Source: an uncultured Caldilineaceae bacterium (GTDB taxonomy: Bacteria; Chloroflexota; Anaerolineae; 4572-78; J111). Taken from it: 64,000 nucleotides of DNA. Both the position numbers and the translations under genes were made by a program. How positions within the stretch are numbered: position 1 is the first letter of the stretch; each line of letters begins with the position of its first letter. The notes beneath the pieces are model-generated. The model saw nothing but the letters and a program-made list of their open reading frames with translations. It did no database searches and was not told where the DNA came from. Positions 1 to 64,000 of the stretch are shown one piece after another. Location: the NCBI GenBank assembly GCA_964622215.1, contig CAZUNT010000009.1, forward strand, positions 2,081 through 66,080. Direction: 5' to 3'.

Positions 1-285
1 GCCCCCCAACACCGAAATCTGGTTACGTTCCCGTTCGTCGACCAGGATAAAAAGGAAAAGTTCCTGTTCGGAAAATTCCTCGATCCTGACCCAGGGCAGG
101 CCATAGCCGGAGGGGCCAATGACCAAATCCAGCGGTTGAGCCGCTTGCAAGGCTTCAACCAGAATTTGGGGATTAGTCCCAATCTCGGCGGAAGGAATGG
201 TCGTGTCCAGAAAAACGTGGCCATTCTCCAGCCCGCAGAGATCGAAGCTCACCGTACCCGGATCGATGCCAATGACTCGCGCCAT
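1..285 (-). CDS. 5' part of an actin/ASKHA-fold ATPase-like protein (DUF1464-like); continues beyond the window start
   Basis: Absent from the ORF track because there is no stop in the window. My translation from the ATG at 285 is MARVIGIDPGTVSFDLCGLENGHVFLD... (95 codons), with an (I/V)GIDPGT phosphate-1 motif. GAAAGGAAGGG lies just upstream. Confidence 0.6.
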   Translation of the reverse strand, partial: MARVIGIDPGTVSFDLCGLENGHVFLDTTIPSAEIGTNPQILVEALQAAQPLDLVIGPSGYGLPWVRIEEFSEQELFLFILVDERERNQISVLGG

Positions 286-318
286 CGTGCCCTTCCTTTC
301 TATGGTCAATAAAAAATA

Positions 319-3300
319 CTAACCTACCACCATCATTTCTTCACCGGCATGTTCGCTCAGGAGTTGGGCTACCTTCTCGGCCAGGTTGCCAGCTTGGCCG
401 TTTTCTCGAACCGCAGCTACTACCTGGTCGGGCAGTTCAGTCACTGCTCTGGCCAAAAGACGGCTCGCTTTATCTCTGGTTCCCTTTTTGCTGGCAGCAT
501 GGTTAAGGGGAAAAGCAAGCAAGTTCATGGCCTGTATCGTCCTGCCCTCTACCATAAGAAGTTTAGCGAACTCGGTTAAAATATCTAAAACTATCGGCAC
601 AGCATGGGTTTCTTGGGTAGCCTGCAGAGCCTCAAGTAAATATTTTTTGGCTTCTTTGTATTCCCCCAGCGTAAAAGCCACCTCCCCTAAAGCATTAAGG
701 GATTGGGTAATTCCTCGTTGGTAGGCCAGTTTCCTGGCAATGGTCAAACTGTCGGTTAACAGACGCCGGGCCTCCGTGTGCTCCCCTAAGAAAAAGGCTG
801 TATGCCCCAAATAGTACGAGGTCATAGCAATGCCTAAGGAGTAATCCATCTCTTTACACGTTTGCAAAACCTCTTGATGAAGTTGTTTGGCTTCAGTGTA
901 CTCGCCCAGATTCCGGGCCACAGTCCCCAGCAAGTTCATGCAAAAGGCGATGCCGCTACGATAACTGAACGCCTTAAAAATATCCAGGCTCTTTTGAGCC
1001 AGGGCTTTAGCCTCGGTATACTCACCCTGGCTGATGGCGATCACGCCCAGGTATTCCAGAGACAAAGCTTCTTCCCACCGATCACCAATCTCCCTGGCTA
1101 GCTGCAAACTCTCCTGGCAGAGCTGCTTGGCCTCTTCATACTCGCCAAGATTATGGGTGGCGATACCGAGCAAGTTGAGAGAAAAGGCGATGCCACTACG
1201 ATAACCGAACTCCCTAAAAACAGCCAGGCATCTTTGAGCTATCACTTTAGCGTCAACATAATCCCCCAAGCTAATGGCAATCATCCCCAAGTATTCAAGA
1301 ACCCAGGCCTGTTTCCACCGATCCCCCGTTTTTTCGGTTATGACCAAACTTTCCCGGCAAAGTTGTTTGGCCTCTACATACTCACCTAAGGCCCAGGCAA
1401 TCGCTCCCAAATAATTGAGGCTCAGGGGCGAACTCTGGCGGATAGCCGCATCTTGAAAAATAACCAGGCCTTCTTGCATAATGAGTCTGGCTTTGTCGTA
1501 GTGTCCCAGGCTGGCGCAGAAGACGCCTTGTCGAGCCAGAACATGCCCCAACATTTTATCTATATTCCGGTCGGAGTTGATCTTTTCTTTTGCTTTCCGT
1601 AGGCTTGTCGCTGCTTGCCTAAAGACTGTCTCGCCTTCTTGAAACCAGCTCTGCATGTTGTGGACTAAAAATAGGCCCTCACGATAGTTTTCAAAATCCT
1701 TTTCTCTCCTGTTGGCAACGGCCCAATGCCATCCGGCTCGGATATTTTCAATTTCCAGGCCGATAGCCTCTAAGGCTTCCTTTTGCTGCCCTCTTTTCAG
1801 ACGGGCTTCTTGGGCCTGCAAAAATTCGGCGTAATAGCTACAGTGCTGATCCTTGACCTTTTTTTTCTCGACGGGATTCTCTGCCAATTTTTCGGCCCCA
1901 TACTGGCGCACAAGCTCATGGATTTCATAACGATCTGCGGTTGTCCGGCGGAGTAAAGATTTGTCCATTAAAGCCGACAGCAGAAAGGCGGAAGCGCCGA
2001 CGACTTGCCCGGCCGACTTTCGGCTAAAGCCGCCCCAAAAAACAGATAATTTTCTAAATACGCTTCGCTCTTCTTCGGAGAGCAGCCCCCAAGAATGTTC
2101 AAACACGGCCTGTACACTGCGGTGCCGGGGGGGGATATTTTGGAGCGCAGCAATCAAAAAGTTGTAGTTTTTTTCAAGCTCGGCCGCAATCTCTTGACAC
2201 GAGAAGGTGCGGGTCCAGGCCGCGGCCAACTCGATCCCCAGGGGGAGACCCTCGACTAACCGGCAAATACGGGCTACCGCAGGTTTTTCCAAAAAACTCA
2301 GCCAAAAATCTGCCCGGGCCTGCTGGGCCCGCTGTAGAAACAACTGGATAGCGCTATAGTTTTCTATCTGCTGCAGGTCCTCACCCTCGGGAAAAGGAAG
2401 TCCTGGCAGGTCGAGCACCCATTCTTCATAGAGGCCCAAACGTTCCCGCGAGGTAACCAATATTTTCAGGTGAGGGGCGCGCTGTAGAATTTCTACCAAT
2501 AAGTTTGCGCCGGTAATTAAATGCTCAAAGTTGTCCATCACCAGGAGCATTTCTTTGGTGTTGAGGTAATTTAGAAGCTGGGCTTTGGGATCGCCCCGAC
2601 CATAGAGCGGAAAATCGAGCGCGTCGGCAATGGTAGAAACGAGAAACTCGGTTGAACTGGTGGAGACCAAAGGAATGAAGCAGACCCCATGGCGAAACCT
2701 GGTGGTGGTTGCAGCGGCCTGGAGGGCCAGGCGGGTTTTACCAATGCCACCCAGACCGATAATCGTCAGGAGCCGGGAGGTTGGATCGGCCAGGTACTTA
2801 TCAATGAGGGCCAGTTCTGTTTCCCGGCCAATAAAAGAGGTGGCTTGAGCGGGTAAATTATTGAAAGGAGCCTCGGCCTGGGCAAGTAGGAAGGTAGGGG
2901 TGGAGGTTTCTGGACTGGTCGAGGCATTTTCTTCCCGGCCAAACTGGCCCGCCCGAATCTGCTCACCCAACTCAACCGTCTCTTTTGAGGGCTTAACCCC
3001 TAACTCGTCGGTCAGAAAGCGGCAACAAATTTCATATTGAGCCAGGGCCGCGCTGCGCTGCCCGCTTTGGACCAGCAGTAGCATTTTTTGCCGATGGCCT
3101 TCTTCATCACCCGGATCGATGGCCAACAGGCGAGAGATGAATTGGAGGGCCTGTTCCCGTTCATTTTGCCTCGTATAATGAGCCGCCAGGTCTCGTAATA
3201 CTTGCGTCACCCGCCGGCTCCAGCTTGCTTGCTCTAGCCCCAGCCACTGTTCAAACTCGGGGCAATCGTCCAGATACATGCCGGCCATAAATTCACCCCG

Positions 3301-3666
3301 ATACAGGTCGGCGGCCATCATCAAAGAGCTAACTTCACCCCTGGCGACCAGTTCATTGAACACTTTTATGTCCAACCAGGTGGAAGTAGAATAACAAAAC
3401 TGGACCGTATGGCGATTAGCCTCGCAGCAGCCCGGCCACAGGGTTGAAATGTTGTGCAGGGCCTGGCTCAGGTTGTTTCGGCTCCGATCTCCGGCTAAAT
3501 CGGGCCAGAAGAGATCCGCCAGGGTGTCGCGGGAGACGGGTTGGCCCTGGCTGGCCAGGTAGCCAAGCAGAGCCAGGGTTTTACGGGACTTAAAGCCCTG
3601 TAATGGTTCGCCGTTCTGTTCCACCTGGGCAGAACCTAACAACCGGAAACGGAAAAGATGCACCAT
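319..3666 (-). CDS. SARP/BTAD - NB-ARC (STAND) - TPR transcriptional regulator (AfsR-like)
   Basis: N-terminal OmpR/SARP winged helix (KSRKTLALLGYLAS..VSRDTLADLFWPD), a BTAD region, P-loop GLGGIGKTRLA, and many LGEYxEAKQL-type TPRs. Start moved to MVHLF (ATG at 3666) behind a GGGGGGAAG SD. Confidence 0.85.
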   Translation of the reverse strand: MVHLFRFRLLGSAQVEQNGEPLQGFKSRKTLALLGYLASQGQPVSRDTLADLFWPDLAGDRSRNNLSQALHNISTLWPGCCEANRHTVQFCYSTSTWLDIKVFNELVARGEVSSLMMAADLYRGEFMAGMYLDDCPEFEQWLGLEQASWSRRVTQVLRDLAAHYTRQNEREQALQFISRLLAIDPGDEEGHRQKMLLLVQSGQRSAALAQYEICCRFLTDELGVKPSKETVELGEQIRAGQFGREENASTSPETSTPTFLLAQAEAPFNNLPAQATSFIGRETELALIDKYLADPTSRLLTIIGLGGIGKTRLALQAAATTTRFRHGVCFIPLVSTSSTEFLVSTIADALDFPLYGRGDPKAQLLNYLNTKEMLLVMDNFEHLITGANLLVEILQRAPHLKILVTSRERLGLYEEWVLDLPGLPFPEGEDLQQIENYSAIQLFLQRAQQARADFWLSFLEKPAVARICRLVEGLPLGIELAAAWTRTFSCQEIAAELEKNYNFLIAALQNIPPRHRSVQAVFEHSWGLLSEEERSVFRKLSVFWGGFSRKSAGQVVGASAFLLSALMDKSLLRRTTADRYEIHELVRQYGAEKLAENPVEKKKVKDQHCSYYAEFLQAQEARLKRGQQKEALEAIGLEIENIRAGWHWAVANRREKDFENYREGLFLVHNMQSWFQEGETVFRQAATSLRKAKEKINSDRNIDKMLGHVLARQGVFCASLGHYDKARLIMQEGLVIFQDAAIRQSSPLSLNYLGAIAWALGEYVEAKQLCRESLVITEKTGDRWKQAWVLEYLGMIAISLGDYVDAKVIAQRCLAVFREFGYRSGIAFSLNLLGIATHNLGEYEEAKQLCQESLQLAREIGDRWEEALSLEYLGVIAISQGEYTEAKALAQKSLDIFKAFSYRSGIAFCMNLLGTVARNLGEYTEAKQLHQEVLQTCKEMDYSLGIAMTSYYLGHTAFFLGEHTEARRLLTDSLTIARKLAYQRGITQSLNALGEVAFTLGEYKEAKKYLLEALQATQETHAVPIVLDILTEFAKLLMVEGRTIQAMNLLAFPLNHAASKKGTRDKASRLLARAVTELPDQVVAAVRENGQAGNLAEKVAQLLSEHAGEEMMVVG

Positions 3667-3681
3667 CGATCTTCCCCCCAA

Positions 3682-4043
3682 ATTGCAATGCTCTTGGTAA
3701 TGCCTAAAAAGGGATTGGAAACAGTTTGGAAATGATTTAGAAAGACTAAAGGTTTATAATCTTATAACCGTAGAGATTGTAATTTTAGCACAGACAACCA
3801 ATATAGAAAACTTTTGTTAATAAAATGCAAGGGTTTATTTAGTGTTGTCAGCCAATCTCGAACAGCCTGCTTCGCTTCAGTAACTCTCCACAACTAATCA
3901 AGACAGTAGAAAGGAGGTGAGTCATTTAGCCAAATGGTGTTTTGGTAATCCTCAGTGTCTCTCAGCGTAAGTTGGTTGAGGTAAAGAGGCCTCTAAACAT
4001 TCTTAAAAAGATTGTTTTCAATGAAGAAAAGGAGAATTAAATA
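3682..4043. promoter_or_regulatory. AT-rich divergent intergenic region between the SARP regulator and the 513-aa gene
   Basis: 360 bp, markedly AT-rich. TATAAT at 3755-3760 plus further -10-like boxes. AAGGAG SD at 4029-4034, 9 nt upstream of the ATG at 4044. Confidence 0.3.
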
Positions 4044-5585
4044 ATGTCAAAAGCTATCCATGAGGCTATGGTCAAGCAAGCCATGGCGGCGCTCAAGGCC
4101 GATGTAAACAACATCAAAGCCAAGCGGGGTACGGAATTTAAGATCACCGATGCCCAACCCTATGTTGACGCCGTTAATGGCATGAAGGCCGTTGACAATG
4201 AATTACCGGAAGTTATTGCCCTCCATGTCGACTCGGTCAACGCCCACTATGAAATCCTCAAGTCGCTGACCAAAACGGTGCGGCCTGAGGATGATCCCTT
4301 TGTCGAGCATTACCAGACCGGCCCGATTATGGAAATCCTCTATGAAGAGCAACCGGATTTCAAAGCCTCGGTCAAAAAGTTTATTGACGCCATTCCCAAG
4401 AACCGCGCCCTGGTTGGCCGCGAAGCCGCCCGGCTCTATGGCGGGCTGTATGGCCCAACCTGCGTGGTCGACTTTACCCTCAGCCCCGGCTCCACCGCCA
4501 ACGTCGTCAACCGGATTTTGCAGGGGTTAGATATTCCCAAAGATCACAAAAAGACTATTCTGGCGGCCAAATCCTTTGGTATGACCACCTCCTACGGCCT
4601 GGGCGCAGCCTTCAAAGGCTCGGTAGAAAGTGGCAAAACACTCGATCAGGCCCTCGACGACGAAATTGCCACCCTGCAGATGATCTATGATACCCCCTCT
4701 GAGGCCCAAACCAAGATTATGCTGGGCCACAACCTGGGCGGGCATGGCGGCCACAATTCCTTCGATACGGCCGAATACCAGAAGCAATACAAAGCGCGCA
4801 TGAAGCCGACCGTCAAGGCGGCCCTGGCCAAAGGCGTGCATCCGGGCAATGTCGTCTGCGTTCCGGCCTATTGTGTGGGTGACGTGGCTCACCACAACAG
4901 CCAGACCATGTTCAACTTTGCTCAAGACCCCATTGTCATGGCTATTTTTGAGGCTCACACCGAAGCCCTCGAAAGCACCCTGAAGCGCGGCCTGGATCAG
5001 GGCTTCAAGAATGAGTACGGGGTGGTCGGGCTGGCGGTTGGCACGAGTGCGGCCTTGATGGCCTATGAATTCCTGCTGGATTACATGCCGATCCCCAGCA
5101 TCATCGAGCTGCTGGTCAACCGCTTCCACAACATGGTGGCCATGAACCCCAACCGCGACTCGGCGGCCGAGCTGCACAACGTGGACCTGATGATGTCCAT
5201 CTGGCGCGGCTGGAACATCCTCAAACCCAAGCCGCTGGGCGGCGGCGGCGAAATTGACGGGGTCAAGATTGATCTCGGCCCGGTTGACAAGCACGACGTG
5301 CTGGCCAATATCCATCGCTACACCTATCCGCCCTGCGCCATCACCCAACGCGTGGGCACCATGCTCAAGTTCGCCGACTTCCCCTGCTTGCTGACCAGCG
5401 AGCCGGTCACGGCGACCCTGCTGACCCACGTCGTGGCCCAGCATCCCGAGTCGGCCTCCTTCCCGCTGCGCATTGATAAGGATTGGGGCGCGACCGAGTA
5501 CCGTTTCATCAATACCGGCCTGGGTGTCAAAGGCTTTGGCGCTGACCCCGTGGTTGGGTACGAGCAACGCGCTGCGAGCGTCTAA
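4044..5585 (+). CDS. Conserved-looking hypothetical protein (513 aa), family not recognised
   Basis: Long ORF in the native GC context with a strong SD. Soluble-looking, with no P-loop, Cys cluster or TM segment. Motifs GGHGGHNSFD and GGGGEIDG. First gene of the C1 block. Confidence 0.8.
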   Translation: MSKAIHEAMVKQAMAALKADVNNIKAKRGTEFKITDAQPYVDAVNGMKAVDNELPEVIALHVDSVNAHYEILKSLTKTVRPEDDPFVEHYQTGPIMEILYEEQPDFKASVKKFIDAIPKNRALVGREAARLYGGLYGPTCVVDFTLSPGSTANVVNRILQGLDIPKDHKKTILAAKSFGMTTSYGLGAAFKGSVESGKTLDQALDDEIATLQMIYDTPSEAQTKIMLGHNLGGHGGHNSFDTAEYQKQYKARMKPTVKAALAKGVHPGNVVCVPAYCVGDVAHHNSQTMFNFAQDPIVMAIFEAHTEALESTLKRGLDQGFKNEYGVVGLAVGTSAALMAYEFLLDYMPIPSIIELLVNRFHNMVAMNPNRDSAAELHNVDLMMSIWRGWNILKPKPLGGGGEIDGVKIDLGPVDKHDVLANIHRYTYPPCAITQRVGTMLKFADFPCLLTSEPVTATLLTHVVAQHPESASFPLRIDKDWGATEYRFINTGLGVKGFGADPVVGYEQRAASV

Positions 5586-5613
5586 GTAGCGTTCAGAAAT
5601 AACTTTTCGTTTC

Positions 5614-5646
5614 AGACCCTAAAGGCCTCCGAGACCTTTAGGGTCT
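5614..5646 (+). terminator. Intercistronic stem-loop (possible attenuator or mRNA stability element)
   Basis: Perfect 12-bp stem AGACCCTAAAGG/CCTTTAGGGTCT with a 9-nt loop, between the 513-aa gene and mtd. The U tract is weak. Confidence 0.3.
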
Positions 5647-5673
5647 TAGTTATGACCCAAAAAGGCGGTGCTC

Positions 5674-6531
5674 ATGAAAAAACTCTTAATCCAACTGGAC
5701 AGCGATAAACACCCCAGCTCCTTTGACCGCATCGTGCCCTACGACGCGGACGTTGACGATGTGCTCAGCTATGGTAATGTGACCGTTGAAGATGTGCCGG
5801 CGCTGGTACAGGGGGGCTTTTTCACCCGCGGCGTGCCCGACTTAAAACATACCGCGATTTGGATCGGCGGTTCTCACGTGCCAACCGGTGAGGCCCTGCT
5901 GGCAGCCGTTCGAAAATCCTTCTTTGGCCCCTTTAAACTTTCGGTGATGCTCGATTCTAACGGTTGTAACACCACTGCGGCTACGGCGGTGGCCAAGATT
6001 GTCAAGGCTCTGGATATACGCGACCAGCGGGTCGTGGTAGGAGCCGGCACCGGGCCGGTTGGGATGCGGGCGGCCGGGTTGTTGGCCGGCGAGGGCGCTA
6101 AAGTCACGCTCACCTCCCGCGCCCTGGAACGGGCCCAGGCTGCTGCCGCAACCGTCAGCGAACGTTTTGGGGTAAAGGTGGAGGGGGCAGTGCTGGCCGA
6201 CGACGCTTCGGCCCGCCAGACCCTGGAGGGCGCAGTCGCCCTGTTTACCTGCGGGACCGCAGGCGCGCAGCTAGTCAGCCAGGCCGTCTGGACCGGCATC
6301 TCCAGCCTGAAGCTGATTGCCGATATCAATGCCGTGCCGCCGCTGGGCATCGAAGGGATTGATATGAACGATAATGGGAAGGAGCGGGAAGGCCGTATTT
6401 CCTTTGGGGCGCTTGGCATCGGCGGGCGTAAAATGAAGGTGCATCGCACCTGCATCGCCAGGCTGTTTGAAGCCAACGATATTATCATGGACGCCGAGTT
6501 GGTTTATAAAGTGGCCAAGGAGTTGGTGTGA
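5674..6531 (+). CDS. mtdA: NAD(P)-dependent methylene-tetrahydromethanopterin dehydrogenase (MtdA/MtdC type)
   Basis: Collinear with my memory of M. extorquens MtdA: MKKLLIQLDSD.., FFGPFKLSVMLDSNGCNTTAATAVA, GTGPVGMRAAGLLAGEGA, FGALGIGGRKMKVHRTCIARLFE. Start set to the ATG at 5674. Confidence 0.9.
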   Translation: MKKLLIQLDSDKHPSSFDRIVPYDADVDDVLSYGNVTVEDVPALVQGGFFTRGVPDLKHTAIWIGGSHVPTGEALLAAVRKSFFGPFKLSVMLDSNGCNTTAATAVAKIVKALDIRDQRVVVGAGTGPVGMRAAGLLAGEGAKVTLTSRALERAQAAAATVSERFGVKVEGAVLADDASARQTLEGAVALFTCGTAGAQLVSQAVWTGISSLKLIADINAVPPLGIEGIDMNDNGKEREGRISFGALGIGGRKMKVHRTCIARLFEANDIIMDAELVYKVAKELV

Positions 6532-6554
6532 GGGAGACGCCCCGCAATTTTAGA

Positions 6555-6594
6555 AGACCTGACGAACCGGCCACGCCGCCCGTTCGTCAGGTCT
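6555..6594 (+). terminator. Intercistronic stem-loop
   Basis: Perfect 13-bp stem AGACCTGACGAAC/GTTCGTCAGGTCT with a 14-nt loop, between mtd and the ATP-grasp gene. No clear U tract. Confidence 0.3.
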
Positions 6595-6605
6595 AATTAG
6601 CGGCG

Positions 6606-7754
6606 ATGAACAGCCAGGTACAGCCCATTTTACTGGCCGGATTAACCGTGCGCATGCTGGCCGAACTGGCCGTGCAGGCGGGTTACGAGGTGACAGCGCT
6701 GGATTATTTTGGCGACTTCGACCTGCAGGCGCTCTGCCCCGTCCGTTCACTGCTGCGAGATTACGGCCAGGCTTACGACGTGCCGGCCCTGGTCAATGCC
6801 GCCGGCGACATGGCTGCGCCGGCCGTAGTTTACAGCGCCAACCTGGAGAATTTCCCTGAAGCCGTAGCCCGCTTGGCCCAGGGGCGACAACTCCTCGGCA
6901 ATACCCCGGAGACGCTGGAACAGGTGCGCAATCCGCTTCGTTTGGCCGCCGCTTTGCGGGCCGGAGGCTTTGCTTTTCCCGAAACCTTCATCTCCACAGC
7001 CGGCCTTGCCCCCGACGCGGCCCGGCGCTGGCTGTGGAAACCACTCTCCAGCGGCGGTGGGCATGGTGTTCGACTCTGGCGTAATGGGCGCTCGCCGGAG
7101 GGGGGCGTGTTCCAGGAGCGCCTGGGGGGGATGGTCGGCTCGGCCTCGTTTGTGGCTGATGGCCGGCAGGCGGTTTTGCTGGGGTTGACCGAACAACTGG
7201 TGGGGCAACCTGCCTTTGGCGCTGCCGGATTTAACTATTGCGGCAATCTTGTCCCTCCTTCCATCCCGCCGGACGAACTGGCTGCCTTGCTCCGGGAGGT
7301 ACGGGCTATTGGGTCGCACCTGACCGAGATTTTTGGACTGCGCGGCCTCAACGGGGTGGATTTCATCTGGCAGGCCGGGCGCGCCTGGACCATCGAGGTC
7401 AATCCCCGGCCGTCGGCCTCGCTGGAGTTACTTGACTTGGCCTACGGGCTGCGCGTGTTCGATGCTCATGTGCGTTCGTTTAGCGACCAGTTGCCAGATT
7501 TTGACCTGGAACAAGCCCTGGTCGGTGGCGCGGCGGCAGGCAAGGCGATTGTGTATGCGCCGTATGATCTGAATGTGGGCGATACCGGCGACTGGGCTGC
7601 CCGAGGTATCCGTGATATTCCTCACCCCGGAGAGCAGATCAGCCGCCAGCAGCCGGTCTGTACCATTCTGACCACTGCCGCCTCACCCCTGGCTTGCCTG
7701 CGCCAGCTTCAAGCGCAGGCAGCCGAAATAAAGAGATGGTTCAAACGAGTGTGA
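6606..7754 (+). CDS. ATP-grasp enzyme of the H4MPT/MFR-linked set (Orf5/COG2232-like)
   Basis: 382 aa with ATP-grasp-like layout (WLWKPLSSGGGHGV, GLNGVDFI..IEVNPRP). Positioned in the C1 cluster. Confidence 0.7.
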   Translation: MNSQVQPILLAGLTVRMLAELAVQAGYEVTALDYFGDFDLQALCPVRSLLRDYGQAYDVPALVNAAGDMAAPAVVYSANLENFPEAVARLAQGRQLLGNTPETLEQVRNPLRLAAALRAGGFAFPETFISTAGLAPDAARRWLWKPLSSGGGHGVRLWRNGRSPEGGVFQERLGGMVGSASFVADGRQAVLLGLTEQLVGQPAFGAAGFNYCGNLVPPSIPPDELAALLREVRAIGSHLTEIFGLRGLNGVDFIWQAGRAWTIEVNPRPSASLELLDLAYGLRVFDAHVRSFSDQLPDFDLEQALVGGAAAGKAIVYAPYDLNVGDTGDWAARGIRDIPHPGEQISRQQPVCTILTTAASPLACLRQLQAQAAEIKRWFKRV

Positions 7755-7772
7755 CTATAATTTGACGATTTT

Positions 7773-7914
7773 GTTACTACTCAGGCTACCCCAAATTGAG
7801 TATTCCTGACCGCAGACCGCAGACTGCCGACCGCCATAATTCGCCCTGTACCCTGTCTTTTCGGCGGTCAGCGGTCAGCCGTCGGCGGTCGTGGGGGTAG
7901 GGCTGAGTAGTTAC
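7773..7914. mobile_element. MITE-like element, family A, with 8-bp target-site duplication
   Basis: Imperfect TIRs GTTACTACTCAG / CTGAGTAGTTAC. Arms are built of CCGACCG-type heptamers. Flanked by direct repeats ACGATTTT at 7765-7772 and 7915-7922. Confidence 0.65.
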
Positions 7915-7942
7915 ACGATTTTTACTTCTGGGGCTGTTTTTT

Positions 7943-7971
7943 TTGGTTTTTATCAATATAGCGTTTATAAT
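7943..7971 (+). promoter_or_regulatory. Candidate sigma70-type promoter for fwdD
   Basis: TTGGTT (7943-7948), 17-nt spacer, TATAAT (7966-7971), in an AT-rich stretch. Confidence 0.35.
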
Positions 7972-8038
7972 TTTTAATAATAAATATCACCCACCCGCAG
8001 AGTATACAATCAATCAATTCATAGCCATCGCTCACAGA

Positions 8039-8114
8039 CACCCGGTTTTTCACTTGAGGGATCGTCTCTTTGCCCAGAGAAGTGCTATGAGACCCGAAAA
8101 ACTGGGTGTTTTTT
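8039..8114 (+). terminator. Terminator-like structure inside the fwdD leader (possible attenuator or riboswitch expression platform)
   Basis: CACCCGGTTTTT (8039-8050) pairs with AAAAACTGGGTG (8097-8108) and is followed by TTTTTT (8109-8114). The SD AAGGAGG at 8120-8126 and the ATG at 8133 lie downstream. Confidence 0.3.
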
Positions 8115-8132
8115 GTTGCAAGGAGGTAAGCT

Positions 8133-8474
8133 ATGGCCGAAACAATGACCCTGATTGCCGGTCGCTCAAGCAAGCAGGGTGCCAGTCTGAATGTCAGCAA
8201 ACTGGAAGGCGAGTACGCTGAGATTACGACCACCGTGGAAATGAATGTCGACGATATGGCTCGCCTGGGGCTAAAAGAGGGCGACAGCGTGCGGTTGTGT
8301 TCGGCTACGGGCGAGACGATCGTCCGTTGCAAAGGACGCAAGGCCGAGGATTTACCCGCCGGAGTATTATTCCTGGCCTATGGCCCCGCGTCGAGTCAAC
8401 TGATGAGCAGCGACACCGCCGGTACCGGTATGCCGATTTCGAAGAACCTGGATGTCGAAGTTGAGCCGCTTTAA
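8133..8474 (+). CDS. fwdD: Formylmethanofuran dehydrogenase subunit D (molybdopterin dinucleotide-binding beta-barrel)
   Basis: 113 aa, LIAGRSSKQG...VEMNVDDMARLGLKEGDSVRL...GVLFLAYGP. Typical FwdD/FmdD size and motifs. Confidence 0.8.
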   Translation: MAETMTLIAGRSSKQGASLNVSKLEGEYAEITTTVEMNVDDMARLGLKEGDSVRLCSATGETIVRCKGRKAEDLPAGVLFLAYGPASSQLMSSDTAGTGMPISKNLDVEVEPL

Positions 8475-8482
8475 AAAACGTA

Positions 8483-8602
8483 GGATAAGCTAACAGTTTG
8501 CCTTACTTACTAATCTTACGCAGGAGTCCAGACTTTAGTCTGGGAAAACCCGAATAAATTCGGGACTCCTACTAGAGAAACTGTGTAACGTGAGTTACTT
8601 AT
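8483..8602. repeat. Multi-hairpin repeat related to the core of the MITE at 18087-18206
   Basis: AGGAGTCC..hairpin CCAGACTTTAGTCTGG..hairpin CCCGAATAAATTCGGG..GGACTCCT. The core is collinear with GGAGTGC...GCGGAATGAATTCCGC..GCACTCC at 18122-18184. Confidence 0.45.
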
Positions 8603-8623
8603 AAATTTTGGAGGATAAACCTG

Positions 8624-8836
8624 ATGAGTTGGATTGATATCGGCGACTGGGCCGAGGCAATGAGCTTAAAACTGGAACAACAGCGGCGCGAACGGCTAAA
8701 AGTAGCCGCCAAACATTTTGGGCTGGATGTGCTGGACATCCTGGGCGACAAGGAACTCGAACAGCAGGTGCTGGCCCGCTACGAAGCCGCCGGCCTGCCC
8801 TGGCCCGTTTTGGATGAAGAAGAGGAAGACGAATAG
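8624..8836 (+). CDS. Small acidic hypothetical protein (70 aa) between fwdD and fwdB
   Basis: GGAGGA SD 8 nt upstream of the ATG. C-terminal EEEEDE tail. No family recognised. Confidence 0.5.
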   Translation: MSWIDIGDWAEAMSLKLEQQRRERLKVAAKHFGLDVLDILGDKELEQQVLARYEAAGLPWPVLDEEEEDE

Positions 8837-8913
8837 TGATTAGTAAACAGTAAACAGTAAACAGTAATCAGTAATCAGTAATACTAATTACTGATCACTG
8901 ATTACTGATTACT
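8837..8913. repeat. Heptamer tandem-repeat palindrome (STRR-like)
   Basis: (GTAAACA)x3-(GTAATCA)x2 ... (TGATTAC/TGATCAC) arms form a long hairpin. Followed by ATTTTTTGAGGAG and the fwdB ATG. Confidence 0.8.
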
Positions 8914-8931
8914 ATTTTTTGAGGAGAATCA

Positions 8932-10275
8932 ATGAGTGACAATATTCGTATTATCGAAAATGCAACCTGTACCTTCTGCGGCTGTGTTTGCGATGATATG
9001 GTCCTGACCGTAGACTTGGACCAAAAGCGCATCACCAAGACCAAAAATGCCTGTGTGTTGGGCAAAGCCTGGTTTAGCGAACATGTCGTGGAAAATCGCC
9101 CTTTTGCCCTGATTGACGGTAAGGAAGCCACCACGGCCGAAGCCGTCGAGTCGGCGGCGCAAATCCTGGCCCAGGCCTGTTATCCGGCGATTTATGGTTT
9201 GAGCGATACCACCTGCGAGGCTCAGCGCCAGGCCGTCGCCATTGCCGATATGCTCGGCGCAAATATCGGCACCACCAGCGAGGTGTGTCACGGGCCGTCG
9301 GGGATTGCCTTCCAGGGCGTCGGCGAGAGTACGGCTACGCTGGGCGAAATTAGAAACCGGGCCGACTTGGTCATCTTCTGGGGCAGTAACCCGGCTGAGT
9401 CCCACCCCCGCCACTTTGCCAGGTACTCGGTCACGCCCAAGGGCATGTTCGTTCCCAACGGCAAGAAAGACCGCACCGTTGTGCTGGTGGACGTGCGCCG
9501 CACCCCCAGCGCGCCGGTGGCCGACATCTTTATCCAGGTGAAACCGCGCCGGGATTTTGAATTGCTGTGGGCTTTGCGCGCCCTGGTCAAGGGCCAGCGG
9601 GTTGATCCCTCCGTGGAGGAGCTGACCGGCGTTTCCCTGGCCGCGATGCAGGATTTGGTCGAGCGCATGAAGAAGTGCCGGTATGGAGTGTTGTTCTTTG
9701 GGATGGGCCTGACCATGACTCGAGGCCGGCATTTTAACACGGGGGCGCTGATGTCCCTGGGCACCGATCTAAACGAATTTACCCATTTTGTGGTCAAACC
9801 GATGCGCGGCCACGGCAACGTCACCGGGGCCGATAATGTCGTCGCCTGGCAGACGGGGTTTCCCTTTGCCGTCAATTTCAGCCGAGGTTATCCCCGTTTT
9901 AACCCAGGTGAGTTTTCTGCGGTTGACCTGCTGGCGCGAGGTGAAGCCGATGCGCTGCTGGTCATTGCCAGCGACCCGGCCTCCAATTTTGCGCAGGGGG
10001 CCATCGACGCGATGCACCGTATCCCGGTCATCGTGCTCGATCCCAAATTTACCCATACCGCCCGGTTGGCTCGCGTCGCTTTTACCACCGCTACCTACGG
10101 TATCAACGTAGCCGGTACGGCCTATCGGATGGACGATGTGCCCATCACCCTCCGTCCCGCCTTCGAGTCCCCCTACCCCAGCGATGAGGAAGTGCTCACG
10201 GCCATCAGGAAGCGGCTGCAAGAACTGTTGAAGGATAGACCGGTCCAGGTCATGCCGCCGGTGGGGGGGGCGTAA
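8932..10275 (+). CDS. fwdB: Formylmethanofuran dehydrogenase subunit B (molybdo/tungstopterin subunit family)
   Basis: N-terminal CTFCGCVCDD...NAC Fe-S-like cysteine pattern, a TSEVCHGPSG (Cys-His) motif, and IFWGSNPAESHPRH. 447 aa. Confidence 0.85.
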   Translation: MSDNIRIIENATCTFCGCVCDDMVLTVDLDQKRITKTKNACVLGKAWFSEHVVENRPFALIDGKEATTAEAVESAAQILAQACYPAIYGLSDTTCEAQRQAVAIADMLGANIGTTSEVCHGPSGIAFQGVGESTATLGEIRNRADLVIFWGSNPAESHPRHFARYSVTPKGMFVPNGKKDRTVVLVDVRRTPSAPVADIFIQVKPRRDFELLWALRALVKGQRVDPSVEELTGVSLAAMQDLVERMKKCRYGVLFFGMGLTMTRGRHFNTGALMSLGTDLNEFTHFVVKPMRGHGNVTGADNVVAWQTGFPFAVNFSRGYPRFNPGEFSAVDLLARGEADALLVIASDPASNFAQGAIDAMHRIPVIVLDPKFTHTARLARVAFTTATYGINVAGTAYRMDDVPITLRPAFESPYPSDEEVLTAIRKRLQELLKDRPVQVMPPVGGA

Positions 10276-10504
10276 GGTTCAAGACCGCCGACCGCCGACG
10301 GCCGACCGCCGTTAAGGAAATCATGGCGGTGATAGCAGAGTGGTTTTGGGCGATGCCGGGCGAAGCTGTATAAAAAACGTTGAGGGGGTCTTAAGGAGAA
10401 ATATGCCTCATAAGGCCCCTTTTGGAGAGGGAGAAGAATTCCATAAAAGTTCCATAGACTCACAAGTTGGGCGGACTCGTTGCAAATGAAAGTAGGGTAA
10501 TCTA

Positions 10505-11686
10505 ATGAAACATTTGCTAATTGCGACTATTGCTGGACTTGCACTTGTAATGGTGACTGGTGGCATTCTTGTAGCACTAGCAAGTAGCCCTCTATATCAG
10601 ACAACAGCAATGAAAAATATAATACCTCTGACATCTTCCTGTGATAAGGGTCCAATTAATCCTCCTGATTTGGCAACCGGTAACTTGGAGGAAGATGCCA
10701 AGGATTGGGGTGTCTTCTGTGATTTGGGGACGCCGACATGGGTCTTAACAGATGTTACAACACCGGCACTTGACGGCAAATCACTTCGTTGCTCAATTAC
10801 CGGAGGTCAACCCAATTCTCATGTGCATTGCTATAGAAACTTACTATCAGAACCAGCAGCGAGTGTTTTTGTACTGACCATGCCCTTTTATTTTACCCCT
10901 GCAACAACATGTAACAACCAAGGGGAATCTTCCATAATCCAAGCACTTGAATTCACCATGAGCAAGTGGCATCAGGGTCAACGCTATGAGTTTGCCGTTC
11001 AATGGGAAAATGTTGCCGAGACTCCTGGGGATGGCGCTCCTCAGTGGCGCTATTGGAATTCCTCTCAATGGGTGCCTTTCAACCCCAAAATCACCCAATG
11101 CCTAGCAGCAGGACAGTGGTACACCCTTACGTTGGAAGGGGAGATTGTTAATAGTCAAGTGCATTACCACAGATTTGCTATTACTAATACGAATCATATT
11201 CTTGATTTGACAGTTCCTCCCATTCCTGACTCAGCGCATGATGATGGCCTAGCGATTGCCGTTCAACTGGATGGAAATTTCCAAGAGGATGCTTATGATG
11301 TATTTGTTGATCGAGTAAGCTTCGTGAGAAAGCCCGCTCTAAGCGTGACCAAACAAGCTAACCCCAGTCCAGTGCAGGATGGAGCACAACTGAAATACAC
11401 TATCCATGTCACTAATAATACGAATGTGACTCTCACTGCTACTGTAACAGACATCTTGCCAAGCTATGTCGCACCTAGCGAAGTCCTTGTTTGGACGCCG
11501 ACTATCACTGCACCCGGTGGCGTCTGGACACAACAGACTATCGTCACTGTTGAGACGGGTTTTACAGGATCACTGACCAACAAGGTTCAAGCCACGACTG
11601 GGGGAGGCGTTATAGATACAGCTAGTGTCACAGTCTGTGCCAATTATTGTCTTACATATCTTCCAATAATTCTAAAGAATTCATGA
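10505..11686 (+). CDS. Membrane-anchored/secreted protein with a C-terminal DUF11-like repeat domain
   Basis: N-terminal TM helix. C-terminal LKYTIHVTNNTNVTLTATVTDILP is a DUF11-type motif. The gene is AT-richer than its neighbours. Confidence 0.6.
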   Translation: MKHLLIATIAGLALVMVTGGILVALASSPLYQTTAMKNIIPLTSSCDKGPINPPDLATGNLEEDAKDWGVFCDLGTPTWVLTDVTTPALDGKSLRCSITGGQPNSHVHCYRNLLSEPAASVFVLTMPFYFTPATTCNNQGESSIIQALEFTMSKWHQGQRYEFAVQWENVAETPGDGAPQWRYWNSSQWVPFNPKITQCLAAGQWYTLTLEGEIVNSQVHYHRFAITNTNHILDLTVPPIPDSAHDDGLAIAVQLDGNFQEDAYDVFVDRVSFVRKPALSVTKQANPSPVQDGAQLKYTIHVTNNTNVTLTATVTDILPSYVAPSEVLVWTPTITAPGGVWTQQTIVTVETGFTGSLTNKVQATTGGGVIDTASVTVCANYCLTYLPIILKNS

Positions 11687-11882
11687 TGATAAAAATGTGA
11701 GTATCAAATCAACCCAAGGTCCGCCCACCGGCTTGCACCCGACTGCCTACCAGCCGGTTTATCAACCACACTTTGCCAGCGAAAATGCCTTTGATTGGGA
11801 TGAGGCTTGCTGGCCCGGCAGTAGGTGAAGTCGAAGCGTTGGGTGGATGAGAATGACGAACAACATTATGATGAAATGAGAT

Positions 11883-12530
11883 ATGGAAAATCAAATCGTT
11901 ACTCGACAAATCATAGAAAAGTGTATTTTATGTCTAGTAAATGAATTCTTACAAGAACCATTTACTTTTTTTAATGAAGCAGAAGCCGTAACTCGATTTC
12001 ATAAGCTACTCATTGGCGAACAAAGTTTTAGTCGTTCAGTAAAAACCCAAGATGGTCACGAGATTAGTCAAATTCACCTGGAATACCCAACACCTTTTGC
12101 AAAAGAAGACTCATCAAAACGCCAAGAGGCGTATGGTAAATATGACGTTACTATTCTAAATCCTGAATATATTAAAAATAATCAAGTTGATGATGTAGCA
12201 AAGCCTGATCTAAAATCCAGACGAGACAACGAGCCAAAACCATTTATAGCAACAATTGAGTTGAAGTTACACTATGAGTCATTGGGTAAAAATCGTGCGG
12301 ATGATATTGTGGCCGCTTTACTCAAACTAGATTTAAGTCAAAAATACACAGAATTTCGATATTTGATATGTTTGCAAAGATATCTTGATAGAAATTTAAA
12401 TAAGTGGAACGAAAATTGGCCTATAGTTGAAAAAGCGCAGAGTAAGTATGATATATCTAGCATAATAGGAATATATTGGCGACGGTTTCCGGAAAATAAA
12501 CCGAAAATTTATTTTGGAAAGTGGTTGTAA
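11883..12530 (+). CDS. Hypothetical protein, possible PD-(D/E)xK nuclease fold
   Basis: AT-rich ORF of 215 aa. YDVTIL ... IELK spacing is compatible with a D...ExK motif. This is weak evidence. Confidence 0.45.
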   Translation: MENQIVTRQIIEKCILCLVNEFLQEPFTFFNEAEAVTRFHKLLIGEQSFSRSVKTQDGHEISQIHLEYPTPFAKEDSSKRQEAYGKYDVTILNPEYIKNNQVDDVAKPDLKSRRDNEPKPFIATIELKLHYESLGKNRADDIVAALLKLDLSQKYTEFRYLICLQRYLDRNLNKWNENWPIVEKAQSKYDISSIIGIYWRRFPENKPKIYFGKWL

Positions 12531-12779
12531 ACACAAAAAGGTTCATAAGTAGCGACGTTGCATGCAACGTCGCTACAAAATTAGACAATATTCGGCATAT
12601 TACCGAGAATTGGATAACCGTTGAAAATTAGCGAGAAAGCCGGCGCTGTTATGCAAGCTCGATGATTGAAATCATCGGCTGATACAGGAAGTGCGTTCAA
12701 AACGCACTAGACGGCTGTATTTCAACCCGTTTCAACGGGTTTTCCATTACCAGCGGGGCGTTTCAACGCTTCGCTCCAA

Positions 12780-12876
12780 GGCCGGTAAGTTTACAGTACC
12801 GCCATAATAATGTATTCGGAAACCCATTTTTAAGGCTGATTCGTAGTGAAGTAGAAGCGCTGGTAGATGAAAAGAC
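12780..12876 (+). pseudogene. Decayed fragment duplicating codons about 38-70 of the 13261-13611 gene
   Basis: About 90% identical by eye to 13375-13470 (…AAGTTACAGTACCGCC…GGAAACCC…TTTTTAAGGCTGATTCG…GAAGTAGAA…CTGGTAGATGAAAAG), with a 1-nt indel and an in-frame stop. Confidence 0.7.
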
Positions 12877-12903
12877 CTAATGTCTGATGTGAAAAGACAA
12901 TTT

Positions 12904-13098
12904 GGACCACGAAAACTTCGGCACTGGGTTCACTTAATGAGAAACAGAAAAATGGAACACAGAGAACACGGAGAAGTCACAGAGTTCACAAAGAATCTCT
13001 GAGTTCTCTGTGTCTTCTTTGTGTTCTCTGTGTTAAAATCTTAAAATTCCATTGAGCGACCCCAGTACTTCGAAATAGCGCGAAAAATGTCGTGGTCC
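12904..13098. repeat. CACAGAG/CACGGAG-heptamer hairpin element (same core as 20133-20296)
   Basis: The core ACACGGAGAAGTCACAGAGTT is shared with 20183-20203. The outer stem is GGACCACG/CGTGGTCC. Confidence 0.6.
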
Positions 13099-13260
13099 CA
13101 AAGATGTTGGGCATTTCCAATACATCTTAAGGACCGAGGCTGAATCCGTCGGTCACGCAAGCGAGAGCGAAGCCCTAATGGGCTGGATTCTTAGCTCGCA
13201 GAGCTTCGCCCTCTCAGCGCGGCGGCTTCAGCCCCGCGCTATAATCGAGGAGTAGATTCG

Positions 13261-13611
13261 ATGTACCCTGGCGAAGCAGATTCTATTTGGACCAAAAAAG
13301 GGGCTACGCTGAGTGACAAATCGGCTCGAAAAGAGTTTGGGTTGACCCAAGAAGAAATTATTGAGGGAATCAGGGCCGGCAAGTTACAGTACCGCCAGAA
13401 TAATGTGTTCGGAAACCCCTTTTTAAGGCTGATTCGCAGTGAAGTAGAATCGCTGGTAGATGAAAAGTATGGAAATAACTACCTTAAGCAGAAAAAACTC
13501 AAGCAGGAGTTAACCCAGGTCAATGCAGAACTAAAGCGATTGAAAGCTCAAGTAGCCTCCCTGGAACAGAGAAAAGCTGAGTTACTGGCTAGTTTTAATG
13601 AAAATGTCTGA
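13261..13611 (+). CDS. Small protein with an excisionase/MerR-like HTH-type N-terminal half and a C-terminal coiled coil
   Basis: LTQEEIIEGIRAGKLQY...LRLIRSEVESLV resembles Xis-type wHTH. The C-terminus KQELTQVNAELKRLKAQVASLEQRKAELL is a heptad coiled coil. Confidence 0.5.
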   Translation: MYPGEADSIWTKKGATLSDKSARKEFGLTQEEIIEGIRAGKLQYRQNNVFGNPFLRLIRSEVESLVDEKYGNNYLKQKKLKQELTQVNAELKRLKAQVASLEQRKAELLASFNENV

Positions 13612-13658
13612 GGCGTTACTTTCATCGGCAAGAACCATGGGGGAGGAAGGAAAATAAC

Positions 13659-14354
13659 ATGCCTGTCTTTCATCGTGAGCGGCACCGGACCCAGCACATC
13701 GGCTGGCTGCGTGCCGCCGTTTTGGGCGCAAACGACGGTATCGTCTCCACCGCCAGTCTGGTGGTCGGGGTGGCTGCGTCAAATTCTACCCACAATGCAG
13801 TGCTGGTGGCCGGTGTTGCCGGTTTGGTGGCCGGCGCCATGTCTATGGCGGCGGGCGAGTATGTTTCGGTCAGCTCGCAGTCGGATACCGAACAGGCGGA
13901 TCTCGAGCGGGAGCGAACGGAACTTGCGACCGATAAAGATAACGAGAAAAAAGAGCTGGCCGCCATCTACGTTGAACGGGGACTTGAAGCCGGGCTTGCC
14001 CAACAAGTCGCTGAACAATTCATGACCAGGGATGCGCTGGCCGCCCATGCCCGGGATGAACTCGGCATCTCCGAAACGATCACCGCCCGGCCTGTTCAGG
14101 CCGCGCTGACATCCGCTGCAACGTTTGCCGTTGGCGCTGCCCTCCCTCTACTTGTCGTCATCGTTGCGCCTGCCGCTAACCTGGGGCTGTTTGTGGCCGG
14201 AACTTCGCTCTTCTTTCTCGCCCTGCTGGGAGCACTAGCGGCTTATACCGGCGGGGCGCGCATCCTCGTCGGCACGGCCCGGGTCACCTTCTGGGGCGCT
14301 CTGGCTATGGCCCTGACGGCCGGCGTAGGCGCTTTGTTTGGAACGACGGTGTGA
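13659..14354 (+). CDS. VIT1/CCC1-family iron/manganese transporter
   Basis: [37 protein letters not shown] plus C-terminal TM helices are typical of the VIT family. Confidence 0.8.
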
Positions 14355-14454
14355 AAACGCTTACAGGGAAGGTTACCAGATAAATTATAACTTTTTATCC
14401 TCACGCTGGGATGCGGCCCGGAAGCCGCAACCTATGGAAAGGCAGGGTGACTGT

Positions 14455-16101
14455 ATGACAGCAACATTTCGGATTGTCAACGGTCGGGTGTATGACCCGA
14501 TCAACGGCATAGACGGCGAGGTGCGCGACGTGTGTGTGCAGGACGGCAAAATCGTCGAGAGCGTGCCACCGGAGGCCAAACGGATTGACGCCACAGGCAT
14601 GGTGGTCATGCCCGGTGGGGTGGATATTCACTGTCACATCGCCGGCCCCAAAGTCAACATGGCCCGCAAGTTGCAGCCCGAAGATCACCGCTTCGACGTT
14701 CAGCCACGCACGGCCTTCACTCGTTCCGGTACGGGCGGCACGGTGCCATCCACCTTCGCCACCGGTTATCGTTATGCGGCCATGGGCTATACTACGGCTA
14801 TGGAAGCTGCCGTCCCTCCCCTGGGGGCGCGCCACACCCTGGAAGAATTGCACGATACGCCCATCATTGATAAAGGCTTCTACGTCCTCATGGGTAATAA
14901 TGTGCTGCTCTACCGGCTGCTCAAAGAGGGCCGCTATGAAGAGTTCCGCGAGGCCGTAGCCTGGTGGCTGAATGCCAGCCGGGCCTATACCATCAAGCTG
15001 GTCAACCCCGGCGGTGACGAACCCTGGAAGGGGCAGCGTAACGCCAACATCACCAATCTGGGCGAAGAAATTGACGCCTTTGGCTTTACCCCGCGCCAGA
15101 TCATCAAGGCCCTCATCGATGCGGCCGACGATCTGGGTTTGCCCCACCCGGCCCACATTCACTGCAACAATCTGGGCCTGGCCGGCAACTCCGATACGAC
15201 CCTGGAAACTATGCGCGCCGCCGACGGCCGCCGCGCCCACCTGACCCATATTCAGTTTCATTCCTACGGGGGCGAGTTTGGCCGCAAACCGACCTCCAAG
15301 GCCGCCGAGATTGCCGAATACATCAACACTCACCCGGAGATTAGCGCCGATGTCGGCCAGGTGATGTTTGGCAAAGCCACCGGCATGACCGCCGATGCAC
15401 CGCTGGGTTGGATGCTGCGCCGGATCAGCGGCAACAAGTGGGTTAATGCCGACACCGAACACGAGAGCGGCTGCGGTATCGTCCCCTTTGCCTACAGCGA
15501 TAAAAATTATGTCCATTCCTTGCAATGGGGTATCGGGCTGGAGTTATTACTGCTAACCAAAGACCCCTGGCGTATGATCCTGTCCACCGACCATCCCAAC
15601 GGCGGCTCTTTTATGAGTTATCCCAAACTGATTCGTCTGCTGATGGATCGCCAGTTTCGGGCTGAGCAGGTCCGCTCGGTCAACCAAAAGGCGATGGAGC
15701 AAACCGTCTTGTTGGATGGCCTGGAGCGTGAGTACACTCTGCGAGAGATCGCCATCATCACCCGCGCCGGCCCGGCCAAACTGCTGGGGCTGCGGCACAA
15801 AGGCCACCTGGGTGTCGGCGCTGATGCGGATATTACCATCTACATGGAGCAGGACGACAAAGAGGAAATGTTCAGCACTCCACGCTACGTGTTCAAAAAC
15901 GGCCAGATCATCATCGAAGGCGGCGAATTTCGAGCTGACTGCGATGGACGAATTCTGCATGTAGCACCCGACTACGACCCCAAAATCGAGCAGATCATCC
16001 GGCCTTTCTTCGAGGACTACTACTCCATCCAGTTTGAGAACTACGCCGTCAGTGAAAAATATCTACATCAGCATCAAGTGACGCCAACGGCTAATCAGTG
16101 A
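14455..16101 (+). CDS. fwdA: Formylmethanofuran dehydrogenase subunit A (amidohydrolase)
   Basis: [15 protein letters not shown]..., [13 protein letters not shown] (HxH), [17 protein letters not shown]. Start moved to the ATG at 14455, giving 548 aa. Confidence 0.9.
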
Positions 16102-16108
16102 GTGAACT

Positions 16109-16168
16109 GGTTGAAGGTTAAAGGTCAAAGGTTTCTAACGGACAACATTCAACCTTTAACCTGAAACC
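16109..16168. repeat. Heptamer tandem-repeat palindrome (STRR-like)
   Basis: GGTTGAA GGTTAAA GGTCAAA ... TTCAACC TTTAACC TGAAACC, followed by CTATTTTTGAGGAG and the ftr ATG. Confidence 0.75.
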
Positions 16169-16194
16169 TACAACTATTTTTGAGGAGCAGGGCT

Positions 16195-17100
16195 ATGTAT
16201 ATCCAAAATACCGAAATTGTTGATACCTTTGCCGAAGCTTTCAAGATGTGGGCAGCGCGGGTCATCATCACCGCCGAGACACCCCAGTGGGCGATGAACG
16301 CGGCCCTGTCGATGACCGGCTTCGCCACTTCGATTATTGGCTGCAAGTGCGAGGCCGGGATCGAGGCGGAACTGCCGCCCGCCGAAACATTGGATGGACG
16401 CCCCGGCGTAAGCGTGCTGTTTTTTACGGTTAAAGCCGACGATATGGGTAAGCGCCTGTTAGAGCGGGTGGGCCAGTGCGTGCTGACCTGTCCGACTACG
16501 GCCTGTTTTGATGGACTACCGGCCGAACAAAGCGTTGTCGTCGGTGGGCAGTTGCGCTTTTTTGGCGATGGCTACCAGATCAGCAAGGTCTTGGAGGGCC
16601 GGCGTTTCTGGCGTATCCCGGTCATGGAGGGCGAGTTTTTGGTTGACGAGCGCTTTGGGGTCCAGCCGGCCATTGGCGGCGGCAATATTCTGATTCTAGG
16701 CCGGAATGTGACTGCCACCTTGCACGCGACCGAGGCGGCTGCGGCGGCGATGCGGACCGTGCCCGGCGTCATTTTGCCCTTCCCCGGCGGGATCGTCCGC
16801 AGTGGCAGCAAGACACGCTCTCGCTACAAGGGGTTGTTCGCCTCCACTAACGACGCCTTCTGTCCCACCCTGCGCGGCTTTGCCATCGAAACCCAGGTGC
16901 CGCCTGAGGCGGGCTGCGTGCTGGAAATTGTGATTGATGGGCTAGATCTGCCGGCGGTCGAGGAGGCCACGCGGCGGGGTATGATTGCGGCGGCTGAAAC
17001 GGGCGATGCCTTGCAAATATCGGCCGGTAACTACGGCGGAACACTGGGCCAGTATCAAATCAAGCTGCACAGTGTGTTAGATGGAGTTAGTGTTCAGTAA
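16195..17100 (+). CDS. ftr: Formylmethanofuran:tetrahydromethanopterin N-formyltransferase
   Basis: MYIQNTEIVDTFAEAFKMWAARVIITA...SMTGFATSIIGC is typical of Ftr/FhcD. 301 aa from the ATG at 16195 (GAGGAG SD). Confidence 0.9.
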   Translation: MYIQNTEIVDTFAEAFKMWAARVIITAETPQWAMNAALSMTGFATSIIGCKCEAGIEAELPPAETLDGRPGVSVLFFTVKADDMGKRLLERVGQCVLTCPTTACFDGLPAEQSVVVGGQLRFFGDGYQISKVLEGRRFWRIPVMEGEFLVDERFGVQPAIGGGNILILGRNVTATLHATEAAAAAMRTVPGVILPFPGGIVRSGSKTRSRYKGLFASTNDAFCPTLRGFAIETQVPPEAGCVLEIVIDGLDLPAVEEATRRGMIAAAETGDALQISAGNYGGTLGQYQIKLHSVLDGVSVQ

Positions 17101-17224
17101 TCAGTGATTAGTAAACAGTAAACAGTAAACAGTAAACAGTAATCAGTGTTTACTGTTCACTGTTCACTGCTAACTGTTCACTGTTCACTGTTCACTGTTC
17201 ACTGTTCACTGTTCACTGCTAACT
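17101..17224. repeat. Heptamer tandem-repeat palindrome (STRR-like), 124 bp
   Basis: (GTAAACA)x4 on the left arm and (TGTTCAC)x9 or so on the right arm. It fills the whole ftr-fwdC spacer. Confidence 0.85.
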
Positions 17225-17236
17225 GTGAGGAATCCT

Positions 17237-18055
17237 ATGAGCATCACTTTAACTTTACAAACCGACTTGACGGCGCCGTTAGAGGCCGAAGTTATTACAC
17301 CCAACCGGCTGGCGGGCCTGAACCAGGCCGGGATTGCGGCCCTGCCGGTTCAACATGGTAATCAAAAAGCAGCCCTGGGTGATTTTTTCCGGGTGACTGG
17401 GTCTAGCAATGGCGAGATACGGGTGGAAGGTGACCTGAGCCGGGTTAAGCTGATTGGCGCGGGCATGACCCGGGGACGAATCGTGGTTGCCGGTAATGTA
17501 GGCATGCATGTCGGCGCGGGCATGCGGGGCGGCGAAATTGCGGTTGAAGGCAACGCCGGCGACTGGGCCGGAGCCGAGATGGTGGGCGGCCGGCTGGAAA
17601 TCAAGGGCCATGCCGGTCACCTGGTCGGCAGCGGCTACCGGGGCAGCGCCAGCGGCATGCAGGGGGGTGAAATTATCGTGTTTGGCAACGCGGGTAACGA
17701 GGTTGGCGGAGCCATGCGGCGCGGACTGATTGCCATTGGCGGCGATAGCGGCGATTTTACCGGTGTGAATGTGTTGGCCGGTACAATCATCGTTTTGGGC
17801 CGGCTTGGTTGGCGTAGCGGCGCGGGTATGAAACGCGGCTCAATTATCTCGATGCACGATGCTCCCATTCTGCCCACCTATACTTTTGCCTGCACCTACC
17901 GGCCTACGTTTCTGCCCATCTATCTCCGGCGGCTCCGCTCGCTGGGCCTACCGATTGACGATCGGCAGATCACCGGTTATTACCGGCGTTGGAGCGGCGA
18001 CTCGGTCGAACTGAACCGGGGAGAGATATTGCTGTATACGACCGCCGACCGGTAA
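17237..18055 (+). CDS. fwdC: Formylmethanofuran dehydrogenase subunit C (beta-helix)
   Basis: Repeated G-x-x-G-x-x-M-x-G-G turns (VAGNVGMHVGAGMRGGEIAVEGNAGDWAGAEMVGGRLEIKGHAG). 272 aa from the ATG at 17237. Confidence 0.9.
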   Translation: MSITLTLQTDLTAPLEAEVITPNRLAGLNQAGIAALPVQHGNQKAALGDFFRVTGSSNGEIRVEGDLSRVKLIGAGMTRGRIVVAGNVGMHVGAGMRGGEIAVEGNAGDWAGAEMVGGRLEIKGHAGHLVGSGYRGSASGMQGGEIIVFGNAGNEVGGAMRRGLIAIGGDSGDFTGVNVLAGTIIVLGRLGWRSGAGMKRGSIISMHDAPILPTYTFACTYRPTFLPIYLRRLRSLGLPIDDRQITGYYRRWSGDSVELNRGEILLYTTADR

Positions 18056-18086
18056 CCGCCGACCGCCGGAAAGTGTATGATTTACC

Positions 18087-18206
18087 GAGTATTTCCCACT
18101 TAGTAGCGTAAGTAAGGTCGCCGGAGTGCAGAATTTACGCTGTGCGTACCGGTAGCCTAAAAGCGGAATGAATTCCGCACTCCTCCACGTTAGATGGGAA
18201 ATACTC
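18087..18206. mobile_element. MITE-like element with perfect 12-bp TIRs and an 8-bp target-site duplication
   Basis: TIRs GAGTATTTCCCA (18087-18098) / TGGGAAATACTC (18195-18206). Direct repeats GATTTACC at 18079-18086 and 18207-18214. Internal GCGGAATGAATTCCGC hairpin. Confidence 0.75.
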
Positions 18207-18214
18207 GATTTACC

Positions 18215-18236
18215 TGTTTACTGTCTACTGTCTACT
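18215..18236. repeat. Short heptamer tandem repeat
   Basis: TGTTTAC TGTCTAC TGTCTAC T, followed by ATTTTTTGGGGAGG and the mch ATG. Confidence 0.6.
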
Positions 18237-18258
18237 ATTTTTTGGGGAGGTTTAAGCA

Positions 18259-19212
18259 ATGGCGCTTTCACTCAATGAACAGGCGTTGATGTTGGCTGAG
18301 GAATTGATCGCCAGAGCCGAGGCGTTGGGCGTGATGGTGCATATCCTGCCGAACGGGACTCGGGTGATCGACTGCGGCATAGACACACCGGGCGGGTTAG
18401 AAGCCGGGCGTTTCTTTGCCGAGGTCTGCATGGGCGGCTTGGGCCGGCTTTCTTTCACCCACCTGGCGCTGGACGGCTGGTGGCTGCCCGCCGTAACCGT
18501 TCACACCGATCAGCCGATGGTGGCTTGTATGGCCGCCCAGTACGCCGGTTGGCAAGTCAATAAGGATAACTACTTTGCCATGGGCAGCGGCCCGGCCCGT
18601 GCTCTGATCCGCGCTGAAGAAAAACTTTACGACGAATTGGCTTACAGCGACCCGGCCCGCGTGGCCGTGTTGTGCCTGGAAGGCCGCACTATCCCGCCGC
18701 CCGAAATTGCCGGCTACATCGCCGAGCGGGCCAAGGTGCCGCCGGAGCACCTGACCCTGTTGATTGCGCCGACGGCCAGCGTGGTCGGCGGTGTTCAGGT
18801 GGCGGCGCGGGTGGTAGAGACCGGCTTGCATAAGCTGCACGAGCTGGGCTTTGACCTGCGCCAGGTCCAGAGCGGCCTGGGAACCTGCCCTCTGCCGCCG
18901 GTGGCCAAAAGCGATATCCGAGCTATAGGCCGCACCAACGACGCCATCCTTTACGCCGGCCAGGTGCATTACACCGTCCGGGCCGACGACGCCGAGCTGG
19001 AGCAAGTGGTCTCTCGTGTGCCGGCCTCAACCTCGCGGGATTACGGTGCGCCCTTCTACGATACCTTTAAGGGTTACAAATACGATTTCTACCAGGTTGA
19101 CCCGCTGCTGTTCAGCCCGGCCGAAATCTTTATGACCAATGTGGTCAGCGGGCACACCTTCCATGCCGGACAAGTGAATGTGGATGTCTTAAAACAGTCG
19201 TTCCTGGAGTAG
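18259..19212 (+). CDS. mch: Methenyltetrahydromethanopterin cyclohydrolase
   Basis: LNEQALMLAEELIARAEALGV..LPNGTRVIDCGIDTPGGLEAG and the 317-aa length match Mch. Confidence 0.9.
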   Translation: MALSLNEQALMLAEELIARAEALGVMVHILPNGTRVIDCGIDTPGGLEAGRFFAEVCMGGLGRLSFTHLALDGWWLPAVTVHTDQPMVACMAAQYAGWQVNKDNYFAMGSGPARALIRAEEKLYDELAYSDPARVAVLCLEGRTIPPPEIAGYIAERAKVPPEHLTLLIAPTASVVGGVQVAARVVETGLHKLHELGFDLRQVQSGLGTCPLPPVAKSDIRAIGRTNDAILYAGQVHYTVRADDAELEQVVSRVPASTSRDYGAPFYDTFKGYKYDFYQVDPLLFSPAEIFMTNVVSGHTFHAGQVNVDVLKQSFLE

Positions 19213-19216
19213 GACT

Positions 19217-20128
19217 TTGAAGGTCGCTATTTTGGGAGCTAACCCCGGCTGGCATGCCGAACAGTTACAGCAAGCACTTCAGGCCCGGGGGCACGAGTCT
19301 ACCCTGCTGCCGATTAACCAAATGGCGGCCCGGGTGGCTCTGACCCCTCGCCTCGGCAGCCTGAGCGCGGACCTGGACGCTTTTGATGTGGTCTTGGTAC
19401 GTTTTATCCCTCGCGGTTCGTTAGAGCAGATTATCTTCCGTATGGATGCGCTGCACTTGCTCGAAAGCCGAGGGATGCGGGTGGTTAACCGGCCCAAAGC
19501 CATCGAACGTACGGTGGATAAGCTCTATACCTCGGGCTTACTCGATCAAGCCGGCCTGCCCACCCCCCGCACCGTCGCCTGCGAAACCAGCGACGATGCC
19601 CTAAAGGCATTCACTGCCCTGGGCGGCGATGTGGTAGTCAAACCATTGTTTGGGGCGATGGGCCTGGGCATCGTCCGGGTGGAAGAGCGGGATGTGGCCT
19701 ATCGGGTGTTCAGGGCGTTGGAATTGGAACGAGCCGTTTACTACTTGCAGGAAACCATCGCCCACAACGGCTGCGATATTCGTGCCTTTATCATTGGCGG
19801 GCGGGTGGTGGCGGCCATGGAGCGGGTCTCGGACGATTGGCGCACCAACGTGGCTCGCGGCGCGTTGACTCGCCCCTGCCGTCTGACGGCCGCGCAGGAG
19901 GAGCTATGCCTGCGGGCTGCCGAGGTGGTTGGGACCGACTATGCCGGGGTAGACTTACTGCCGGCTGTCGATGGCCGGCTTTATATTATCGAGGTGAACA
20001 GTATCCCCGGCTGGAAGGGACTGCAAACGACCAGCCCGGTTAATATTGCCGAGGAGATGGCGATTTACCTTGAAACCGTAGCTAACCAGCCCTTTATAGC
20101 TGACCAGAGGAGTTTTTGCCGGGATTAG
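19217..20128 (+). CDS. mptN: RimK-type ATP-grasp ligase (H4MPT:alpha-L-glutamate ligase MptN-like)
   Basis: MKVAILGANPGWH..., VVKPLFGAMGLGI, YIIEVNSIPGW. TTG start 4 nt after the mch stop. Confidence 0.75.
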   Translation: MKVAILGANPGWHAEQLQQALQARGHESTLLPINQMAARVALTPRLGSLSADLDAFDVVLVRFIPRGSLEQIIFRMDALHLLESRGMRVVNRPKAIERTVDKLYTSGLLDQAGLPTPRTVACETSDDALKAFTALGGDVVVKPLFGAMGLGIVRVEERDVAYRVFRALELERAVYYLQETIAHNGCDIRAFIIGGRVVAAMERVSDDWRTNVARGALTRPCRLTAAQEELCLRAAEVVGTDYAGVDLLPAVDGRLYIIEVNSIPGWKGLQTTSPVNIAEEMAIYLETVANQPFIADQRSFCRD

Positions 20129-20132
20129 GCAC

Positions 20133-20296
20133 CTTACGAGTCAGATTCTTGTACATTGAGCAAGAAGTTGTTACACAGAGAGACACGGAGAAGTCACAGA
20201 GTTTCACGGAGGGATTTTTAGAGCATCTCTGTGCGCTTCGCGTCTGTGAAAACTCCGTGTAACTCCGTGTTCCTTTTTGGTTCTGGCTCGTCCAAG
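20133..20296. mobile_element. MITE-like CACAGAG/CACGGAG-heptamer hairpin element with an 8-bp target-site duplication
   Basis: Direct repeats TTAGGCAC at 20125-20132 and 20297-20304; the left copy contains the mptN TAG stop. Imperfect TIRs CTTACGAGTCAGA / (rc) CTTGGACGAGCCAGA. Confidence 0.65.
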
Positions 20297-20374
20297 TTAG
20301 GCACTTAAGAATCGAGTCGTTGCTCATTGGGCAAGAAAATCATTGCAACCAATTGCGCGAATTAAACAACTTTT

Positions 20375-21268
20375 TTGGAGGGCTATATATTAGAAACGTG
20401 CGCTCTTTCTTTACCGGCCTCCTGGACACCTGACGCCGTTGGCGCGGCGGCGCAGTTGGCCTGCCTGCTGGAAGTCAGCGCCGACAAGCCCGGCAACGTC
20501 ACCCCCACCCACGCCTTCCACGACATGAGCTACGAGGATTTCCTGCGCGGCGCGGTAGCGTTGGGGCCGGAGTTGGCCCGAGCCGGGGAGCGCAGCGCCG
20601 GCGAAACTATCCTGGCGGCGATAAGAGCCACGCGCCGTTGGACCCGGGCCAACACCAACCTGGGCATTGTGCTGCTGTTCGCGCCGCTGGCCCGGGCGGC
20701 TTTGACCGGTCTGGACGGCCTAAGAGATAACCTGGCGGCGACCCTGCGAGGCTTGACGGTAGAGGATGCCCGTTTCACTTATGCCGCCATCCGGCTGGCC
20801 GCGCCGGGCGGCTTAGAAGCCGAGGTGGAGCATGACGTGCGGGCCGAACCCACCATCACCCTGGGCGAAGCCATGGTCAGCGCCGCCCACCGAGACAGTG
20901 TCGCCGCCGAGTATGGCAGCGACTACGCCATTACCTTTGAGCGGGGCCTGCCGGCCTTGCAGGCCAGCCTGGCGAGAGGGATCAACACCGGTCAGGCCGT
21001 GGTGCAGACTTACCTGGAACTGTTGGCCGCCGTGCCCGATACCTTGATTGCCCGCAAACGGGGAGTAGCCGCAGCTCAGGCTGTTTCCAATCAGGCGGTC
21101 CAGGTGTTGGCCGCCGGGGGTGTTTTTACTGCAGAGGGACGCCAAGCTCTGGCTGAGTTGGATATTTATTTGCGGGGGCAGGCGAATAACAGCCTCAACC
21201 CCGGCACAACGGCTGATCTGGTTGCGGCTGCCCTGTTCGTAGCTTTGTTAGAAGGGGTGCTTACATAA
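20375..21268 (+). CDS. Triphosphoribosyl-dephospho-CoA synthase family protein (CitG/MdcB-like, H4MPT-cluster Orf7 type)
   Basis: EVSADKPGNVTP motif and the C-terminal NPGTTADL are typical of the CitG family. The start is uncertain: the TTG at 20375 overlaps a GGAGGG that looks like the real SD. Confidence 0.75.
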   Translation: MEGYILETCALSLPASWTPDAVGAAAQLACLLEVSADKPGNVTPTHAFHDMSYEDFLRGAVALGPELARAGERSAGETILAAIRATRRWTRANTNLGIVLLFAPLARAALTGLDGLRDNLAATLRGLTVEDARFTYAAIRLAAPGGLEAEVEHDVRAEPTITLGEAMVSAAHRDSVAAEYGSDYAITFERGLPALQASLARGINTGQAVVQTYLELLAAVPDTLIARKRGVAAAQAVSNQAVQVLAAGGVFTAEGRQALAELDIYLRGQANNSLNPGTTADLVAAALFVALLEGVLT

Positions 21269-21270
21269 GC

Positions 21271-21556
21271 CTTTATGTAACCAACTTCTTGTATATTGAG
21301 CCAGGCGTTTTAACACAGAGAGCACAAAGAAAACGCCGAGAAACACAGAGTTTCTGGGGACCTTTATGGCAACCGAATGAATTCGGTCGCTGAGATGAAA
21401 AACCTGTTAAAACAGGTTGATTTGGCTCCGCATAACGTGTTTCTAACACGTTTCTCATCTCAGGCTGCGAATTCATTCGCAGACAGTAACTCAGAGAAAA
21501 TTTTTCGATTTTCTCCGTGTTTCTCTGTGTCTTCTCCGTGAACCTCTGTGTAGCCT
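21271..21556. repeat. CACAGAG-type hairpin element carrying a nested insertion (see 21368-21484)
   Basis: The left end CTTCTTGTATATTGAG..ACACAGAGAG parallels 20145-20182. The right arm is CTCCGTGTTTCTCTGTGTCTTCTCCGTG. The loop is interrupted by a 117-bp element. Confidence 0.55.
21368..21484. mobile_element. 117-bp multi-hairpin MITE-like element, family F, copy 1
   Basis: CAACCGAATGAATTCGGTCGCTGAGATG...CATCTCAGGCTGCGAATTCATTCGCAGAC. Nearly identical to 22521-22637. Confidence 0.7.
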
Positions 21557-21581
21557 GAGCATGCCAGGGGACATGAGCCTT

Positions 21582-22073
21582 ATGGAAATTGTCTACAAAC
21601 CAATCGGTATCATTCACACTCCTTTTCATAGTTTGGAAGAAATGCCCATCCAGCCGACGAGCGATGCCAGCCAACCAGGCAGCGTCGAAATCTATCCTGA
21701 CTATATTGATGGGTTGAAGGATTTAGAAGGTTTCTCTCATATTTATCTTCTCTACCATTTTCACAAGGTATACCAGTCAAGATTACTTGTAACCCCCTTT
21801 CTTGATAAAGAGCCGCATGGAATCTTTTCAACTCGTGCGCCTAGCCGCCCAAATCCAATAGGCTTATCTTTAGTGGAAATTGTTCGCATCGAAAATAATT
21901 TCATCCAAATTGCTCAAGTAGACGTACTCGATGGAACCCCCGTTCTGGACCTTAAGCCATACGTGCCTGAATTTGAATCCATTCACGATGTTCGGGTAGG
22001 CTGGCTGGAACAAGCAAAAGGACAAATCCCTACTCGGAAGTCAGACGACCGCTTCAAACAAGTCCTCTCATGA
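21582..22073 (+). CDS. trmO: TsaA/TrmO-like SAM-dependent methyltransferase (YaeB family)
   Basis: YKPIGIIHTPF..., GFSHIYLLYHFH, RPNPIGLSLV, VLDGTPVLDLKPY. The start could be 21561, 21573 or 21582. The gene is AT-richer. Confidence 0.8.
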   Translation: MEIVYKPIGIIHTPFHSLEEMPIQPTSDASQPGSVEIYPDYIDGLKDLEGFSHIYLLYHFHKVYQSRLLVTPFLDKEPHGIFSTRAPSRPNPIGLSLVEIVRIENNFIQIAQVDVLDGTPVLDLKPYVPEFESIHDVRVGWLEQAKGQIPTRKSDDRFKQVLS

Positions 22074-22094
22074 CGAAAGAAGGAGACCCAAGAA

Positions 22095-22463
22095 ATGGAC
22101 ACCCATGGGAAAATTTTAATAATTTTTAATCGACCGCCTTATGACGGTACAGATGTCACATGGAATGGTTTACGACTTGCCGGCAAATTGTTTGAAGCAG
22201 GACAAGAGGTCAGAATTTTCTTAATGAGTGATGCCGTCGATATGGCCCGAGACACCTGTAAACCGCCGGAAGGTTACGATCAAGACCTTGTCCAAATGGT
22301 GAAAAAATTGATCTCAAATGGTGTAGTTGTAAAAGTATGCGGTACATGCATGGCCCGGTGCGGAATTTATAAGAATCAGCCTTATTATGAAGGAACTTAC
22401 CAATCAACTATGCCAGAACTTGCAGCTTGGGTGGTTGATAGTGATAAAGTCATAACATTTTAG
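22095..22463 (+). CDS. DsrE/DsrF-like family protein
   Basis: 122 aa, ILIIFNRPPYDGT...VKVCGTCMARCG. DsrE-fold pattern. Confidence 0.7.
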   Translation: MDTHGKILIIFNRPPYDGTDVTWNGLRLAGKLFEAGQEVRIFLMSDAVDMARDTCKPPEGYDQDLVQMVKKLISNGVVVKVCGTCMARCGIYKNQPYYEGTYQSTMPELAAWVVDSDKVITF

Positions 22464-22520
22464 TGACCAAAATTTTTGTTCTAATCCGTGTCAATCAGTG
22501 TTTATCCGTGTGACAAGATG

Positions 22521-22637
22521 ACAACCGAATGAATTCGGTCGCTGAGATGAAAAACCTGTTAGAAACAGGTTGATTTGGCCCCAAATAACGTGTTTCTAAC
22601 ACGTTTCCCGTCTCAGGCTGCGAATTCATTCGCAGAC
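22521..22637. mobile_element. 117-bp multi-hairpin MITE-like element, family F, copy 2 (same orientation as copy 1)
   Basis: Differs from 21368-21484 at only a handful of positions. Confidence 0.7.
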
Positions 22638-22786
22638 ATTGAATTACCGAATGCTTTCTATTCTGTTTGGCGTTGGCTTGGTCAGATTAGTAGATATTGA
22701 CATCATCTTGCTGAGGCGTGAAATTTTTGGATCGCTCTGTTCTAAAAATTGGATCGTTTGTTTGAAAGAATTAACGCATCTAAATA

Positions 22787-23359
22787 ATGTTTTCTAAACG
22801 GTTTAAACAGATTTTTTATCCCGATAAATTTTGGAAAAGGGAAGAACTTCTTGGTTTCGATTCCCCCCTTCCTGATAAGCCCGGAATTTATGCCTGGTAT
22901 TTTTGCTCATATCCATCAGTGATCCCGGTTCATGATGTTTACCACTATCAAGATATTCCCTTGCTTTATGTGGGTGTTGCTCCTTCCCGTCCAGATAGTA
23001 AGAGCAATTTGAAGAAAAGGATACAGCAACACTTCAGAAGTAATGCATATGGTTCAACTTTAAGATTAACACTGGGCTGTTTGCTGGGTTTAGAATTAAG
23101 ACGAGTAAGCACAACTCGAATGACATTTACTAAAAGTGGGGAACAGTGGTTATCAGAATGGCTATCTAAAAATGCGTTTGTCGTATGGCAACAAGAAGAT
23201 GAACCGTGGTATTTAGAAGAACAAATACTTGCAGAAATATCTTTGCCTTTGAACCTGCGGGGAAACGAAGCCCATCCTTTCTATTCAATATTGACGGAAT
23301 TACGTCAACAAGCAAAGCAGCGAGCGCAAAGCTTGCCAATCTTAATTGAACGAATATGA
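22787..23359 (+). CDS. GIY-YIG-like nuclease-family protein
   Basis: PGIYAWYF...LLYVGVAPSR...LKKRIQQHF resembles GIY-(x)n-YVG..R..H. AT-rich ORF of 190 aa. Confidence 0.55.
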   Translation: MFSKRFKQIFYPDKFWKREELLGFDSPLPDKPGIYAWYFCSYPSVIPVHDVYHYQDIPLLYVGVAPSRPDSKSNLKKRIQQHFRSNAYGSTLRLTLGCLLGLELRRVSTTRMTFTKSGEQWLSEWLSKNAFVVWQQEDEPWYLEEQILAEISLPLNLRGNEAHPFYSILTELRQQAKQRAQSLPILIERI

Positions 23360-23377
23360 AACCATCCTAAAATAGGA

Positions 23378-23442
23378 CACAGATTCACACAGATTTCGTA
23401 GATTATGTCAAAAAATTAAGAGAAAATCTGGGTGAATCTGTG
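23378..23442. repeat. CACAGAT-heptamer palindrome
   Basis: CACAGATTCACACAGATTT ... AAATCTGGGTGAATCTGTG. Confidence 0.6.
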
Positions 23443-23533
23443 CAAAAAGTAAGAAAACCCCTAATCTCCTAATCCCGGCCCTAAAATGGGTGTTTTTTAC
23501 GAGTCTGGTGAGTAGTTACGAGGAACATAACCC

Positions 23534-25024
23534 ATGAACGGTGAACATGTTTATATTGCCCTGGGCAGCAACTTAGGTGACCGGCGGGCCAACCTGATTG
23601 ATGCCATCAGCCAGTTACGCCAAAAAGTAACGGTTGAGCAGAGTTCTTCGGTGTACGAAACCGAACCGGCTTACGTTACCGACCAGCCCCGTTTCTACAA
23701 TATGGTTCTGCGCGGCCGTACCCAGTTAGCGCCCGAAGAACTGCTCCGCTTCCTTAAAAGTATTGAGCGGCGGATGGGCCGGCAGCGGCTCAAACGCTAC
23801 GGACCGCGGCCGATTGATCTGGATATTCTGACCTATGGCAACCTGCAGTTTGATACGCCCGACCTGACCATCCCCCACCCCCGGATTGCCGAGCGAGCCT
23901 TCGTGTTGGCCCCTTTCGCCGAAATTGACCCTGACCTGAAACTCCCCGGCCTGACCCAGAGCATCGCCGAGTTGTGGCGACAACTCGACGGTGGAGGCTA
24001 CGGGCAGGTGGTGCAAGTGATGCAAAAATTGACCATGCACGTGGGGCGTGATCTGCAGGCCGAGCGCCCTCCGGTCCACCTCGGCCTGACTCACGTGGGG
24101 GTCAGCGGGATCAAACGTATTGTGCGCCTGATCGGCGAGGAACGGGATGATCTCTTCTACGCCGAAATCGACCTGTCGGTTGAGTTAGGGCCGGAGCAAA
24201 AGGGCGCCCACCTGTCGCGTTTTAGCGATACGGTATCAGAAATTATTGACGCAATTAGCAATGAGCGGACCCCAACCCTGGAGGTTCTGGCTGAGCGGTT
24301 AGCCCAAGAGGTGCTAAAGGGGCAAAGCGGAATCCGGTCTGACGTCCATATTCGGGCCAGGTTTCCCCAGGAACGTTATGCCCCTGTGTCGGGCAAGTTG
24401 ACCCAGGAAATTTATACCCTGATTGGCCTCGCGGCCGCTACCAGGGAGCGGACAGCGCGTTTGGTTGGGGTGGAAGCGGAAGGCACGATGGCCAGCCCAT
24501 CGGCGCAGGAGATGATTGCCGGCCAGGCCCAGGAGCGGCTGCTGGAGGCCGGTTTTAGTGTTGAACAAGTGGAGCGAGTGCTGGAGATCGTCCCGCTAGC
24601 CACTCACAATCAGCGGGGACGCGGCACTTTGCTGGTGGGCGCCGGCTATCCCATCCGGGCGCAGGAACTGGTCCACATTGTGGAGGGGGCCATGAGCAGC
24701 GAAAGTTACGATCTACTCAAACGCCCCGACGAGCTATTTGTGGTAGCCAAGGCCCACCGCCACCCCCGCCTGGTCGAAGATGCGGTGCGGGAAATCATTT
24801 TGGGCCTGATTGAGCTGTATCCTGACCTGCCTGATGATACCTTTGTTCTGGCCCGCCAGGTTAACCTTGAAACCATTCATAAACATGATGTTTATGCCGA
24901 GCGGACCGGCGTCCTCGGCGAACTCCGGCATGAACTCACCAACAGTAGTTACGTCACCCCCCATACCACCCTGGACTCCTGGTTACGAGTACAACTGAAT
25001 CTCGAAAGAAATAACATTCTATAA
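23534..25024 (+). CDS. folK/mptA: Fusion protein: HPPK (FolK) N-terminal domain + GTP cyclohydrolase FolE2/MptA-family C-terminal domain
   Basis: N-terminus VYIALGSNLGDR...GPRPIDLDIL...IPHPRI (HPPK). C-terminus KGAHLSRF ... ATHNQRGRG (type IB / MptA family). Confidence 0.8.
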   Translation: MNGEHVYIALGSNLGDRRANLIDAISQLRQKVTVEQSSSVYETEPAYVTDQPRFYNMVLRGRTQLAPEELLRFLKSIERRMGRQRLKRYGPRPIDLDILTYGNLQFDTPDLTIPHPRIAERAFVLAPFAEIDPDLKLPGLTQSIAELWRQLDGGGYGQVVQVMQKLTMHVGRDLQAERPPVHLGLTHVGVSGIKRIVRLIGEERDDLFYAEIDLSVELGPEQKGAHLSRFSDTVSEIIDAISNERTPTLEVLAERLAQEVLKGQSGIRSDVHIRARFPQERYAPVSGKLTQEIYTLIGLAAATRERTARLVGVEAEGTMASPSAQEMIAGQAQERLLEAGFSVEQVERVLEIVPLATHNQRGRGTLLVGAGYPIRAQELVHIVEGAMSSESYDLLKRPDELFVVAKAHRHPRLVEDAVREIILGLIELYPDLPDDTFVLARQVNLETIHKHDVYAERTGVLGELRHELTNSSYVTPHTTLDSWLRVQLNLERNNIL

Positions 25025-25053
25025 AGAAAGGAGGGAAGCGGAAAGATAAAACG

Positions 25054-26100
25054 ATGATCAGAGACTCAAACAGCCAATCTGGCCGGGGCAATCCGGCGGT
25101 CACAGGCTGGGATATTGGGGGAGTTAATCTTAAAGCGGCCCGGTTGAGCGCCGCCGGCCTGCAAGTCGTCCAGCAGCCCTTTGCTATCTGGCAGCGACGT
25201 GACGACCTAACTCAAGCCCTTATCCGGCTTTCAGCCCAGCTTGGACCGGCCTCTCGTGTGGCCGTGACGATCACGGCTGAACTTTCCGATGCTTTTCGGA
25301 CCAAGCGTGAAGGCATCACCTTTGTGCTTGACGCGATCCAGGCGGCCCTGCCTGAAACGGAACTAAAGATTTTTGGTCTGGACGGAAAGTTTCATGCTCC
25401 GGCCCTGGCCTATGAGCAGCCGATGTTGGTGGCCGCCGCCAATTGGTTAGCTACGGCCCTGCTGGTAGCGCGCGAGGTGGCCGACTGCTTGTTGGTGGAC
25501 ATTGGCAGTACCACAACCGATATTATTCCTATCGGCGGGGGTAAGGTGCTGGCCGAGGGCCGCAATGACCCGGAGCGGTTGGTCCGGGGTGAATTGCTTT
25601 ACACCGGCGCTCTGCGCACCCCCATCTGCGCCATTGTGCCGCGTGTCCCCTTGTGGGGTGGTTGGTGCCCGGTCGCCGCCGAACTTTTCGCCACGGCTCA
25701 AGATGTTCACCTGCTGCTGGGCTACCTGCTCGCCGAGTTGTGTACCAGCCCCAGCGCCGATAGCCGTCCGGCGACGCCGGAGTTCGCCTTGGAACGGTTG
25801 GCCCGCGTGGTTTGCGCCGACAGAGAGCTACTGAGCGGGGCAGAAGTTCGGGCGATAGCGCAGTATATCGCCGCCGAGCAGGTTCACCAGATTGCCGGGG
25901 CCGTCACCCAGGTGCTGTCGAGGGTCAAAATTGATGGCCCTGTCGTGGCGGTAGGCGTAGGGGCATTTTTGGCCGAGGCTGCCGCCGCCCGGCTGGGCTT
26001 GGACTATCTGCGCCCGGCTGCTCTGGGGGATGAAGCGGCCGGCATCGCCGCGCCGGCAGTGGCGGTGGCGATGCTTCTCAACGAACCAGATCATGTTTGA
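25054..26100 (+). CDS. Hydantoinase-A-like protein of the H4MPT-linked C1 pathway (Orf21 / TIGR03123 type)
   Basis: GWDIGGVNLKAA..., LLVDIGSTTTDIIPI. ASKHA-fold motifs in the cluster context. Confidence 0.7.
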   Translation: MIRDSNSQSGRGNPAVTGWDIGGVNLKAARLSAAGLQVVQQPFAIWQRRDDLTQALIRLSAQLGPASRVAVTITAELSDAFRTKREGITFVLDAIQAALPETELKIFGLDGKFHAPALAYEQPMLVAAANWLATALLVAREVADCLLVDIGSTTTDIIPIGGGKVLAEGRNDPERLVRGELLYTGALRTPICAIVPRVPLWGGWCPVAAELFATAQDVHLLLGYLLAELCTSPSADSRPATPEFALERLARVVCADRELLSGAEVRAIAQYIAAEQVHQIAGAVTQVLSRVKIDGPVVAVGVGAFLAEAAAARLGLDYLRPAALGDEAAGIAAPAVAVAMLLNEPDHV

Positions 26101-26749
26101 TGCCTTAGTCAAGATAGGGGGGAGTCTATATCACCAGCCTGAGCTGCCGGTTATGGCCGTTGCCTGGGCCAAACTGGCGAAGGTGTATCGCCTGCTGTTC
26201 CTGCCGGGCGGAGGCCCCTTCGCTGATCAGGTGCGAGCTGCCGATGCTCGTTTCCAGTTAAGCGACAGCGCCGCCCATTGGATGGCGATTCTGGCTATGG
26301 ATCAGTACGCTTACCTGCTGGCGGACTTAACTCCCCAGGCTAACCTGGTGCGCGATATAACGGCGGCAGCGGCTGCATGCGCCGCAGGACGGCCGGCTAT
26401 CCTGGCCCCTTCAGCCCTGTTGCTCCAATCCGACCCGCTGCCTCATAGCTGGCACACTACCTCGGATTCGATTGCGGCCTGGCTGGCGGAGTACGCCGGG
26501 ATTCGCCTGTTGATTCTACTGAAAAGTATCGCCGGAGTTTACGAAACTGACCCACAGAGCAACGTATCCGTGCTTCTGGGCCAAGTTTCAAGGCCAACCT
26601 TAGCCAAGCACGACTTGGTTGACCCTTATTTTGGGCAAACCTTATCATCGGCGACTCGGTGCTGGCTAATCGATGGCCGCTACCCGGAGCGACTGGCTGA
26701 ATTGCTGGACTCGGGTCATACCGAGGGTACTGAAATAGTGGAGGTGTAA
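26093..26749 (+). CDS. Amino-acid-kinase-fold protein (H4MPT-cluster Orf20 type)
   Basis: MFDALVKIGGSLY..., FLPGGGPFAD. The ATG at 26093 overlaps the upstream stop by 8 nt. Confidence 0.65.
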   Translation: MFDALVKIGGSLYHQPELPVMAVAWAKLAKVYRLLFLPGGGPFADQVRAADARFQLSDSAAHWMAILAMDQYAYLLADLTPQANLVRDITAAAAACAAGRPAILAPSALLLQSDPLPHSWHTTSDSIAAWLAEYAGIRLLILLKSIAGVYETDPQSNVSVLLGQVSRPTLAKHDLVDPYFGQTLSSATRCWLIDGRYPERLAELLDSGHTEGTEIVEV

Positions 26750-26753
26750 AGAT

Positions 26754-27458
26754 TTAATCTACCAATCCCGCCCGCAAAGCGGCCACTAACTCGACCTCGA
26801 CCCGGCCATTGACCCGATCTCCCCGGCAGGCTGCGCTGCGAAAGCCGGCCACGTCGGGGCGCAAGCGGCGGAGTGCCGGCAAATCAGCCTGGCCTAATGA
26901 ACCGGCCAGAGCGGACAGCAAACCGGCGGCACGGCACTCGGCTATCCAGTGGGCCAGGTCCGGTTCGGCGCAGTGGTCGAACAGCCGGCGGCCGTCTTTC
27001 AGTGCCGTATCGATCAGGCAGCCTTTGATCCGGGCTGTATGGGCTACTTCGGGCAGCATACGCCAGGATAAAGCTCCGATTTCGGCGGCATCGGCATAAC
27101 CTACGGCAATCAAGGCGCAAGCGGGATTGGCCAGGTGGAGGCTGGATTGAATAAGTTGAAGGAGGGCGATAGCTTCGGCGGGGTCGGCCATCTGCAAACC
27201 TAGCTTGACGTAGCGGACGCCCAGGGTGGCCGCCCCATAGGCGGCTAAAGCCAAAACCCCCGGCGCGGAATTCGACTCACCCAGGGCGGCGCTGGCTACG
27301 CCTTCCGGGGGAAGCAGGGCACAGACATCGCGCAGGGCGGCGACAGCAGCCGCCCCCAGCGCCCCTTCGGCCGGGTTTTTAACGTCAATAATGTCGGCTC
27401 CGCCATGAATCGCGGCCTGAGCCTCTGTGGCCGAGGTCACACTAATCAGCAATTGCAT
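26754..27458 (-). CDS. mfnB: (5-formylfuran-3-yl)methyl phosphate synthase (methanofuran biosynthesis)
   Basis: MQLLISVTSATEAQAAIHGGADIIDVKNPAEGALGA, DTALKDGRRLFDH, ALAGSL and RSAACRGDR match my memory of MJ1099. Confidence 0.85.
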   Translation of the reverse strand: MQLLISVTSATEAQAAIHGGADIIDVKNPAEGALGAAAVAALRDVCALLPPEGVASAALGESNSAPGVLALAAYGAATLGVRYVKLGLQMADPAEAIALLQLIQSSLHLANPACALIAVGYADAAEIGALSWRMLPEVAHTARIKGCLIDTALKDGRRLFDHCAEPDLAHWIAECRAAGLLSALAGSLGQADLPALRRLRPDVAGFRSAACRGDRVNGRVEVELVAALRAGLVD

Positions 27459-27596
27459 AGAAACCCTCCCTAAAACTTGATGGTTTGACGAACCTTTTTT
27501 TAAACTTATAATCTAATGTATTCCCGCAGAGAATTTTAAAAAGCATAACATTAATATTCTACCAGGTCAAAGCTTGACCATAAGGGGGTAAAAATC

Positions 27597-27956
27597 ATGT
27601 CCAAAGAGCTTAAAGCTTATAGCGAAGAAGAAGTCAAGGAAAAGTTGGCCAAGGAACTGCCCGGCTGGTATTTGGAAGGCAGGTGGATCCGGCGTCAGTA
27701 CAAAACCGATGGCTGGCAGGCCACGCTGATGCTGGTGAATACCATTGGCTACATCGCCGAGGCAGCCTTTCATCACCCGGATTTAGAGGTGACCTGGGCC
27801 AAAGTTTGGGTCAAATTGATGACCCATTCGGCTAACGGCATCACCGACAAGGATTTTGATCTGGCCAAGCAGATCGAGGCGGTGGTGCTGTGGCGGCCGG
27901 ATAAGGAATCGGTGTTTGAGGGGGGCACACCCAACAAGTGGGTCCGGAGTGGTTGA
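27597..27956 (+). CDS. phhB: Pterin-4a-carbinolamine dehydratase (PCD/DCoH family)
   Basis: EGRWIRRQYKT..., AEAAFHHPDLEVTWAKVWVKLMTHS, GITDKDFDLAKQIE. Confidence 0.85.
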   Translation: MSKELKAYSEEEVKEKLAKELPGWYLEGRWIRRQYKTDGWQATLMLVNTIGYIAEAAFHHPDLEVTWAKVWVKLMTHSANGITDKDFDLAKQIEAVVLWRPDKESVFEGGTPNKWVRSG

Positions 27957-29412
27957 TTGGTCGCCATTCAATAAAATTCTGTTTGTAACCGGCCGGCTGG
28001 CCGAGCCAGCTTTGCGTCGTACCCTGGCGGGGTTAAAACTGCCGTGCGCTTACGATATTGTCGTGATGCCCATCTCGATCGCGGCCCTCATGACGACGTC
28101 GTGGCTGGCGCGCCATTTTACACTGCCTGAAAGTCATCCCCGCCATCGCCGCATTCCCCCCGATTGCGATTTACTTATGATTCCCGGCCATTGCCAGGGT
28201 GAGCTGGCCGAAATCGAGCGGGCTTGCCGGCTGCCTGTCCAAAAGGGGCCAACCGACTTGCAAGACCTGCCCCACTTTTTTGGACAGAAACGGCAGCGCG
28301 AAGATTACGGCCGTTACGATGTGCAGATTATGGCCGAAATTCAAGATGCGCTGCAACTCACTGAAGCCGCCCTGCTGAGCCGGGCTGACTATTACCGAAC
28401 CGGCGGCGCAGATGTCATCGATGTGGGGATTACTCCCGGCAGTTCCCCCGACCATGTGGCTCGTACAGTGCAGCGGCTCAAGCAGGCCGGTTACCAGGTC
28501 AGCGTTGACAGTATGGTTCCGGCCATCATCCAGGAAGCCGATGCAGCCGGGGCCGACTACATCTTAAGCCTCAACGGCAGCAACCTGGAACTAGGACGCA
28601 CCCTGCGAGCCAAGGCGGTGGTTATCCCCGATGAAGAGGGTGATGTAACTTCCCTCTGGCGCAATGCCGAGCAGATGTGGGCCTGGGGTCAAGAGTGCAT
28701 CTTGGACCCGATCATACAGCCCATCAGCTTTGGCTTTAGCCGCTCCCTGACTGACCTTTATCACACCCGCGAGCGTTACCCTACCGCTGCCTTAATGATG
28801 GGCGTCCACCATCTCAGCGAATTGACCGATGCCGACAGCACCGGGATCAATGCTCTGTTGATGGGCATTGCCCAGGAGTTGAAACTCTCTTTTGTGTTAA
28901 CCACCGAGGTCGCCCCGTGGGCCAGAGGCAGCGTGCGCGAATTGGATATCGCCCGCCGCTTGATGCACTATGCCGTCAACGCGGGGCTGCCGCCGAAACG
29001 CCTGGAAGAAGGACTGCTGACGATCAAAGAGAGCCGCCTGCTGCGGCAGGATGAGGCGACGCTGCGTGAAATGCAAGCGGCCCTCACCGACCCAAATTAT
29101 CGTATCTTTGTTGACGACCGGCAAATCTACGTTTTTAACGCCGACCGCTTTATTACCGGCGCGGATATCGAGGCTATTTTTGGACAGTTGGCGGTTGACG
29201 AAGCAGGGCATGCCTTCTATCTGGGGCATGAACTGACCAAAGCCCAGTTAGCCTTGTTGTTGGGCAAAAACTACCAGCAGGACCAACCCTTGCGTTGGGG
29301 TTATTTAAAGGTTGAAGAAATTCAGCCGGCGCACGAGCGACACATCCGCCTGACTCAGCGCCGACGGCATCCACCCCCCGACTCAAACGAAGAGATAAAT
29401 CATGATCATTGA
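27949..29412 (+). CDS. Dihydropteroate synthase-related protein (MJ0107/TIGR00284 type)
   Basis: Pterin-binding-type GGADVIDVGITPGSSP. The GTG at 27949 overlaps the PCD stop. 487 aa. Confidence 0.7.
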   Translation: MVDWSPFNKILFVTGRLAEPALRRTLAGLKLPCAYDIVVMPISIAALMTTSWLARHFTLPESHPRHRRIPPDCDLLMIPGHCQGELAEIERACRLPVQKGPTDLQDLPHFFGQKRQREDYGRYDVQIMAEIQDALQLTEAALLSRADYYRTGGADVIDVGITPGSSPDHVARTVQRLKQAGYQVSVDSMVPAIIQEADAAGADYILSLNGSNLELGRTLRAKAVVIPDEEGDVTSLWRNAEQMWAWGQECILDPIIQPISFGFSRSLTDLYHTRERYPTAALMMGVHHLSELTDADSTGINALLMGIAQELKLSFVLTTEVAPWARGSVRELDIARRLMHYAVNAGLPPKRLEEGLLTIKESRLLRQDEATLREMQAALTDPNYRIFVDDRQIYVFNADRFITGADIEAIFGQLAVDEAGHAFYLGHELTKAQLALLLGKNYQQDQPLRWGYLKVEEIQPAHERHIRLTQRRRHPPPDSNEEINHDH

Positions 29413-29959
29413 ATGTATTTTAACCACCACTGACGCCGCCGGCCAGGTCAATTGCGCTCCTATGGGGGTGGAGTGGGGCGAGGAGATCATTGTCGTCAAG
29501 CCGTACCAGGATACTGCCACTTACCGCAACCTCAGCGCACGTAATTCCGCCATTGTCAACCTGACCGATAATGTGCTGCTGTTTGCCCAAAGCGCTATTG
29601 CCAACCCCGTTTTTCCCACCCGGCCGGCTGTGATGGTGGCCGGGGTGGTGCTGCAAGATGTCTGCTCCTGGCGTGAAGTGCAAGTCGAGACCATCGACAG
29701 CCACGAGCCGCGGGCGCGAATCACTACCCGGGTGGTGTATCACGGCTTCGCCCGCGAGTTTTTGGGCTTCAACCGCGCCCGCCACGCCGTACTCGAGGCC
29801 GCTATCCTGGCCACGCGGACCCGCTTTCTGCCACGTGAGCAAATTTTGCCCGAATTCGAGCGCCTTCAGGTGATTGTCGAGAAAACTGCCGGCGCACAGG
29901 AGCGCGAAGCCATGCAAATTTTGACCGATTATGTTTATGCTGCCCTGGAGGTTCGATGA
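29402..29959 (+). CDS. DUF447 (OrfY-type, FMN-binding split-barrel-like) protein
   Basis: MIIECILTTTDAAGQVNCAPMGV... Size and cluster context match. Overlaps both neighbouring genes. Confidence 0.65.
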   Translation: MIIECILTTTDAAGQVNCAPMGVEWGEEIIVVKPYQDTATYRNLSARNSAIVNLTDNVLLFAQSAIANPVFPTRPAVMVAGVVLQDVCSWREVQVETIDSHEPRARITTRVVYHGFAREFLGFNRARHAVLEAAILATRTRFLPREQILPEFERLQVIVEKTAGAQEREAMQILTDYVYAALEVR

Positions 29960-30900
29960 AAACGGTGTATGTCAAAGCCCCGGCCCGGCTGCACCTGGGT
30001 ATGATCGATATTAGTGGTAGTTTAGGCCGCCGCTTTGGCGGTCTGGGCGTGGCGATTGCCAGGCCGGCCGTGATTCTGGAAGCCAGCCTCAGTAACCAAC
30101 TCACGGCGGAAGGTCCCAGCGCCGACCGGGTCTTGGAATTTGCCCGCCGCTACCTGAGGGCGACCGGTCTCCAGGTTGGGGCCCACTTCTGCATTGATCA
30201 AGCCATTCCCTCGCATGTTGGGCTTGGCTCTGGCACCAAGTTAGGGCTGGCAGTTGCCCAGGCTCTGGCTACCCTGTACGATCAGCCCACTGACCCATAC
30301 ACATTAGCCGGGGCAGTAGGTCGAGCGGAACGTTCGGCCGTAGGGTTGTGGACTTTTGTCCAGGGTGGGTTCGTGGTTGAAGGGGGGTATTGGCCCGAAA
30401 GTAATCTCCCCGCGCCGCTGCTGCTGCGCTACCCGATGCCGGCCAATTGGTATTGCATTTTAGCTATCCCTGACCAGATTACCGGCTTAAACGGTCATGC
30501 CGAGGCGACAGCCTTTGACCAGTTGGCGATTCCCGCCGATCAAGCCGCCCGAATTGCGCATGTCGTCCTGATGTCATTACTGCCGGCCCTGGTTGAAGGC
30601 CAACTCGGTGAATTTGGCGCGGCTTTAACCCAGGTTCAACGTTTGGTGGGTGATTGTTTTAGTTCAGTTCAAGGAGGGCAGTTCGGCAACTCTCGCTCGG
30701 CTGAGTTGGTTGAGGCCTTCTTGCGCTGGGGCGCGGTTGGGGCCGGTCAAAGTTCCTGGGGGCCGGCCGTGTATGGGTTAGCAGCCGACGAAACCCAGGG
30801 GCGCCAACTGGTCCATTTGGCTGAGGAATTTTTGGCCGGCAAGGGCTTGGTAGATTTGGTCACATTCGACAACCAGGGTGTCAGGGTTGAAAAGGGGTAG
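29956..30900 (+). CDS. mptG: Beta-ribofuranosylaminobenzene 5'-phosphate synthase (GHMP-kinase fold)
   Basis: VKAPARLHLGMIDISGSLGRRFGGLGVAI, PSHVGLGSGTKLGLA. Confidence 0.85.
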   Translation: MKTVYVKAPARLHLGMIDISGSLGRRFGGLGVAIARPAVILEASLSNQLTAEGPSADRVLEFARRYLRATGLQVGAHFCIDQAIPSHVGLGSGTKLGLAVAQALATLYDQPTDPYTLAGAVGRAERSAVGLWTFVQGGFVVEGGYWPESNLPAPLLLRYPMPANWYCILAIPDQITGLNGHAEATAFDQLAIPADQAARIAHVVLMSLLPALVEGQLGEFGAALTQVQRLVGDCFSSVQGGQFGNSRSAELVEAFLRWGAVGAGQSSWGPAVYGLAADETQGRQLVHLAEEFLAGKGLVDLVTFDNQGVRVEKG

Positions 30901-31645
30901 GAGTGCCCCGCAACTTCAACGCCGCCTCTGCTTCGGCCAGATGAGCTTCTGTGTTGATGCCCAGGGTTTCAATCAGATCGGCCGTGGTAACCGCTTTGAC
31001 TGAATACCCCTGCTGCACGGCAATAGCCACTAAATCAGTCAGATAGTATTCCCCTTTAGGACTTACCTCAATTTTAGCCAGGTTAGGCCACAGCCAATCA
31101 GCCCGGATGCAGTAAACGCCGACGTTCAACTCTTTGATGGTCAACTGCTCTGGAGTGCAATCTGCTTCCTCTACAATGGCAATGACGGCTCCCTTTTCAT
31201 CCCGGACAATGCGGCCAAAACCACGCGGCTCTTCGGCCATGACGGTTAGCATAGTCAAGGGGCCAGAGTTGCTGGCCTGCAAATTAACCAATTTGCTCAG
31301 AGTGGATCGGCTAAGAAGTGGCATGTCGCCATACAAGATCAAGATATTACCGGGATGGCTTCTTAAGAGAGGCTCGACTTGGGCAACAGCATGACCCGTA
31401 CCCAACTGTGCTGTCTGTTCGGCGTAAAGGACGCTAGGGCCTACGTTCTCTCGGACCAGGTCGGCCCGGTGGCCGACGACTAAAACTATCTTGGTGGGAT
31501 CAAGTTGCCGCGCGGTTTGAATAACATGCTGAATTAAAGGCCGCCCCTCCAGGTGGTGCAACACTTTCGGCAGATCGGATTTCATGCGCGTGCCTTTGCC
31601 GGCAGCCAAGATGATGACCGCCAAAGGGGGAGATGATTTTGTCAT
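30881..31645 (-). CDS. Sugar-1-phosphate nucleotidyltransferase, GlmU N-terminal-domain-like (no acetyltransferase domain)
   Basis: ILAAGKGTRMKSDLPKVLHHLEGRPLIQHVI, YGDMPLL. 254 aa. The 3' end overlaps the mptG 3' end by 20 bp (convergent). Confidence 0.8.
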   Translation of the reverse strand: MTKSSPPLAVIILAAGKGTRMKSDLPKVLHHLEGRPLIQHVIQTARQLDPTKIVLVVGHRADLVRENVGPSVLYAEQTAQLGTGHAVAQVEPLLRSHPGNILILYGDMPLLSRSTLSKLVNLQASNSGPLTMLTVMAEEPRGFGRIVRDEKGAVIAIVEEADCTPEQLTIKELNVGVYCIRADWLWPNLAKIEVSPKGEYYLTDLVAIAVQQGYSVKAVTTADLIETLGINTEAHLAEAEAALKLRGTPTPFQP

Positions 31646-31659
31646 TGAAGATTCCTTGT

Positions 31660-33060
31660 CTATTTTTTGACCAACTCAGCTTCTATTAAAGGCCGCACTT
31701 CTCGCTCGATCCGTTCCATCTCCGCCGCCGTTTCCCCTTCGGCTCGAAAAGTGAGCGCGGGTTGGGTATTCGATGGACGGATTAAGGCCCACCCGTGTTC
31801 AAACACAATTTTTACCCCATCGGTCGTATCAACAGCATGGGTGGTTTGAAAATGCGCAAGGATGTTCTGGACAACCCGGGCTTTGTCGTCGTCCGGGCAG
31901 AAAATACGGTAGTTGGGCGTAGTGTGATACCGGGGTAAATCGGCAATGAGGCTGGAAACGGCTTGCCCGCTGCCAGAGATGTAATTGAGCAGTTTAATGC
32001 TGGCTAGAATCGCGTCGTCAAAGCGGAATTCGCCGTCCAGGCAAAAGATGTGGCCGGCTGCTTCACCTCCCAGAGTCGCTCCTACTTCCTGCATTTTGTG
32101 ATGCACAAAGGCATACCCTACCGGCGCAGGATAGGATTGGCCCCCATGGGCCACAATATCATCCCCTAGGGCTTTAGTGCTGGAAATATCATGAACTACT
32201 TTGAAGGGGCCTTGTTGGGCTGCTTGCCGGGCCAACAGCATCAGGATAATATCGCCAAAGTGAACCTCTCCCTGGTCGTCAACCAGCACAACCCGGTCGC
32301 CGTCGCCGTCATAGGCCAACCCCACAGCGGCCTTCTCGGCCCGCACTCGTTCCGACAAAACCGCCAACGCTCCGGAGGCTGTGGGGTCGGGGTTACGATT
32401 CGGAAAATTGCCATCCGGTTCACAGAAAAGTTCAATCACCTGGCAGCCCAGACCGCGCAAGAGTTGGGGGACGATGAGACCATTGGTTCCATTTCCGCCG
32501 TCAACCACAACTTTTAAGACCTTTGAGGTACGCTTTGCGGAAACCTCAAAGGTCTGCTGGGGTGATGGGAAGTGAGCCAAGACTTTATCCAGGTAAGTGG
32601 GAATAATCTGGGCCTGCTCTACCAGGCCTGGGCGATTTGGCTCTGAGGTTGCCCCTGCCGTAGTAGCCAGCCGGTAGATTTCCTGAAATTCGTCTGCATC
32701 CAGAGTCCGGCGCCTGTTGCGAATTTTGAAACCATTGTGCTCCGGGGGATTATGGCTGGCGGTCACCATAACCCCACCCGCGGCGGCATAGAAATCAGTG
32801 GCAAAATTATGTACGGGGGTGGGAACAACCCCTACGTCAATGACTTTGAGGCCGCTGTGGCTGAGTCCCTGGATGAACGCCTGGCTAATGCGGGCGGAAC
32901 TAAGCCGCACATCCTGGCCAACCACCAGGTTATAGCCTTCGCCCTGCTTGAAAAATGCACCAATAGCTCGTCCGATGAGGCCGACCGTTTCGTCGGTTAA
33001 ATCCCGGTCGGCTATGCCTCTAATACTAAACTCACGAAAAATATTAGGATTGATAAGCAT
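31660..33060 (-). CDS. Phosphomannomutase/phosphoglucomutase-family protein
   Basis: TASHNPPEHNGFK, AYDGDGDRVV, GGEAAGHIF. Start set to MLINPNIF (33060). Confidence 0.85.
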   Translation of the reverse strand: MLINPNIFREFSIRGIADRDLTDETVGLIGRAIGAFFKQGEGYNLVVGQDVRLSSARISQAFIQGLSHSGLKVIDVGVVPTPVHNFATDFYAAAGGVMVTASHNPPEHNGFKIRNRRRTLDADEFQEIYRLATTAGATSEPNRPGLVEQAQIIPTYLDKVLAHFPSPQQTFEVSAKRTSKVLKVVVDGGNGTNGLIVPQLLRGLGCQVIELFCEPDGNFPNRNPDPTASGALAVLSERVRAEKAAVGLAYDGDGDRVVLVDDQGEVHFGDIILMLLARQAAQQGPFKVVHDISSTKALGDDIVAHGGQSYPAPVGYAFVHHKMQEVGATLGGEAAGHIFCLDGEFRFDDAILASIKLLNYISGSGQAVSSLIADLPRYHTTPNYRIFCPDDDKARVVQNILAHFQTTHAVDTTDGVKIVFEHGWALIRPSNTQPALTFRAEGETAAEMERIEREVRPLIEAELVKK

Positions 33061-33142
33061 GGCCCCGATTGTAGCAGTGAGCAATAGAATTACCAAATTT
33101 ATATGAGGGTACGTTTGCGGCGGTCGTTAGCCGGCGGTCAAA

Positions 33143-33901
33143 TTAAGCAAGCAGTTGAGCGGTTGTTTGTTTGAGGCTGATTGTCAAGGGATGATCGGGA
33201 TACATTAGGGCAAAGATATGGGCGTTGGCCGAGGCCATTAAATCCTGAGAGTGAGGCAGAATAGCCACTACTTCACATTGGTAAGCTTTTTGCAATTCTG
33301 ATTTGACGGCAGCAAAGTTAAAAGTCAAGGGTACTTCATTGACTACCAGAACCCGCCGGGGCGGCATGTCGAGTTGTGTGGTCAGGTCAACTAGGACGCT
33401 GGTTCCTTGAAAGTCTTGCCGGTCAAGGCGTAGAATGATGGCCAGGGTATTGGCAATAGCAGCAGAAGCCAGTGTTTCCGCGTTGAGGCCGGCTTGGGTG
33501 TCGATGAGCAGCACGTCGAGGTCGAGTTTCTCCTTCAACTCAAGGCAGCCGAAATTGATCAAACCGGCGTCATAACCATCGCGCAGGATTCGTTTAATCT
33601 CGCCAAAGTCGTTGCTGGCCGGAATTAAAAAAATCTGCCCGCTGAGATGGCCGGGTGAGCCTGGGGTTACGTCGTGAATGGTCTGTTGAATCTTGCACTG
33701 ACCTGCCAGGAATTCATTAAGGGTATGGTTGAAATCATTTTCCTTAAGTCCAAATAAAATGTGCAGGCTGGGCGATTCGAGATTGGTATCAAGCACCAGG
33801 ACTCGCCGTCCCTCAGCCGCCAGCAAGGCCGCTATGTTGGCCGTTACAATGGATTTGCCTGTTCCCCGGCGAAATGAATGGATAGAGATTATCTGGGTCA
33901 T
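33143..33901 (-). CDS. MinD/ParA-family (SIMIBI) ATPase-like protein, paralogue 2
   Basis: IISIHSFRRGTGKSIVTANIA is a deviant Walker A. About 50% identical by eye to 55848-56603. Confidence 0.8.
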   Translation of the reverse strand: MTQIISIHSFRRGTGKSIVTANIAALLAAEGRRVLVLDTNLESPSLHILFGLKENDFNHTLNEFLAGQCKIQQTIHDVTPGSPGHLSGQIFLIPASNDFGEIKRILRDGYDAGLINFGCLELKEKLDLDVLLIDTQAGLNAETLASAAIANTLAIILRLDRQDFQGTSVLVDLTTQLDMPPRRVLVVNEVPLTFNFAAVKSELQKAYQCEVVAILPHSQDLMASANAHIFALMYPDHPLTISLKQTTAQLLA

Positions 33902-33918
33902 GGTCGCTGCTCCAAAAG

Positions 33919-35994
33919 TTACTGCCCTGATTCACCGGAAGGTGGAACCTTGCCCGGCTCGCCACCGGGAGAGCGGCGGCTTCTAATTTCCCGGGCTTTG
34001 GCCTGCAAATCCTGGAAGAAGTCTGTGTCTACAATCTCGCTGACCTGTTTTTGGCGTTTGGCCTCATCAACCTCGATGCGGAGTTGCTGAATCTGTTGTT
34101 TGAGACTTTGCTCTCTGATGTATGCCTCCAGTGCCGCTACCGCTAATGATGAATATGATCCCATCATCTGCTGTAAATTAGCGTCAAAGGGAATGACCTG
34201 GGTGGTTTCGGGGTCCTGGGCGTTGATGAGTTGGAGCACACCCAGTACTTCACCCTCACTATTTTTCAGAGGGATAGTCAGGTAAGAGACAGAACGATAG
34301 TCAGTTTTTTCGTCAAAAATGCCAGGACCGTAATCTTCGGCAATGTCGGGTTGATAAGCATCGGCGATATTGATCGCCTCGCCAGCGCTCGCCGCGTGCG
34401 CAGCGATACTCTGATGTTCCGCACCGGGCGTGGTTTCGTCGTCATAAACGGGCAATTCCACCGGCAGCCGGGAGTGGGTAATCTCCTTGCTCCCCGCCCC
34501 GCCCATAGCAATTTTGAGGGTATCGTTGCGGACAATCACAAACTTAAGGCGATCATTTTCCTTCAGGTACACCACACCGGCATCGGCATTACAGAACTGC
34601 TTGGCTTCGACCAGCATCTTTTCCAGTAGCCGGTTGAAATCTTTTTCCGAAGATAATTCCACGCCGATGGGAATAACCACGTGGAGCAGGTCATCGGCTC
34701 GCTTCTTTTCTTTTCTTACCTGGAACAGGGTTCGGCGGAGTTGGCCGGTCATGTTGTTGAAAGTTGCAGCCAGCGTGCCAATCTCGTCAGCCGATTCGAC
34801 CCGGGCTTGGGCTTCCAGGTCGCCTTCTCTAATTCGTTCCGCCACCGCCGTCAGTCGGCGTACCGGCCTGGCTACCGCCACTTGAGAAACAAAGCCCATC
34901 GCCAGGCCCACCAAAAGAGCGATGATGCCGCCGCCGAGAATCCACTGATTGGTATTGGTCAGAGCGCGCCGTCCCTCGGCCAGCTCACTTCTTAGCGACG
35001 TTTGCTGGCTGTTAACCAGTTCACCCAATGTTTGCTGCATATCATTAGCCAGCGGCACGGCTTCTGTTCTAAAACGGTATAAATCTTCTCGCCAGCGGTC
35101 ACCTTCCAGGGTGCTAAACATCTGCTCAGGTAATTTCAGGAAAGCCTCACGATTTTGAGTTATCTCGTCGAGCAATTTTTGCTGGCTGGGGTTGAGCATG
35201 GCGCGGGTGCGGGCGCTGGATAATCGTTCCCAGACATTATCGTTGTCGGTGCGGTTGACTTCATATTCTCCACGATAGATACGATTGCGGGTGGTGACAT
35301 AGCCGCGCAGCGCCGACAGCATAGCCGCAAAATTGCCCTGAAATTGGGCCATATCTTGCAAGAGGGCCAAATTTTCGGTGGTTGGCTCGCTTTGGCCTTG
35401 CGTCTCGATCAAGGTCTTGGTGGTAATCAAGACCTTGCCGGCATTACGGATGCCTTCTGTGGCCAAAAGTTTATAAGCCGGCTCGCGTTCCAGTTGATCA
35501 TTACGCAACTCGAAGAGCTGATTGGGCAAAGTTGACCATCGCTCATAATCAGTTTTGAGCTTTTCCAGGCGGCGCTGATTTTCCGGGTCTGGATTTTGGG
35601 TTAACAGCCGCTCCAGCTCGGCCAGGTCGGCCTCAAACGAACGGCTGGTCTGCTCGAAGCTGTCACCATATTTGGTATCCTGGTCGCCCAGAGCCAGGTA
35701 GCCTTGCACATCGCCCAGCATTTGGAGCAAATCAGCCTGGGCCTGGGCAGCGATGAGCGCCGCCGGCATACGCACATTTTCGGTCAGATTAATCCGGGTA
35801 GTGGCCCGGAAACTGCCCAGGAAGCTAATCCCAGCGCTCACAAAAATCAACGCCACCAGGATGCCAAAACCAATGGTCAGTTTGCTCCCGATTTTGAGAT
35901 TCCTGAGAAATGCCGGAAATTGAAGGTAGGAGGGTTGATCGGCCGGCATTAAAACCGGTTGGTGAGTCTCCTCGACTGAAACTTGACTAGTCAT
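33919..35994 (-). CDS. Membrane sensor: CHASE3-like periplasmic region - TM - HAMP - GAF - C-terminal coiled coil, with no recognisable output domain
   Basis: Two TM segments. HAMP (PVRRLTAVAERIREGDLEA..IGTLAATFNNMTGQL). GAF-like region (FCNADAGVVYLKENDRLKF...GVLQLINA). Confidence 0.75.
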   Translation of the reverse strand: MTSQVSVEETHQPVLMPADQPSYLQFPAFLRNLKIGSKLTIGFGILVALIFVSAGISFLGSFRATTRINLTENVRMPAALIAAQAQADLLQMLGDVQGYLALGDQDTKYGDSFEQTSRSFEADLAELERLLTQNPDPENQRRLEKLKTDYERWSTLPNQLFELRNDQLEREPAYKLLATEGIRNAGKVLITTKTLIETQGQSEPTTENLALLQDMAQFQGNFAAMLSALRGYVTTRNRIYRGEYEVNRTDNDNVWERLSSARTRAMLNPSQQKLLDEITQNREAFLKLPEQMFSTLEGDRWREDLYRFRTEAVPLANDMQQTLGELVNSQQTSLRSELAEGRRALTNTNQWILGGGIIALLVGLAMGFVSQVAVARPVRRLTAVAERIREGDLEAQARVESADEIGTLAATFNNMTGQLRRTLFQVRKEKKRADDLLHVVIPIGVELSSEKDFNRLLEKMLVEAKQFCNADAGVVYLKENDRLKFVIVRNDTLKIAMGGAGSKEITHSRLPVELPVYDDETTPGAEHQSIAAHAASAGEAINIADAYQPDIAEDYGPGIFDEKTDYRSVSYLTIPLKNSEGEVLGVLQLINAQDPETTQVIPFDANLQQMMGSYSSLAVAALEAYIREQSLKQQIQQLRIEVDEAKRQKQVSEIVDTDFFQDLQAKAREIRSRRSPGGEPGKVPPSGESGQ

Positions 35995-37807
35995 GGGTAA
36001 TGCGCCTCCAATCTTTAATATTCCAGGTATTTGTATCCCAGGGGGTCAAGTCTATCCCTTCCAGGGAGTTGCTTACACCGGCAACATCGGCCACATGGAC
36101 CATAGGAATCATGACCACATCTTCAACCAGTATATCGTTCATTCCGATGATGAGGTTGCGGCGTTTTTCAGGGTCTACTTCTATCGCAGATTGCTGGTAG
36201 AGGGCGTCGTAGTCATGATTGATCCAACGTTCCATGTTCGTGCCGGCCCAGTTGTTGACTTGCTGCGGAATCTGGGTACTCAACCAAAGTTGCATAAAAG
36301 TACCGGGATCAGGGTCGCCTACATAGCCGATCAATTGCATGTCGGCGTTGAAGCGCGTCCAGTGGTCGGGAGTGGCCGATGGGTCGGCACTGAACATGAT
36401 GCTGGCGTCAACCCGTTTCGGTTCCACTTCCACCCCAATGGCGTTCAAATTCTTTTTGATAATATCCTGCATTTGATCATAGATGGGACTAATAAATGAC
36501 TGGATGACCACTCGCATTTTGCTCCCATCTTTGTCCATCACACCGTCGCTGTTGGTATCGCGCCAGCCAGCTTCGGTCAACAAGGCTTTGGCTTTCTCCG
36601 GGTTGTACTCATAAAAGGAGTGAGGTGACTGGTATTGGGGCGGAGCGACCAAATTGTTGGTGGTGGCCCGGCCGGCCGGGCCATAAAGCTGGGCAATGGC
36701 TTCTCGATCAATGGCATAGGCAAAGGCCTGGCGCACTTTCTTGTCACTGAAGAAGGGATGGGGGAATTGCAGGCTGGAACGTTCGCCGTCAGCCGTTTGC
36801 TGCCTGGGATTGGTACGATTGAGGAGAAGCCGGTCCACCTTGGAGCCAAAGTTGGTCACCAGATGCCCCTGCTTGGCTGTTTCCAGTTGGGTCAATTTTT
36901 CGGCGGGCAATTGAAGGGAGAAGGCAAATTCAACTTGGCCGGTTTCTAATGCCAACCGGGCGGCCTCGTCAACCAGGCCGCCGCCTTTTAATTCGATGGT
37001 ATCGAAGAGAGGCTGGCCGGTTTCTCGGAAGTAGGGATTAGGTTCAAATACAATTTTGTTCGTTTCAACAATCTGAGTGCCCAGGAGTAAAACCTCTTGG
37101 GGCTTAATCCCCGGCGGACGCACCCGATAGGGGCCGGTACCCACCGGCAACGTGTTAGCCGGCGCTTCCCGAGCGTTAGCGCCGTTATAAGCCTCAAAAA
37201 CGTGGCGGGGCAAAATCACCCCCTGCACACCCACAAAAGGCAGCGCCCAGGCCGGAGTCACGTCTTTAAAACTGATTTTAACGGTGTAGTCGTCAATAAC
37301 TTCGACTTTTTCAATCGCCTGATAGATTCCTACTGCCTGGACAGTGGCCGAGGCCACTGCCGGGTTCACAATGAAGTCGTAAGTAAAGCGGACGTCGTCG
37401 GCTGTAAAAGGCTGCCCATCAGACCATTTAATTCCTTGCTTAAGCTTCCAGGTGACCCATTTTAAGTCAGGCGCAAGCTGACCATTCTCCAAGCTGGGGA
37501 TTTCGGCGGCCAGGAAAAGTACCAGCTTGCCGTCCTTGTCAAAACTGGCTAATGGCTCTAGCGTGATCCGACTGGCCTCCCAATCTTGGATAACGGCGTT
37601 TAAGTGGGGATTGAGCGTGGTTGGCGCTTGCCAGTTAAGGAGGTGCAGCGTATTTTCTACACGCGGGCTAGCAGGTATGGCGGTTGGCGTAAGGGGGATT
37701 TCTGCGGGCGAGGCTGTCTGATCGGCGCAGGCGGCTAATAACAAAACAATGACCAGCAACAGAATTAATCTGGAGAAGCTATTATAGCTTTTTAGAAATT
37801 TGACCAT
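35987..37807 (-). CDS. ABC transporter substrate-binding lipoprotein, family 5 (peptide/nickel type)
   Basis: Lipobox LLLAAC. Size and motifs fit SBP_bac_5 (WSDGQPFTADDV, GTGPYR). Start set to MVKFLKS (37807) behind GGAGAGGGAA. Confidence 0.8.
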   Translation of the reverse strand: MVKFLKSYNSFSRLILLLVIVLLLAACADQTASPAEIPLTPTAIPASPRVENTLHLLNWQAPTTLNPHLNAVIQDWEASRITLEPLASFDKDGKLVLFLAAEIPSLENGQLAPDLKWVTWKLKQGIKWSDGQPFTADDVRFTYDFIVNPAVASATVQAVGIYQAIEKVEVIDDYTVKISFKDVTPAWALPFVGVQGVILPRHVFEAYNGANAREAPANTLPVGTGPYRVRPPGIKPQEVLLLGTQIVETNKIVFEPNPYFRETGQPLFDTIELKGGGLVDEAARLALETGQVEFAFSLQLPAEKLTQLETAKQGHLVTNFGSKVDRLLLNRTNPRQQTADGERSSLQFPHPFFSDKKVRQAFAYAIDREAIAQLYGPAGRATTNNLVAPPQYQSPHSFYEYNPEKAKALLTEAGWRDTNSDGVMDKDGSKMRVVIQSFISPIYDQMQDIIKKNLNAIGVEVEPKRVDASIMFSADPSATPDHWTRFNADMQLIGYVGDPDPGTFMQLWLSTQIPQQVNNWAGTNMERWINHDYDALYQQSAIEVDPEKRRNLIIGMNDILVEDVVMIPMVHVADVAGVSNSLEGIDLTPWDTNTWNIKDWRRITHD

Positions 37808-37824
37808 TTCTTCCCTCTCCTTAA

Positions 37825-38472
37825 CTAAACCCACTGCCAACATTTAAGCTGCCAGCCGTGCCCTTTTACGGCCAGGGCGGCTGCATAGCCGGGAGCGGGA
37901 GCCAAAGTCTGAATAGACCAGGGAGCGGCAGCTTGGCGGTCGCCGCCGATGCTTAATAATCCGGCCGCTTCCCCCGGTGCTAACGAAACGTCAAACCCGG
38001 CTAAGGGCTGCGCTAACCCATCGCCCAGGGCTTTAATGTAGGCTTCCTTCCGAGTCCAGCAGTTGAAAAAGGCTGCTTGTCTCTGATCCGGCGGAAGCGA
38101 CAGCCATACGGCGCTTTCCTGGGCCGAAAAGAAACGGGCGGTGATTTGGTCGGCTTCGGAAATGGCGCGGATATATTCAATATCTACGCCGATTTCCCGC
38201 TCGCAGGTCACGGCATAGATGGCCAGGTTTTGCGAGTGCGCCAGGTTAAAACAGAGCCTGCCTGTCTGCCCGGTAAGCGTTCCAGCCAGAGCCGGCTTGC
38301 CGTGAGGACCATAGCAAAACTGTAACCGGCCTGGCTCAAGCCCCAGGTATTGCCCCAAAATCATTCTGAGTATCCCCCGGCCAACAATGAACCGCTGCCG
38401 ATCCCGCTCAAAATGGAAGCGTTCAACCCGCAGGCGTTCGTCTGGGGTCAGCGTTTGGGCCAACTGCTGCAC
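37825..38472 (-). CDS. Sfp-type 4'-phosphopantetheinyl transferase (the true start is probably upstream of 38472)
   Basis: LTPDERLRVERFHFERDRQRF, FNLAHS, GVDIE, WTRKEAYIKA. The reading frame stays open and conserved-looking up to 38577. Confidence 0.85.
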   Translation of the reverse strand: MQQLAQTLTPDERLRVERFHFERDRQRFIVGRGILRMILGQYLGLEPGRLQFCYGPHGKPALAGTLTGQTGRLCFNLAHSQNLAIYAVTCEREIGVDIEYIRAISEADQITARFFSAQESAVWLSLPPDQRQAAFFNCWTRKEAYIKALGDGLAQPLAGFDVSLAPGEAAGLLSIGGDRQAAAPWSIQTLAPAPGYAAALAVKGHGWQLKCWQWV

Positions 38473-38566
38473 CCGCGTGGCTGGCTGATCTAATACCGCG
38501 CACCAGACATGAATCTCATCGAACGCCGCCAGTTTGGCCGGTTCCGGCGGGGCGGGCCAGGAACAT

Positions 38567-38785
38567 CTAAGAGTCAGTGGACCCCTCCATTTTTTTTCTC
38601 AGGCTAAGAGGCCGCATGTCGGTCCAGACCTCTTTGATGTAGGCCAGGCAGTCTGCTTTGGGGCCGCTAAAACCCGCATCTCGCCAGCCCGGCGCGTTTT
38701 CCCGGTCGGCCGGCCAGATGGAATACTGTTCTTCATGATTGACAACAACTTTGTATATGGTATTGTCTTCCTGATCTTTATACAT
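38567..38785 (-). CDS. mbtH: MbtH-like protein
   Basis: [49 protein letters not shown]. The classic three-Trp MbtH signature. Confidence 0.95.
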
Positions 38786-38831
38786 TTTATCACTATTCCT
38801 TCAAAACCACTCATCAGGGGTTTGTTTTTTA

Positions 38832-41800
38832 TTACTTCGATGGCGGGGGTAGAAAGCCCCTACGAATAAAATATGACAGGTATACCCCAAACCGTTCGGC
38901 GTCAACGACAGGGCAGGTCAGATCAGAACCGGCCAGGGCATTTGTCAGATTCTCGGAGCCAAATTCAGGCGCTCGCTCTTGAGTGAATAGTTCAGGCATG
39001 GTCAGCATCGCTTCTCCTGGCGCTCGTTCGATGTAAAAGGGTAACAGCGAATATAAAGCATTCTCTGTAGAGTGTCCAACCTGTTTCATTAGCAGATTCA
39101 GCCACTGTTTATAGGGCGTCTGCTGCACCGGGTAGCCAAAAGCCGCCAGCCATTCGGCCAGCCGGCCCAGGGGCAAGCGGTGAGGCGTCAGCGTGTGAAA
39201 AACCTGGCCCCACGACTGCGACCGGAGGGAGAGGTAGATGATAGCCCGGCTGACAAAATCTACGGGGGTAAGCCGGGTGATTTCGTCCAGATCGGGCATC
39301 TCTCCTAATTGGATACAGCCTTTGATGAATCGGCATAAATAATCATCCGTGTTCCAGGCGCCGGTTTGGCTGTGTCCCACCACCGTTCCGGGCCGGTAGA
39401 TCGATACAGGCAGACCCCGCTCCCGGGCGGCCACAACCAGTTTTTCGGCTACCCACTTGCTCTGGGCGTAACCGAACAACAAGCTGTCACTGTGGCCTAC
39501 TTCGTCTTGCTCCCGGATGAGCTGCTTTTGGAGGTAGCCTAGCGAATCAAAAACGGAGATGGTCGAAACATAATGCACCGGGATGGCCTTGAGCCGGGTC
39601 GCCAGGCGCAAAACTTCCTGGGTTCCCAGGACATTGGCCGGTTTGAGTTTATGGTAGGGGTAGACAAAGTTAACCACCGCGCCGTTGTGATAAATGGCGT
39701 CCAGTTGACCGGCCAAATGCTGAAATTCTGAGGTTGATAGCCCCAAATAGGGTTGAGCCAGGTCGCCTACCACCGGGATAACCCGGGTAGTTAAGTGGGG
39801 ATGGTGCAGGAGATAAGTTTCAAAGTTCCGGTAGATTTTTTGGCGGCCCGCTTCGGCGTCGGCAGCGCGGACCAGGCAGTAAATGTGAGCCGAAGTTTGC
39901 TGCAAGAGTTCATACAACAGAAAAGCGCCTAGAAAGCCGGTAGCGCCGGTTAAAAGGATCGAAGCCGGATGGGCAGGCGGGGCTGGGAGCGGCGGCACAG
40001 CCGGGGGCCGAATAGCAGGGTCGAGGACGGCCTCGGCCTTAAAATCGATGCTTGGGGCAGTCGCAGCGGGGCCGGCGCGGCGAGTCAGATCGATGGCTTG
40101 GGCTAACCCGGCGACAGTTGCTGTGGTAAAAAATTCGCGTAGTGATAGTTCTACCTGAAAAACCTCACGCACCCGCAAAACCAGTTGTGTGGCTAACAGC
40201 GAATGTCCCCCTAACTCAAAAAAATCGTCGTGGATACCAACCCGCTCCAGGCCCAGAATTTCGGCCCAGATCGTAGCCAGCATTTCTTCCGTCGGATAGC
40301 GAGGTAAGGTGTAAGATTCACTTACTTCCGGCCTGGCGGAATCAGGTGCGGGTAAGGCTTTACGATCAATTTTGCCGTTGGGCGTCAGAGGCAGGGCCGC
40401 CAGGAAGACGAAACTGGATGGAATCATATAGTCGGGTAGGGTTTGTTTCAAAAAATTCCGCAGGTCGCTGTTGCGGGGCCTATCTCCCGGATGGGTGACG
40501 AGGTAGGCCACGAGTTGTTTTTGGTCTGACCCATCCTGGTTACTGCGGAACAACATCACGGCTTCACGCACGGCGGGATGGCGTCTTAAAGCGGCTTCAA
40601 TCTCGCCCAACTCCACCCGAAATCCCCGAATTTTGATCTGATGGTCCAGCCGGCCCAGGAATTCGATGTTACCGTCGGGCAGGTAGCGGGCCAGATCACC
40701 GGTCTTATAGAGACGACTGCCAACCACCGACGGCAGGCCGTTAAACGTTGGTACCTCCTCGGTGGCGATCGGCCGTTGTCCGTTAGCGGCCGAGCTAAAG
40801 GGATTTGGAATAAATTTCTCGGCGGTCAATCCTGGCCGGTTGAGGTAGCCGCGAGCCAGGCCGGCCCCACCGAGATACAGCTCACCGGGAACGCCGATGG
40901 GCACGGGCTGCAACTGCGCATCCAACAGGTAAACCTGGGTATTGGCAACCGGGCGGCCGATAGTCGCCGGCCCCTGGCTGCTGCGGAGGGCAAAGGTGGA
41001 GTAGGTGGTATCTTCGGAAGGTCCGTACAAATCAAAAACCCGTTGGACACTTTTCTGACGATAAAGCTGTTGTACCAATTCCGGGCGGAGCGGCTCACCG
41101 GCCAAGTTGACGGTTCGAACCGAAAGGGGCAAATCGCCCAGGCGTAATAACTCAGTCATAGCCGAGGGAACGGTATTGACCAGCGTAACCTGATGGGCGG
41201 CGGGCAAGGTAGGCAAGTGCAGAGCGTTCTCAACCAGAATGACTCGCCCGCCCCAACTCAAGGGCACAAACAGTTCAAACACGGACAGGTCGAAGTTGAT
41301 GGAGGTGGAGGCCAGTACCCCGGCCAGGTCGTCGGCGGTAAAGATTTGGCCGGCCCAGGCGACCAAGGCGACCGGACTGTGATGCTCGATGGCGACGCCT
41401 TTGGGCTGGCCGGTGGAGCCGGAGGTAAACAGGACGTAGGCCAAATTCTGAGGCGTCACTTCGCCGGCGGGGTTGTCGGCGCTGTGTTGGGTAATGGTCG
41501 GCCAATCCCGATCCAGGCAGACCAGCCGGGCGGAATGGCGGGGCAGCTTTTTGATAAGGCGCTGTTGGGTCAACAAGAGAGGGGTTTGGGTATCGGCCAG
41601 CATCCAGGCCAGGCGGTCGGGGGGATAGGTGGGGTCGAGAGGCAGATAAGCCGCACTTGCTTTGAGGATACCGAGCAATCCTACGACCATTTCCAGCGAG
41701 CGTTCCACGCAGAGGCCGACGATGACCTCCGGCCCTATCCCCTGCGCCCGCAGATAATGCGCCAGTTGGTTGGCCCGCCGGTTTAACTCGCCGTAAGTGA

Positions 41801-43298
41801 GGGTTTCGCTCTGGTAGGTGAGAGCATTGGCTTCAGGTATTTGCGCGACCCGGGCTTCAAACAGGTGATGGAGACACTGCTCTTGGGGGTAGTCGGCGGC
41901 GGTGTTGTTCCACTCAACCAGCAGTTGGCGCTGTTCGGCGGCGGTCAAGATGGATAAGTCCGACAGGCGAGCAGCAGGTTGGTCAACCATACCTTCCAGC
42001 AAAGTCTGAAAGTGGCCAAGTATCCGGCTGATGGCGGCGTGGTCAAAGTAGTCGCTGTCGTAGCTGAAACGCAGCCACAGGGCCGGCCCCGGCTCGACGA
42101 TGATGGTCAGGGGATAGTTGGTCTTTTCAAAAAAGTGGACATTACGAATGGTGATATGCTGGCCTTGCGCCGAACTCGGTTGGCTAACCGGATAATTCTC
42201 AAAAATCAGGATACTCTCAAACAAAGCTTGGCCCCGCGCTACCTCGCTCCAGCCCTGAACCTGGGCTAAGGGGCTGTATTCGTAATGGCGAGCTTCGATC
42301 TGCCGGGTCTGAAGTGTTTTGAGCCAGGCTGCCAACGTTATCTGCGGCGATACTGTAACCCGAACCGGCAGGGTGTTGATAAACAGCCCCATCATCGTCT
42401 CAACACCGCTCAGGTCGGCCGGACGCCCGGAAACGACTGCGCCAAAGAGTACATCCGCCTCACCACTGTAGCGGCTGAGGAGGATGGCCCAGGCTCCTTG
42501 TACCAGCGTGTTGAGGGTGACCTGGTACTGTCGGGCCAGAGCTTGCAGGGCCGTTGTAGCGGCCGGTGAGAGTTGTACTTGCTGCTCGGCGTATTCGTGT
42601 TCAGGACTCGACCCACTGCCCGGCAAGCGGTCAAAAAACAGCCGGGTTGGAGTGGTAAAACCTCTCAGTGTTTGCCGCCAGTAGGTCTCAGCTTGACCCA
42701 AATCTTGTTGTTGTAGCCAGGCAATGTAATCCCTGTAGGGACGGTCGGCGGCAAGGGGTAAATCTTCGCCGCGACAGCGGGCCTCATATAAGGTAAATAC
42801 CTCATTAAACAGCCTGGAAGCGCTCCAGCCGTCAAGCAGCAGGTGATGGAAGCTCCAAATAAAATGGTAACTGTGTTCAGCCAGGCGAATCAACACCAGG
42901 CGCATAAGCGGCGCTTTGGCCAGGTCAAACCCTTGCCGCCGGTCAGCTTGTAAAAAGGACTCTAATTGCCGTTGTTGTTCATCCGGCAGCATGTTGCGCC
43001 AATCGTATTCAGTCCAGGGCAATTTAACCTGCCGGCGGACCACCTGGAGTGGTTTGTCGCGGCGTTCCCACATAAACAGAGTGCGCAGAACTGCATACCG
43101 CTCCACCGCCTGCTGCCAGGCCTGTTGAAAGGCCGAGCGGTTCAGTTCACCGTGCAGGGTACAATCTAACTGTTCAAAATATATACCCGACGCCGGCGCA
43201 TAAAGGGTATGAAACAGCATGCCTGCCTGCATCGGTGAGAGAGGATAAATGGCTTCGATGTCGTTTTTAGCCATTGTTGTTTTGCTTACTCCTTCCAC
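38832..43298 (-). CDS. NRPS module 3: C(DCL-type)-A-T-R (terminal thioester reductase)
   Basis: YPLSPMQAGMLFH, HHLLLDGWS, LAYVLFTSGSTGQPKG, YKTGDLARY, NGKIDR, FFELGGHSLLA, LLTGATGFLGAFLL, YAQSKWVAE. Confidence 0.95.
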   Translation of the reverse strand: MEGVSKTTMAKNDIEAIYPLSPMQAGMLFHTLYAPASGIYFEQLDCTLHGELNRSAFQQAWQQAVERYAVLRTLFMWERRDKPLQVVRRQVKLPWTEYDWRNMLPDEQQRQLESFLQADRRQGFDLAKAPLMRLVLIRLAEHSYHFIWSFHHLLLDGWSASRLFNEVFTLYEARCRGEDLPLAADRPYRDYIAWLQQQDLGQAETYWRQTLRGFTTPTRLFFDRLPGSGSSPEHEYAEQQVQLSPAATTALQALARQYQVTLNTLVQGAWAILLSRYSGEADVLFGAVVSGRPADLSGVETMMGLFINTLPVRVTVSPQITLAAWLKTLQTRQIEARHYEYSPLAQVQGWSEVARGQALFESILIFENYPVSQPSSAQGQHITIRNVHFFEKTNYPLTIIVEPGPALWLRFSYDSDYFDHAAISRILGHFQTLLEGMVDQPAARLSDLSILTAAEQRQLLVEWNNTAADYPQEQCLHHLFEARVAQIPEANALTYQSETLTYGELNRRANQLAHYLRAQGIGPEVIVGLCVERSLEMVVGLLGILKASAAYLPLDPTYPPDRLAWMLADTQTPLLLTQQRLIKKLPRHSARLVCLDRDWPTITQHSADNPAGEVTPQNLAYVLFTSGSTGQPKGVAIEHHSPVALVAWAGQIFTADDLAGVLASTSINFDLSVFELFVPLSWGGRVILVENALHLPTLPAAHQVTLVNTVPSAMTELLRLGDLPLSVRTVNLAGEPLRPELVQQLYRQKSVQRVFDLYGPSEDTTYSTFALRSSQGPATIGRPVANTQVYLLDAQLQPVPIGVPGELYLGGAGLARGYLNRPGLTAEKFIPNPFSSAANGQRPIATEEVPTFNGLPSVVGSRLYKTGDLARYLPDGNIEFLGRLDHQIKIRGFRVELGEIEAALRRHPAVREAVMLFRSNQDGSDQKQLVAYLVTHPGDRPRNSDLRNFLKQTLPDYMIPSSFVFLAALPLTPNGKIDRKALPAPDSARPEVSESYTLPRYPTEEMLATIWAEILGLERVGIHDDFFELGGHSLLATQLVLRVREVFQVELSLREFFTTATVAGLAQAIDLTRRAGPAATAPSIDFKAEAVLDPAIRPPAVPPLPAPPAHPASILLTGATGFLGAFLLYELLQQTSAHIYCLVRAADAEAGRQKIYRNFETYLLHHPHLTTRVIPVVGDLAQPYLGLSTSEFQHLAGQLDAIYHNGAVVNFVYPYHKLKPANVLGTQEVLRLATRLKAIPVHYVSTISVFDSLGYLQKQLIREQDEVGHSDSLLFGYAQSKWVAEKLVVAARERGLPVSIYRPGTVVGHSQTGAWNTDDYLCRFIKGCIQLGEMPDLDEITRLTPVDFVSRAIIYLSLRSQSWGQVFHTLTPHRLPLGRLAEWLAAFGYPVQQTPYKQWLNLLMKQVGHSTENALYSLLPFYIERAPGEAMLTMPELFTQERAPEFGSENLTNALAGSDLTCPVVDAERFGVYLSYFIRRGFLPPPSK

Positions 43299-43361
43299 CT
43301 GGAAAGGCTAAAGCAAGCTTTGGACCCCATTTCCAACTGAAATTGAATACATCCAAATGAG

Positions 43362-46300
43362 TTACTCCATTGTCTCGTTCAAATCGGCCAATAGGTCGTC
43401 CAGCTCGGCTTGACTTAAATTTGCTTCCGGGAAGTCAGACGGGGTGTAGCCCCCGGCTTCGGGAGATTGGCAGTGGAGGATGAGAGCGCGCAGGGCGGCC
43501 ATAAAATCTCCGGCCAGGCGTTCGATGGTGGAACGCCGGTGAATATTTTCGCTATAAACCCAGGCCAGTTGCAATTGGCCGGCTATGATACTACTCTCAA
43601 CTTCCAGTACATAACGCCGTTGCCCACGCGGGCTGTGCTCTGAGCCGCTCAACTCGCGGGCCAGGCGAAATAAAGTTGACCCGCCCAAAACCTGGTCGAA
43701 TTGGCCCAGGTAATTAAAGCTTATCTCGGCTTGAGGCTGAGCGCGTAGTTGACTTTTGATGGCCGAGTCTTCGCTTAGATAGCGCAGCAAGCCGTAGCCA
43801 ATCCCATGCTCTGGGATCCGGCGTAGTTGTTCTTTGATAGATTTAAGCGCTTCACCGGGCCGGTGCGCCGACCGCAAATCTAAACATACCGGAAAGATGG
43901 TGGTGAACCAGCCGACCGTGCGCGATAGGTCTACTCCGGGCATAATTTCTTCGCGGCCATGACCTTCCAAGTCAAGCCGTAGGGCGGGGCTGCCCGTCCA
44001 TTCGGTCAGCGTCTGCGCCAGGGCCGTTAACAATACCTCATTGATTTGCGTGTGATAAGCAGCCGGCACATCCTGGAGTAGAGCGCGAGTCTCTGCGGTG
44101 GTGAGCGCCACCGTCACCGTGCGGGCCGAGGCTTCAGGGTTAGTCTGGCGTCCTTCCGGGTAGTCGATAGGAAGCGGCGGGATCGGCAGCGGTGATTCGG
44201 CCAGCCAGTGGGCCAACCCGGTCTGTTCGGTGGCCCGCTTTTTAGCCGCTTCAGCCAAACGTTCGGCCCATTGTTTATAGGAAGTGGTCTTGGCCGGCAG
44301 GTGGACAACCTCACCTTGCTCTAGTTGCTGGTAAGCCGTTTGTAAATCTTCCAGCAGGATACGCCAGGACACACCGTCAACAACCAGGTGATGGATGACG
44401 ATAAGTAAACGGTTTGGCTGCTCCGATCCCAGGTCAAGCAGAGCTACCCGTAACAGCGGTCCCTGGGTCAGGTTCAAGCTGGCCTGTAATTCGGCAGCGG
44501 CTGCCTCAATCACCGTGCCTGGCTCGATTGCCCCACGCGCAGCCAAATCAAGATGGGTAAAAGGCGTGTGCTCGGCCAGATCGGTCTCGATCTGCTGCCA
44601 GTTCCTCTCTTTACCCCCCGCTAGGGGAATGGAAGAGGAGGGATAAAACCTCATCCGAAGCGCATCATGATGAACCAGCAAGTACTGGATCGCTTGCTCC
44701 AGCAATAACGGGTTCAAAGGCTGTTTAGCCTCCAGTAACATCGCCTGGTTCCAGTAATGGGGGTCAGGTAAATTTTGTTCAAAGAACCAGTGCTGGATGG
44801 GGGTCAACGGCACGGGGCCGGTCACCGGACCCTGTTCGATGGAGGTTATTAAGGCTGTATCCGCTACTGCCGCCAACTCGGCAATGGTCTGATGTTGGAA
44901 GAATTGCCGGGGGGTTAGCCGAAGTCCGGCCTGATTGGCCCGAGCGATGATCTGAATACTGAGGATCGAGTCTCCACCCAGTTCAAAGAAGTTATCAAAT
45001 ACACCAACTCGTTCGATTTGCAGCACCTGGATCCAAATTTCGACCAACGTCTGCTCGATTTGATTCCGAGGGGCCGTGAGTGTTTTTTCTGCCGAGATGG
45101 GGCCGGCTTGATCCGGTACGGGTAGGGCGCGGCGGTCTATCTTGCCGTTGGGGGTGAGCGGCATTGCCTCCAGAAAAACAAAGGCGGAGGGAATCATATA
45201 CTCAGGCAGGGTTTGCTTGAGGAAAATTCGCAGTTCGGTCAGGGTGGGCCGGCGCTCCGGTTCAGCGACCAGATAAGCCACCAGTTGTTTTTGGCCTGGC
45301 CCATACTTGTCACTCCGGGCCAGTACGACTGTTTCCGACACGGTGGGATGCTGTCGCAGCGCCGCTTCAATCTCGCCCAATTCAATCCGATAACCGCGCA
45401 CCTTAACCTGGTGGTCCACCCGGCCCAGGAATTCTATGTTGCCATCCGGTAGATAGCGGGCCAGGTCACCGGAGTTATAAAGACGACTGCTGACCACGGA
45501 CGGCAGGCCGCTGAATACTGACGGTTCGGTTGCGGCAGGCGGGAGGTGGCGGTCGGCGATCGGGTTGAAGGGATTGGGAATGAATCTCTCGGCGGTCAAA
45601 TCGGGCCGGTTGAGATAACCCCTGGCCAGGCCGGAGCCGCCGAGATACAACTCACCGGGCACGCCGATGGGAACCGGCTGTAAGTGGGTGTCCAGAATAT
45701 AAGCCTGCACGTTGGCAATCGGGCGGCCGATGGAGATGAAGTGGGGCTGATCTCCACGCGGGCAAACCCAAAAAGTGGCGTCAATGGTGGCTTCGGTAGG
45801 GCCGTAGAGATTGATCAAATCTGCCGGCAATTGGGCATAGAAATGGGCTACCAGCTCAGGGGGCAGCGGCTCACCGCCGCAAAAAACTCGTTTCAGTGAG
45901 GTGCAAGCGGCAAATCCCGGCTCCGACACCAGCAGTTGCAGTAAAGAAGGGACGAGCTGCAGGATTGTAACCCGGCGTTCAGTAATCGTTTTGATGAGAT
46001 AGGCCGGGTCGGCATGCCCACCTGATCGGGCCAGGACCAGCCGCGCTCCGGCGAGTAGGGGCGCGTAAAATTCCCACACCGAGGCATCGAAACTAACCGG
46101 CGTTTTTTGGAACACAGCATCAGTTTCGTTTAACGGGAAGGCCGTTTGCAGCCATTGCATATGGTTGGCGATGGCTCGGTGTGAAATCATCACCCCTTTC
46201 GGCCGGCCGGTGGAGCCTGAGGTATAGAGGACATAGGCCAGGTTATCCGGTGTTATTTCGCTGCGCAAGTTTTTATCAGGTTGATTGGCGATAGTTTCCC

Positions 46301-48275
46301 AATCAGTATCCAAACAGATGAGTTTTGCCTCCTGCTTAGGTAAACGCTCGACCAGGCGGTGTTGCGTTAACAGCACCGGCGCTTGGGCGTTGGCCAGGAC
46401 AAAGGCGATTCGTTCCAGGGGATAGGCGGGGTCTTGCGGGATATAGGCCCCCCCGGCTTTGAGGACGCCGAGCATCGCCACGACCATCTCCACCGAGTTC
46501 TCCAAGCAAATGCCCACCAGTACATCTGGCCTCACTCCTAAACTCCGCAAATAGTGGGCCAGTTGGTTGGAGCGCCGGTTTAGCTCCCGGTAAGTCAAAA
46601 TTTGTTGGTCGAAGATGACCGCGATGGCGTCAGGTGTCCGCTCGATCTGAGCCTCGATGAGTTCAGGCAGGGTTAAAGCCGGGGTATACTCTGCCTCCGT
46701 AGCGTTCCATTCCTCCAGTAATTGCCGTCGCTCGGCCAGGGTAAGCAACGGCAGGCCGGAGAGTCGCTGGTCGAGGTTGGCGACGATACTCTCCAGCAAA
46801 GTCTGGTAATGCCCTGTCATCCGGGTGATGGTGGTGGAGTCAAACAGGTCGGTGTTGTATTCCCATTTTCCCAGCACTCCCTGGGGTGTATCGGTTACGT
46901 ACAAAGTCAACTCAAACTTGGTTACACCCGTGTCAACTTCAAACGGGCTAACAGTCAGCCCTGCCAGTTTTAGCAGCGGCAGAGAGGGCTGTGGAGCAAA
47001 AGCTACCTGGAACAGCGGGTTGTGGCCCAGGTCTCGCTCCGGGTGCAACGCTTCGACCAATTTCTCAAAGGGTAAATCTTGGTGCGCCTCAGCTCCCAAC
47101 ATCGTTTCTCGAACTCGTCCCAGTAACTCCCGAAACGTAGGGTGGCCGGCCAGGCTGGTGCGCAAGACAAGGGTGTTGACAAAAAAGCCGATGAGTTCCT
47201 CCAACTCGCTCCGGTTACGGTTGGATATCGGCAGGCCCACAATGACGTCGTCCTGGCCGGTGTAACGATAAAGCAGCGTCTTGAACGCCGCCAGGAGGGT
47301 CATAAACAAGGTGATACCGACCTGTTGGCTTAAAACTCGCAGGGCCTCGCTCAATTCCTGGGGCAGCAGCCATGTTTGGGCCGCGCCCCGGTAGGTTTGC
47401 ACCGCGGGTCGGGAGCGGTCGGTGGGCAGTTCCAGGCTGGGCGGATGGCTGCCCAAGCACTGACGCCAGTAGGCCAGTTGCTTTTCCAGCACCTCTCCTT
47501 GTTGCCACTGCCGCTGCCAAACGGCAAAGTCGGCGTATTGAAGGGACAGCTCAGGCAGCAATGCGGGTAATCCGGCCAGGTAAGCCTCGTAAAGCAGTGC
47601 TAGCTCGTGGAAGAGAACCTCCATAGACCAGCCATCGGTGATGATGTGATGCATAACCAGGAGCAATACGTGCTCCGTCTCGACCAATTGGAATAGAGCA
47701 ACTCGTAGGAGTGGACCTTGAGCCAGGTTAAAGGGGCGGCGAGCCTCCTCTTGCATTTTGGATTTTAAAGTTTGAATTTTAGACGGCTTATCTGATGAAG
47801 GGTGATCCTGGATTTGGGTCAAATCGTAAATCGTAAATCGTAAATCCAAAATTGGGTGGATAACTTGCACCGGTTGTCCGTCCACCGTTACAAAAGTGGT
47901 GCGCAAGATTTCGTGGCGGCGCACCAGGTCGCCCAGGCTTTGTTCCAGCGCGGTCATGTTGAGCGGGCCGACCAGGTGAAAGGCAGCCGTTTCATTGTAG
48001 GTGGGGCGGCCCGGTTCCAACTGGTCGAAAAACCAGAGGCGCTGCTGGGCAAAAGACAGCGGCAAATTTTGCCGGCGTGAGGCCGGCGTGATGGGTGGGG
48101 AGCCAGCTTGCACCCGGCGAAAAAATTCAAGGATTTCGGTTTTGCGGGCGCTCAATTCGGCCCGCAAGGCCGGGGTTACCGTCCCCTGGGGCGCGTTGTA
48201 ATGCAGCCGATCTCCATCGGCCGAAAGGTTGATCCCCAACTGGCGGAGATGGGATAGAAACTCGAGTAAAGTCAT
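43362..48275 (-). CDS. NRPS module 2: N-terminal docking domain-C(LCL-type)-A-T-E
   Basis: TubC-like N-terminus (LLEFLSHLRQLGINLSADGDRL), LSFAQQRLWF, MHHIITDGWS, LAYVLYTSGSTGRPKG, GGDSILSIQ (the T type found before E domains), HHLVVDGVSWRIL. Confidence 0.95.
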   Translation of the reverse strand: MTLLEFLSHLRQLGINLSADGDRLHYNAPQGTVTPALRAELSARKTEILEFFRRVQAGSPPITPASRRQNLPLSFAQQRLWFFDQLEPGRPTYNETAAFHLVGPLNMTALEQSLGDLVRRHEILRTTFVTVDGQPVQVIHPILDLRFTIYDLTQIQDHPSSDKPSKIQTLKSKMQEEARRPFNLAQGPLLRVALFQLVETEHVLLLVMHHIITDGWSMEVLFHELALLYEAYLAGLPALLPELSLQYADFAVWQRQWQQGEVLEKQLAYWRQCLGSHPPSLELPTDRSRPAVQTYRGAAQTWLLPQELSEALRVLSQQVGITLFMTLLAAFKTLLYRYTGQDDVIVGLPISNRNRSELEELIGFFVNTLVLRTSLAGHPTFRELLGRVRETMLGAEAHQDLPFEKLVEALHPERDLGHNPLFQVAFAPQPSLPLLKLAGLTVSPFEVDTGVTKFELTLYVTDTPQGVLGKWEYNTDLFDSTTITRMTGHYQTLLESIVANLDQRLSGLPLLTLAERRQLLEEWNATEAEYTPALTLPELIEAQIERTPDAIAVIFDQQILTYRELNRRSNQLAHYLRSLGVRPDVLVGICLENSVEMVVAMLGVLKAGGAYIPQDPAYPLERIAFVLANAQAPVLLTQHRLVERLPKQEAKLICLDTDWETIANQPDKNLRSEITPDNLAYVLYTSGSTGRPKGVMISHRAIANHMQWLQTAFPLNETDAVFQKTPVSFDASVWEFYAPLLAGARLVLARSGGHADPAYLIKTITERRVTILQLVPSLLQLLVSEPGFAACTSLKRVFCGGEPLPPELVAHFYAQLPADLINLYGPTEATIDATFWVCPRGDQPHFISIGRPIANVQAYILDTHLQPVPIGVPGELYLGGSGLARGYLNRPDLTAERFIPNPFNPIADRHLPPAATEPSVFSGLPSVVSSRLYNSGDLARYLPDGNIEFLGRVDHQVKVRGYRIELGEIEAALRQHPTVSETVVLARSDKYGPGQKQLVAYLVAEPERRPTLTELRIFLKQTLPEYMIPSAFVFLEAMPLTPNGKIDRRALPVPDQAGPISAEKTLTAPRNQIEQTLVEIWIQVLQIERVGVFDNFFELGGDSILSIQIIARANQAGLRLTPRQFFQHQTIAELAAVADTALITSIEQGPVTGPVPLTPIQHWFFEQNLPDPHYWNQAMLLEAKQPLNPLLLEQAIQYLLVHHDALRMRFYPSSSIPLAGGKERNWQQIETDLAEHTPFTHLDLAARGAIEPGTVIEAAAAELQASLNLTQGPLLRVALLDLGSEQPNRLLIVIHHLVVDGVSWRILLEDLQTAYQQLEQGEVVHLPAKTTSYKQWAERLAEAAKKRATEQTGLAHWLAESPLPIPPLPIDYPEGRQTNPEASARTVTVALTTAETRALLQDVPAAYHTQINEVLLTALAQTLTEWTGSPALRLDLEGHGREEIMPGVDLSRTVGWFTTIFPVCLDLRSAHRPGEALKSIKEQLRRIPEHGIGYGLLRYLSEDSAIKSQLRAQPQAEISFNYLGQFDQVLGGSTLFRLARELSGSEHSPRGQRRYVLEVESSIIAGQLQLAWVYSENIHRRSTIERLAGDFMAALRALILHCQSPEAGGYTPSDFPEANLSQAELDDLLADLNETME
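47810..47847. repeat. In-frame heptamer tandem repeat inside the NRPS2 C domain
   Basis: GGATTT..(AAATCGT)x3..AAATCC on the + strand, encoding ..LDLRFTIYDL.. on the - strand. Confidence 0.7.
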
Positions 48276-51200
48276 ATTTCGCCCTCTTCACGCTCTCCCC
48301 AATCCCCGGGCTGGGGGCCGGGAAGCCCGCCCTGGGCGGCCCATCGGAGCGTTTCGATATGTTCGGCCAGGGTGGCGACCGTAGGAGTTTCGAACATGGT
48401 ACGCAAAGGTAATTCTAACTGGAGCGTATCGCGGAGCCGGGAGATAATGCGGGTAGCCAGGAGGGATTGGCCGCCCAACTCAAAGAAGTTGTCTTGAACG
48501 CCAACTTGTTCCAGGCCCAGTACCTCGGCCCAAATACCGGCCAGGAGGGCCTCAGTAGGGGTACGCGGAGCTGCGAAAGTTTCCCCAGATTGGGGCCGAG
48601 CGAAATCGGGTGGGGGCAGGGCGCGGCGATCTACTTTGCCGTTGGGCGTTAAGGGGAGCGTATCTAGTAATATAAACACGGACGGCAGCATATAGTCAGG
48701 TAGTTTTGCCGGCAAGAAACGGCGCAACTCAAATATTAGGGAGGTGGGTATAGGGTGGGGAGCTTGTTTGGGAACCAGGTAAGCAATCAAACGTTTGTCT
48801 CCTGCCGGGTCTTCATTAACCACGACCACACTTCCCTGTACGGCCGGGTGCTGATTCAGCGCCACTTCAATCTCACCCAATTCAATCCGGTAGCCACGTA
48901 CCTTGACTTGGTGATCCCGGCGCCCGAGAAACTCAAGGTTACCATCCGGCCGGTAGCGGGCCAAATCACCGGACCTATAAAGGCGGGACGCTTCGCGTGA
49001 GGGCTGAAGGATGAAGGGAGGGGTTTCATCCTTCTTCTGCTTTTCTTTCATCCTGCCACCTTCATCCTTCATCCTTCCAAAGGGGTTTGGGATAAATTTT
49101 TCGGCGGTGGCCGTCGGGTGATCGAGGTAGCCCCGGGCCAGGCCGGCTCCGCCAAGATATAACTCGCCGGGAATACCGATAGGCACGGGCTGCAACTGCT
49201 CGTCCAGGAGATAAATCTGGGTATTGGCAATGGGGCGACCGATGGTGGCCGGCCCCTGGCTATCTCGAAGGGCAAAGGTAGAGTAGGTTGTATCTTCAGA
49301 GGGACCGTAAAGGTCAAAAACTCGTTGAACGCTCTTTTGCCGATAAATCTGCTGCACCAATTCGGGGCGGAGCGGCTCGCCGGCCAAGTTGACGGTTCGG
49401 ACCGAAGCGGGCAAATTGCCGGCCCGCAACAATTCAGCCATAGCTGAGGGGACTGTATTAATCAGAGTCACTTGTCGGGCTGCGGGTAAGGTGGGCAAAT
49501 GCAGAGCATTCTCGGCCAGAATAACGCGCCCGCCCCAACTCAAGGGCACAAATAGCTCAAACACCGATAGGTCGAAATTGAGCGAGGTGGAGGCCAATAC
49601 ACCGGCCAGGTCACTCGCCGTAAAAATCTGACCCGCCCAGGCCACCAGGGCGACCGGGCTGCGGTGCTCAATGGCGACCCCCTTGGGCTGACCGGTTGAA
49701 CCTGAGGTAAACAAAACATAGGCTAAATTTTGCGGCGTCACCCCACTGTCCGGATTCTCAACGTTGTACCGGGTAATGGCCGGCCAGTCTTTGTCCAGGC
49801 AGATGACGCGAGCCTTATGTTCCGGTAGTTTTTCAACCAGCCGCTGTTGGGTTAGTAACACCGGAACCTGGGTATTGGCCAACATCAGGGCCAGCCGTTC
49901 CTGGGGATAAACGGGGTCGAGCGGCACATAAGCCCCACCCGCCTTGAGGATGCCCAACAGCCCTACCACCATTTCCAGGGAACGGGTTATACAAAGGCCG
50001 ACGATAACCTCCGGGCCGACTCCGTGCGCTTGCAGATAATGCGCCAGTTGGTTGGCCCGCTGGTTCAATTCTTGATAGGTGATCATCCTTTCCCGCTCTC
50101 TGGCCAAAAGGGAGGTGCTGGGGCGGGTGAACGGGGTCACGGCAATTGCTTCAGGCACTCGTTCCACCTGAGTTTCAAACAGTTGGTGCAAGCAGCGGTC
50201 GCGGGGATAATCGGCTTCAGTTTGGTTCCACTCTACCAACACCTGGCGGCGTTCGTCTTCCGGCAGGAGAGACAAATGGACCAGGGGTTGGTGAGGTTGG
50301 CTAATGATACTTTGGAGCAAGGTGCTGAACTGAGCGGCTATCCTGACCAGGTTAGACTCGGTCAGAACTTGCGGGTCATAGAGCCAGTAACAGGAATAGC
50401 TCGTTTCTTCCAGTGGAATGACCAGCGTCAAATTACTGTCAGCCGTTTCAGACTTGTGGGGATCGATTAGGTTCTCGACTTGTTCAACGATGACAGGCCA
50501 GAGAGGTTTTACCCCCGGTTGGGGTAATGAACTCAGTTCCGGGTATCTGGCCGGAACATCGCGGGCATAAGTCTGGTGATGATTGACTAACTCAACCCCG
50601 TCGCGCATGGCCTGGTAGACCTGCTCAAAGGGCCACATGGGATTTAGCTCAATTCGTAGGGGAACTGTTGCGCTGAACAAGCCCTCCAATCCGGCCAGGC
50701 TGCGCTTCAACTCGGCCGGTTTGAAACCCAAATCAAAACAGCTAACCCCGTTAAGCCGGGCCAGGTAGGCAACCCAGGCCGCCAGTAGAAAATCGCTTAA
50801 CCGCCAGCCGGACTGTTGGTTCTGGAGGAAGGTATTAACTTCGGCGGGAATGGGCATGGGTAAACGAACTCTTCGCGCTGATTGGTCAGGTGTGGCATCT
50901 CTTTCCAGGTAGGGCAATGAAATGGGCTGTATCGTCGCCAGGCGCTCCACCCAGAAGGACTCATGCGGGCAAAGGGCTGCATACAGGGTGGTCATACGGC
51001 CGGTTATCCCCAGATCAAGGTCGGGCAGCCGGTAGCCCTCGCCCAGCCCAAATTGAGTGACGAGATCAGGAATCGCCAGAGGGCGACCATCTATAGTTAG
51101 CAACCGGCGGAGCAAAACCTGATGGGTGGCAGAGGCGACCTGAAGAAAATCAGGCCCCAGGTAGGTGATGGTCCCTGGCGGGACCGGAATTTTCGCGGTG

Positions 51201-51961
51201 AAGATTTCGACTTCTGAGACAAGGAGAAACTCTGGGCCCAGGAATAATTTTGGATAAGCGACCGGGTTGGGATACGGTCCAAAATGCAGCGCCCGAACCA
51301 GGGCCTCAATATCGGCGGCGGTTTGTTGCCACGAAAGCAGGCCACCGGCCGATGGTTTTTGGCAGCGCCAAAAGTAGGTGCGTTCGGCCAGATTTTGGGG
51401 GTGCGCCGGTACACGCCCACGCGCCAAATCATCAACTAACTCAGCAAATGAGCGTATCGCGGCGTCGTAGCATTTGGTGTTGAGTGTCAACGCGGTCTCA
51501 TCGGCAGCAAGATCAACAGGGACCTGTTTTAAGATATCGCCCGCGTTGACCTGGGGGGTCATCACGTGCCAGGTGACGGCGTAGGCGGTTTCGTGTTGAA
51601 GAATAGCCCAGGAGGTAGGGTAATGGCCGGCGTATTTGGGCAAAGGCCCGTCATGATAATTGATGGCCCCCCGCCGGGGTAAAGCCAGCACAGAGGGGGG
51701 AAGGATGACATCACTGGCGAGGCTGAACAGATAATCAAAGGAAGCCTGGCCCAACCAGGCGATAAGATCAACTGGGGTGGGTAAGCCCTTGTTTATTTTA
51801 AGATGGGGGATGTTTTTTTTTGCCGCCCATCGGAGTAGTGATATATCGGAGGAAACAACACCACAAGCGGTATGTCCGGCCTGGAGCAGAATGTCGATAC
51901 ACTGAATGGGCAGCGTCCCTTCACCAATGATCACACTGCTTAATTTGTCATAGCCGCTCAT
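48272..51961 (-). CDS. NRPS loading module: formyltransferase-like domain - C-terminal half of a C domain - A - T
   Basis: INYHDGPLPKYAG and NAGDIL (Fmt-type Asn/His/Asp), a C-domain-like region without HHxxxDG, LAYVLFTSGSTGQPKG, GGQSLLA. The 4-nt ATGA overlaps the NRPS2 start. Confidence 0.9.
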   Translation of the reverse strand: MSGYDKLSSVIIGEGTLPIQCIDILLQAGHTACGVVSSDISLLRWAAKKNIPHLKINKGLPTPVDLIAWLGQASFDYLFSLASDVILPPSVLALPRRGAINYHDGPLPKYAGHYPTSWAILQHETAYAVTWHVMTPQVNAGDILKQVPVDLAADETALTLNTKCYDAAIRSFAELVDDLARGRVPAHPQNLAERTYFWRCQKPSAGGLLSWQQTAADIEALVRALHFGPYPNPVAYPKLFLGPEFLLVSEVEIFTAKIPVPPGTITYLGPDFLQVASATHQVLLRRLLTIDGRPLAIPDLVTQFGLGEGYRLPDLDLGITGRMTTLYAALCPHESFWVERLATIQPISLPYLERDATPDQSARRVRLPMPIPAEVNTFLQNQQSGWRLSDFLLAAWVAYLARLNGVSCFDLGFKPAELKRSLAGLEGLFSATVPLRIELNPMWPFEQVYQAMRDGVELVNHHQTYARDVPARYPELSSLPQPGVKPLWPVIVEQVENLIDPHKSETADSNLTLVIPLEETSYSCYWLYDPQVLTESNLVRIAAQFSTLLQSIISQPHQPLVHLSLLPEDERRQVLVEWNQTEADYPRDRCLHQLFETQVERVPEAIAVTPFTRPSTSLLARERERMITYQELNQRANQLAHYLQAHGVGPEVIVGLCITRSLEMVVGLLGILKAGGAYVPLDPVYPQERLALMLANTQVPVLLTQQRLVEKLPEHKARVICLDKDWPAITRYNVENPDSGVTPQNLAYVLFTSGSTGQPKGVAIEHRSPVALVAWAGQIFTASDLAGVLASTSLNFDLSVFELFVPLSWGGRVILAENALHLPTLPAARQVTLINTVPSAMAELLRAGNLPASVRTVNLAGEPLRPELVQQIYRQKSVQRVFDLYGPSEDTTYSTFALRDSQGPATIGRPIANTQIYLLDEQLQPVPIGIPGELYLGGAGLARGYLDHPTATAEKFIPNPFGRMKDEGGRMKEKQKKDETPPFILQPSREASRLYRSGDLARYRPDGNLEFLGRRDHQVKVRGYRIELGEIEVALNQHPAVQGSVVVVNEDPAGDKRLIAYLVPKQAPHPIPTSLIFELRRFLPAKLPDYMLPSVFILLDTLPLTPNGKVDRRALPPPDFARPQSGETFAAPRTPTEALLAGIWAEVLGLEQVGVQDNFFELGGQSLLATRIISRLRDTLQLELPLRTMFETPTVATLAEHIETLRWAAQGGLPGPQPGDWGEREEGEI
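48986..49078. repeat. In-frame GGATGAA/TTCATCC heptamer palindrome inside the NRPS1 A domain
   Basis: GAAGGATGAA (49006-49015) / TTCATCCTTC (49025-49034) hairpin plus three or more further TTCATCC copies. It encodes GRMKDEGGRMKEKQKKDETPPFILQPSREAS. Confidence 0.75.
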
Positions 51962-51963
51962 GA

Positions 51964-54900
51964 TTAATCGAACTTGTCATAAAACTTCTGCAATTCACGG
52001 GTTCGAGCACGGGTCAAGTCGGCAATCCGGTCGTTAGCATCCCGTAAGCGTTGGCTCAGCACCTTGATCAGTTCCAGGGATAGATCAGGGTATTGGCGAG
52101 CCAGGACGATTAAAGGTTCGCGGCGTAGCCGTAAGATTAAGGTATCTTGGATGGCAGTTGCACTGGCCGAGCGCGGACTGTCGTCAAACAGATTCATTTC
52201 ACCAAAGTAAGAGTGAGCTTCAATAGTAGCCAGACGGGCAAAGGAACCTTTTCGTTTTTCTTGTTCAATGGCCACCCGACCACTAACAACTACATACAGT
52301 GCACCGCCGGGGTCATTTTCATTAAAGATACGGGTATCCTCTTCAAATAATTCCTCTTCGCATACATTCGCCAGCACTTTCAACTGATCAATGGTCATAC
52401 CCTCGAAAAAGGGAACTTCCTTCAAAAAGATAATTTTTTCGATGGTTGAAAGCAAAATTCCCTCCTCCTGGACTAAATTAGCAATATAAACGCCGGCCAT
52501 CATCTGTTTGGCGGCGCGTGCGGCCAGGCGCACATCAATGGAAGGATCGGCAAAGGCCTTGTCTACCAATGCTTCAATTTCCGACAGGGTAAAAGGAACC
52601 GGGCCGGACGAAGCTGCTGTGTTATTTACTTCGGGTTTTTCATCAGGCATGGGAGTGGAGCCAGGGCTGCCCACCAACGCACCCAGCAGGTCAACTGGCC
52701 TCCTCCGCCGTGTTTTTAAGTTTTCCGGGGGACTCTCTGGGGCGGATGGCTCGTCTTTGGCTGTTTCTGCCAGCGCGTTTAGCAGGTCGGTGGGATTGGG
52801 CCGGCGGGCCCGACGAAATTCAGGTTTGGTTTCTTGAAGCGGTTGGATGTCACTATCTGGTTCGGTTGGGGTATCAAATATACTGGCCGGTTGGGGCCGG
52901 CGGGCCGAATCCGAGGCGGCCTCGGCCAGGGATGAGTCACCCGGCCCTGCGGTCTCCACAGGCCGCAGAGCTGCCCCCATTTCGCCCAAAGCCAACGTCA
53001 TGATGGCTCGAAAGGATGAGTCGTCAGCGGTGGTGAGGAGTTGTTTAGTAGCGGTTGCCATGTCGGGAAAGGGCATGGCCCAGGTTTCCTGGCTGATTTG
53101 CAATAACTGGCTGAAATCGGGTTCCGGTTCAAACAGCGGCGCCAACAAGTGGGCCGTCTGGGGAGTAGTCAATGCTTCGAGCGCCTCCAGGGCATTAACT
53201 CGCACATGAGACGTTTCGCTGCGGAGCGACTCCGCTACCGTTTTTATCGTCTCTGGAGTATGGATAGCGGCCAGCAAATAAAAAATTTCTGTGACCAGTT
53301 GTTGATTTTGTTCCCGGAGCGCACTCTGTAAAACAGAAATACTGGGGTATACGGCGCAAGACTTCAGGGCCGCCAGGCGACCCATGTTGCGGTAAATAGT
53401 CAGCAGATTGCCGGTGATGTATGTCTCGACCAGGGGGCCAAAGTTACGCTGGTTGATGCGGCTCAGAATGACCGCTGCCATTTTACGCTGTTGGGGGTCA
53501 GGCGAGTCGAGGAGCGGATGAACGATGGGAATAGCCCCTTTACCAATTTGAACCAGAACATTTACGGCTGTGGCCCTCACTTGAGGGCTGGGATCGGTCA
53601 ATGCCCCCACCAACTCTTGGTACGAGTCATGAGTACCGATACATCCCAATACGATCAGAGCCGTCCGGCGTACCCGTTCAATGGGGTCTCGCCGTAGCGG
53701 GTCTATCGCTTCCAAAATCAAGCTGGTGGCCGGGAGAGACAGTTTCTCTTGGGCCAAGGCTTCAACGGCCAGTGCTGCTTCCAGGCGAACTTCATCGGCA
53801 GGATCGGCCAGGTATTTAACCAAGCCCTCAACGAAATGTTGACCGTTGGTATGTTCCAATACCCGCACTCCCCGAACCCGTTGGTGGGCTTCTTCATGAC
53901 ACAGGAACCCATTCAACGCCTGGGTTGCCGCGTCTTGATAGACCGGGTTATGGGAGCGAAGCAGGATAGGCAAAGCGCGGACTTGCACCTCCACCTCGGG
54001 ATCGTCCAACATTTTCAGCGCGAGTTCTAGTAGTTCCTCTCCCCCTGTCCCTGCCCATTCTTCTAGTCCGGTCAGGGCCGCTTGTCGAACTTGCCCCTCA
54101 GGATCAGCCAAAAAATCGGTATAAAGTTGGCGCGCCGCCTCACTTCGTGTGTCGGCAGCCACAAGAACGTCAATGATGCCGGCCCGGATCCGCCCGTCAG
54201 TGGCCGATCTGGCTGCCTGTCCCAGGATGGAAACGGCTTCACTTCCGCCAATCTCGCTGATGAGTTTAGCCATGAAGAGGGTCAGTTCATAACTGGTGCT
54301 TTCCTGGAGTTTTTTGTGCAATCCATTAAGCGTAGCCGGATCGGCGGCCGTCAGCCGGGCGACGCCTTGGGACACCAGGGCCGAAAAATCTTCTTGCTCC
54401 AACATCTTTACCAGGGCCAGGCTGTACTGGCGGCGAATCGCCAGCGCGCTGATAACGAAAGTCACCGCGAATAGCCCGATAACTACCGGTAAAAATCCGG
54501 CTATTTTGACCAGGGGTAATGAGAGTAACGCTCCCCCCAGCAGCGCCCCCACCGGCACCACGATACCACCAATAAAAACGTGTGCTCGCCCTTTGACTCT
54601 CAAGGGAACGGCATTATATAACAGGCTTTCAATGGGATAGCCTACGTTGCTATAGAAAACGATCCGGCCAAAATGGGCCAGGGCTGCCGTGAACAGACCT
54701 CGCCAGAAAATTAATCCCCCGGAGATAGCCAGCATCCCGGTGGGATAAATCAAGTTAGCATTTCCTACACCAACCCGGCTGATCATCCGGCTCAACAGCA
54801 GAAGTTGTAGGGGTAAGACAATCAGGTTGGCAATCCAGGTGACTCGAGCAATAAAATTGGAAATATTTTTGGTGGTTTCGAGTTCGCTGGCTGTCGCCAA

Positions 54901-55716
54901 TCTTTCAAGTAGAATTCTACTGGTTTCGTACTGGACAAAAGTCAGCAATAACATTAGTAACAGCGCCGCTAAAGCTAACCAGCGCAGGTAAGTTGACTTC
55001 AAAACATAGCGGTAGCCTTCGCGGATGCTGTTAAGATAGGAAGGTGAAGTTTTACCGGCGTTGGTTAGTGAGTCGCCGGTTACATAACCAGGTGGTCCGG
55101 CGAGGGTTTTACCTTCTTTCAGGAGATAAGGCATCAACCAGGTCAGTAGGGCCGTAATTAACAGCATCACCAGCCACAGTATAATGATCTGGCTGGGTGC
55201 GAGGAAGTTATTCAGAGGTTCCATGGTCAAGCCGGCTACAATGGCTCCTACACCGATAGCCGTCCCTAATATCGGGACGATACGTTTAGCCGAGCGAGTG
55301 TCGTAAAAACCGTTGACGTAGGTATACCAGTGGGCGGCCAGAATATCGGCCAGAGGTACGTAGACGAGCAGATAGAGTAAGGGATAAGCCCAAGTGGGCT
55401 TGTCCAGACCAAGCAAGACCAGACCATTAACAATACCCAAGATGCCTACCGTTAAAATGGCGATTAAGAGTTTATCATTGGTCACCCGGTCGGCGAAAGC
55501 GGAATAAATAGCTACAGCTAGAATGGAGAACAGGGCTTTGACAATAAAAAACCAGGAGAGAGCCTCGACGCCAACTTGCCGCAAAAATGACGCTTCGGCA
55601 ATAGTTTCGCCCCAGGTAAGGCCGAGGGTCAGCGTAAAGGCTATCAAGTAGAGGAACAGCAAACGAGGCCATTCGGTTGGGCGGATATTCAACAATTTGC
55701 TGAGTAAGCGAACCAT
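51964..55716 (-). CDS. Multi-pass membrane domain (MFS/TLC-like) - HEAT repeats - low-complexity linker - cyclic-nucleotide-binding domain
   Basis: About 440 aa of TM helices. Repeated D(P/S)xxxVRxxA HEAT units. C-terminus FFEGM...YFGEMNLFDDSPRSASATA (cNMP phosphate-binding cassette). The stop lies 2 nt before the NRPS1 ATG. Confidence 0.85.
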   Translation of the reverse strand: MVRLLSKLLNIRPTEWPRLLFLYLIAFTLTLGLTWGETIAEASFLRQVGVEALSWFFIVKALFSILAVAIYSAFADRVTNDKLLIAILTVGILGIVNGLVLLGLDKPTWAYPLLYLLVYVPLADILAAHWYTYVNGFYDTRSAKRIVPILGTAIGVGAIVAGLTMEPLNNFLAPSQIIILWLVMLLITALLTWLMPYLLKEGKTLAGPPGYVTGDSLTNAGKTSPSYLNSIREGYRYVLKSTYLRWLALAALLLMLLLTFVQYETSRILLERLATASELETTKNISNFIARVTWIANLIVLPLQLLLLSRMISRVGVGNANLIYPTGMLAISGGLIFWRGLFTAALAHFGRIVFYSNVGYPIESLLYNAVPLRVKGRAHVFIGGIVVPVGALLGGALLSLPLVKIAGFLPVVIGLFAVTFVISALAIRRQYSLALVKMLEQEDFSALVSQGVARLTAADPATLNGLHKKLQESTSYELTLFMAKLISEIGGSEAVSILGQAARSATDGRIRAGIIDVLVAADTRSEAARQLYTDFLADPEGQVRQAALTGLEEWAGTGGEELLELALKMLDDPEVEVQVRALPILLRSHNPVYQDAATQALNGFLCHEEAHQRVRGVRVLEHTNGQHFVEGLVKYLADPADEVRLEAALAVEALAQEKLSLPATSLILEAIDPLRRDPIERVRRTALIVLGCIGTHDSYQELVGALTDPSPQVRATAVNVLVQIGKGAIPIVHPLLDSPDPQQRKMAAVILSRINQRNFGPLVETYITGNLLTIYRNMGRLAALKSCAVYPSISVLQSALREQNQQLVTEIFYLLAAIHTPETIKTVAESLRSETSHVRVNALEALEALTTPQTAHLLAPLFEPEPDFSQLLQISQETWAMPFPDMATATKQLLTTADDSSFRAIMTLALGEMGAALRPVETAGPGDSSLAEAASDSARRPQPASIFDTPTEPDSDIQPLQETKPEFRRARRPNPTDLLNALAETAKDEPSAPESPPENLKTRRRRPVDLLGALVGSPGSTPMPDEKPEVNNTAASSGPVPFTLSEIEALVDKAFADPSIDVRLAARAAKQMMAGVYIANLVQEEGILLSTIEKIIFLKEVPFFEGMTIDQLKVLANVCEEELFEEDTRIFNENDPGGALYVVVSGRVAIEQEKRKGSFARLATIEAHSYFGEMNLFDDSPRSASATAIQDTLILRLRREPLIVLARQYPDLSLELIKVLSQRLRDANDRIADLTRARTRELQKFYDKFD

Positions 55717-55847
55717 GACCGGTCTTGATGTAGTCTAGTCTGAGACTCTTAAAGTTCTAATTAAGGGAAAAAAGGCTAGGGCCAGGAACTGGCGTCCCAA
55801 CCCTAACCTCTTCATACAAATAAAACTAGACGACACAAAAAATTTAT

Positions 55848-56603
55848 TTAAGCAATCAACTTAGCCGCGACCTGCTTGAGTGATACAGTCACCGGGTGAT
55901 CGGGGTATTGTAGGGCAAAGATACCGGCACTGGCCAGGGCCATCATCTCGTCAGAGTGAGGTAAAACTGCGGCAACCTCGCTCTTATAGGTTTGCTCCAC
56001 CCGGGTACGAACATCGTTAAAGTTGAACACTTCGGGTACCTTGTTGACCATAAGCAGTAAGCGCGGCACATTCAGCTTGCGGGCCACTTCGACGGTGACG
56101 GCGGTGCCTTGATAATCTTGCTGGTCGGGCCGTAAGATGATGACCAGGGCATCCGAGATAGCGATAGACAGCAAGGTTTCCTCGTTCAGGCCGGGGTGGG
56201 TATCAATCATTAGCACGTCAAGGTTTAAATTTTCAACCAGGTCGTGGAAACCGTCGTTAAGCAGGCCCACATCATAACCCTCTCGCAGCACGCGGGCAAT
56301 CTCGCCAGCTTTGATACTGGAGGGGATGAGGAAAACTTTACCTTTAACTGTTGGCCCCAGGCTCGCCGTTACATCATGAGCGGTCTCTTCAATAGAGCAG
56401 CGACCCCATAAATAATCGTTGAGCGAATGGCCCATTTCATCTTCGTCCATACCAAACAGAACGTGAATACCCGGCGATTGAATATCGGTATCAATTGCAC
56501 CGACTCGCAATCCCTGGGCTGCCAAAATGGTGGTGATATTGGCGGTCGTATTCGATTTGCCGGTACCGCCGCGGAAGGAGTGAATAGAGATAATTTTAGA
56601 CAT
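55848..56603 (-). CDS. MinD/ParA-family (SIMIBI) ATPase-like protein, paralogue 1
   Basis: IISIHSFRGGTGKSNTTANI. Start set to MSKII (56603) behind GGAGAGG. Confidence 0.8.
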   Translation of the reverse strand: MSKIISIHSFRGGTGKSNTTANITTILAAQGLRVGAIDTDIQSPGIHVLFGMDEDEMGHSLNDYLWGRCSIEETAHDVTASLGPTVKGKVFLIPSSIKAGEIARVLREGYDVGLLNDGFHDLVENLNLDVLMIDTHPGLNEETLLSIAISDALVIILRPDQQDYQGTAVTVEVARKLNVPRLLLMVNKVPEVFNFNDVRTRVEQTYKSEVAAVLPHSDEMMALASAGIFALQYPDHPVTVSLKQVAAKLIA

Positions 56604-56617
56604 ACGCCTCTCCAAAT

Positions 56618-56959
56618 TTATTCTTTATCCAACATATCGTCTAAAGCTGACCAGACCCCCAGGGTCAATTTCTTATCAGGTTTGCGGGCGAAATGAGCCT
56701 TATACCAAATTTCATCCCGAACCTCAATTCGCCGCATCAACCCTTTCTGCACCAACTCGTCTAGCATCTGCTGGGTTTGGGCGAGAGATTGGCTCATATC
56801 TCTAGCGATGTCGGATAGGCTCATCCCATTCTTGCGGACGATTTTTTTAACAATCGTCGCCAATTCGGGGGGCAAATCTAATAGGTCAATAGGAGAAAGT
56901 CCTTCTTGCTGTCCCCGTGCGTCAATTTCACCCTGTAAGCGATCAAATAGTCCACTCAT
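56618..56959 (-). CDS. Small winged-helix (MarR/ArsR-like) DNA-binding protein
   Basis: MSLSDIARDMSQSLAQTQQMLDELVQKGLMRRIEVRDEIWYKA. The ATG at 56959 overlaps the upstream TGA (TGATG). Confidence 0.7.
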   Translation of the reverse strand: MSGLFDRLQGEIDARGQQEGLSPIDLLDLPPELATIVKKIVRKNGMSLSDIARDMSQSLAQTQQMLDELVQKGLMRRIEVRDEIWYKAHFARKPDKKLTLGVWSALDDMLDKE

Positions 56960-57171
56960 CAGTAAATCTCCGGCATCGGGATCGGCTCTGGCTGCGGTTG
57001 GCACACACCGCACCACAACGCCCCCGCAACTACAATTGTTTTTGGCGTTTGGGCCCGGCCTATATAAACGGCCAGAATCACGGGCATTTGGTTGTGGTGG
57101 TTGGCGCAAACGGCCCGGCCACAAAACTTGCAAATGCCCATAGCCTGCTGACCACACTTATGACACACCAT
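56959..57171 (-). CDS. Cys-rich zinc-ribbon / B-box-like small protein (70 aa)
   Basis: C-x2-C-x7-C-x2-C-x4-C-x2-H pattern (MVCHKCGQQAMGICKFCGRAVCANHH) plus a distal CGVC. AGGAGG SD. Translationally coupled to the wHTH gene. Confidence 0.65.
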   Translation of the reverse strand: MVCHKCGQQAMGICKFCGRAVCANHHNQMPVILAVYIGRAQTPKTIVVAGALWCGVCQPQPEPIPMPEIY

Positions 57172-57329
57172 AACTGCCTCCTAAAGGGTTATTGGTTGGT
57201 AAACCATGTTGCTAATCATCGCTGATTGGCCGGTAGGCAGATAGGCCAACATCTTTCAAATTTCGACCAATTGACAGGTATTAGCCTACCGCAACATGCC
57301 TGATAATGCAAATAAATATTGAAAAATTC

Positions 57330-60300
57330 TTACGACTCACTCTGGCCTAAAGTGGCCTGAATAAATTGCTCTAACCATGCCTCATACGGTCCTATCTCCC
57401 AGCCATGGCTTAAATTTTCGGCTAACGCTTCCAGGGCTGATTGGGCTAATCCTGGTTCGCCTTCAAGGGCTAACTGAGCCACCTTTAAAGCCGGCTCAAC
57501 CTGGTCACGTTGGGCCAGCAGCCAGGCTCGTGCTCCCTCCGCCCACGGGCGCAGCGCCGGGATGAACTCGACGCCAGCTAACACGGCCAAGTCGCCGGAT
57601 AAAATAGCCTGTTTGCCTGTTGCTTCCAGGCTGCCCAGCTTGGCTGCTTGAGAGTAGGCCGTACCCGCCGCGGGGTAATTTCTCTGCCAGGCCAGCACAT
57701 CCCCTTGGCCTTCGGCGGCGCTGGCCTGATCGGCGAGAGGCGCGTTGGATAGGGCTAAGACTTGGCCGTAATATTCAGCAGCCCCGGTGTAGACACCCCG
57801 CTCTCGCGCCTTGTGACCCGCCCGAAGCCCAAACTGAGCAGCTTTGATCGGGTCGGCTCCCCGCAGGTAATGATAGGCCATCAATTCCAAAAATTGATCC
57901 GCTTCCGTCTGGCTTTCCGCCAGCCAATCGCCAATTTGAGTATGCCAGCGCTGCCGTTGCGAAAAGGCTACGGTGGCGTAAATGGTCTCTTGTAACAGGG
58001 GATGATTAAAGCGATAGGTGGTTTTGTCGATGGGTGTGATAAACGAGGAGGTTATCACATCTTCCAGGGCGGCCTGCACCTCTAAGCGGCTCAGGTGAGG
58101 TTGGCACAACTTCATCAAACCCTCGCTCTGAAAAGTCAGTCCCAAGATGGCCGCCCGCTTGAGTACATCTTGGCTGGACAGGGCTAGCTCATCCAGACGG
58201 GATAGCAACAATGCGTGCAACGACAAGGGTAAATCCGGCTTTTGTCCTGTCCAGCGGACTTCCCCGGTCTCCCGATCCAACAGGATAGACTGCGATTGTT
58301 CCAGAGCCTGGCACAGTTCCTGGACATACAAAGGATTGCCATTGGCATATTGGGTTATCCACTGTCCCAGAGTTGTATCCACCGAACTGGCCCCCAACAC
58401 CCGTTGCGCAATCTGGATAAGAATCTCATTAGATAATTTGGCGAGTGGAAGCGGTGAGACCTGCCCGTGGATAGGCCGGGCTTCACGGCTGGTCAGCGCC
58501 ACCAGGAGGGGCAAGCCAGGCAACTGTTGCAGCAGGTTTTGTAATAAGGCCAGCGAATCCCCATCAATCCAGTCGATGTCTTCTAAAATCAGCACCAAGG
58601 GCTGGCGTTCGGCCAGCTTTTTGAGTAATTCGATGATAGCATGTGGACCGCTGACCCGCTCTTCGAGGCGGGTCCAAAGTGTTTGCCCGGTCCGATGTTG
58701 GGCAGAAAGTCGATGCTCCAATAGGGCCTGCAATGAAAGTTGGGGGGATGGTGGTGCAGGCTGATCTTGCCGTGTTTTGTTGCTTAAAAGGTCGAGGAAT
58801 GAGATAGGCTGATCGGTGGGGGGAGGCGGCGGCGCGGGCGGATGAATTGCTTCCGGGATATGGTCAAAGGCCGGCAGCCCTAACAAATTGGCCAGTATCT
58901 TATCAACTGAAGCCAGTCCCAGCATAGCCAGTTCGCCGGACAGCTTGGCTCGCTGTAAGCCGGGCTGAATGTGCTCGTCAAGATCAAGCCAGCCGGTCAG
59001 CAGGTCAATCCAGGGAAAGAGGGGGATATGTTTGCCGTGTGGCTGGCAGCGACCTACCAACACGGTCAAACTGCGTTGTCGAGCCAATTCGGCCAAATCG
59101 GAGATCAAAGCCGTTTTGCCCAGGCCGGTTTCGCCGCTAATGTACCAAACGCTGCCTGGCCGTCTTAAACCGGTTGGTGGGGTAGATAGGGGCCAAAGGT
59201 CGTCCAGGGCTTGCGCCAGGCGATTCTGCTCAATTTCCCGGCCTAGTAAAGGACGTTCCAACGGCAACAGGCGCGTGCCCCGTCGTACTTCACGGACGTT
59301 GACAATGACCACCTGTCCCTGGATGCCTTTGAGCGTAACCGGCGGCAGGGGGTCGCCCACAAAAGCGGTGCTGGCTTCATTCCAGATATCGGAGTCCAGG
59401 ATGATTTGGCCGGGTTTGGCTTTGCTCATCAGCCGGGCGGCCCGGTTCACTGCCGGCCCGGCGATAACGGACTCGCGGCGGTAAACTGCCCCGATCTCGC
59501 CGGAAAAGATGAGGCCCTGGGTAATGCCGCCCCGTTGTTGCAAAGGCGGCTTGAGATCAAACTCACCGTTGACTTGGTCCAAGAGGCGGCCCAGTTGCAG
59601 CGCCGCCGAAACCGCGTAGCGATTGGTTCCTTCGTGTGTCCGGGGCGTACCAAAAGTGTTGACCAGGATAAAACCTTTGCTCCAGGCGTCTACCTGGCTG
59701 ATAACTCCCTCGTGCTGGGTCACAATTTCCTGGGCGCGTACAAAGTAACGTTGAAAAACGGTCGTGGCAAATTCGGCTCCCCGTTCCAGGGCCAACTCTT
59801 CCAGGCCGACCAGATTAATAAATTGGATGGCGGCCGGGCGCAGTTCGGGCTGTAACTGACGCTGGCGGTTCGTGTTCACCAGGCGGGCCAGCATATCTTC
59901 CGGTAAAAAGGGAGCCAGCCGTTCAACCCGGCGCAGGGTCGTCTCGAGCGCTTCCAGAGCATCGGGAACGGTCAGGCCAAAAATGGCCGCCCCACCCGAC
60001 CGGCGAGAGGTGAGGGGCGCGATTTCGTAATCGCCCAGTTCGTCGCCCCAGTCGTCAATGACGATGGAACCATCCAGACGAAAATCTCCGGCAGTGATGG
60101 CAGCAGCCTGCTCTCCCAGAGCCACCTGGCCGGGCGCGGCTCGTTGTTCCGCCGCTGTAGCGCTATAAATGCCTGGCCCACTGACCAGGAGTTCCATACG
60201 TTCCCGGTCGCCCACTACCCCGGCATAGGCCAGGCCGCGTTCAACTCCGGCGCTCATGGTCAGGCTGCACCGGCCGAATTCTGTTTCAAAAGAGGCGAAA

Positions 60301-60839
60301 AGTTGGATAGCTCGCTCCATCCGTAGGGCGGCCCGGATAGCTTGTAATACATCCTGATCTCTGGCTTGTTTGGGAAAATAGAGCAGTACGGCATCGCCGA
60401 TAAAAAACAGTAGGTCGCCGCCGGAAGCGATCAACGGATCGAGGACCGTAGTAAAAAGATGATTCATGATCTGGTTCATGGCCTCATAACCCCGGCCCTG
60501 ACCCTGGCGGCTCAACAATTCGGTCAGAGCAGTAAAGCCGGTTACATCGGCAAAAATGAACGTGCCTTCCAGAATTTCTCCATGCGGTTGGCCTGGTTGT
60601 GGGTTCAGTTGGAGCAGATAACGAGGCATATAATTGATTAAAACGCGGTGCAGGGGATCAATACTACGCACAGCGCTCATAAGTTGCGAGGCAATAGCTG
60701 GCTGCTGGTCGTCGCCAGCCTCCGCTAAATTTTGAGGCAAGGTTCGCAGGCTATTGAAGCTACTTGAGGGAAGATAGCGAGCCAGGCGCGACAAGAGGCT
60801 GGGCCAAGATAAAGGGTAGACTGGTTGATGACCGGTCAT
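57330..60839 (-). CDS. Tandem class III cyclase-homology domains - AAA/STAND P-loop ATPase - TPR-like C-terminus
   Basis: CHD1 FIFADVTGFTAL / FFIGDAVLLYF. CHD2 GPAVNRAARL. P-loop ISGETGLGKTALI. Confidence 0.85.
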   Translation of the reverse strand: MTGHQPVYPLSWPSLLSRLARYLPSSSFNSLRTLPQNLAEAGDDQQPAIASQLMSAVRSIDPLHRVLINYMPRYLLQLNPQPGQPHGEILEGTFIFADVTGFTALTELLSRQGQGRGYEAMNQIMNHLFTTVLDPLIASGGDLLFFIGDAVLLYFPKQARDQDVLQAIRAALRMERAIQLFASFETEFGRCSLTMSAGVERGLAYAGVVGDRERMELLVSGPGIYSATAAEQRAAPGQVALGEQAAAITAGDFRLDGSIVIDDWGDELGDYEIAPLTSRRSGGAAIFGLTVPDALEALETTLRRVERLAPFLPEDMLARLVNTNRQRQLQPELRPAAIQFINLVGLEELALERGAEFATTVFQRYFVRAQEIVTQHEGVISQVDAWSKGFILVNTFGTPRTHEGTNRYAVSAALQLGRLLDQVNGEFDLKPPLQQRGGITQGLIFSGEIGAVYRRESVIAGPAVNRAARLMSKAKPGQIILDSDIWNEASTAFVGDPLPPVTLKGIQGQVVIVNVREVRRGTRLLPLERPLLGREIEQNRLAQALDDLWPLSTPPTGLRRPGSVWYISGETGLGKTALISDLAELARQRSLTVLVGRCQPHGKHIPLFPWIDLLTGWLDLDEHIQPGLQRAKLSGELAMLGLASVDKILANLLGLPAFDHIPEAIHPPAPPPPPTDQPISFLDLLSNKTRQDQPAPPSPQLSLQALLEHRLSAQHRTGQTLWTRLEERVSGPHAIIELLKKLAERQPLVLILEDIDWIDGDSLALLQNLLQQLPGLPLLVALTSREARPIHGQVSPLPLAKLSNEILIQIAQRVLGASSVDTTLGQWITQYANGNPLYVQELCQALEQSQSILLDRETGEVRWTGQKPDLPLSLHALLLSRLDELALSSQDVLKRAAILGLTFQSEGLMKLCQPHLSRLEVQAALEDVITSSFITPIDKTTYRFNHPLLQETIYATVAFSQRQRWHTQIGDWLAESQTEADQFLELMAYHYLRGADPIKAAQFGLRAGHKARERGVYTGAAEYYGQVLALSNAPLADQASAAEGQGDVLAWQRNYPAAGTAYSQAAKLGSLEATGKQAILSGDLAVLAGVEFIPALRPWAEGARAWLLAQRDQVEPALKVAQLALEGEPGLAQSALEALAENLSHGWEIGPYEAWLEQFIQATLGQSES

Positions 60840-61097
60840 CTGGTTTTCCCTATACTGAGTGCAACAACGCTGCTCAGAAGAATAGATCCGGTAATTGATA
60901 AATCTAGTTTACCATACCTTGTGGCCTTGTCAACCAAATCTGAACGGTTCTGGGAATATAATCCTAACCCGAACAAGCCGGAAGCAAACTTGTTTTTAAC
61001 GTAAAGGCGTAGAGGTGCATAGCCGCAAAGTTTCGGGCCGAAATTTTTGTCTACTCATTATTGATAAGCTTTTGACAAACATTCCATTGTATGATAC

Positions 61098-61141
61098 TCT
61101 CGACTCGAAAGGTCTACTCCTGTAGACTATTCGAGTCGAGA
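61098..61141. other. 44-nt near-perfect hairpin/palindrome (operator or small structured RNA candidate)
   Basis: TCTCGACTCGAA..GTCTAC-TCCT-GTAGAC..TTCGAGTCGAGA: a 12-bp outer stem and a 6-bp inner stem. Confidence 0.4.
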
Positions 61142-61182
61142 TGTGGTTGACTCCTCCAAACAATTGATAAATCACATGGCTT

Positions 61183-61236
61183 TTGACACTCTGAATATGA
61201 TATGGTATGATGTTGTATCTTCATGCACACGTGTGC
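61183..61236 (+). promoter_or_regulatory. Near-consensus sigma70-type promoter with an adjacent 12-bp palindrome
   Basis: TTGACA (61183-61188), 17-nt spacer, TATGAT (61206-61211), then GCACACGTGTGC (61225-61236). Confidence 0.45.
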
Positions 61237-61289
61237 GCAATATAAGGGTTGATTATCATTAAGGGTATCGTTAAATCGATAAATATTTC

Positions 61290-61442
61290 GTAATTACTCA
61301 GCCGACCCTATGTCTCAGCAACCCTGACCGCCGACCGTCGACCGCTGACCGCCGAAAAGACGGGTTACAGAGCGGATTATGTCGGTCGGCGGTCTGCCGT
61401 CAGCGGTCATGTGGCTCATTGGGGCTGACGGCTGAGTAGTTA
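61290..61442. mobile_element. MITE-like element, family A, inverted relative to 7773-7914
   Basis: Ends GTAATTACTCAGCC / GGCTGAGTAGTTAC. The centre CCGCCGAAAAGACGGGTTACAGAGCGGATTATG is the reverse complement of the 7834-7866 core. Confidence 0.6.
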
Positions 61443-61492
61443 CAAAGTTAATACCAATTCAACCTGTTGTGTCAACAGAAAGGGTGTCGTGG

Positions 61493-61702
61493 ATGACAAC
61501 CAAAGTCAATGTTGGACTAATTGGCGCCGGTCGTATTGGACAAGTACACACCGAAAATCTGGTCTATCGTATCCAGCAGACCGACCTGGTAACCGTGGCC
61601 GGTGTACTCCTTCTCTCCGTAACTCAGGATCCCCAGACTATTTTTTACAATGAAAATATTGATACCGTAGTTATTTACTCCGGTACTGATACCCACGCTT
61701 AA
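61493..61702 (+). pseudogene. Truncated Gfo/Idh/MocA-family oxidoreductase (N-terminal Rossmann part only)
   Basis: MTTKVNVGLIGAGRIGQVHTENL...IDTVVIYSGTDTHA then a stop. Only 69 codons where about 330 are expected. The next gene starts 17 nt later. Confidence 0.6.
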
Positions 61703-61718
61703 TTGAAAGAGAGGGTAT

Positions 61719-62738
61719 ATGAACCAAGCCACTACAGTCTCTCAAGGATTCAAGACCTGGACCCGAGTTCGAGCCAGATTGGCCGATTATCCCGAAATTG
61801 TAGCCTTGATCAGCTTTCTGATTTTGTTCCTGATTTTCGCTTTTCGGGCAGAAAACTTTCTCTCCCTCGTTTCTCTAACCAACATCCTGACTATCGCCAG
61901 CATCAAGGGCATTTTTGTGGTCGGCGTGGCCATGCTGATGATTTCGGGAGAATTTGACCTATCAGTGGGGTCGACGCTGGCTGTGGCGAGTTATATTTTT
62001 GCCTTGACACTGGAAAGTGGGGTGTCGCCGCTTTTGGCGATGCTGCTGGCTCTGGGAGTGAGTGCCTTGCTGGGGTTAATCAATGGATTAATTGTTACAA
62101 AAACAGGTATCCCTTCTTTTATTACCACACTTGGTACCCTGCTGGCCTATCGAGGGATTGCCCGCGCCCTGGGCGGCGGTGATTTTGCCCGTTATACGGG
62201 CGAGAAGCCATTTCTTTTTACAGTTTTAAACGGCGAATTTGAGTCCATCAATCAACTGGGAACCCCGGCTGGTAATGCCAGCCTGGCAATCTTCTGGTTT
62301 CTGCTTTTTGTTATTATAGCCGCCCTGGTGATGACCCGGACCCGCTATGGGAATTGGGTCTATGCCACCGGCGGTAGTCGGGACGCGGCCCTGGCCCAGG
62401 GCGTGCATACTAAATTTGTGATTATCACCAATTTTGTGATCACCGGGGTGCTGGCCGGCTTCGCCGGATTGGTCCAGTTTGCTTCGCGCCCGGCAGTTGA
62501 CCCCCTCCGCGGCGAAGGTTGGGAGTTGATTGCGGTGGCAGCCTGTGTTATCGGTGGTATCTGGCTAAAAGGCGGATACGGAACCATTATTGGCGCAGCC
62601 TTCGGGATTGTGCTGCTGCAAATGGTCGAGCAGGGCTTGATCTTGATCGGCGTAGATATCCAGTTGTTTCAGGCTACCGTCGGCTTTATCCTCGTTCTGG
62701 CCGTAATTGTCAGTACCTATCTTAGCCGGGGGCATTAG
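61719..62738 (+). CDS. Sugar ABC transporter permease (RbsC/BPD_transp_2 type)
   Basis: About 9-10 TM segments. GEFDLSVGS and TLGTLLAYRGIA motifs are typical of ribose/xylose-type permeases. Confidence 0.85.
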   Translation: MNQATTVSQGFKTWTRVRARLADYPEIVALISFLILFLIFAFRAENFLSLVSLTNILTIASIKGIFVVGVAMLMISGEFDLSVGSTLAVASYIFALTLESGVSPLLAMLLALGVSALLGLINGLIVTKTGIPSFITTLGTLLAYRGIARALGGGDFARYTGEKPFLFTVLNGEFESINQLGTPAGNASLAIFWFLLFVIIAALVMTRTRYGNWVYATGGSRDAALAQGVHTKFVIITNFVITGVLAGFAGLVQFASRPAVDPLRGEGWELIAVAACVIGGIWLKGGYGTIIGAAFGIVLLQMVEQGLILIGVDIQLFQATVGFILVLAVIVSTYLSRGH

Positions 62739-62740
62739 GT

Positions 62741-62902
62741 CTGCCCTGTAACCCTGTAACCCCGACCACCCAACCATTGACCGCTGAGAGCGCCTCGCCT
62801 CCCCTCACCCCTTCGGGTGCGTTGAAGAGCGTGAGGGACCGCCGAAAAGACAGGGTACAGGGCGAATTATGGCGGTCGGTAGTCTGCGGTTAGGAATACT
62901 CA
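62741..62902. mobile_element. Partial or rearranged family A MITE-like copy
   Basis: 62838-62902 is the near-exact reverse complement of about 7797-7870. The left arm is replaced by CCTGTAA heptamers and a CCCTCAC/GTGAGGG hairpin. Confidence 0.55.
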
Positions 62903-63015
62903 TTCGCCGGAAAGGAGGGAAAAACCGTTTTAGAGAGGATGATCTTACATACCTGTTTGTGACCGTCCGGTCAACCTAACTTAAATTCTATTTTATGATA
63001 CAGGAGGAAAAGCAA

Positions 63016-64000
63016 GTGTATACCAAGAAATTTGCCTGGCTCATGCTGAGTATTTTATTGGTCGCCTTTCTGGCCGCCTGGGGCCAACTTCCGGCGGTTG
63101 AGAGGGTAGAAACGGTTAACGTCGCCACCACCCCAACCACCGAACCGGAGGCTGTGACTGAAGAACCCGAATTTACGGGAGTTTTTACCCCGGCGATAAA
63201 AATTATTGCCGTGCAGCATGCCGAGTGTGCCTGGGATTCGTTCTGGTGCACGGTGCAGGCCGGTATTGAACAGGGTGCCAAAGACAATAATGTCGAGGTC
63301 ACTATTCTGGCCCCGGATGCCTTTGATCTGGACAAAACGGCTTCCTTGATCGAGCAGGCCGTGGCGGCCAAGCCGGATGCCATCATGCTCACTGTTACCG
63401 ACCCGGTCCTGTTCGAAGAGCCGATCATGAAGGCCATTGACGCCGGTATCCCGGTGATTGCCTACAACGCCGGCGCCGGCCCCATTGAAGATAACATCCC
63501 TTACTACACCTACTTGGGTCAAGATGAGTACCAGGGCGGTTACCAGGCCGGTCTGCGGATGGCGGTCGACGGGGGGAAAGGGGCGGTCTGCATTAACCAG
63601 CAGGTGGGTCACGCCGGGCTGGATAAGCGCTGCCAGGGTTTTATCGATGCTATGACCGAGAAGGACATCCCGGCCGAAGTGCTGGCCATTGGCGACGACC
63701 CGGCCGAATCCACGACCATCATTGGCGACTACTACGCCGCCAACCCTGATACAGACCTCTTCCTGACGCTGGGACCGAACGGAGCCAATCCCTTCTATGC
63801 CTTTGTCGAAAATGAAGGCCTGGCTGCCGGTGACTTCAAGCACGGCACCTTTGACCTGAGTGATGAAATCAAGGCCAACATTACCGACGGAGTGACCATG
63901 TTTGGCATTGACCAGCAGCCTTTCCTGCAAGGCTATGGCGGGGTGTCTATCCTGTCCTTAATTGTACGCACCGGTATCCTGCCGGCGCTGCCCGTAACCG
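63016..64000 (+). CDS. Sugar ABC transporter periplasmic binding protein (RbsB/PBP type I), 3' end beyond the window
   Basis: Absent from the ORF track (no stop in the window). GTG at 63016 behind AGGAGG. My translation is VYTKKFAWLMLSILLVAFLAA...IKIIAVQHAECAWDSFW...IPVIAYNAG...FGIDQQPFLQGY. Confidence 0.8.
   Translation, partial: MYTKKFAWLMLSILLVAFLAAWGQLPAVERVETVNVATTPTTEPEAVTEEPEFTGVFTPAIKIIAVQHAECAWDSFWCTVQAGIEQGAKDNNVEVTILAPDAFDLDKTASLIEQAVAAKPDAIMLTVTDPVLFEEPIMKAIDAGIPVIAYNAGAGPIEDNIPYYTYLGQDEYQGGYQAGLRMAVDGGKGAVCINQQVGHAGLDKRCQGFIDAMTEKDIPAEVLAIGDDPAESTTIIGDYYAANPDTDLFLTLGPNGANPFYAFVENEGLAAGDFKHGTFDLSDEIKANITDGVTMFGIDQQPFLQGYGGVSILSLIVRTGILPALPVT

Follow-up and report, generated by a model that had tools for sequence, protein, structure and literature searches.

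The window analysed here, a 64,000-nucleotide stretch of a contig from an uncultured Caldilineaceae bacterium (Chloroflexota), carries near its left end a block of H4MPT/methanofuran genes. The block is headed by an ORF at 4044-5585 on the plus strand, which has an ATG start and encodes 513 aa. The original prediction had placed this gene at the head of the block, and its position proved to be conserved far beyond this genome. For comparison we used a set of 80 DUF2193 loci (given as L numbers), of which 70 are bacterial; 55 of the bacterial loci have at least 8 kb of flank. The features of the region are:

1..285, minus strand: first 95 codons of a DUF1464 gene that is truncated at the window edge (six-frame translation; Pfam DUF1464, E=4.4e-20; gene order)
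319..3681, minus strand: divergent regulator with BTAD (SARP-type), NB-ARC/AAA and TPR domains (Pfam)
3715..3743, plus strand: three direct repeats TTRGAAA with exactly 11 bp spacing, candidate binding site of a SARP-type activator (sequence, conservation)
3755..3760, plus strand: TATAAT, a -10-like hexamer 11 nt past the last repeat (sequence, alignment conservation)
3909..3995, plus strand: conserved leader elements, an SD-like GAAAGGAGGTG and a GAGGTAAAG..CCTC hairpin (alignment of relatives)
4029..4034, plus strand: Shine-Dalgarno AAGGAG, 9 nt before the ATG (sequence; AAAGGAG conserved in relatives)
4044..5585, plus strand: DUF2193 protein, 513 aa, predicted all-alpha, without the C-terminal Cys motif (Pfam PF09959, AlphaFold model, tail comparison)
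5614..5646, plus strand: perfect 12-bp stem-loop 3′ of the DUF2193 stop codon, without a U-tract (sequence, folding)
5668..6531, plus strand: methylene-H4MPT dehydrogenase, MtdA/B-like (Pfam Mpt_N, E=3.7e-27)
6606..7754, plus strand: ATP-grasp enzyme, candidate for cofactor biosynthesis (Pfam ATP-grasp_3; syntenic in 52/80 loci)
8133..8474, plus strand: FwdD-like subunit of formylmethanofuran dehydrogenase (NCBIfam FwdD, E=1.4e-20, below the strict cut-off; syntenic in 47 loci)
8932..10275, plus strand: formylmethanofuran dehydrogenase subunit B (TIGR03129, 505 bits, cut-off 328)
14338..16101, plus strand: formylmethanofuran dehydrogenase subunit A (TIGR03121, 727 bits)
16180..17100, plus strand: formylmethanofuran:H4MPT formyltransferase, Ftr (Pfam FTR, FTR_C)
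17225..18055, plus strand: formylmethanofuran dehydrogenase subunit C (TIGR03122, 274 bits)
18259..19212, plus strand: methenyl-H4MPT cyclohydrolase, Mch (Pfam MCH, E=3e-130)
19217..30900, mixed strands: H4MPT/methanofuran cofactor biosynthesis genes (Pfam, NCBIfam)

Mtd, Mch, Ftr and FwdDBAC, all encoded in the operon, provide for the conversion of methylene-H4MPT into CO2, and further genes serve cofactor synthesis. The cofactor section of the operon contains an MptN-like RimK ligase, a CitG-like protein, an HPPK-MptA fusion, an MfnF-like protein, an amino-acid kinase, MfnB (on the minus strand), an MptH-like protein, DUF447 and a protein with the GHMP-kinase fold, which we take to be a candidate beta-RFAP synthase, MptG. 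The window cluster shares Mtd, Mch, Ftr and Fwd/Fhc A, B and C, as well as the presence of cofactor genes, with the proteobacterial H4MPT cluster (fae, mtdB, mch, fhcCDAB; PMC5020050). It differs in being of the archaeal type, with fwdD and a full FwdB match, and in having DUF2193 at its head; fwdD is absent from Proteobacteria and Planctomycetes (PMC5020050).

The product of the first gene had been described as unplaceable, with DUF2193 named as a possible family. It matched the Pfam DUF2193 profile (PF09959) with E=1.6e-193 (644 bits, cut-off 25), residues 4-483 aligning to profile positions 2-481 of 498. Judged by this match, the 513-residue protein is a clear, full-length DUF2193 member. 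The suggested family was thus correct and the label unplaceable was not, one family member having been characterised biochemically (PMC12375889). DUF2193 is a small, closed family: a search of 1.84 billion representatives returned 178 matches, about a dozen of them full length, and zero from other families. Identity of the window protein to divergent archaeal cluster representatives is only 23-37%. The only residues invariant across the family are R28, Q91, P148, E207, P218, N269 and G389, and no obvious conserved catalytic or metal site was seen beyond the tight clade.

The AlphaFold model (pLDDT 92.4, pTM 0.92) of this soluble protein of ~57 kDa is all-alpha, with 25 helices. A Foldseek search of the model against the PDB found no solved structural relative (best E=0.15, TM at most 0.15), and phmmer and profile searches against PDB sequences gave chance matches only. 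The NCBIfam search returned zero matches, and neither Pfam nor NCBIfam detected a nucleotide-binding or other cofactor-enzyme signature. Kinship with Fae, Mer, MtaB, Hmd and PQQ dehydrogenases was rejected, all of these being structurally solved and none being matched by Foldseek; the stated lack of likeness to known C1 enzymes is borne out at both the sequence and the fold level. The two motifs singled out as odd, GGHGGHNSFD and GGGGEIDG, are present in the translation, but GGHGGH does not hold as a family feature. HNLGGH is a 6-residue insertion in the window protein that is absent from Bacillota and archaeal homologues, and GGHGGH was rejected as a functional motif because the insertion is lineage-specific.

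The sole published study of DUF2193 deals with methanogens alone, proposes a role in Fe-S trafficking or sensing, and calls the Cys tail universal (PMC12375889). Its subject, MvoDUF2193 (Mvol_0354) from Methanococcus voltae, is the sole characterised DUF2193 protein and carries one [4Fe-4S] cluster per subunit at a C-terminal CX2CX6DX2(H/C)X2C motif, which was described as the unifying feature of the family (PMC12375889). This motif is absent from the window protein, which has zero Cys after C448 and a tail of the form RIDKDWG...GYEQ, against R.CK.CA...YC.W in homologues. Because the proposed ligands are replaced, the window protein is predicted not to bind a [4Fe-4S] cluster. In the window's clade D, W and E stand in place of the tail Cys, which L060 has lost independently; the cores of the proteins without the Cys tail are still 53-95% identical, and the operon position is kept. 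Such Cys-free proteins are ready-made controls that should be easy to handle in air. The window protein and MvoDUF2193 belong to the same Pfam family over their full length and are both predicted to be predominantly helical (PMC12375889 for MvoDUF2193), and MIP/aquaporin adjacency is found among relatives of the window protein. They differ in the tail, in the lack of an adjacent MIP gene at the window DUF2193, and in the H4MPT/methanofuran operon headed by the window gene, a context absent from PMC12375889.

The AT-rich divergent region reported upstream corresponds to the intergenic segment 3682-4043 (362 bp), which is common to the DUF2193 gene and the divergent regulator ORF 319-3681 (-); GC content is 39% over 3601-3900, compared with about 50-60% in the flanks. 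The regulator has a BTAD domain (E=1.5e-19) and a weakly detected N-terminal wHTH (Trans_reg_C, E=0.048, below the cut-off), and a homologous regulator occupies the same position in L001, L002, L003, L007, L008 and L010. The TTRGAAA repeat pattern occurs once in the window and in 0/100 shuffles, and the repeats are conserved in an alignment with L001, L002, L003 and L008. The arrangement of 11-bp-phased direct repeats just 5′ of a -10 box is the SARP-type promoter layout, and the SARP-type regulator is likely to be the activator of the DUF2193 operon. The position of the TATAAT implies a putative 5′ leader of about 280 nt. A sigma-70 promoter scan upstream of DUF2193 found nothing because a consensus -35 is absent, which we infer is expected of an activator-dependent promoter. 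Rfam gave zero riboswitches or RNA families in the window, the leader and seven related loci. The strong Shine-Dalgarno sequence was confirmed at the noted distance from the ATG. Dedicated regulators adjoin DUF2193 in three lineages and are of the SARP, sigma-54 GAF-PAS and HTH_10 types.

The perfect hairpin noted between DUF2193 and mtd is also present, its stem being AGACCCTAAAGG/CCTTTAGGGTCT. The 85-nt region 5586-5670 that contains it folds with -24.1 kcal/mol, a value reached by only 5/200 shuffles, and in a sliding-window test of 5614-5646 0/40 shuffles were as stable. The stem is followed by TAGTTATGA rather than a U-tract, and the terminator scan omits the site; a canonical terminator was rejected for want of the U-tract. 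A strong post-gene hairpin was found in 10/10 loci of the window's clade, with unrelated sequences, and that of L007 does carry a T-run. The hairpin is probably a partial terminator or a stabiliser of the mRNA 3′-end. This layout, with a hairpin in all ten clade loci, fits the original prediction that the first gene is made in excess of the downstream genes, and from these signals DUF2193 probably is.

Synteny of the homologues with mtd, mch and fwd, the check that had been proposed, was found across distant lineages, with the same strand, close spacing and conserved order. H4MPT/methanofuran genes are present in 59/70 bacterial DUF2193 loci. When the count is restricted to the 55 bacterial loci flanked by 8 kb or more, 53 have H4MPT/methanofuran genes (the two exceptions being cut 0.2-1.6 kb downstream of DUF2193) and 51, spanning several phyla, have a core C1 enzyme. 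The usual bacterial order is DUF2193-mtd-ATP-grasp-fwdDBA-ftr-fwdC-mch, and DUF2193 is usually first on its strand, adjoining mtd or mch. H4MPT/methanofuran genes are scattered through Chloroflexota, Actinomycetota, Bacillota, Synergistota and other phyla, where their role is unclear (PMC5020050); a conserved, apparently highly expressed first gene with its own predicted fold is an obvious missing piece of those operons.

A second association was with a channel gene. An AqpM-type MIP gene is paired with DUF2193 in 40/80 loci, in bacteria and archaea alike. In 38 of these loci the MIP gene starts 78-265 bp downstream of DUF2193, and the remaining two, L072 and L073, have it a short way upstream and in opposite orientation. 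The selectivity filter of the paired MIP genes is F-I-A/S/Q-R, which is the AqpM type as defined in PMC3287591, and 91% of methanogen DUF2193 homologues adjoin a MIP gene (PMC12375889). The gene is paired with aquaporins of the AqpM type, for which the natural solute has stayed in question since the exclusion of H2S (PMC3287591). No adjacent channel gene was found in the window's clade and in most Anaerolineae, Synergistota and Caldisericota loci, and no MIP gene lies anywhere in the window. Searches of the literature found nothing relevant for DUF2180, for methanediol with aquaporin, or for aquaporin with H4MPT clusters. The bacterial operon-head position across phyla and the AqpM-type pairing in half of the lineages are new here; the analysis also establishes that the window protein belongs to DUF2193 and has lost the Fe-S motif. 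Other neighbours were a catalase gene directly downstream of DUF2193-DUF2180-AqpM in L051, nitroreductase genes near DUF2193 in Methanoperedens loci, and glutaredoxin-like, FMN-reductase and nitroreductase genes near some DUF2193 loci.

The absence of fae from the window was confirmed both by scanning its ORFs with Pfam and by tblastn searches from Fae sequences. C1 entry had been considered unaccounted for, but this premise fails, because three of the four closest relatives (L002, L003 and L008) have a true fae within the cluster, 5.7-7.3 kb upstream of DUF2193; that of L003 matches Pfam Fae with E=1.5e-72. In L003 and L008, a DUF1464 gene separates fae from the regulator, and fae lies two genes to the left of it, beyond a glutaredoxin-like ORF. 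The window gene order matches that of the fae-bearing relatives up to the left edge. Because the same DUF1464 gene lies at that edge, fae is probably located about 1.5-2 kb outside the window, and its absence would then probably be an effect of where the window ends. In L049, fae is inside the operon (DUF2193-mtd-fae); it is missing within 10 kb in 76/80 DUF2193 loci. A homologue search with Chloroflexota Fae gave >8000 matches, few with organism names. Methanoperedens, one of the genera with DUF2193, has a recorded formaldehyde-activating enzyme, and methanogens generally carry fae too.

These data bear on the original proposal of DUF2193 as the positional candidate for C1 delivery onto H4MPT, and the coexistence of fae and DUF2193 in the relatives' clusters speaks against it. 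With a normal fae clustered nearby in three of the four closest relatives, DUF2193 is probably not the missing formaldehyde-activating step. A non-homologous enzyme that condenses formaldehyde with H4MPT in place of Fae would suit the first position directly before mtd, the 76 loci without fae nearby and the Fae-like expression architecture. We nevertheless consider such a substitute very improbable, given the true fae genes of L002, L003, L008 and L049, the match of the window to those gene orders up to its edge, the co-occurrence in Methanoperedens and the general presence of fae in methanogens, and the lack of any Fae fold resemblance (Foldseek against the PDB). DUF2193 and Fae (PF08714) are alike in being encoded in H4MPT clusters, adjoining mtd, and in their expected strong expression. 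They differ in having no sequence or fold relation (Pfam, PDB fold search), in size (about 170 aa for Fae and about 510 for DUF2193), and in coexisting in the cluster in the four loci just named. The weaker form of the proposal, a part for DUF2193 in substrate entry, may hold.

Our preferred reading, to which we assign a probability of roughly 0.4, is that DUF2193 serves H4MPT/methanofuran-linked C1 metabolism as an accessory cytoplasmic enzyme and would process a small neutral solute let in by the AqpM channel. The operon would probably be switched on by the divergently encoded SARP-type regulator, with DUF2193 promoter-proximal. DUF2193 would then act on, or 'trap', a small uncharged solute from the AqpM-type channel, as glycerol kinase does with GlpF, the most plausible solutes being CO2 or a C1 species, for example formaldehyde/methanediol. 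Lineages exposed to oxygen, that of the window among them, would have lost the channel gene and the oxygen-labile Fe-S tail and kept the core; because the core was kept without the tail, the tail would be regulatory or structural, not catalytic. The bacterial synteny with C1 genes, the AqpM-type pairing, the conservation of the core without Cys and the expression signals all speak for this reading. The M. maripaludis homologue is non-essential yet advantageous, which together with the 91% MIP adjacency fits an accessory role in uptake or processing (PMC12375889). Against it, activity has been shown for zero DUF2193 members, only seven residues are invariant family-wide with no obvious catalytic or metal site, and the physiological solute of AqpM is itself unknown (PMC3287591). 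The window's clade has no adjacent channel gene, so the trapping logic is indirect for the window locus. In addition, pyrite induction (PMC12375889) and the catalase of L051 point towards redox stress instead.

The published M. voltae proposal would make DUF2193 a redox- or Fe-S-responsive sensor, regulator or Fe-S carrier, in which a tetramer-monomer switch, driven by cluster binding and disulfides, tunes the channel or pathway (PMC12375889). MvoDUF2193 is tetrameric in the apo and monomeric in the holo form, co-purifies with RNA polymerase subunits, Hfq and CRP (PMC12375889), and is induced 13-fold on pyrite (PMC12375889; also PMC9431491). [quoted passage not shown] We regard it as unlikely, however, since the tail Cys are missing across the window's clade and in L060 while core and operon position are kept, a separate DNA-binding regulator already adjoins DUF2193 in three lineages, and the strong SD, first position and hairpin suggest an abundance unusual for a regulator.

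That DUF2193 makes, modifies or repairs H4MPT or methanofuran, perhaps at a late step that has no assigned enzyme, for instance a side-chain addition in archaeal-type cofactors, seems quite unlikely. The operon is indeed rich in such genes (MptA-HPPK, MptH-like, the GHMP-fold MptG candidate, DUF447, ATP-grasp ligases, MfnB and MfnF), DUF2193 occurs in archaea and in bacteria with archaeal-type clusters carrying fwdD and fwdB, and we know of no DUF2193 in proteobacterial methylotrophs, which make truncated cofactors. The family is also reported mainly from methanogens (PMC12375889). However, the M. maripaludis homologue is non-essential (PMC12375889) whereas methanogenesis needs these cofactors, so only a dispensable cofactor modification would fit; the conserved aquaporin pairing would be left without a reason, and the cofactor-enzyme signatures sought with Pfam and NCBIfam were not detected. 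Defence against peroxide or another oxidant, with the AqpM-type channel passing H2O2 and DUF2193 detoxifying it or protecting oxygen-sensitive H4MPT/Fwd chemistry, appears improbable. Pyrite is a mineral that generates H2O2, and the L051 catalase and the Methanoperedens nitroreductases would also suit such a function. The induction of DUF2193 on pyrite and its STRING partners with FMN and rubredoxin-like domains point the same way (PMC12375889), but catalase is linked in just one locus, the bacterial loci are syntenic for C1 rather than stress genes, and no peroxidase-like motif or fold was found (Pfam, Foldseek).

The accessory-enzyme reading has a known parallel in GlpF-GlpK, a MIP channel with a cytoplasmic trapping enzyme. 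In both cases a MIP-family channel gene directly adjoins the gene of a soluble protein, the soluble protein is tetrameric (DUF2193 in its apo form), and the pair is non-essential but advantageous (PMC12375889 for DUF2193). In contrast to GlpK, DUF2193 has no kinase fold or known activity, and what is shown for the pair is gene adjacency; the channel is of the AqpM type, with a narrow and more hydrophobic filter (PMC3287591), rather than an aquaglyceroporin, and its gene has been lost in the window's clade. In a more specific and doubtful version, the AqpM-type aquaporin and DUF2193 would be the two parts of a system that takes up and captures an uncharged small C1 compound, either formaldehyde/methanediol or CO2, and so supplies the H4MPT/methanofuran pathway. 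If true, it would provide the first physiological substrate for AqpM-type channels and a new-fold enzyme in the C1 metabolism of many bacterial phyla as well as of methanogens and methane-oxidising archaea. The question of what DUF2193 does is redirected by its operon context in bacteria and by the natural variants that lack Cys in the tail, and its place at the head of H4MPT operons is a testable lead. As a minor observation, TrmO-like and GIY-YIG genes are interspersed among the cofactor genes at 19217..30900.

The original prediction described an open reading frame (ORF) at 4044-5585 with an AAGGAG Shine-Dalgarno sequence, an AT-rich divergent region upstream, a 12-bp hairpin behind it and mtd as the next gene, and all of these were found in the sequence. 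The product, which had been called unplaceable and half suspected of belonging to DUF2193, matched Pfam DUF2193 (PF09959) across its full length (E = 1.6e-193); an NCBIfam search returned no model for it.

Features of the window
First 285 bases, minus strand: first 95 residues of a DUF1464 gene, the same gene as in the related loci L003 and L008
3715-3743: three copies of the direct repeat TTRGAAA at an exact spacing of 11 bp, from an alignment of the window and four relatives
3755-3760: TATAAT, 11 nt past the repeats
About 3910-3920: Shine-Dalgarno-like GAAAGGAGGTG in a conserved leader block
About 3977-3995: small hairpin GAGGTAAAG..CCTC in a conserved leader block
4044-5585, plus strand: DUF2193 ORF, 513 codons, ATG start, AAGGAG nine bases 5′
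5614-5646: perfect 12-bp stem after the DUF2193 stop codon
Next gene after DUF2193: methylene-H4MPT dehydrogenase, Mpt_N domain
8133-8474: small FwdD-like ORF
8932-10275: FwdB (TIGR03129, 505 bits)

DUF2193 is a small and closed family: its profile found only 178 matches (E ≤ 0.001) among 1.84 billion representative proteins, about a dozen of them full length and the remainder fragments, and none came from another family. One representative, P0122 (617 aa), lacks the Cys tail and is longer by 134 residues at its N-terminus; the extra stretch could reflect a genuine fusion or an error in gene calling. The AlphaFold model of the window protein, built with 68 homologues, was all-alpha with 25 helices (pLDDT 92.4, pTM 0.92). 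Foldseek found no match to this model in the PDB (best E = 0.15, TM at most 0.15), and sequence and profile searches of PDB chains with the protein found none either. Because the known C1 enzymes all have solved structures, these results indicate that the protein is unlike any of them, as had been supposed.

Gene context was compared across 80 DUF2193 loci from different species by mapping the window genes on them and clustering all ORFs de novo. The usual order on a single strand was DUF2193, mtd, an ATP-grasp gene, fwdD, fwdB and fwdA, followed 3′ of fwdA by either ftr, fwdC, mch and a RimK-type ligase or an HPPK-MptA fusion. H4MPT/methanofuran genes were present in 59 of the 70 bacterial loci. 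Where at least 8 kb of flank was available, they were present in 53/55 and a core C1 enzyme in 51/55; in the two exceptions the sequence breaks off 0.2-1.6 kb past DUF2193. The proposed place of this gene at the head of the block is conserved well beyond the window. By record title, the carriers were Chloroflexota, Actinomycetota (Thermoleophilia), Synergistota (Acetomicrobium), Caldisericota, Syntrophobacter, Armatimonadota and Bacillota (Neomoorella, Desulfosporosinus, Peptococcaceae and Formimonas). Among the 10 archaeal loci, full linkage was seen only in the Bathyarchaeota locus. H4MPT genes in these bacterial phyla were already known (PMC5020050), and our literature search found no paper tying DUF2193 to H4MPT/methanofuran genes. 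We infer that DUF2193 serves C1 metabolism linked to H4MPT/methanofuran as an accessory component.

Two motifs are retained in the window FwdB: an N-terminal cluster motif, CxxCxxxC, and EVCHG, in which we see the Cys-His of the Mo/W active site. Together with fwdD, these motifs suggest a genuine dehydrogenase that forms CO2, and not a hydrolase complex that forms formate; the cluster showed no gene for a ferredoxin-type partner. HPPK and an MptA/FolE2-type GTP cyclohydrolase are fused in a single ORF (23534-25024), and the same fusion lies 3′ of fwdA in Thermoleophilia and Synergistota loci. The gap between fwdB and fwdA (10505-14354) holds an insert of ~4 kb with a DUF11 repeat protein, two family-less ORFs and a VIT1 iron/manganese transporter. 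The two fwd genes adjoin directly in L002, L007 and L010, the VIT1 gene is shared with L003 and L008, and orf13261 with L001, all loci of the window's clade.

The one DUF2193 member studied, Mvol_0354 of Methanococcus voltae, carries a single [4Fe-4S] cluster on each subunit. The authors of that work placed the cluster at a C-terminal CX2CX6DX2(H/C)X2C motif, which they regard as uniting the family. The cluster-free protein forms tetramers, whereas the cluster-loaded form is mostly monomeric; it was 13-fold more abundant in pyrite-grown cells and was suggested to act in Fe-S trafficking or sensing, and its M. maripaludis homologue can be dispensed with but confers an advantage (PMC12375889; PMC9431491). 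In contrast to Mvol_0354, the window protein lacks this motif. Across 20 aligned homologues, the tail reads RIDKDWG...GYEQ in the window protein and the rest of its clade (Caldilineae/Ardenticatenia-type Chloroflexota, Symbiobacteriaceae and Caldinitratiruptor) and R.CK.CA...YC.W in the others, each motif Cys having changed to Asp, Trp or Glu. The motif was absent from 11/11 loci of the clade (L001-L011). It is also gone from a Chloroflexia locus outside the clade (L060, 10001-11527; tail VDKGSA...YDEW), where Asp and Ser stand in place of Cys, an independent loss. Outside the tail, DUF2193 proteins are 53-95% identical across bacteria and archaea, so the cluster-binding tail can be lost while the core is retained, which argues that the tail is probably regulatory or structural rather than catalytic.

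A MIP/aquaporin gene adjoins DUF2193 in 91% of methanogen homologues (PMC12375889; PMC9431491). In our set it did so in 40/80 loci, including Thermoleophilia, Bacillota, Syntrophobacter, Methanoperedens, Methanosarcinaceae and Archaeoglobus; the aquaporin link thus reaches into bacteria. The MIP start lay 78-265 bp downstream in 38 of the 40 paired loci, and in the other two (L072 and L073) the gene was just upstream on the opposite strand. In the Bacillota type, as in a Desulfosporosinus locus (L078), MIP is followed by a GHMP-kinase-fold gene (by our reading MptG-like), a flavoprotein, an MptH-like gene, DUF447 and then mtd; Thermoleophilia have a similar set with an FMN reductase. Aligned to E. 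coli AqpZ, every paired MIP carried the selectivity filter F-I-(A/S/Q)-R, which identifies them by sequence as AqpM type. In that type Ile replaces the His of water-specific aquaporins, and AqpM is not an H2S channel, its true solute not being known (PMC3287591). No adjacent MIP gene was found in the window's clade, most Anaerolineae, Synergistota or Caldisericota, and none occurs anywhere in the window.

The protein had been put forward as the positional candidate for delivery of a C1 unit onto H4MPT or for substrate entry, C1 entry being unaccounted for with no fae present. Pfam and tblastn indeed found no fae within the window. Three of the four closest relatives (L002, L003 and L008; DUF2193 94-95% identical), however, carry Fae homologues 5.7-7.3 kb upstream of DUF2193 by tblastn, and L049 has one between mtd and the ATP-grasp gene (Pfam Fae E = 1.5e-72 for L003 and 1.2e-74 for L049). 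The order in L003 and L008 is fae (-), a glutaredoxin-like ORF (+), DUF1464 (-), the regulator (-) and DUF2193 (+). Since the window edge cuts through this DUF1464 gene, the window stops about 1.5-2 kb short of the relatives' fae position. L001 has no fae there, so fae in the window's own genome is likely, not certain. A formaldehyde-activating enzyme is also recorded from Methanoperedens, a genus with DUF2193. With fae in the relatives' clusters, DUF2193 would be no stand-in for Fae in the window's clade. The idea is thus weaker when judged by the refuting condition set with the original prediction, and substitution for Fae is the least probable of the readings considered.

GlpF and glycerol kinase form a pair in which the enzyme traps what the channel lets in, and DUF2193 is likewise a soluble, tetramer-forming protein paired with a facilitated-diffusion channel. 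The AqpM-type channel would admit a small neutral solute, which DUF2193 would trap or process; a trapping role fits a phenotype in which the gene is dispensable yet useful. The candidates are the only small neutral solutes of the H4MPT/methanofuran route, namely CO2, formic acid and formaldehyde in its methanediol form. We give a probability of about 0.4 to DUF2193 being an enzyme that processes a small neutral C1 solute; which solute is much less certain. Against this reading, only seven residues are invariant in the family alignment, the core Cys residues of the tight clade are not kept family-wide, the window's clade lacks the channel gene, and the pyrite induction and a catalase gene point to redox stress. 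That catalase (Pfam Catalase E = 9e-199) lies in a Methanosarcinaceae locus (L051, 5268-9406) with DUF2193, a DUF2180 zinc-ribbon ORF, an AqpM-type MIP and, directly after them, the haem catalase in this order on one strand, an arrangement that hints at a link to peroxide; peroxide defence as the function is improbable. A redox or Fe-S sensor or carrier would account for the M. voltae data, but Cys-free clades exist and dedicated regulators are already encoded alongside, and we consider it unlikely, if the foremost of the alternatives. Cofactor biosynthesis, modification or repair, ranked just behind it as doubtful, would suit an operon rich in cofactor genes, whereas the M. maripaludis homologue is dispensable and the aquaporin link would be left unexplained. 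The family and its Fe-S tail were already published (PMC12375889; PMC9431491); this analysis adds a natural variant without the tail, the place of the gene at the head of H4MPT/methanofuran operons in bacteria, its pairing there with AqpM-type channels, and the lack of a structural relative. DUF2193 is a well-defined and testable lead on the role of bacterial H4MPT modules and on the solute of AqpM.

The divergent region (362 bp, about 39% GC versus 50-60% around it) is shared with a 1120-residue regulator with BTAD, NB-ARC/AAA and TPR domains and a weakly matched winged helix (E = 0.048). The TTRGAAA triple occurs once in the window and in 0/100 shuffles; with the TATAAT it has the apparent layout of a SARP-type activator promoter, which fits the divergent BTAD regulator. 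The implied leader of about 280 nt (3780-4043) has blocks conserved in four relatives and matched no Rfam family; it could be an undescribed cis-regulatory RNA. Behind the gene, 5586-5670 (85 nt) has a minimum free energy of -24.1 kcal/mol, its fold dominated by the 12-bp stem. No T-run follows this stem, which rules out a textbook terminator. Strong hairpins of unrelated sequence follow DUF2193 in 10/10 clade loci, and none of 40 shuffles folded as well in eight of them or in the window; L007 shows a complete terminator, T-run included. These hairpins support the earlier proposal that the first gene is made in excess of the rest, probably through partial termination or 3′-end protection.

Other lineages have a regulator of their own beside DUF2193. 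In eleven Bacillota loci (L013-L016, L033, L040, L041, L043, L064, L067 and L078) the gene just before DUF2193, on its strand, encodes a sigma-54 activator whose sensor domains are GAF and PAS, and the operon there may respond to a small-molecule signal. An HTH_10 protein adjoins DUF2193 in Archaeoglobus and Methanoperedens. DUF2180 (Pfam E = 1.2e-35), a small ORF rich in Cys, is the direct neighbour of DUF2193 in Thermoleophilia and in one Methanosarcinaceae locus (L024, L053, L057, L077 and L051); no paper mentioning DUF2180 was found in our literature search. Elsewhere, the window contains a large NRPS cluster (38832-60839, minus strand, plus 37825-38472). It combines condensation, adenylation and carrier domains with a docking domain of the TubC type and a terminal reductase; its loading module contains a formyltransferase domain, and a 4′-phosphopantetheinyl transferase is encoded next to it.

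Follow-up and report, generated by a model that had tools for sequence, protein, structure and literature searches.

What reaction does the formyl-methanofuran (formyl-MFR) module of an uncultured Caldilineaceae bacterium catalyze? In textbook bacterial methylotrophy, the H4MPT/methanofuran route ends in hydrolytic formate release by the Fhc complex. The window analyzed here, an Anaerolineae-like stretch of 64,000 nt, carries a module that the original prediction had assigned to the redox Fwd type rather than to Fhc. At the sequence level, the assignment is upheld by the presence of FwdD, the FeS cysteines and the Cys-His-Arg set of FwdB. The dehydrogenase reading is thereby supported, as the hallmarks of the archaeal CO2-forming enzyme are kept, unlike in the hydrolytic version of methylotrophs. 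The window probably encodes a bacterial formyltransferase/formyl-MFR dehydrogenase, FwdD-B-A-Ftr-C, most likely as one complex.

Organization of the gene cluster

The presence of mtd, ftr, mch and fwdA/B/C in the window was confirmed by Pfam and NCBIfam profile matches, and all of the previously flagged genes were found on the plus strand with unchanged coordinates. The features are listed below, with L081 and L083 denoting Anaerolineae relatives.

4044-5585, + strand: DUF2193 protein (Pfam DUF2193, 2e-193), first gene of the Anaerolineae cluster by synteny with L081 and L083
5668-6531, + strand: mtd, methylene-H4MPT dehydrogenase, with Mpt_N (Pfam, 4e-27) and NAD(P)-binding domains
8133-8474, + strand: fwdD, molybdopterin-dinucleotide-binding beta-barrel, 113 aa (Pfam PF01568, NCBIfam, PDB chains)
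8624-8836, + strand: acidic small ORF of 70 aa between fwdD and fwdB, gene-called in L081 and L083
8932-10275, + strand: fwdB, catalytic subunit of the Mo/W-bis-pterin type, 447 aa (TIGR03129, PDB alignments)
10276-13658, + strand: variable low-GC cargo (GC 45-48%; Pfam) that splits the module and is no part of the enzyme
10505-11686, 11883-12530 and 13261-13611, + strand: cargo contents, a DUF11-like gene and two ORFs, respectively
13659-14354, + strand: VIT1-family Fe/Mn transporter (Pfam VIT1, 3e-67)
14455-16101, + strand: fwdA, amidohydrolase subunit for formyl-MFR hydrolysis/condensation (TIGR03121, 727 bits)
16180-17100, + strand: ftr, formyl-MFR:H4MPT formyltransferase (Pfam FTR and FTR_C; NCBIfam, 426 bits)
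17225-18055, + strand: fwdC, GXGXG beta-helix subunit whose C-terminal tail resembles that of FhcC (TIGR03122, 274 bits)
18259-19212, + strand: mch, methenyl-H4MPT cyclohydrolase, an upstream pathway step (Pfam MCH, 3e-130)

H4MPT and MFR biosynthesis genes are located near the module and complete a full H4MPT/MFR biosynthesis-and-oxidation island. An Rfam scan of the whole window, which would cover a Moco/Wco riboswitch before fwdD or fwdB, returned nothing at gathering thresholds.

The predicted gene content of the span 8133-19212 stands, but the span does not form a single contiguous operon, as the cargo at 10276-13658 and the VIT1 gene part fwdB from fwdA. The gap consists of ~3.4 kb of low-GC cargo with unrelated genes, plus the VIT1 gene. 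The cargo slot holds differing genes in L081 and L083, and VIT1 lies directly upstream of fwdA in both relatives. Because variable cargo separates fwdDB from fwdA-ftr-fwdC in Anaerolineae, co-expression of the two parts is not guaranteed.

A scan of species genomes yielded at least 588 relatives of the module, and the best 80 of them, all non-Anaerolineae loci (L001-L080), were compared in detail. These 80 belong to Proteobacteria, Planctomycetota, Gemmatimonadota, Methylomirabilota/Rokubacteria and Actinomycetota. Does the gap in Anaerolineae then separate two enzymes? FwdBD and the 70-aa protein could constitute a free-standing small formate dehydrogenase, and FwdA-Ftr-FwdC a hydrolase that lacks a B subunit. 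Such a division would fit the gap of at least 3.4 kb from fwdB to VIT1-fwdA, which carries different cargo in each genome in 3/3 Anaerolineae loci, and the lineage-specific small ORF inside the fwdD-fwdB pair. However, fwdB adjoins fwdA and fwdD-B-A-ftr-C is contiguous in most of the best 80 loci, FwdB of Anaerolineae is 63-78% identical to FwdB of these loci, and in both solved complexes A and C are joined through the B subunit (PMC6926001). We regard two separate enzymes as highly improbable.

The 70-aa ORF is 76-78% identical at the amino acid level to its counterparts in L081 and L083, with a dN/dS of 0.16-0.23. It has no Pfam match and no tblastn match in the 80 other loci, the best of at least 588. 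The ORF is Anaerolineae-specific and may encode an accessory subunit or an assembly factor.

Redox-type and Fhc-like features of the subunits

FwdB scores 505 bits against TIGR03129 (cut-off, 328 bits) and shares 39-45% identity with three archaeal FwdB/FmdB chains of known structure (alignment A1). Its PDB matches 9sfi_Q, 8rja_B and 5t5i_B have E values of ~1e-112, and the range is 1e-97 to 1e-112 when two further archaeal chains are included. The match of Methylorubrum extorquens FhcB (6s6y_B) reaches 2e-14 and is limited to the C-terminal half.

Both motifs that had been read in FwdB by eye align with the archaeal enzymes. The N-terminal four-Cys pattern CTFCGCVCDD...NAC corresponds column for column to the archaeal CPFCGTLCDD...NAC, and C13, C16, C20 and C41 fall in the columns of the archaeal [4Fe-4S] cysteines. 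The active-site segment TSEVCHGPS, with its VCHGPS motif, aligns to the archaeal TASVCHGPS. The test set beforehand was to align the protein with archaeal FwdB and with FhcB. It places the catalytic Cys, its neighboring His and the Arg at their archaeal positions: C119, H120 and R292 correspond to Cys118, His119 and Arg288 of M. wolfeii FwdB, with the numbering checked in the alignment. The Sec enzyme 9sfi_Q has an X in the catalytic Cys column. In Fhc, the FhcB subunit has Ser62 at the position of Cys118, conserves neither His119 nor Arg288 and lacks the N-terminal FeS domain (PMC6926001).

Beyond these residues, 109 alignment columns are invariant across four archaeal enzymes and were used as a proxy for the MGD-contact residues. 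FwdB retains 78 of these columns, whereas degenerate paralogues retain 36-51. Twenty positions, including VDxR (D187/R189) and RGHxNVxG, are common to archaeal and bacterial Fwd-type proteins and lost in the Fhc type. An AlphaFold2 model of FwdB, computed from an alignment of 31 sequences of at least 74% identity, has a mean pLDDT of 60.6 with active-site segments below 50, too poor to inspect the pterin pocket or any formate tunnel.

The FwdD cap resembles domain IV of formate-dehydrogenase-type enzymes. The FwdD-like protein proposed for 8133-8474 proved to be a separate gene with a strong AGGAGG ribosome-binding site. The protein exceeds the gathering score of Pfam Molydop_binding PF01568 (6e-11), and its top PDB matches are the FwdD chains 2ki8, 8rja_D and 5t5i_D (3e-14 to 2e-12). 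Against the NCBIfam FwdD model, which is archaeal, it reaches 1.4e-20 with a score of 73.7, under the cut-off of 175. The dN/dS of fwdD against L081 is ~0.05, indicating strong purifying selection. As the original prediction had stated, Fhc contains no FwdD-type subunit (PMC6926001).

The fwdA ORF opens at 14338, and the ATG at 14455 is the probable start, giving a protein of 548 aa that matches L081. FwdA aligns with archaeal FwdA chains in the PDB at 1e-157 to 1e-125 (420-529 bits) and with FhcA at 8e-118; its metal-site positions H-x-H, K, H, H and D are identical to those of archaeal FwdA. All subunits of the enzyme are present. The residues for the FeS cluster, for catalysis and for the FwdA metal site are intact, and their conservation across phyla is strict.

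Two features point in the other direction, toward Fhc. The ftr gene sits between fwdA and fwdC, like fhcD in the fhcBADC order (PMC6926001). Furthermore, the alignment of archaeal FwdC chains to FwdC of the window ends at residue ~208-224, but that of FhcC spans 8-270. When the C-terminal 77 aa of FwdC were used alone, the sole match was 6s6y_C 194-262, with a modest E value of 1.4e-4; FhcD, the formyltransferase, docks on this part of FhcC. As judged from gene order and alignments, the module is a hybrid that combines a redox FwdBD pair with the Fhc-like B-A-ftr-C order and an FhcC-like FwdC tail.

Archaeal Fwd/Fmd (M. wolfeii 5T5I; 8RJA, 9SFI, 9SW6, 7BKB) likewise contains FwdA, B, C and D. 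Unlike the archaeal systems, the window has no FwdF/FwdG polyferredoxin and no FwdE, its ftr is embedded in the operon, and its FwdC tail is of the FhcC rather than the archaeal type. Its host is also a bacterium; Mtd is of the NAD(P) type, methanogenesis genes are absent, and the expected direction is oxidative. With Fhc of M. extorquens (6S6Y; PMC6926001), the window shares the order B-A-ftr(D)-C, the clustered Ftr gene and the context of bacterial H4MPT/MFR formaldehyde oxidation, but it possesses the catalytic Cys/His/Arg, the FeS domain and FwdD that Fhc lacks. Fhc is further characterized by the release of free formate and by a methylofuran prosthetic group. The Hakuba serpentinite Actinobacteria carry a fwdDBA-ftr-fwdC operon in the same gene order as the window; its FwdB was reported to have the N-terminal [4Fe-4S] domain and Cys118, and fwdE/F/G are absent (Merino et al. 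2020, PMC7325909). Genes for H4MPT biosynthesis are reportedly missing from the Hakuba genome, for which a Wood-Ljungdahl context was discussed (PMC7325909), whereas the module of the window lies inside a full H4MPT/MFR island and adds the 70-aa ORF, DUF2193, VIT1 and the cargo insertion. Among the relatives that we found, one locus (L055) is from Actinomycetota.

Conservation in bacteria and electron partners

Does FwdBD still work as a redox enzyme, or does it only preserve its ancestry? Eight FwdB residues (C13, C16, C20, C41, C119, H120, R292 and H294) were checked, and all are invariant in 80/80 homologues, the best 80 of at least 588, from at least five phyla. In 73 of these 80 loci, fwdD adjoins fwdB. 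A second, FwdD-less set is co-resident in 19 of the loci, and none of its 19 B subunits retains the Cys, His and Arg; these sets serve as an internal control. For the Fhc-type second copy in L024, archaeal FwdB is a better-scoring match than M. extorquens FhcB. Therefore, the closest PDB match cannot separate the two classes, but the residue signature together with FwdD can.

FwdB and FwdD could nevertheless keep their ancestral residues as a scaffold or relic without a pterin cofactor, in a hydrolytic, Fhc-like complex from which a separate formate dehydrogenase oxidizes the formate. The sole characterized bacterial homologue is hydrolytic (PMC6926001), kinship with Fhc is visible in the operon order and the FwdC tail, and neither Moco/Wco biosynthesis genes nor mod/tup transporters nor an electron partner is present in the 64 kb. 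This explanation is unlikely given the invariance of the eight residues in the best 80 homologues against their loss in all of the relaxed paralogues, the low dN/dS of fwdD and the retention of the twenty redox-type-specific positions. Moreover, genomes with an Fhc-type set also keep the redox-type set, which argues for a distinct function. The redox-type module is common in bacterial genomes and already noted in the literature, and it is not unique to the window. We found no report of a biochemical test of it.

Where would the electrons go? The window was predicted to contain no FwdF/G polyferredoxin, and this holds because the 64 kb lack the ferredoxin-type motif CxxCxxCxxxC[P/G] in all six frames. 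A homologue of the relatives' ferredoxin or FprA is likewise absent from the window, and no ferredoxin, polyferredoxin or FprA occurs within 10 kb on either side in L081 and L083. Downstream sequence was sufficient in 46 loci drawn from the best 80 of at least 588 relatives, and a ferredoxin lies directly 3' of fwdC in 27 of them and an FprA-type reductase in 29. The ferredoxin is of the two-cluster type in proteobacterial loci, and the FprA-type NADPH:ferredoxin reductase matches 1lqt_A at 3e-109. In many proteobacterial relatives, the acceptor is probably the two-cluster ferredoxin, re-oxidized by the FprA-type NADP+ reductase. Many of L001-L080 carry this pair after fwdC, a tandem degenerate Fhc-type set, or both, whereas the window has neither; conversely, the 70-aa ORF and DUF2193 of the window are missing from L001-L080.

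Two candidates in the window were rejected. A DUF2193 protein of M. voltae binds a [4Fe-4S] cluster (PMC12375889), but the Pfam match of the window protein ends at 481/498, before the C-terminal Cys motif, and its tail has no CxxC, so that a role as an FeS electron partner is not supported. The ORF at 30881-31645 (- strand), 'MobA-like' in Pfam, was dropped as a candidate MGD-synthesis gene, as it scores 263 bits for the GlmU N-terminal uridylyltransferase and 34 for MobA in NCBIfam and adjoins a phosphoglucosamine/phosphomannomutase-type gene.

The enzyme family is reversible, and its closest solved relatives are reductive in methanogens. A methanogen-like Fwd that converts CO2 to formyl-MFR for an H4MPT-based Wood-Ljungdahl-like or C1-assimilation route is thus conceivable, and Merino et al. 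weighed such roles for the similar actinobacterial operon (PMC7325909). However, Mer, CODH/ACS, hydrogenase, Hdr and polyferredoxin are absent from the window, and the adjoining Mtd is of the Mpt_N/NAD(P)-binding type, which we take to be the type associated with the bacterial oxidative pathway. In addition, the linked partner in the relatives is an NADPH:ferredoxin reductase. With textbook values that put NADPH at about -320 mV and the CO2/formyl-MFR couple at about -530 mV, such a reductase could drive the reduction of CO2 only by bifurcation. A reductive role is quite improbable.

Proposed reaction and implications

We favor an oxidative enzyme. Methylene-H4MPT would be converted to formyl-H4MPT via Mtd and Mch, the formyl group would be handed to methanofuran by Ftr, and formyl-MFR would be hydrolyzed to formate by FwdA as a binuclear-metal amidohydrolase. 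The formate would not be released as in Fhc but oxidized to CO2 at a putative Mo- or W-bis-pterin center between FwdB and the FwdD cap, with Cys119 as the ligand and His120 and Arg292 assisting. From there, electrons would pass via the [4Fe-4S] cluster at the FwdB N terminus to a soluble acceptor that is not encoded in the 64-kb window. We infer the cofactor occupancy, complex formation, formate channelling, oxidative direction and electron acceptor of this scheme.

More tentatively, and with chances slightly short of even, FwdD-B-A-Ftr-C may be a single complex in which a docked formyltransferase of Fhc architecture is combined with a working Mo/W formate-dehydrogenase-type site. Such a complex would convert formyl-H4MPT to CO2 without free formate and represent an intermediate on the path from Fwd to Fhc. 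Hemmann et al. proposed a trajectory from archaeal Fwd to methylotroph Fhc with dehydrogenase loss as the first step and formyltransferase association as the second. If the hybrid reading is true, the second step would already be present and the first would not yet have happened, and in place of the ferredoxin/FprA pair, the Anaerolineae version would rely on another acceptor and on the 70-aa protein as a lineage-specific subunit.

Routine annotation calls both types 'fwdABC(D)' and does not distinguish them. A simple residue signature combined with FwdD presence would separate the redox type from the Fhc type. If the module is active, many bacteria, including Anaerolineae, upland-soil-cluster gamma methanotrophs, Methylococcales, Planctomycetes, Gemmatimonadota and Methylomirabilota, would use a pterin enzyme to oxidize the formyl group straight to CO2. 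Electrons would then be predicted to be recovered as ferredoxin or NADPH and not via a separate formate dehydrogenase, and the trace-metal demand for Mo or W would change. Carbon-flux models would change as well because formate is a branch point to assimilation. An active module would also provide an experimentally accessible intermediate in the evolution of Fhc from archaeal Fwd.

Catalytic residues of FwdB and the separate FwdD protein

The original prediction held that the formyl-methanofuran module is a redox-type Fwd rather than the hydrolytic Fhc complex. All of the genes that it named are found on the plus strand of the window, which is laid out as follows.

4044-5585, +, DUF2193 gene
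5668-6531, +, methylene-H4MPT dehydrogenase gene (mtd), Mpt_N-type
6606-7754, +, ATP-grasp gene
8133-8474, +, fwdD, 113 aa
8624-8836, +, 70-aa ORF
8932-10275, +, fwdB, 447 aa
10276-13658, +, cargo of ~3.4 kb, unrelated to the enzyme and of lower GC (45-48%): DUF11-like protein and two ORFs without assigned function
13659-14354, +, VIT1 transporter
14338-16101, +, fwdA (ORF opens at 14338; probable start 14455)
16180-17100, +, ftr
17225-18055, +, fwdC
18259-19212, +, mch
19217-20128, +, MptN-like ligase
37825-38472, -, phosphopantetheinyl transferase of the NRPS cluster
38832-43298, -, NRPS C-A-T module with terminal reductase
43362-48275, -, NRPS TubC-docking C-A-T module
48272-51961, -, NRPS starter module with Formyl_trans_N

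Downstream of the MptN-like ligase lie genes for H4MPT and methanofuran biosynthesis, namely CitG-like, HPPK-MptA, MfnF-like, MfnE-like, MfnB, dihydropteroate-synthase-like, DUF447 and beta-RFAP synthase genes. The NRPS cluster (37825-51961, minus strand) has a HEAT/cNMP-binding protein and an adenylate-cyclase/AAA protein as neighbours. Tandem-heptamer hairpins occur between genes of the C1 cluster at 7808-7891, 8842-8913, 10283-10311, 16109-16133, 17095-17226, 18039-18068 and 61326-61409; examples are AGTAAAC (x5.7) opposite TACTGAT (x4.6), with 36-nt arms of 86% complementarity, and CAGTAAA (x7.6) opposite TCACTGT (x12). We take these repeats to resemble the cyanobacterial STRR heptamer repeats; they may act as terminators, in mRNA stability or as recombination sites.

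The ORF at 8133 is the separate FwdD-like gene that had been predicted, given that it matches Pfam Molydop_binding above the gathering threshold and that its top solved-structure matches are the FwdD chains 2ki8, 8rja_D and 5t5i_D. The ORF at 8932 scores 505 bits against TIGR03129 and matches five archaeal FwdB/FmdB chains at E-values of 1e-97 to 1e-112, whereas its match to Methylorubrum extorquens FhcB (6s6y_B) reaches just 2e-14 and covers the C-terminal half only. Its nearest relatives are from Anaerolineae/Chloroflexota MAGs (86-89% identity). In a MAFFT alignment, the proposed N-terminal cysteine pattern (C13, C16, C20 and C41) shares columns with the archaeal [4Fe-4S] cysteines, and the Cys-His pair (C119-H120) and R292 align with the catalytic M. 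wolfeii residues Cys118-His119 and Arg288. The AlphaFold model was of poor quality.

How does the window enzyme differ from Fhc? In FhcB, Ser62 replaces Cys118, His119 and Arg288 are not conserved and the N-terminal FeS domain is missing; moreover, Fhc has no FwdD (Hemmann et al., PMC6926001), in agreement with the original prediction. The residues and the subunit that are changed or missing in Fhc are exactly those present in the window FwdBD. The finding is thus real, and the redox-type interpretation holds at the sequence level. Within the 64-kb window, no gene for pterin-cofactor biosynthesis and no mod/tup transporter gene is found. A MobA-like Pfam match was rejected as an MGD-synthesis gene and belongs to a GlmU-type uridylyltransferase.

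Conservation among bacterial relatives and degenerate paralogues

A scan in which each species was represented by a single genome yielded at least 588 relatives, and the best 80 were fetched with their flanks. These best 80 come from Gamma-, Alpha- and Betaproteobacteria (the proteobacterial carriers including USC-gamma, Methylococcales and Methylothermaceae), Gemmatimonadota, Planctomycetota, Methylomirabilota/Rokubacteria and Actinomycetota. Eight residues are invariant in all 80 FwdB proteins of this best set out of at least 588, namely the four FeS cysteines together with the catalytic Cys, the His, the Arg and the next His. A fwdD homologue adjoins fwdB in 73 of the same 80 loci, and the most frequent gene order is fwdD-fwdB-fwdA-ftr-fwdC.

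A second set, B'-A'-ftr'-C', which has no fwdD, is located close by in 19 of the 80 loci (L007, L011, L013, L017, L019, L020, L024-L027, L032, L033, L039, L040, L044, L049, L059, L063 and L068), mostly a few kb downstream and usually in tandem. Many genomes of Proteobacteria and Gemmatimonadota combine a redox-type set and a degenerate Fhc-type set in this way. The B' proteins share only 25-33% identity with the window FwdB, and none of the 19 keeps the catalytic Cys, His and Arg. The N-terminal four-Cys motif is still kept in 14-15 of the 19, whereas M. extorquens FhcB is devoid of the whole domain (PMC6926001).

The 109 columns that are invariant in four archaeal enzymes provide a yardstick of conservation. 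The window FwdB retains 78 of them and the bacterial Fwd-type proteins 73-86, compared with 36-51 in the degenerate paralogues. Archaeal and bacterial Fwd-type proteins alike conserve twenty positions that the paralogues have lost, among them C119/H120/G121/P122, D187/R189 and R292/H294/N296/V297/G299. The comparison shows the pattern that relaxation leaves within these very genomes, and it argues that the window FwdB is under selection for redox function. The dN/dS of FwdD against one Anaerolineae relative is ~0.05.

Hybrid composition and electron partner

The gene order B-A-ftr-C of the window module is also that of fhcBADC (PMC6926001). FwdA is intact; it matches archaeal FwdA at 420-529 bits and carries identical residues at the metal-site positions (H-x-H, Lys, His, His and Asp). 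FwdC aligns with archaeal FwdC chains over the beta-helix only, up to approximately residue 208-224, whereas its alignment with M. extorquens FhcC spans residues 8-270. When its last 77 residues are searched alone, the sole match is FhcC 194-262 at a modest E-value of 1.4e-4, and the FhcC-like nature of the tail is therefore suggestive. The module is a hybrid and not an archaeal Fwd throughout, and the most economical reading would be a complex that keeps the FwdBD dehydrogenase site and has Ftr docked in the Fhc manner.

No ferredoxin-type Cys motif occurs in any frame of the 64-kb window, and the absence of FwdF/G from the window, noted in the original prediction, is thus confirmed. Which protein could accept the electrons? 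ORF clustering over the 80 loci reveals two additional conserved genes immediately 3' of fwdC. The first encodes a two-cluster ferredoxin of ~101 aa with a DUF3470 tail (for example, L032 14967-15272), and the second encodes a protein of ~459 aa (for example, L023 15257-16636) with a full-length match to Mycobacterium tuberculosis FprA and adrenodoxin reductase (1lqt_A, 3e-109). Of the 46 loci whose downstream flank reaches 2.2 kb or more, 27 carry the ferredoxin and 29 the reductase; in locus L012, the pair is found immediately 5' of fwdD (7880-9580). This linkage suggests a route in those carriers from the FwdB [4Fe-4S] cluster through ferredoxin and FprA to NADP+. By standard redox potentials, such a route would be compatible with the oxidative direction. 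Homologues of the relatives' ferredoxin or FprA-type reductase are absent from the window and from the 10-kb flanks on both sides in L081 and L083, two Anaerolineae MAGs that are syntenic with it.

Anaerolineae-specific features and standing of the bacterial class

The window, L081 and L083 share a layout of BTAD/TPR regulator, DUF2193, mtd, ATP-grasp, fwdD, 69/70-aa ORF, fwdB and a variable cargo slot, followed by VIT1, fwdA, ftr, fwdC and mch. The content of the slot differs in each of the three genomes: L081 carries a PMT_2 glycosyltransferase (11348-13952), and L083 carries DUF3592, an esterase, an OCD-family protein and a methyltransferase (11345-15818). In most of the other 80 loci, fwdB adjoins fwdA. 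The 69/70-aa ORF shares 76-78% identity with its L081 and L083 counterparts at a dN/dS of 0.16-0.23; it has an acidic tail, no Pfam match or known domain, and no homologue in the 80 non-Anaerolineae loci. The DUF2193 protein is encoded by the first gene of the C1 cluster, with synteny kept in L081 and L083. An archaeal member of the family, from Methanococcus voltae, binds [4Fe-4S] via a C-terminal CX2CX6DX2(H/C)X2C motif (PMC12375889); in the window protein, which has no PDB relative, the Pfam match reaches only position 481 of the 498-position profile and the tail contains no CxxC.

Fhc has been described as the sole known bacterial MYFR-using enzyme (Hemmann et al., PMC6926001), and we found no biochemical characterization of any bacterial redox-type member in the literature. 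Chistoserdova (2016, PMC5020050) named Synergistetes, Firmicutes and NC10 as carriers of fwdD homologues and stated that Planctomycetes and Proteobacteria lack the gene. The latter statement no longer holds because fwdD, at 41-73% identity to the window FwdD, adjoins fwdB in most of the MAGs labelled as these two phyla (tblastn, L001-L080). Merino et al. (PMC7325909) described an actinobacterial fwdDBA-ftr-fwdC operon of the same gene order, with the FeS domain and Cys118, and Wells et al. (PMC10100899), whose count of FwdB homologues in bacteria was 149, proposed a transfer from archaea to bacteria. In annotation pipelines, these genes already bear the names fwdB and fwdD. In the literature searched, which did not include Adam et al. 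(2019), we did not find three of these points: that both classes reside in one genome, that ferredoxin and FprA are linked to the module, and that FwdC has an FhcC-like tail. As judged from its genes, the window module is an Anaerolineae addition to a widespread and genomically recognized bacterial class.

Follow-up and report, generated by a model that had tools for sequence, protein, structure and literature searches.

A predicted three-module NRPS assembly line for a small capped peptide, set in a conserved sensor locus of an uncultured Caldilineaceae bacterium

Linear gramicidin synthetase (LgrA-D) is an assembly line of 16 modules, in which the first amino acid, bound to T, is the target of an N-terminal formyltransferase; E domains and reductive release are further features. 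The terminal module of the myxalamid synthase MxaA, organised as C-A(Ala)-T-R and endowed with an R domain of solved structure (4U7W), ends a PKS line, and its substrate is reportedly Ala, which leaves as 2-aminopropanol. Among cyanobacterial systems, the anabaenopeptilide synthetase ApdA is said to begin with a formyltransferase-like region of about 600 aa and to formylate Gln. In E. coli, peptide-loaded DppA signals via the 4HB chemoreceptor Tap. The F domain of LgrA is 193 aa long (PMC10510592). In a hydroxylamine-release assay, McyA2 from microcystin biosynthesis was shown to activate L-Ala (bioRxiv 10.1101/2023.11.13.566838).

The window analysed here is a stretch of 64,000 nucleotides, whose interval 38832-51961 is exactly filled, among the ORFs of the window, by three minus-strand ORFs: N1, the initiation module (48272-51961, 1229 aa), N2, the second module (43362-48275, 1637 aa), and N3, the termination module (38832-43298, 1488 aa; 1480 aa, from M9, in the database copy). 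They are organised as F-C*-A-T / dock-C-A-T-E / C-A-T-R, with an MbtH-like and a PPTase gene after them; three modules are carried by three proteins, against the 16 modules of LgrA-D. Pfam detects Formyl_trans_N/C, a partial Condensation, AMP-binding and PP-binding in N1; TubC_N, Condensation, AMP-binding, PP-binding and a second Condensation, corresponding to E, in N2; and Condensation, AMP-binding, PP-binding and NAD_binding_4 in N3, with AMP-binding_C accompanying AMP-binding in all three. The features of modular type-I NRPSs are in place, namely an A core with the A10 lysine, GGxS in the T domains and HHxxxDG in the elongation C domains, which match the Condensation model along its whole length. 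The equivalents of K517, in the alignment to 1AMU, are residues 1109, 1045 and 976 of N1, N2 and N3, and the phosphopantetheine serine motifs, within PP-binding matches, are GGQSL (N1 1163), GGDSI (N2 1100) and GGHSL (N3 1030). Every catalytic motif was found in the domains of N1-N3. The cluster is read, with a probability of roughly 0.7, as an intact NRPS assembly line of three modules on three proteins, for a predicted small capped peptide.

N1 starts with an F domain (aa 1-302; 51056-51961, minus strand), recognised by Pfam, by PDB similarity and in an AF2 model (pLDDT 88.4), the fold of which is that of FMT and ArnA (TMt 0.82-0.89). In the PDB comparison it scores 60-78 bits against ArnA-FT and FMT, the highest value being that of ArnA, versus 41 bits against LgrA-F. 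Residues N101, H103 and D142 align with the Asn-His-Asp catalytic triad of ArnA, and are kept in 120, 119 and 107 of 120 homologs, respectively. The LgrA arrangement, where an F domain of about 190 aa is fused directly to A, is not the one found in N1: here F is of the two-subdomain FMT/ArnA type, about 300 aa long with an FMT-type C-terminal subdomain, and is followed, before A, by the C-terminal lobe of a C domain (aa ~333-580; 50222-50965, minus strand; Pfam, PDB), which is devoid of HHxxxDG and aligns with residues 194-456 of Txo and 241-462 of McyB. A simple F-A-T organisation of module 1 was considered and rejected, because of this truncated C domain of about 250 aa. Judging from its sequence, the F domain of N1 would function like LgrA-F, yet it represents a separate architectural family. 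The family defined by F plus C-lobe is large, with 1428 cluster representatives at E<=1e-30, including many cyanobacterial proteins and some with Gln codes; ApdA is a putative member, and its downstream modules differ. N1 is completed by A1 (aa 595-1109; 48635-50179), T1 (aa 1140-1202) and a C-terminal tail ending in GEREEGEI (48275-48319), all on the minus strand.

N2 opens with a TubC_N-type docking domain (aa 5-53, Pfam), followed by a C domain (aa 69-520, HHIITDG at 209), A2 (aa 541-1045), T2, an E domain (aa ~1150-1600) and a COM-like C-terminal tail (TPSDFP...). N3 consists of a C domain (aa 15-460, HHLLLDG at 151), A3 (aa 480-976), T3 and an R domain (aa 1114-1480). Against solved structures, the C domain of N2 scores 356 and 348 bits with Txo1 and Txo2 and 293 with TycC6, versus 128 with TycB1 and 116 with SrfA-C, which supports its assignment to the LCL type. 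Conversely, the C domain of N3 scores 493 bits with McyB1, 303 with SrfA-C and 298 with TycB1, versus at most 119 with LCL types, supporting a DCL type predicted to accept a D-configured donor; since McyB1 C follows the E domain of McyA2, its donor is D-configured in the established biosynthesis of microcystin. Both subtype calls are made by similarity to solved structures, each classed as LCL or DCL after the literature and general background. All ten PDB matches of the E region (10/10) are E domains or E-containing chains, led by PvdL-E (410 bits), TycB-E (320) and GrsA-E (302), and the region carries HHLVVDG at 1295, EGHGRE, with its glutamate, at 1437 and FNYLGQ at 1520. The R domain contains TGATGFLG (1117), YVSTISV (1243) and YAQSK (1277), that is, the TGxxGxxG motif and the T/S-Y-K residues of SDR-type R domains, aligned with those of MxaA-R. 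The A and C domains of LgrA are also among the top PDB matches.

The substrate codes were read at positions 235/236/239/278/299/301/322/330/331/517 by MAFFT alignment to 1AMU (GrsA-PheA), the sequence of which was recovered at 100% identity. A1 (N1 residues 797...1109) and A3 both read DLFNNALTYK and A2 reads DAWQFGLIDK, identical to the codes derived by eye in an earlier note on this DNA, which had taken them as Ala and Gln codes. The former call agrees with the pocket comparison, where all nine variable residues of A1 and A3 are identical to those of McyA2, the top structure match at 205 bits, the next structure scoring 86; the latter agrees with the literature, where DAWQFGLIDK is listed as the Gln code both of tyrocidine synthetase and of Rausch 2005 (PMC2866473, PMC8313283). 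Ala, Gln and Ala are thus predicted substrates, and Stachelhaus codes can mis-call small residues such as Ala, Gly and Ser. The motifs quoted in the note were also located (LSFAQQRLWF at N2 73-82, GGDSI at N2 1100-1104, SPMQAGMLFH at N3 21-30, FDLSVFE and FDASVWE), except that VNTVPS, given there for both A1 and A3, occurs in A3, while A1 has INTVPS, position 278 being N in either case. Its domain logic of LCL, E, DCL and R coincides with the best solved-structure matches described above, and the catalytic motifs of E and R, on which that logic depended, are present in both domains.

Two accessory genes follow on the minus strand. The first (38567-38785) encodes an MbtH-like protein of 72 aa, whose translation includes GW, YI and WTDMRP, and whose orthologs in five related loci (L001, L084, L085, L088 and L089) are annotated as PF03621 MbtH. 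The second (37825-38472) encodes a Sfp/HetI-type 4'-phosphopantetheinyl transferase, matching ACPS and AASDHPPT_N in Pfam, and scoring 233 bits with the NCBIfam model 4PPT_HetI, under its curated cut-off.

From these elements a biosynthetic route may be proposed. The HetI-type PPTase would prime the three T domains at their serine motifs. A1, with the MbtH-like partner, would load L-Ala on T1, in keeping with the code of the Ala-activating McyA2, and the FMT/ArnA-type F domain would formylate Ala-S-T1 from N10-formyl-THF, donor and chemistry being assigned by analogy with LgrA and FMT on the basis of fold and N-H-D triad. Placed between F and A, the truncated C-lobe probably does no more than keep the C:A platform. 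The ...REEGEI tail of N1 would dock with the TubC_N domain of N2, the LCL-type C domain of which would couple fAla with L-Gln-S-T2; Gln would then be epimerised by E, and the DCL-type C domain of N3 would pick the D-form and append L-Ala, the D-Gln configuration being deduced from the subtypes of the C and E domains. Reductive release by the MxaA-like R domain, with NAD(P)H, would yield N-formyl-L-Ala-D-Gln-L-alaninal (C12H20N4O5) or, after a second reduction, the somewhat more likely N-formyl-L-Ala-D-Gln-L-alaninol (C12H22N4O5). As with LgrA-D, the product would have a formyl cap and a reduced C-terminus. Imine or pyrazinone cyclisation is not expected, because the N-terminus is capped. The core of the product foreseen in the earlier note, N-formyl-L-Ala, D-Gln and L-Ala, is upheld in silico by codes, C subtypes, E and R; fAla-D-Gln-reduced Ala is a predicted and not a detected compound. 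The pathway differs from microcystin synthetase, to which A1, A3 and the C domain of N3 are related, in having no PKS part, TE or macrocycle, and from MxaA in that the chain upstream of the last module would be a formyl-dipeptide.

The reductive nature of the release, earlier described as giving an aldehyde or an alcohol, stands, with the choice between the two tilted towards the alcohol. The alignment of the R domain to MxaA-R is full-length and scores 381 bits, versus 69 bits for the aldehyde-forming AusA-R; a four-electron outcome, and with it the alaninol, is somewhat favoured, because this closest characterised R domain is associated with alcohols. It is conceivable, though less likely, that R stops at one reduction and that the resulting fAla-D-Gln-alaninal inhibits proteases covalently, as other NRPS peptide aldehydes do. 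Elastatinal terminates in Gln-alaninal, and no separate LgrE-like aldo-keto reductase gene, the second reductase of the LgrA-D system, was found in the array; a D-residue at P2 would nevertheless be unusual in a protease-inhibitor scaffold. SDR-type R domains are able to release aldehydes (PMC8024701, PMC7586950), but for alcohol products PMC8024701 refers to MxaA-R, the nearest characterised one. Sequence is an unreliable guide to two- versus four-electron reduction by an R domain.

The core of A3 is 82-97% identical to that of A1, and its C-terminal subdomain is nearer to A2. No close ortholog of N3 was found, the best full-length match being 57% identical. The closest relative, L001/L082, retains modules 1 and 2 with identical codes, as seen in L001; its third A domain is another one, and R is missing. 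Module 3 is therefore best described, from these comparisons, as a recent mosaic, the activity of which is predicted.

Downstream of the PPTase gene, on the same strand, lie a gene for an SBP_bac_5 solute-binding lipoprotein (35987-37843; Pfam), with an N-terminal signal peptide and its lipobox LLAAC, and, overlapping it by 8 nt, one for a membrane sensor (33919-35994; Pfam) composed of TM, extracytoplasmic 4HB_MCP/CHASE3, TM, HAMP and GAF, whose hydrophobic stretches span aa 33-64 and 350-378. A ParA/MinD-like P-loop ATPase gene (33143-33901, minus strand; Pfam, NCBIfam) comes next, and is found downstream of the sensor also in L082, L085, L087, L089, L094, L096, L104 and L123. On the other side, 2 nt short of the N1 start codon, ends a minus-strand gene (51964-55716) for a membrane protein. 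The N-terminal domain of this protein resembles TLC transporters, HEAT repeats and a cNMP-binding domain are recognised as well, and about eight hydrophobic segments fall within aa 48-429. L088 has a protein of this type encoded upstream of its NRPS, and in L098 the gene of one immediately precedes that of the SBP. Further Pfam-annotated minus-strand genes encode a ParA-like ATPase (55848-56615), a small wHTH-like protein (56618-57157) and an adenylate/guanylate cyclase joined to an AAA_16 STAND protein (57330-60839); L085, L087, L094, L104 and L123 likewise contain cyclase-AAA_16 and cNMP-binding genes. The only permease gene found in the scanned ORFs of the window is of the branched-chain amino-acid type (61719-62738).

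In related, Anaerolineae-like loci, SBP genes with at least 56% identity and enough flanking sequence are always located between an NRPS and the HAMP-GAF gene, and those with 54% or less are not. A small NRPS lies directly upstream of the SBP in all non-redundant loci with an SBP of at least 56% identity and at least 4 kb of upstream sequence (L082, L084, L085, L087, L088, L089, L094, L104 and L123, most with an MbtH gene), and the HAMP-GAF gene overlaps the SBP stop in all of these for which downstream sequence is available. The architecture and codes of the NRPS vary from locus to locus; the sensor genes stay conserved. An SBP paired with a transducer, with no permease genes alongside, is the arrangement of binding-protein-dependent sensors, and differs from that of the distant SBP homolog in L099, which adjoins OppB/C permeases.

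These observations allow a reading of the biological role, compatible with the chemistry proposed above, which is offered tentatively and at less than even odds: the peptide would be a self-made extracellular signal, possibly exported by the TLC/HEAT/cNMP membrane protein, bound by the SBP and presented to the 4HB/CHASE3-HAMP-GAF transducer, as DppA docks on Tap, to act on a cNMP network. It is favoured by the constant company of small NRPS and HAMP-GAF genes in the qualifying loci, by the lipobox and the two TM segments flanking the extracytoplasmic 4HB domain, by the missing Opp/Dpp-type permease gene beside the SBP, by the recurrence of cyclase-STAND and cNMP-binding genes, and by the conservation of the sensor next to differing NRPSs. 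The DppA-Tap pair is a contextual analogy, as here the output is a GAF and not a methyl-accepting signalling domain, and the ligand would be self-made. On the other hand, synteny alone does not demonstrate binding, the PDB likeness of the SBP is limited to generic peptide-binding proteins, Pfam recognises no enzymatic output domain in the sensor, and the locus may be a mere insertion hot spot. L098, moreover, carries HEAT/cNMP, SBP and HAMP-GAF genes with no NRPS, and the sensor can therefore exist without a local one.

A GlmM-like phosphohexomutase (31660-33096) and a GlmU N-terminal-type uridylyltransferase (30881-31645), both minus-strand NCBIfam matches under the curated cut-off, confirm the PMM/PGM and GlmU-N-like genes reported earlier. 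The suggestion that they link the product to peptidoglycan, as a muropeptide-like L-Ala-D-Glx molecule, is very improbable: the composition does resemble L-Ala-D-isoGln and the genes, 5 kb downstream, share the strand of the cluster and are separated by short intergenic gaps, but the pair also follows L089, whose NRPS is an unrelated A-MT-T...TE system of other architecture and codes, and L096, is absent in L085, L087, L094, L104 and L123, and comes with no sugar-attaching glycosyltransferase or Mur ligase detectable by Pfam in the array, while an NRPS joins D-Gln via its alpha-carboxyl, with a free side-chain amide, where the stem peptide has gamma-linked isoglutamine, and a formylated N-terminus leaves no lactyl/MurNAc link possible. 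The comparative context had already weakly refuted the idea, and the two genes are judged to be neighbours outside the pathway.

The three-module assembly line is an ordinary orphan NRPS, apart from its setting in a conserved sensor locus. In that setting, where the NRPS is placed upstream of SBP and sensor in the company of cNMP-signalling genes, the SBP_bac_5 lipoprotein is a candidate receptor for the peptide, which is itself a possible sensed signal.

The region 38832-51961 is wholly occupied, in the ORF map of the window, by three consecutive minus-strand ORFs encoding the NRPS proteins of modules 1, 2 and 3, namely N1 (48272-51961, 1229 aa), N2 (43362-48275, 1637 aa) and N3 (38832-43298, 1488 aa). 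Comparison with Pfam identified in N1 the domains Formyl_trans_N and Formyl_trans_C, a partial Condensation domain matching profile positions 194-329 only, AMP-binding, AMP-binding_C and PP-binding. N2 is composed of a TubC_N docking domain, Condensation, AMP-binding with its C-terminal domain, PP-binding and a second Condensation-type domain, and N3 of Condensation, AMP-binding with its C-terminal domain, PP-binding and NAD_binding_4. The protein ends (...GEREEGEI in N1, TubC_N at the start and TPSDFP...LDDLL at the finish of N2, MAKNDIEAIYPLSPMQ at the start of N3) are consistent with docking in the order N1, N2, N3. On the same strand, an MbtH-like ORF (38567-38785) lies directly downstream of the NRPS genes and is followed by a PPTase of the Sfp/HetI type (37825-38472). 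No database record matched the exact sequence of the MbtH protein. The earliest possible start of the PPTase ORF is a GTG, giving 215 aa, about 20 residues short at the N-terminus relative to the 235-aa ortholog in the related locus L001; the ORF overlaps the downstream SBP_bac_5 lipoprotein gene (SBP) by 19 nt. An Rfam search of the window gave no match, and promoter and terminator scans did not rise above shuffled expectation and defined no operon boundaries. Part of the locus recurs, with identical sequence, in run ERR14964780.

The sequence of GrsA-PheA (1AMU) was recovered from its PDB copy (residues 35-527, 100% identical to the query), and the three A domains were aligned to it with MAFFT, reading out positions 235, 236, 239, 278, 299, 301, 322, 330, 331 and 517. 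GrsA gave DAWTIAAICK, as expected, while DLFNNALTYK was found for both A1 and A3 and DAWQFGLIDK for A2, exactly reproducing the codes read by eye in the earlier note, where they were taken as Ala and Gln codes. DAWQFGLIDK is listed in PMC2866473 (Table 2) for a domain of tyrocidine synthetase that activates Gln and, in PMC8313283, as the Gln code reported by Rausch et al. 2005. A literature full-text search for DLFNNALTYK and DLFNNALTY found nothing. The A1/A3 pocket region, compared with PDB sequences, matched McyA (8JBR) at 205 bits, the next match scoring 86; in this alignment all nine variable positions are the same (FDLSVFE / INTVP / NLAGE / NLYGPSEDTTYS), and in the study presenting that structure L-Ala was the substrate most strongly activated by McyA2, as measured by hydroxylamine release (bioRxiv 10.1101/2023.11.13.566838). 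The McyA2 pocket with its assay, together with the published Gln code, makes the predicted Ala/Gln/Ala assignment as well founded as a code-based one can be.

A1 and A3 are 73% identical overall and 82-97% in the A3-A6 core, while the C-terminal subdomain of A3 is nearer to A2. A3 might have arisen from A1 by duplication in the recent past, but core DNA identity is only about 82%, so that the protein-level mosaic is better put down to an exchange of older date or to a common origin. In the nearest cluster relative (L001/L082, GCA_974054335.1), N1 is 77%, N2 78.5% and the C domain of N3 76% identical, and modules 1 and 2 agree with those of the window in their Ala and Gln codes; the third A domain of the relative is of unrelated type (51% identity), and the terminal reductase (R) domain is absent. 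A search of 5.8 billion proteins found no close ortholog of whole N3, and the next match over the full length is 57% identical. The Ala-R ending is thus particular to the lineage of the window.

Comparison with PDB sequences also separated the condensation domains by subtype. The C domain of N2 is best matched by LCL-type structures (Txo1/Txo2, 356/348 bits; TycC6, 293) and poorly by C domains accepting D-donors (TycB1, 128; SrfA-C, 116), while the C domain of N3 displays the reverse pattern (McyB1, 493; SrfA-C, 303; TycB1, 298; LCL types, at most 119 bits). The C-terminal domain of N2 matches E domains only (PvdL-E 410, TycB-E 320, GrsA-E 302 bits), retains the motifs HHLVVDG, EGHGRE and FNYLGQ, and is preceded by a T domain of the GGDSI type. 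In the R domain TGATGFLG and YAQSK are conserved, as is the Thr/Ser stretch of the active site. The subtypes proposed earlier, i.e. an LCL-type first C, a GGDSI-type T before E, a DCL-type last C and a terminal R domain, agree with these matches, and the catalytic motifs of both E and R are in place.

The make-up of module 1 was overlooked in the earlier note. The formyltransferase (F) region of N1 matches ArnA-formyltransferase and FMT at 60-78 bits across both subdomains, and LgrA-F at 41 bits in the catalytic core only; N101, H103 and D142 line up with the ArnA catalytic motif. Residues ~335-579 align to Txo 194-456 and McyB 241-462, in the C-terminal half of the C domain, and lack HHxxxDG, defining a truncated C domain, or C-lobe (C*). 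An AlphaFold model of residues 1-600, built on a 40-sequence alignment, was confident (pLDDT 88.4, pTM 0.84), and over the first ~310 residues it fits complete FMT/ArnA-FT structures with target-normalised TM values of 0.82-0.89. At E<=1e-30 the F + C-lobe family is large, with 1428 cluster representatives (clustered at 50% identity), and the top 150 matches all span most or all of the 580-aa query. Among 120 close homologs, N101 is invariant, H103 is found in 119 and D142 in 107, and HHxxxDG is absent before the A domain in 117. In such proteins the N-lobe of the C domain has given way to a complete formyltransferase of the FMT/ArnA type, the C-lobe being retained. LgrA-F, of 193 residues, abuts the A domain (PMC10510592), so that N1 would act like the LgrA initiation module while differing from it in architecture. 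The kept C-lobe most plausibly preserves the C:A platform, a role consistent with the dependence of McyA2 A-domain activity on its C domain (bioRxiv 10.1101/2023.11.13.566838).

Many family members are single F-C*-A-T-TE proteins. Hundreds of these, of ~1460 aa (P0006, P0007, P0010-P0012 and others), occur in Acidobacteriota, cyanobacteria and Actinomycetota, and on paper could yield only an N-formyl amino acid. The commonest codes of the first A domain are Ala-type (41/115) and Gly-type (19/115), in a sample biased to relatives of an Ala module. In P0369, P0385, P0388, P0396, P0455 and P0477 the F + C-lobe unit lies within the protein, beginning at residue ~430-1490 and not at the N-terminus, an unexpected position for a domain capping the first amine. 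A contig scan with N1 detected no close relative: the best match was 50% identical, and most covered only the C-lobe, A and T regions.

On the observed domain identities, motifs and codes, a synthesis can be proposed in which T1-T3 would be primed by the PPTase, and L-Ala would be loaded by A1 with its MbtH partner and then formylated by F, the formyl donor being likewise presumed. The LCL-type C would couple formyl-Ala to L-Gln, which would be epimerised by E; the DCL-type C would pick the D-form and join it to L-Ala, a stereochemistry predicted from the domain types. The chain would be released reductively by R, and with the amine capped imine cyclisation is not expected. The earlier note had left release open between aldehyde and alcohol. 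Reductive release stands, and is now refined towards the alcohol: the R domain aligns end to end with MxaA-R (4U7W) at 381 bits, as against 69 bits for the aldehyde-forming AusA-R. MxaA converts an alanyl thioester to 2-aminopropanol by reduction. The predicted product, the number of reductions being presumed from this likeness, is thus N-formyl-L-Ala-D-Gln-L-alaninal or, somewhat more likely, N-formyl-L-Ala-D-Gln-L-alaninol. MxaA-R work is cited as the example of alcohol products in PMC8024701.

The observation made in the earlier note is confirmed, and the chemistry first proposed was largely right. Among known systems, the assembly line is closest to LgrA-D in its formyl start and its reductive end, to MxaA in ending with Ala-R, and to McyA2/McyB1 in the Ala pocket and the junction from E to DCL. 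The assembly line itself is an ordinary orphan cluster, the noteworthy parts being the F + C-lobe architecture and the NRPS-sensor locus; literature searches gave no matching report of an N-formyl plus alaninol NRPS product, of this cluster or of an Anaerolineae NRPS/SBP locus.

Elsewhere in the window, 4044-30900 contains a gene island for tetrahydromethanopterin/methanofuran C1-transfer and cofactor biosynthesis (DUF2193, Mpt_N dehydrogenase-like, FTR/FTR_C, GXGXG of the Fhc/Fmd-C-like type, MCH cyclohydrolase, RimK-like ATP-grasp, CitG-like, an HPPK+folE2 fusion, Hydantoinase_A, the 4-HFC-P synthase MfnB, DUF6513/Pterin_bind and beta-RFAP synthase), whose position beside a formylating NRPS is probably a coincidence. 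A large STAND-type regulator (BTAD + NB-ARC + TPR) lies at the window edge (319-3681, minus strand). Two patches, 10000-14000 and 22000-24000, are AT-rich (GC 0.44-0.48 vs 0.55-0.60 in the surroundings), and their ORFs have no family match or weak, DUF11-like ones.

The NRPS genes are part of a single minus-strand array with very short gaps, extending from 60839 to 30881. Its upstream part encodes a cyclase + AAA_16 protein, a small wHTH-like protein, a ParA-like ATPase and a TLC-like/HEAT/cNMP-binding membrane protein, whose gene stops 2 nt before N1. N1, N2, N3, MbtH, PPTase and SBP follow, and then a 4HB_MCP-HAMP-GAF protein, a second ParA-like ATPase, a GlmM-like mutase and a GlmU-N-like transferase. 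SBP carries a lipoprotein signal (...LLLAAC), and the HAMP-GAF sensor places its 4HB domain between two TM segments. Six SBP homologs (56-76% identity) were looked up, and all six lie between a small NRPS and a counterpart of the HAMP-GAF gene of the window, with an overlap at the stop of the SBP gene in each locus; an MbtH gene is also present in all except L087. A metagenome scan and tblastn added three loci (L094, L104, L123) of the same NRPS/SBP/HAMP-GAF arrangement. SBP homologs at or below 54% identity generally lack every one of these neighbours, and one, L099, adjoins OppB/C permeases. The assignment to Anaerolineae rests on 'Anaerolineae bacterium' as the source name of SBP homologs.

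The NRPS content of loci sharing the conserved sensor genes varies: F-C*-A-T / dock-C-A-T-E / C-A-T-R in the window, F-C*-A-T / C-A-T / dock-C-A-T-R in L084, ...A-T / C-A-T(-E in L085) / C-A-T-X in L085 and L087, and A-MT-T / C-A-T-TE in L088 and L089. In L085 (8464-9762) and at the C-terminus of N3 in L087, the last NRPS closes with a domain of ~430 aa that contains a GxGxxG-like motif (VGVLGLGSIG); this domain has no Pfam match at E<=1e-4 and may be an undescribed release domain. Sensor genes can also exist without a synthetase, since the NRPS-less L098 (1-9391) contains ParA, HEAT/cNMP, a 320-aa ORF without Pfam match, SBP and CHASE3-HAMP-GAF.

Conservation of the NRPS-sensor pairing, as synteny, suggests that the SBP/transducer pair could sense the cassette peptide in the manner of DppA and Tap, a possible but rather doubtful role. 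SBP might instead serve metallophore uptake, as a relative of NikA/CntA, but this is unlikely: chelating groups are lacking in the predicted peptide, and its gene has no neighbour detected that would encode an Opp/Dpp-type permease; a PDB search with SBP gave distant generic peptide-binding proteins only, with no MppA-like or metallophore-specific signal. The muropeptide-like product entertained in the earlier note, from the L-Ala-D-Glx start shared with peptidoglycan and the same-strand PMM/PGM (GlmM-like) and GlmU-N-like genes, is not supported by comparative context. The GlmM/GlmU-N pair comes after the locus in the window and in L082, L089 and L096, irrespective of the kind of NRPS as far as this could be told (L089), and is absent from the others; it is a neighbour rather than a tailoring set. 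The alpha-linkage and formyl cap expected of the NRPS product likewise speak against a muropeptide.

The perception reading can be extended to an Anaerolineae-like signalling locus (TLC/HEAT/cNMP, orphan SBP_bac_5, 4HB/CHASE3-HAMP-GAF, ParA-like and cyclase-STAND genes) hosting an interchangeable small-NRPS cassette, whose di- or tripeptide would be the cognate ligand; a probability of about 0.25 is assigned to it.

The cluster predicts a very small capped peptide, formylated at the N-terminus, reduced at the C-terminus and containing one D-residue, a 'mini-gramicidin' layout in the poorly cultured class Anaerolineae. Such a peptide could easily be synthesised and sought by mass. The F + C-lobe design, unlike the structurally studied LgrA, informs how tailoring domains get grafted onto C:A platforms. 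NRPSs of differing architecture always adjoin one SBP/HAMP-GAF pair and cNMP genes; if the ligand reading is true, their peptides would constitute a lineage-variable non-ribosomal signal, here formyl-Ala-D-Gln-alaninol or -alaninal, with a binding-protein-dependent receptor and cyclic-nucleotide coupling. Were the coupling functional, the locus would offer a testable case of NRPS peptides as perceived signals in Chloroflexota.
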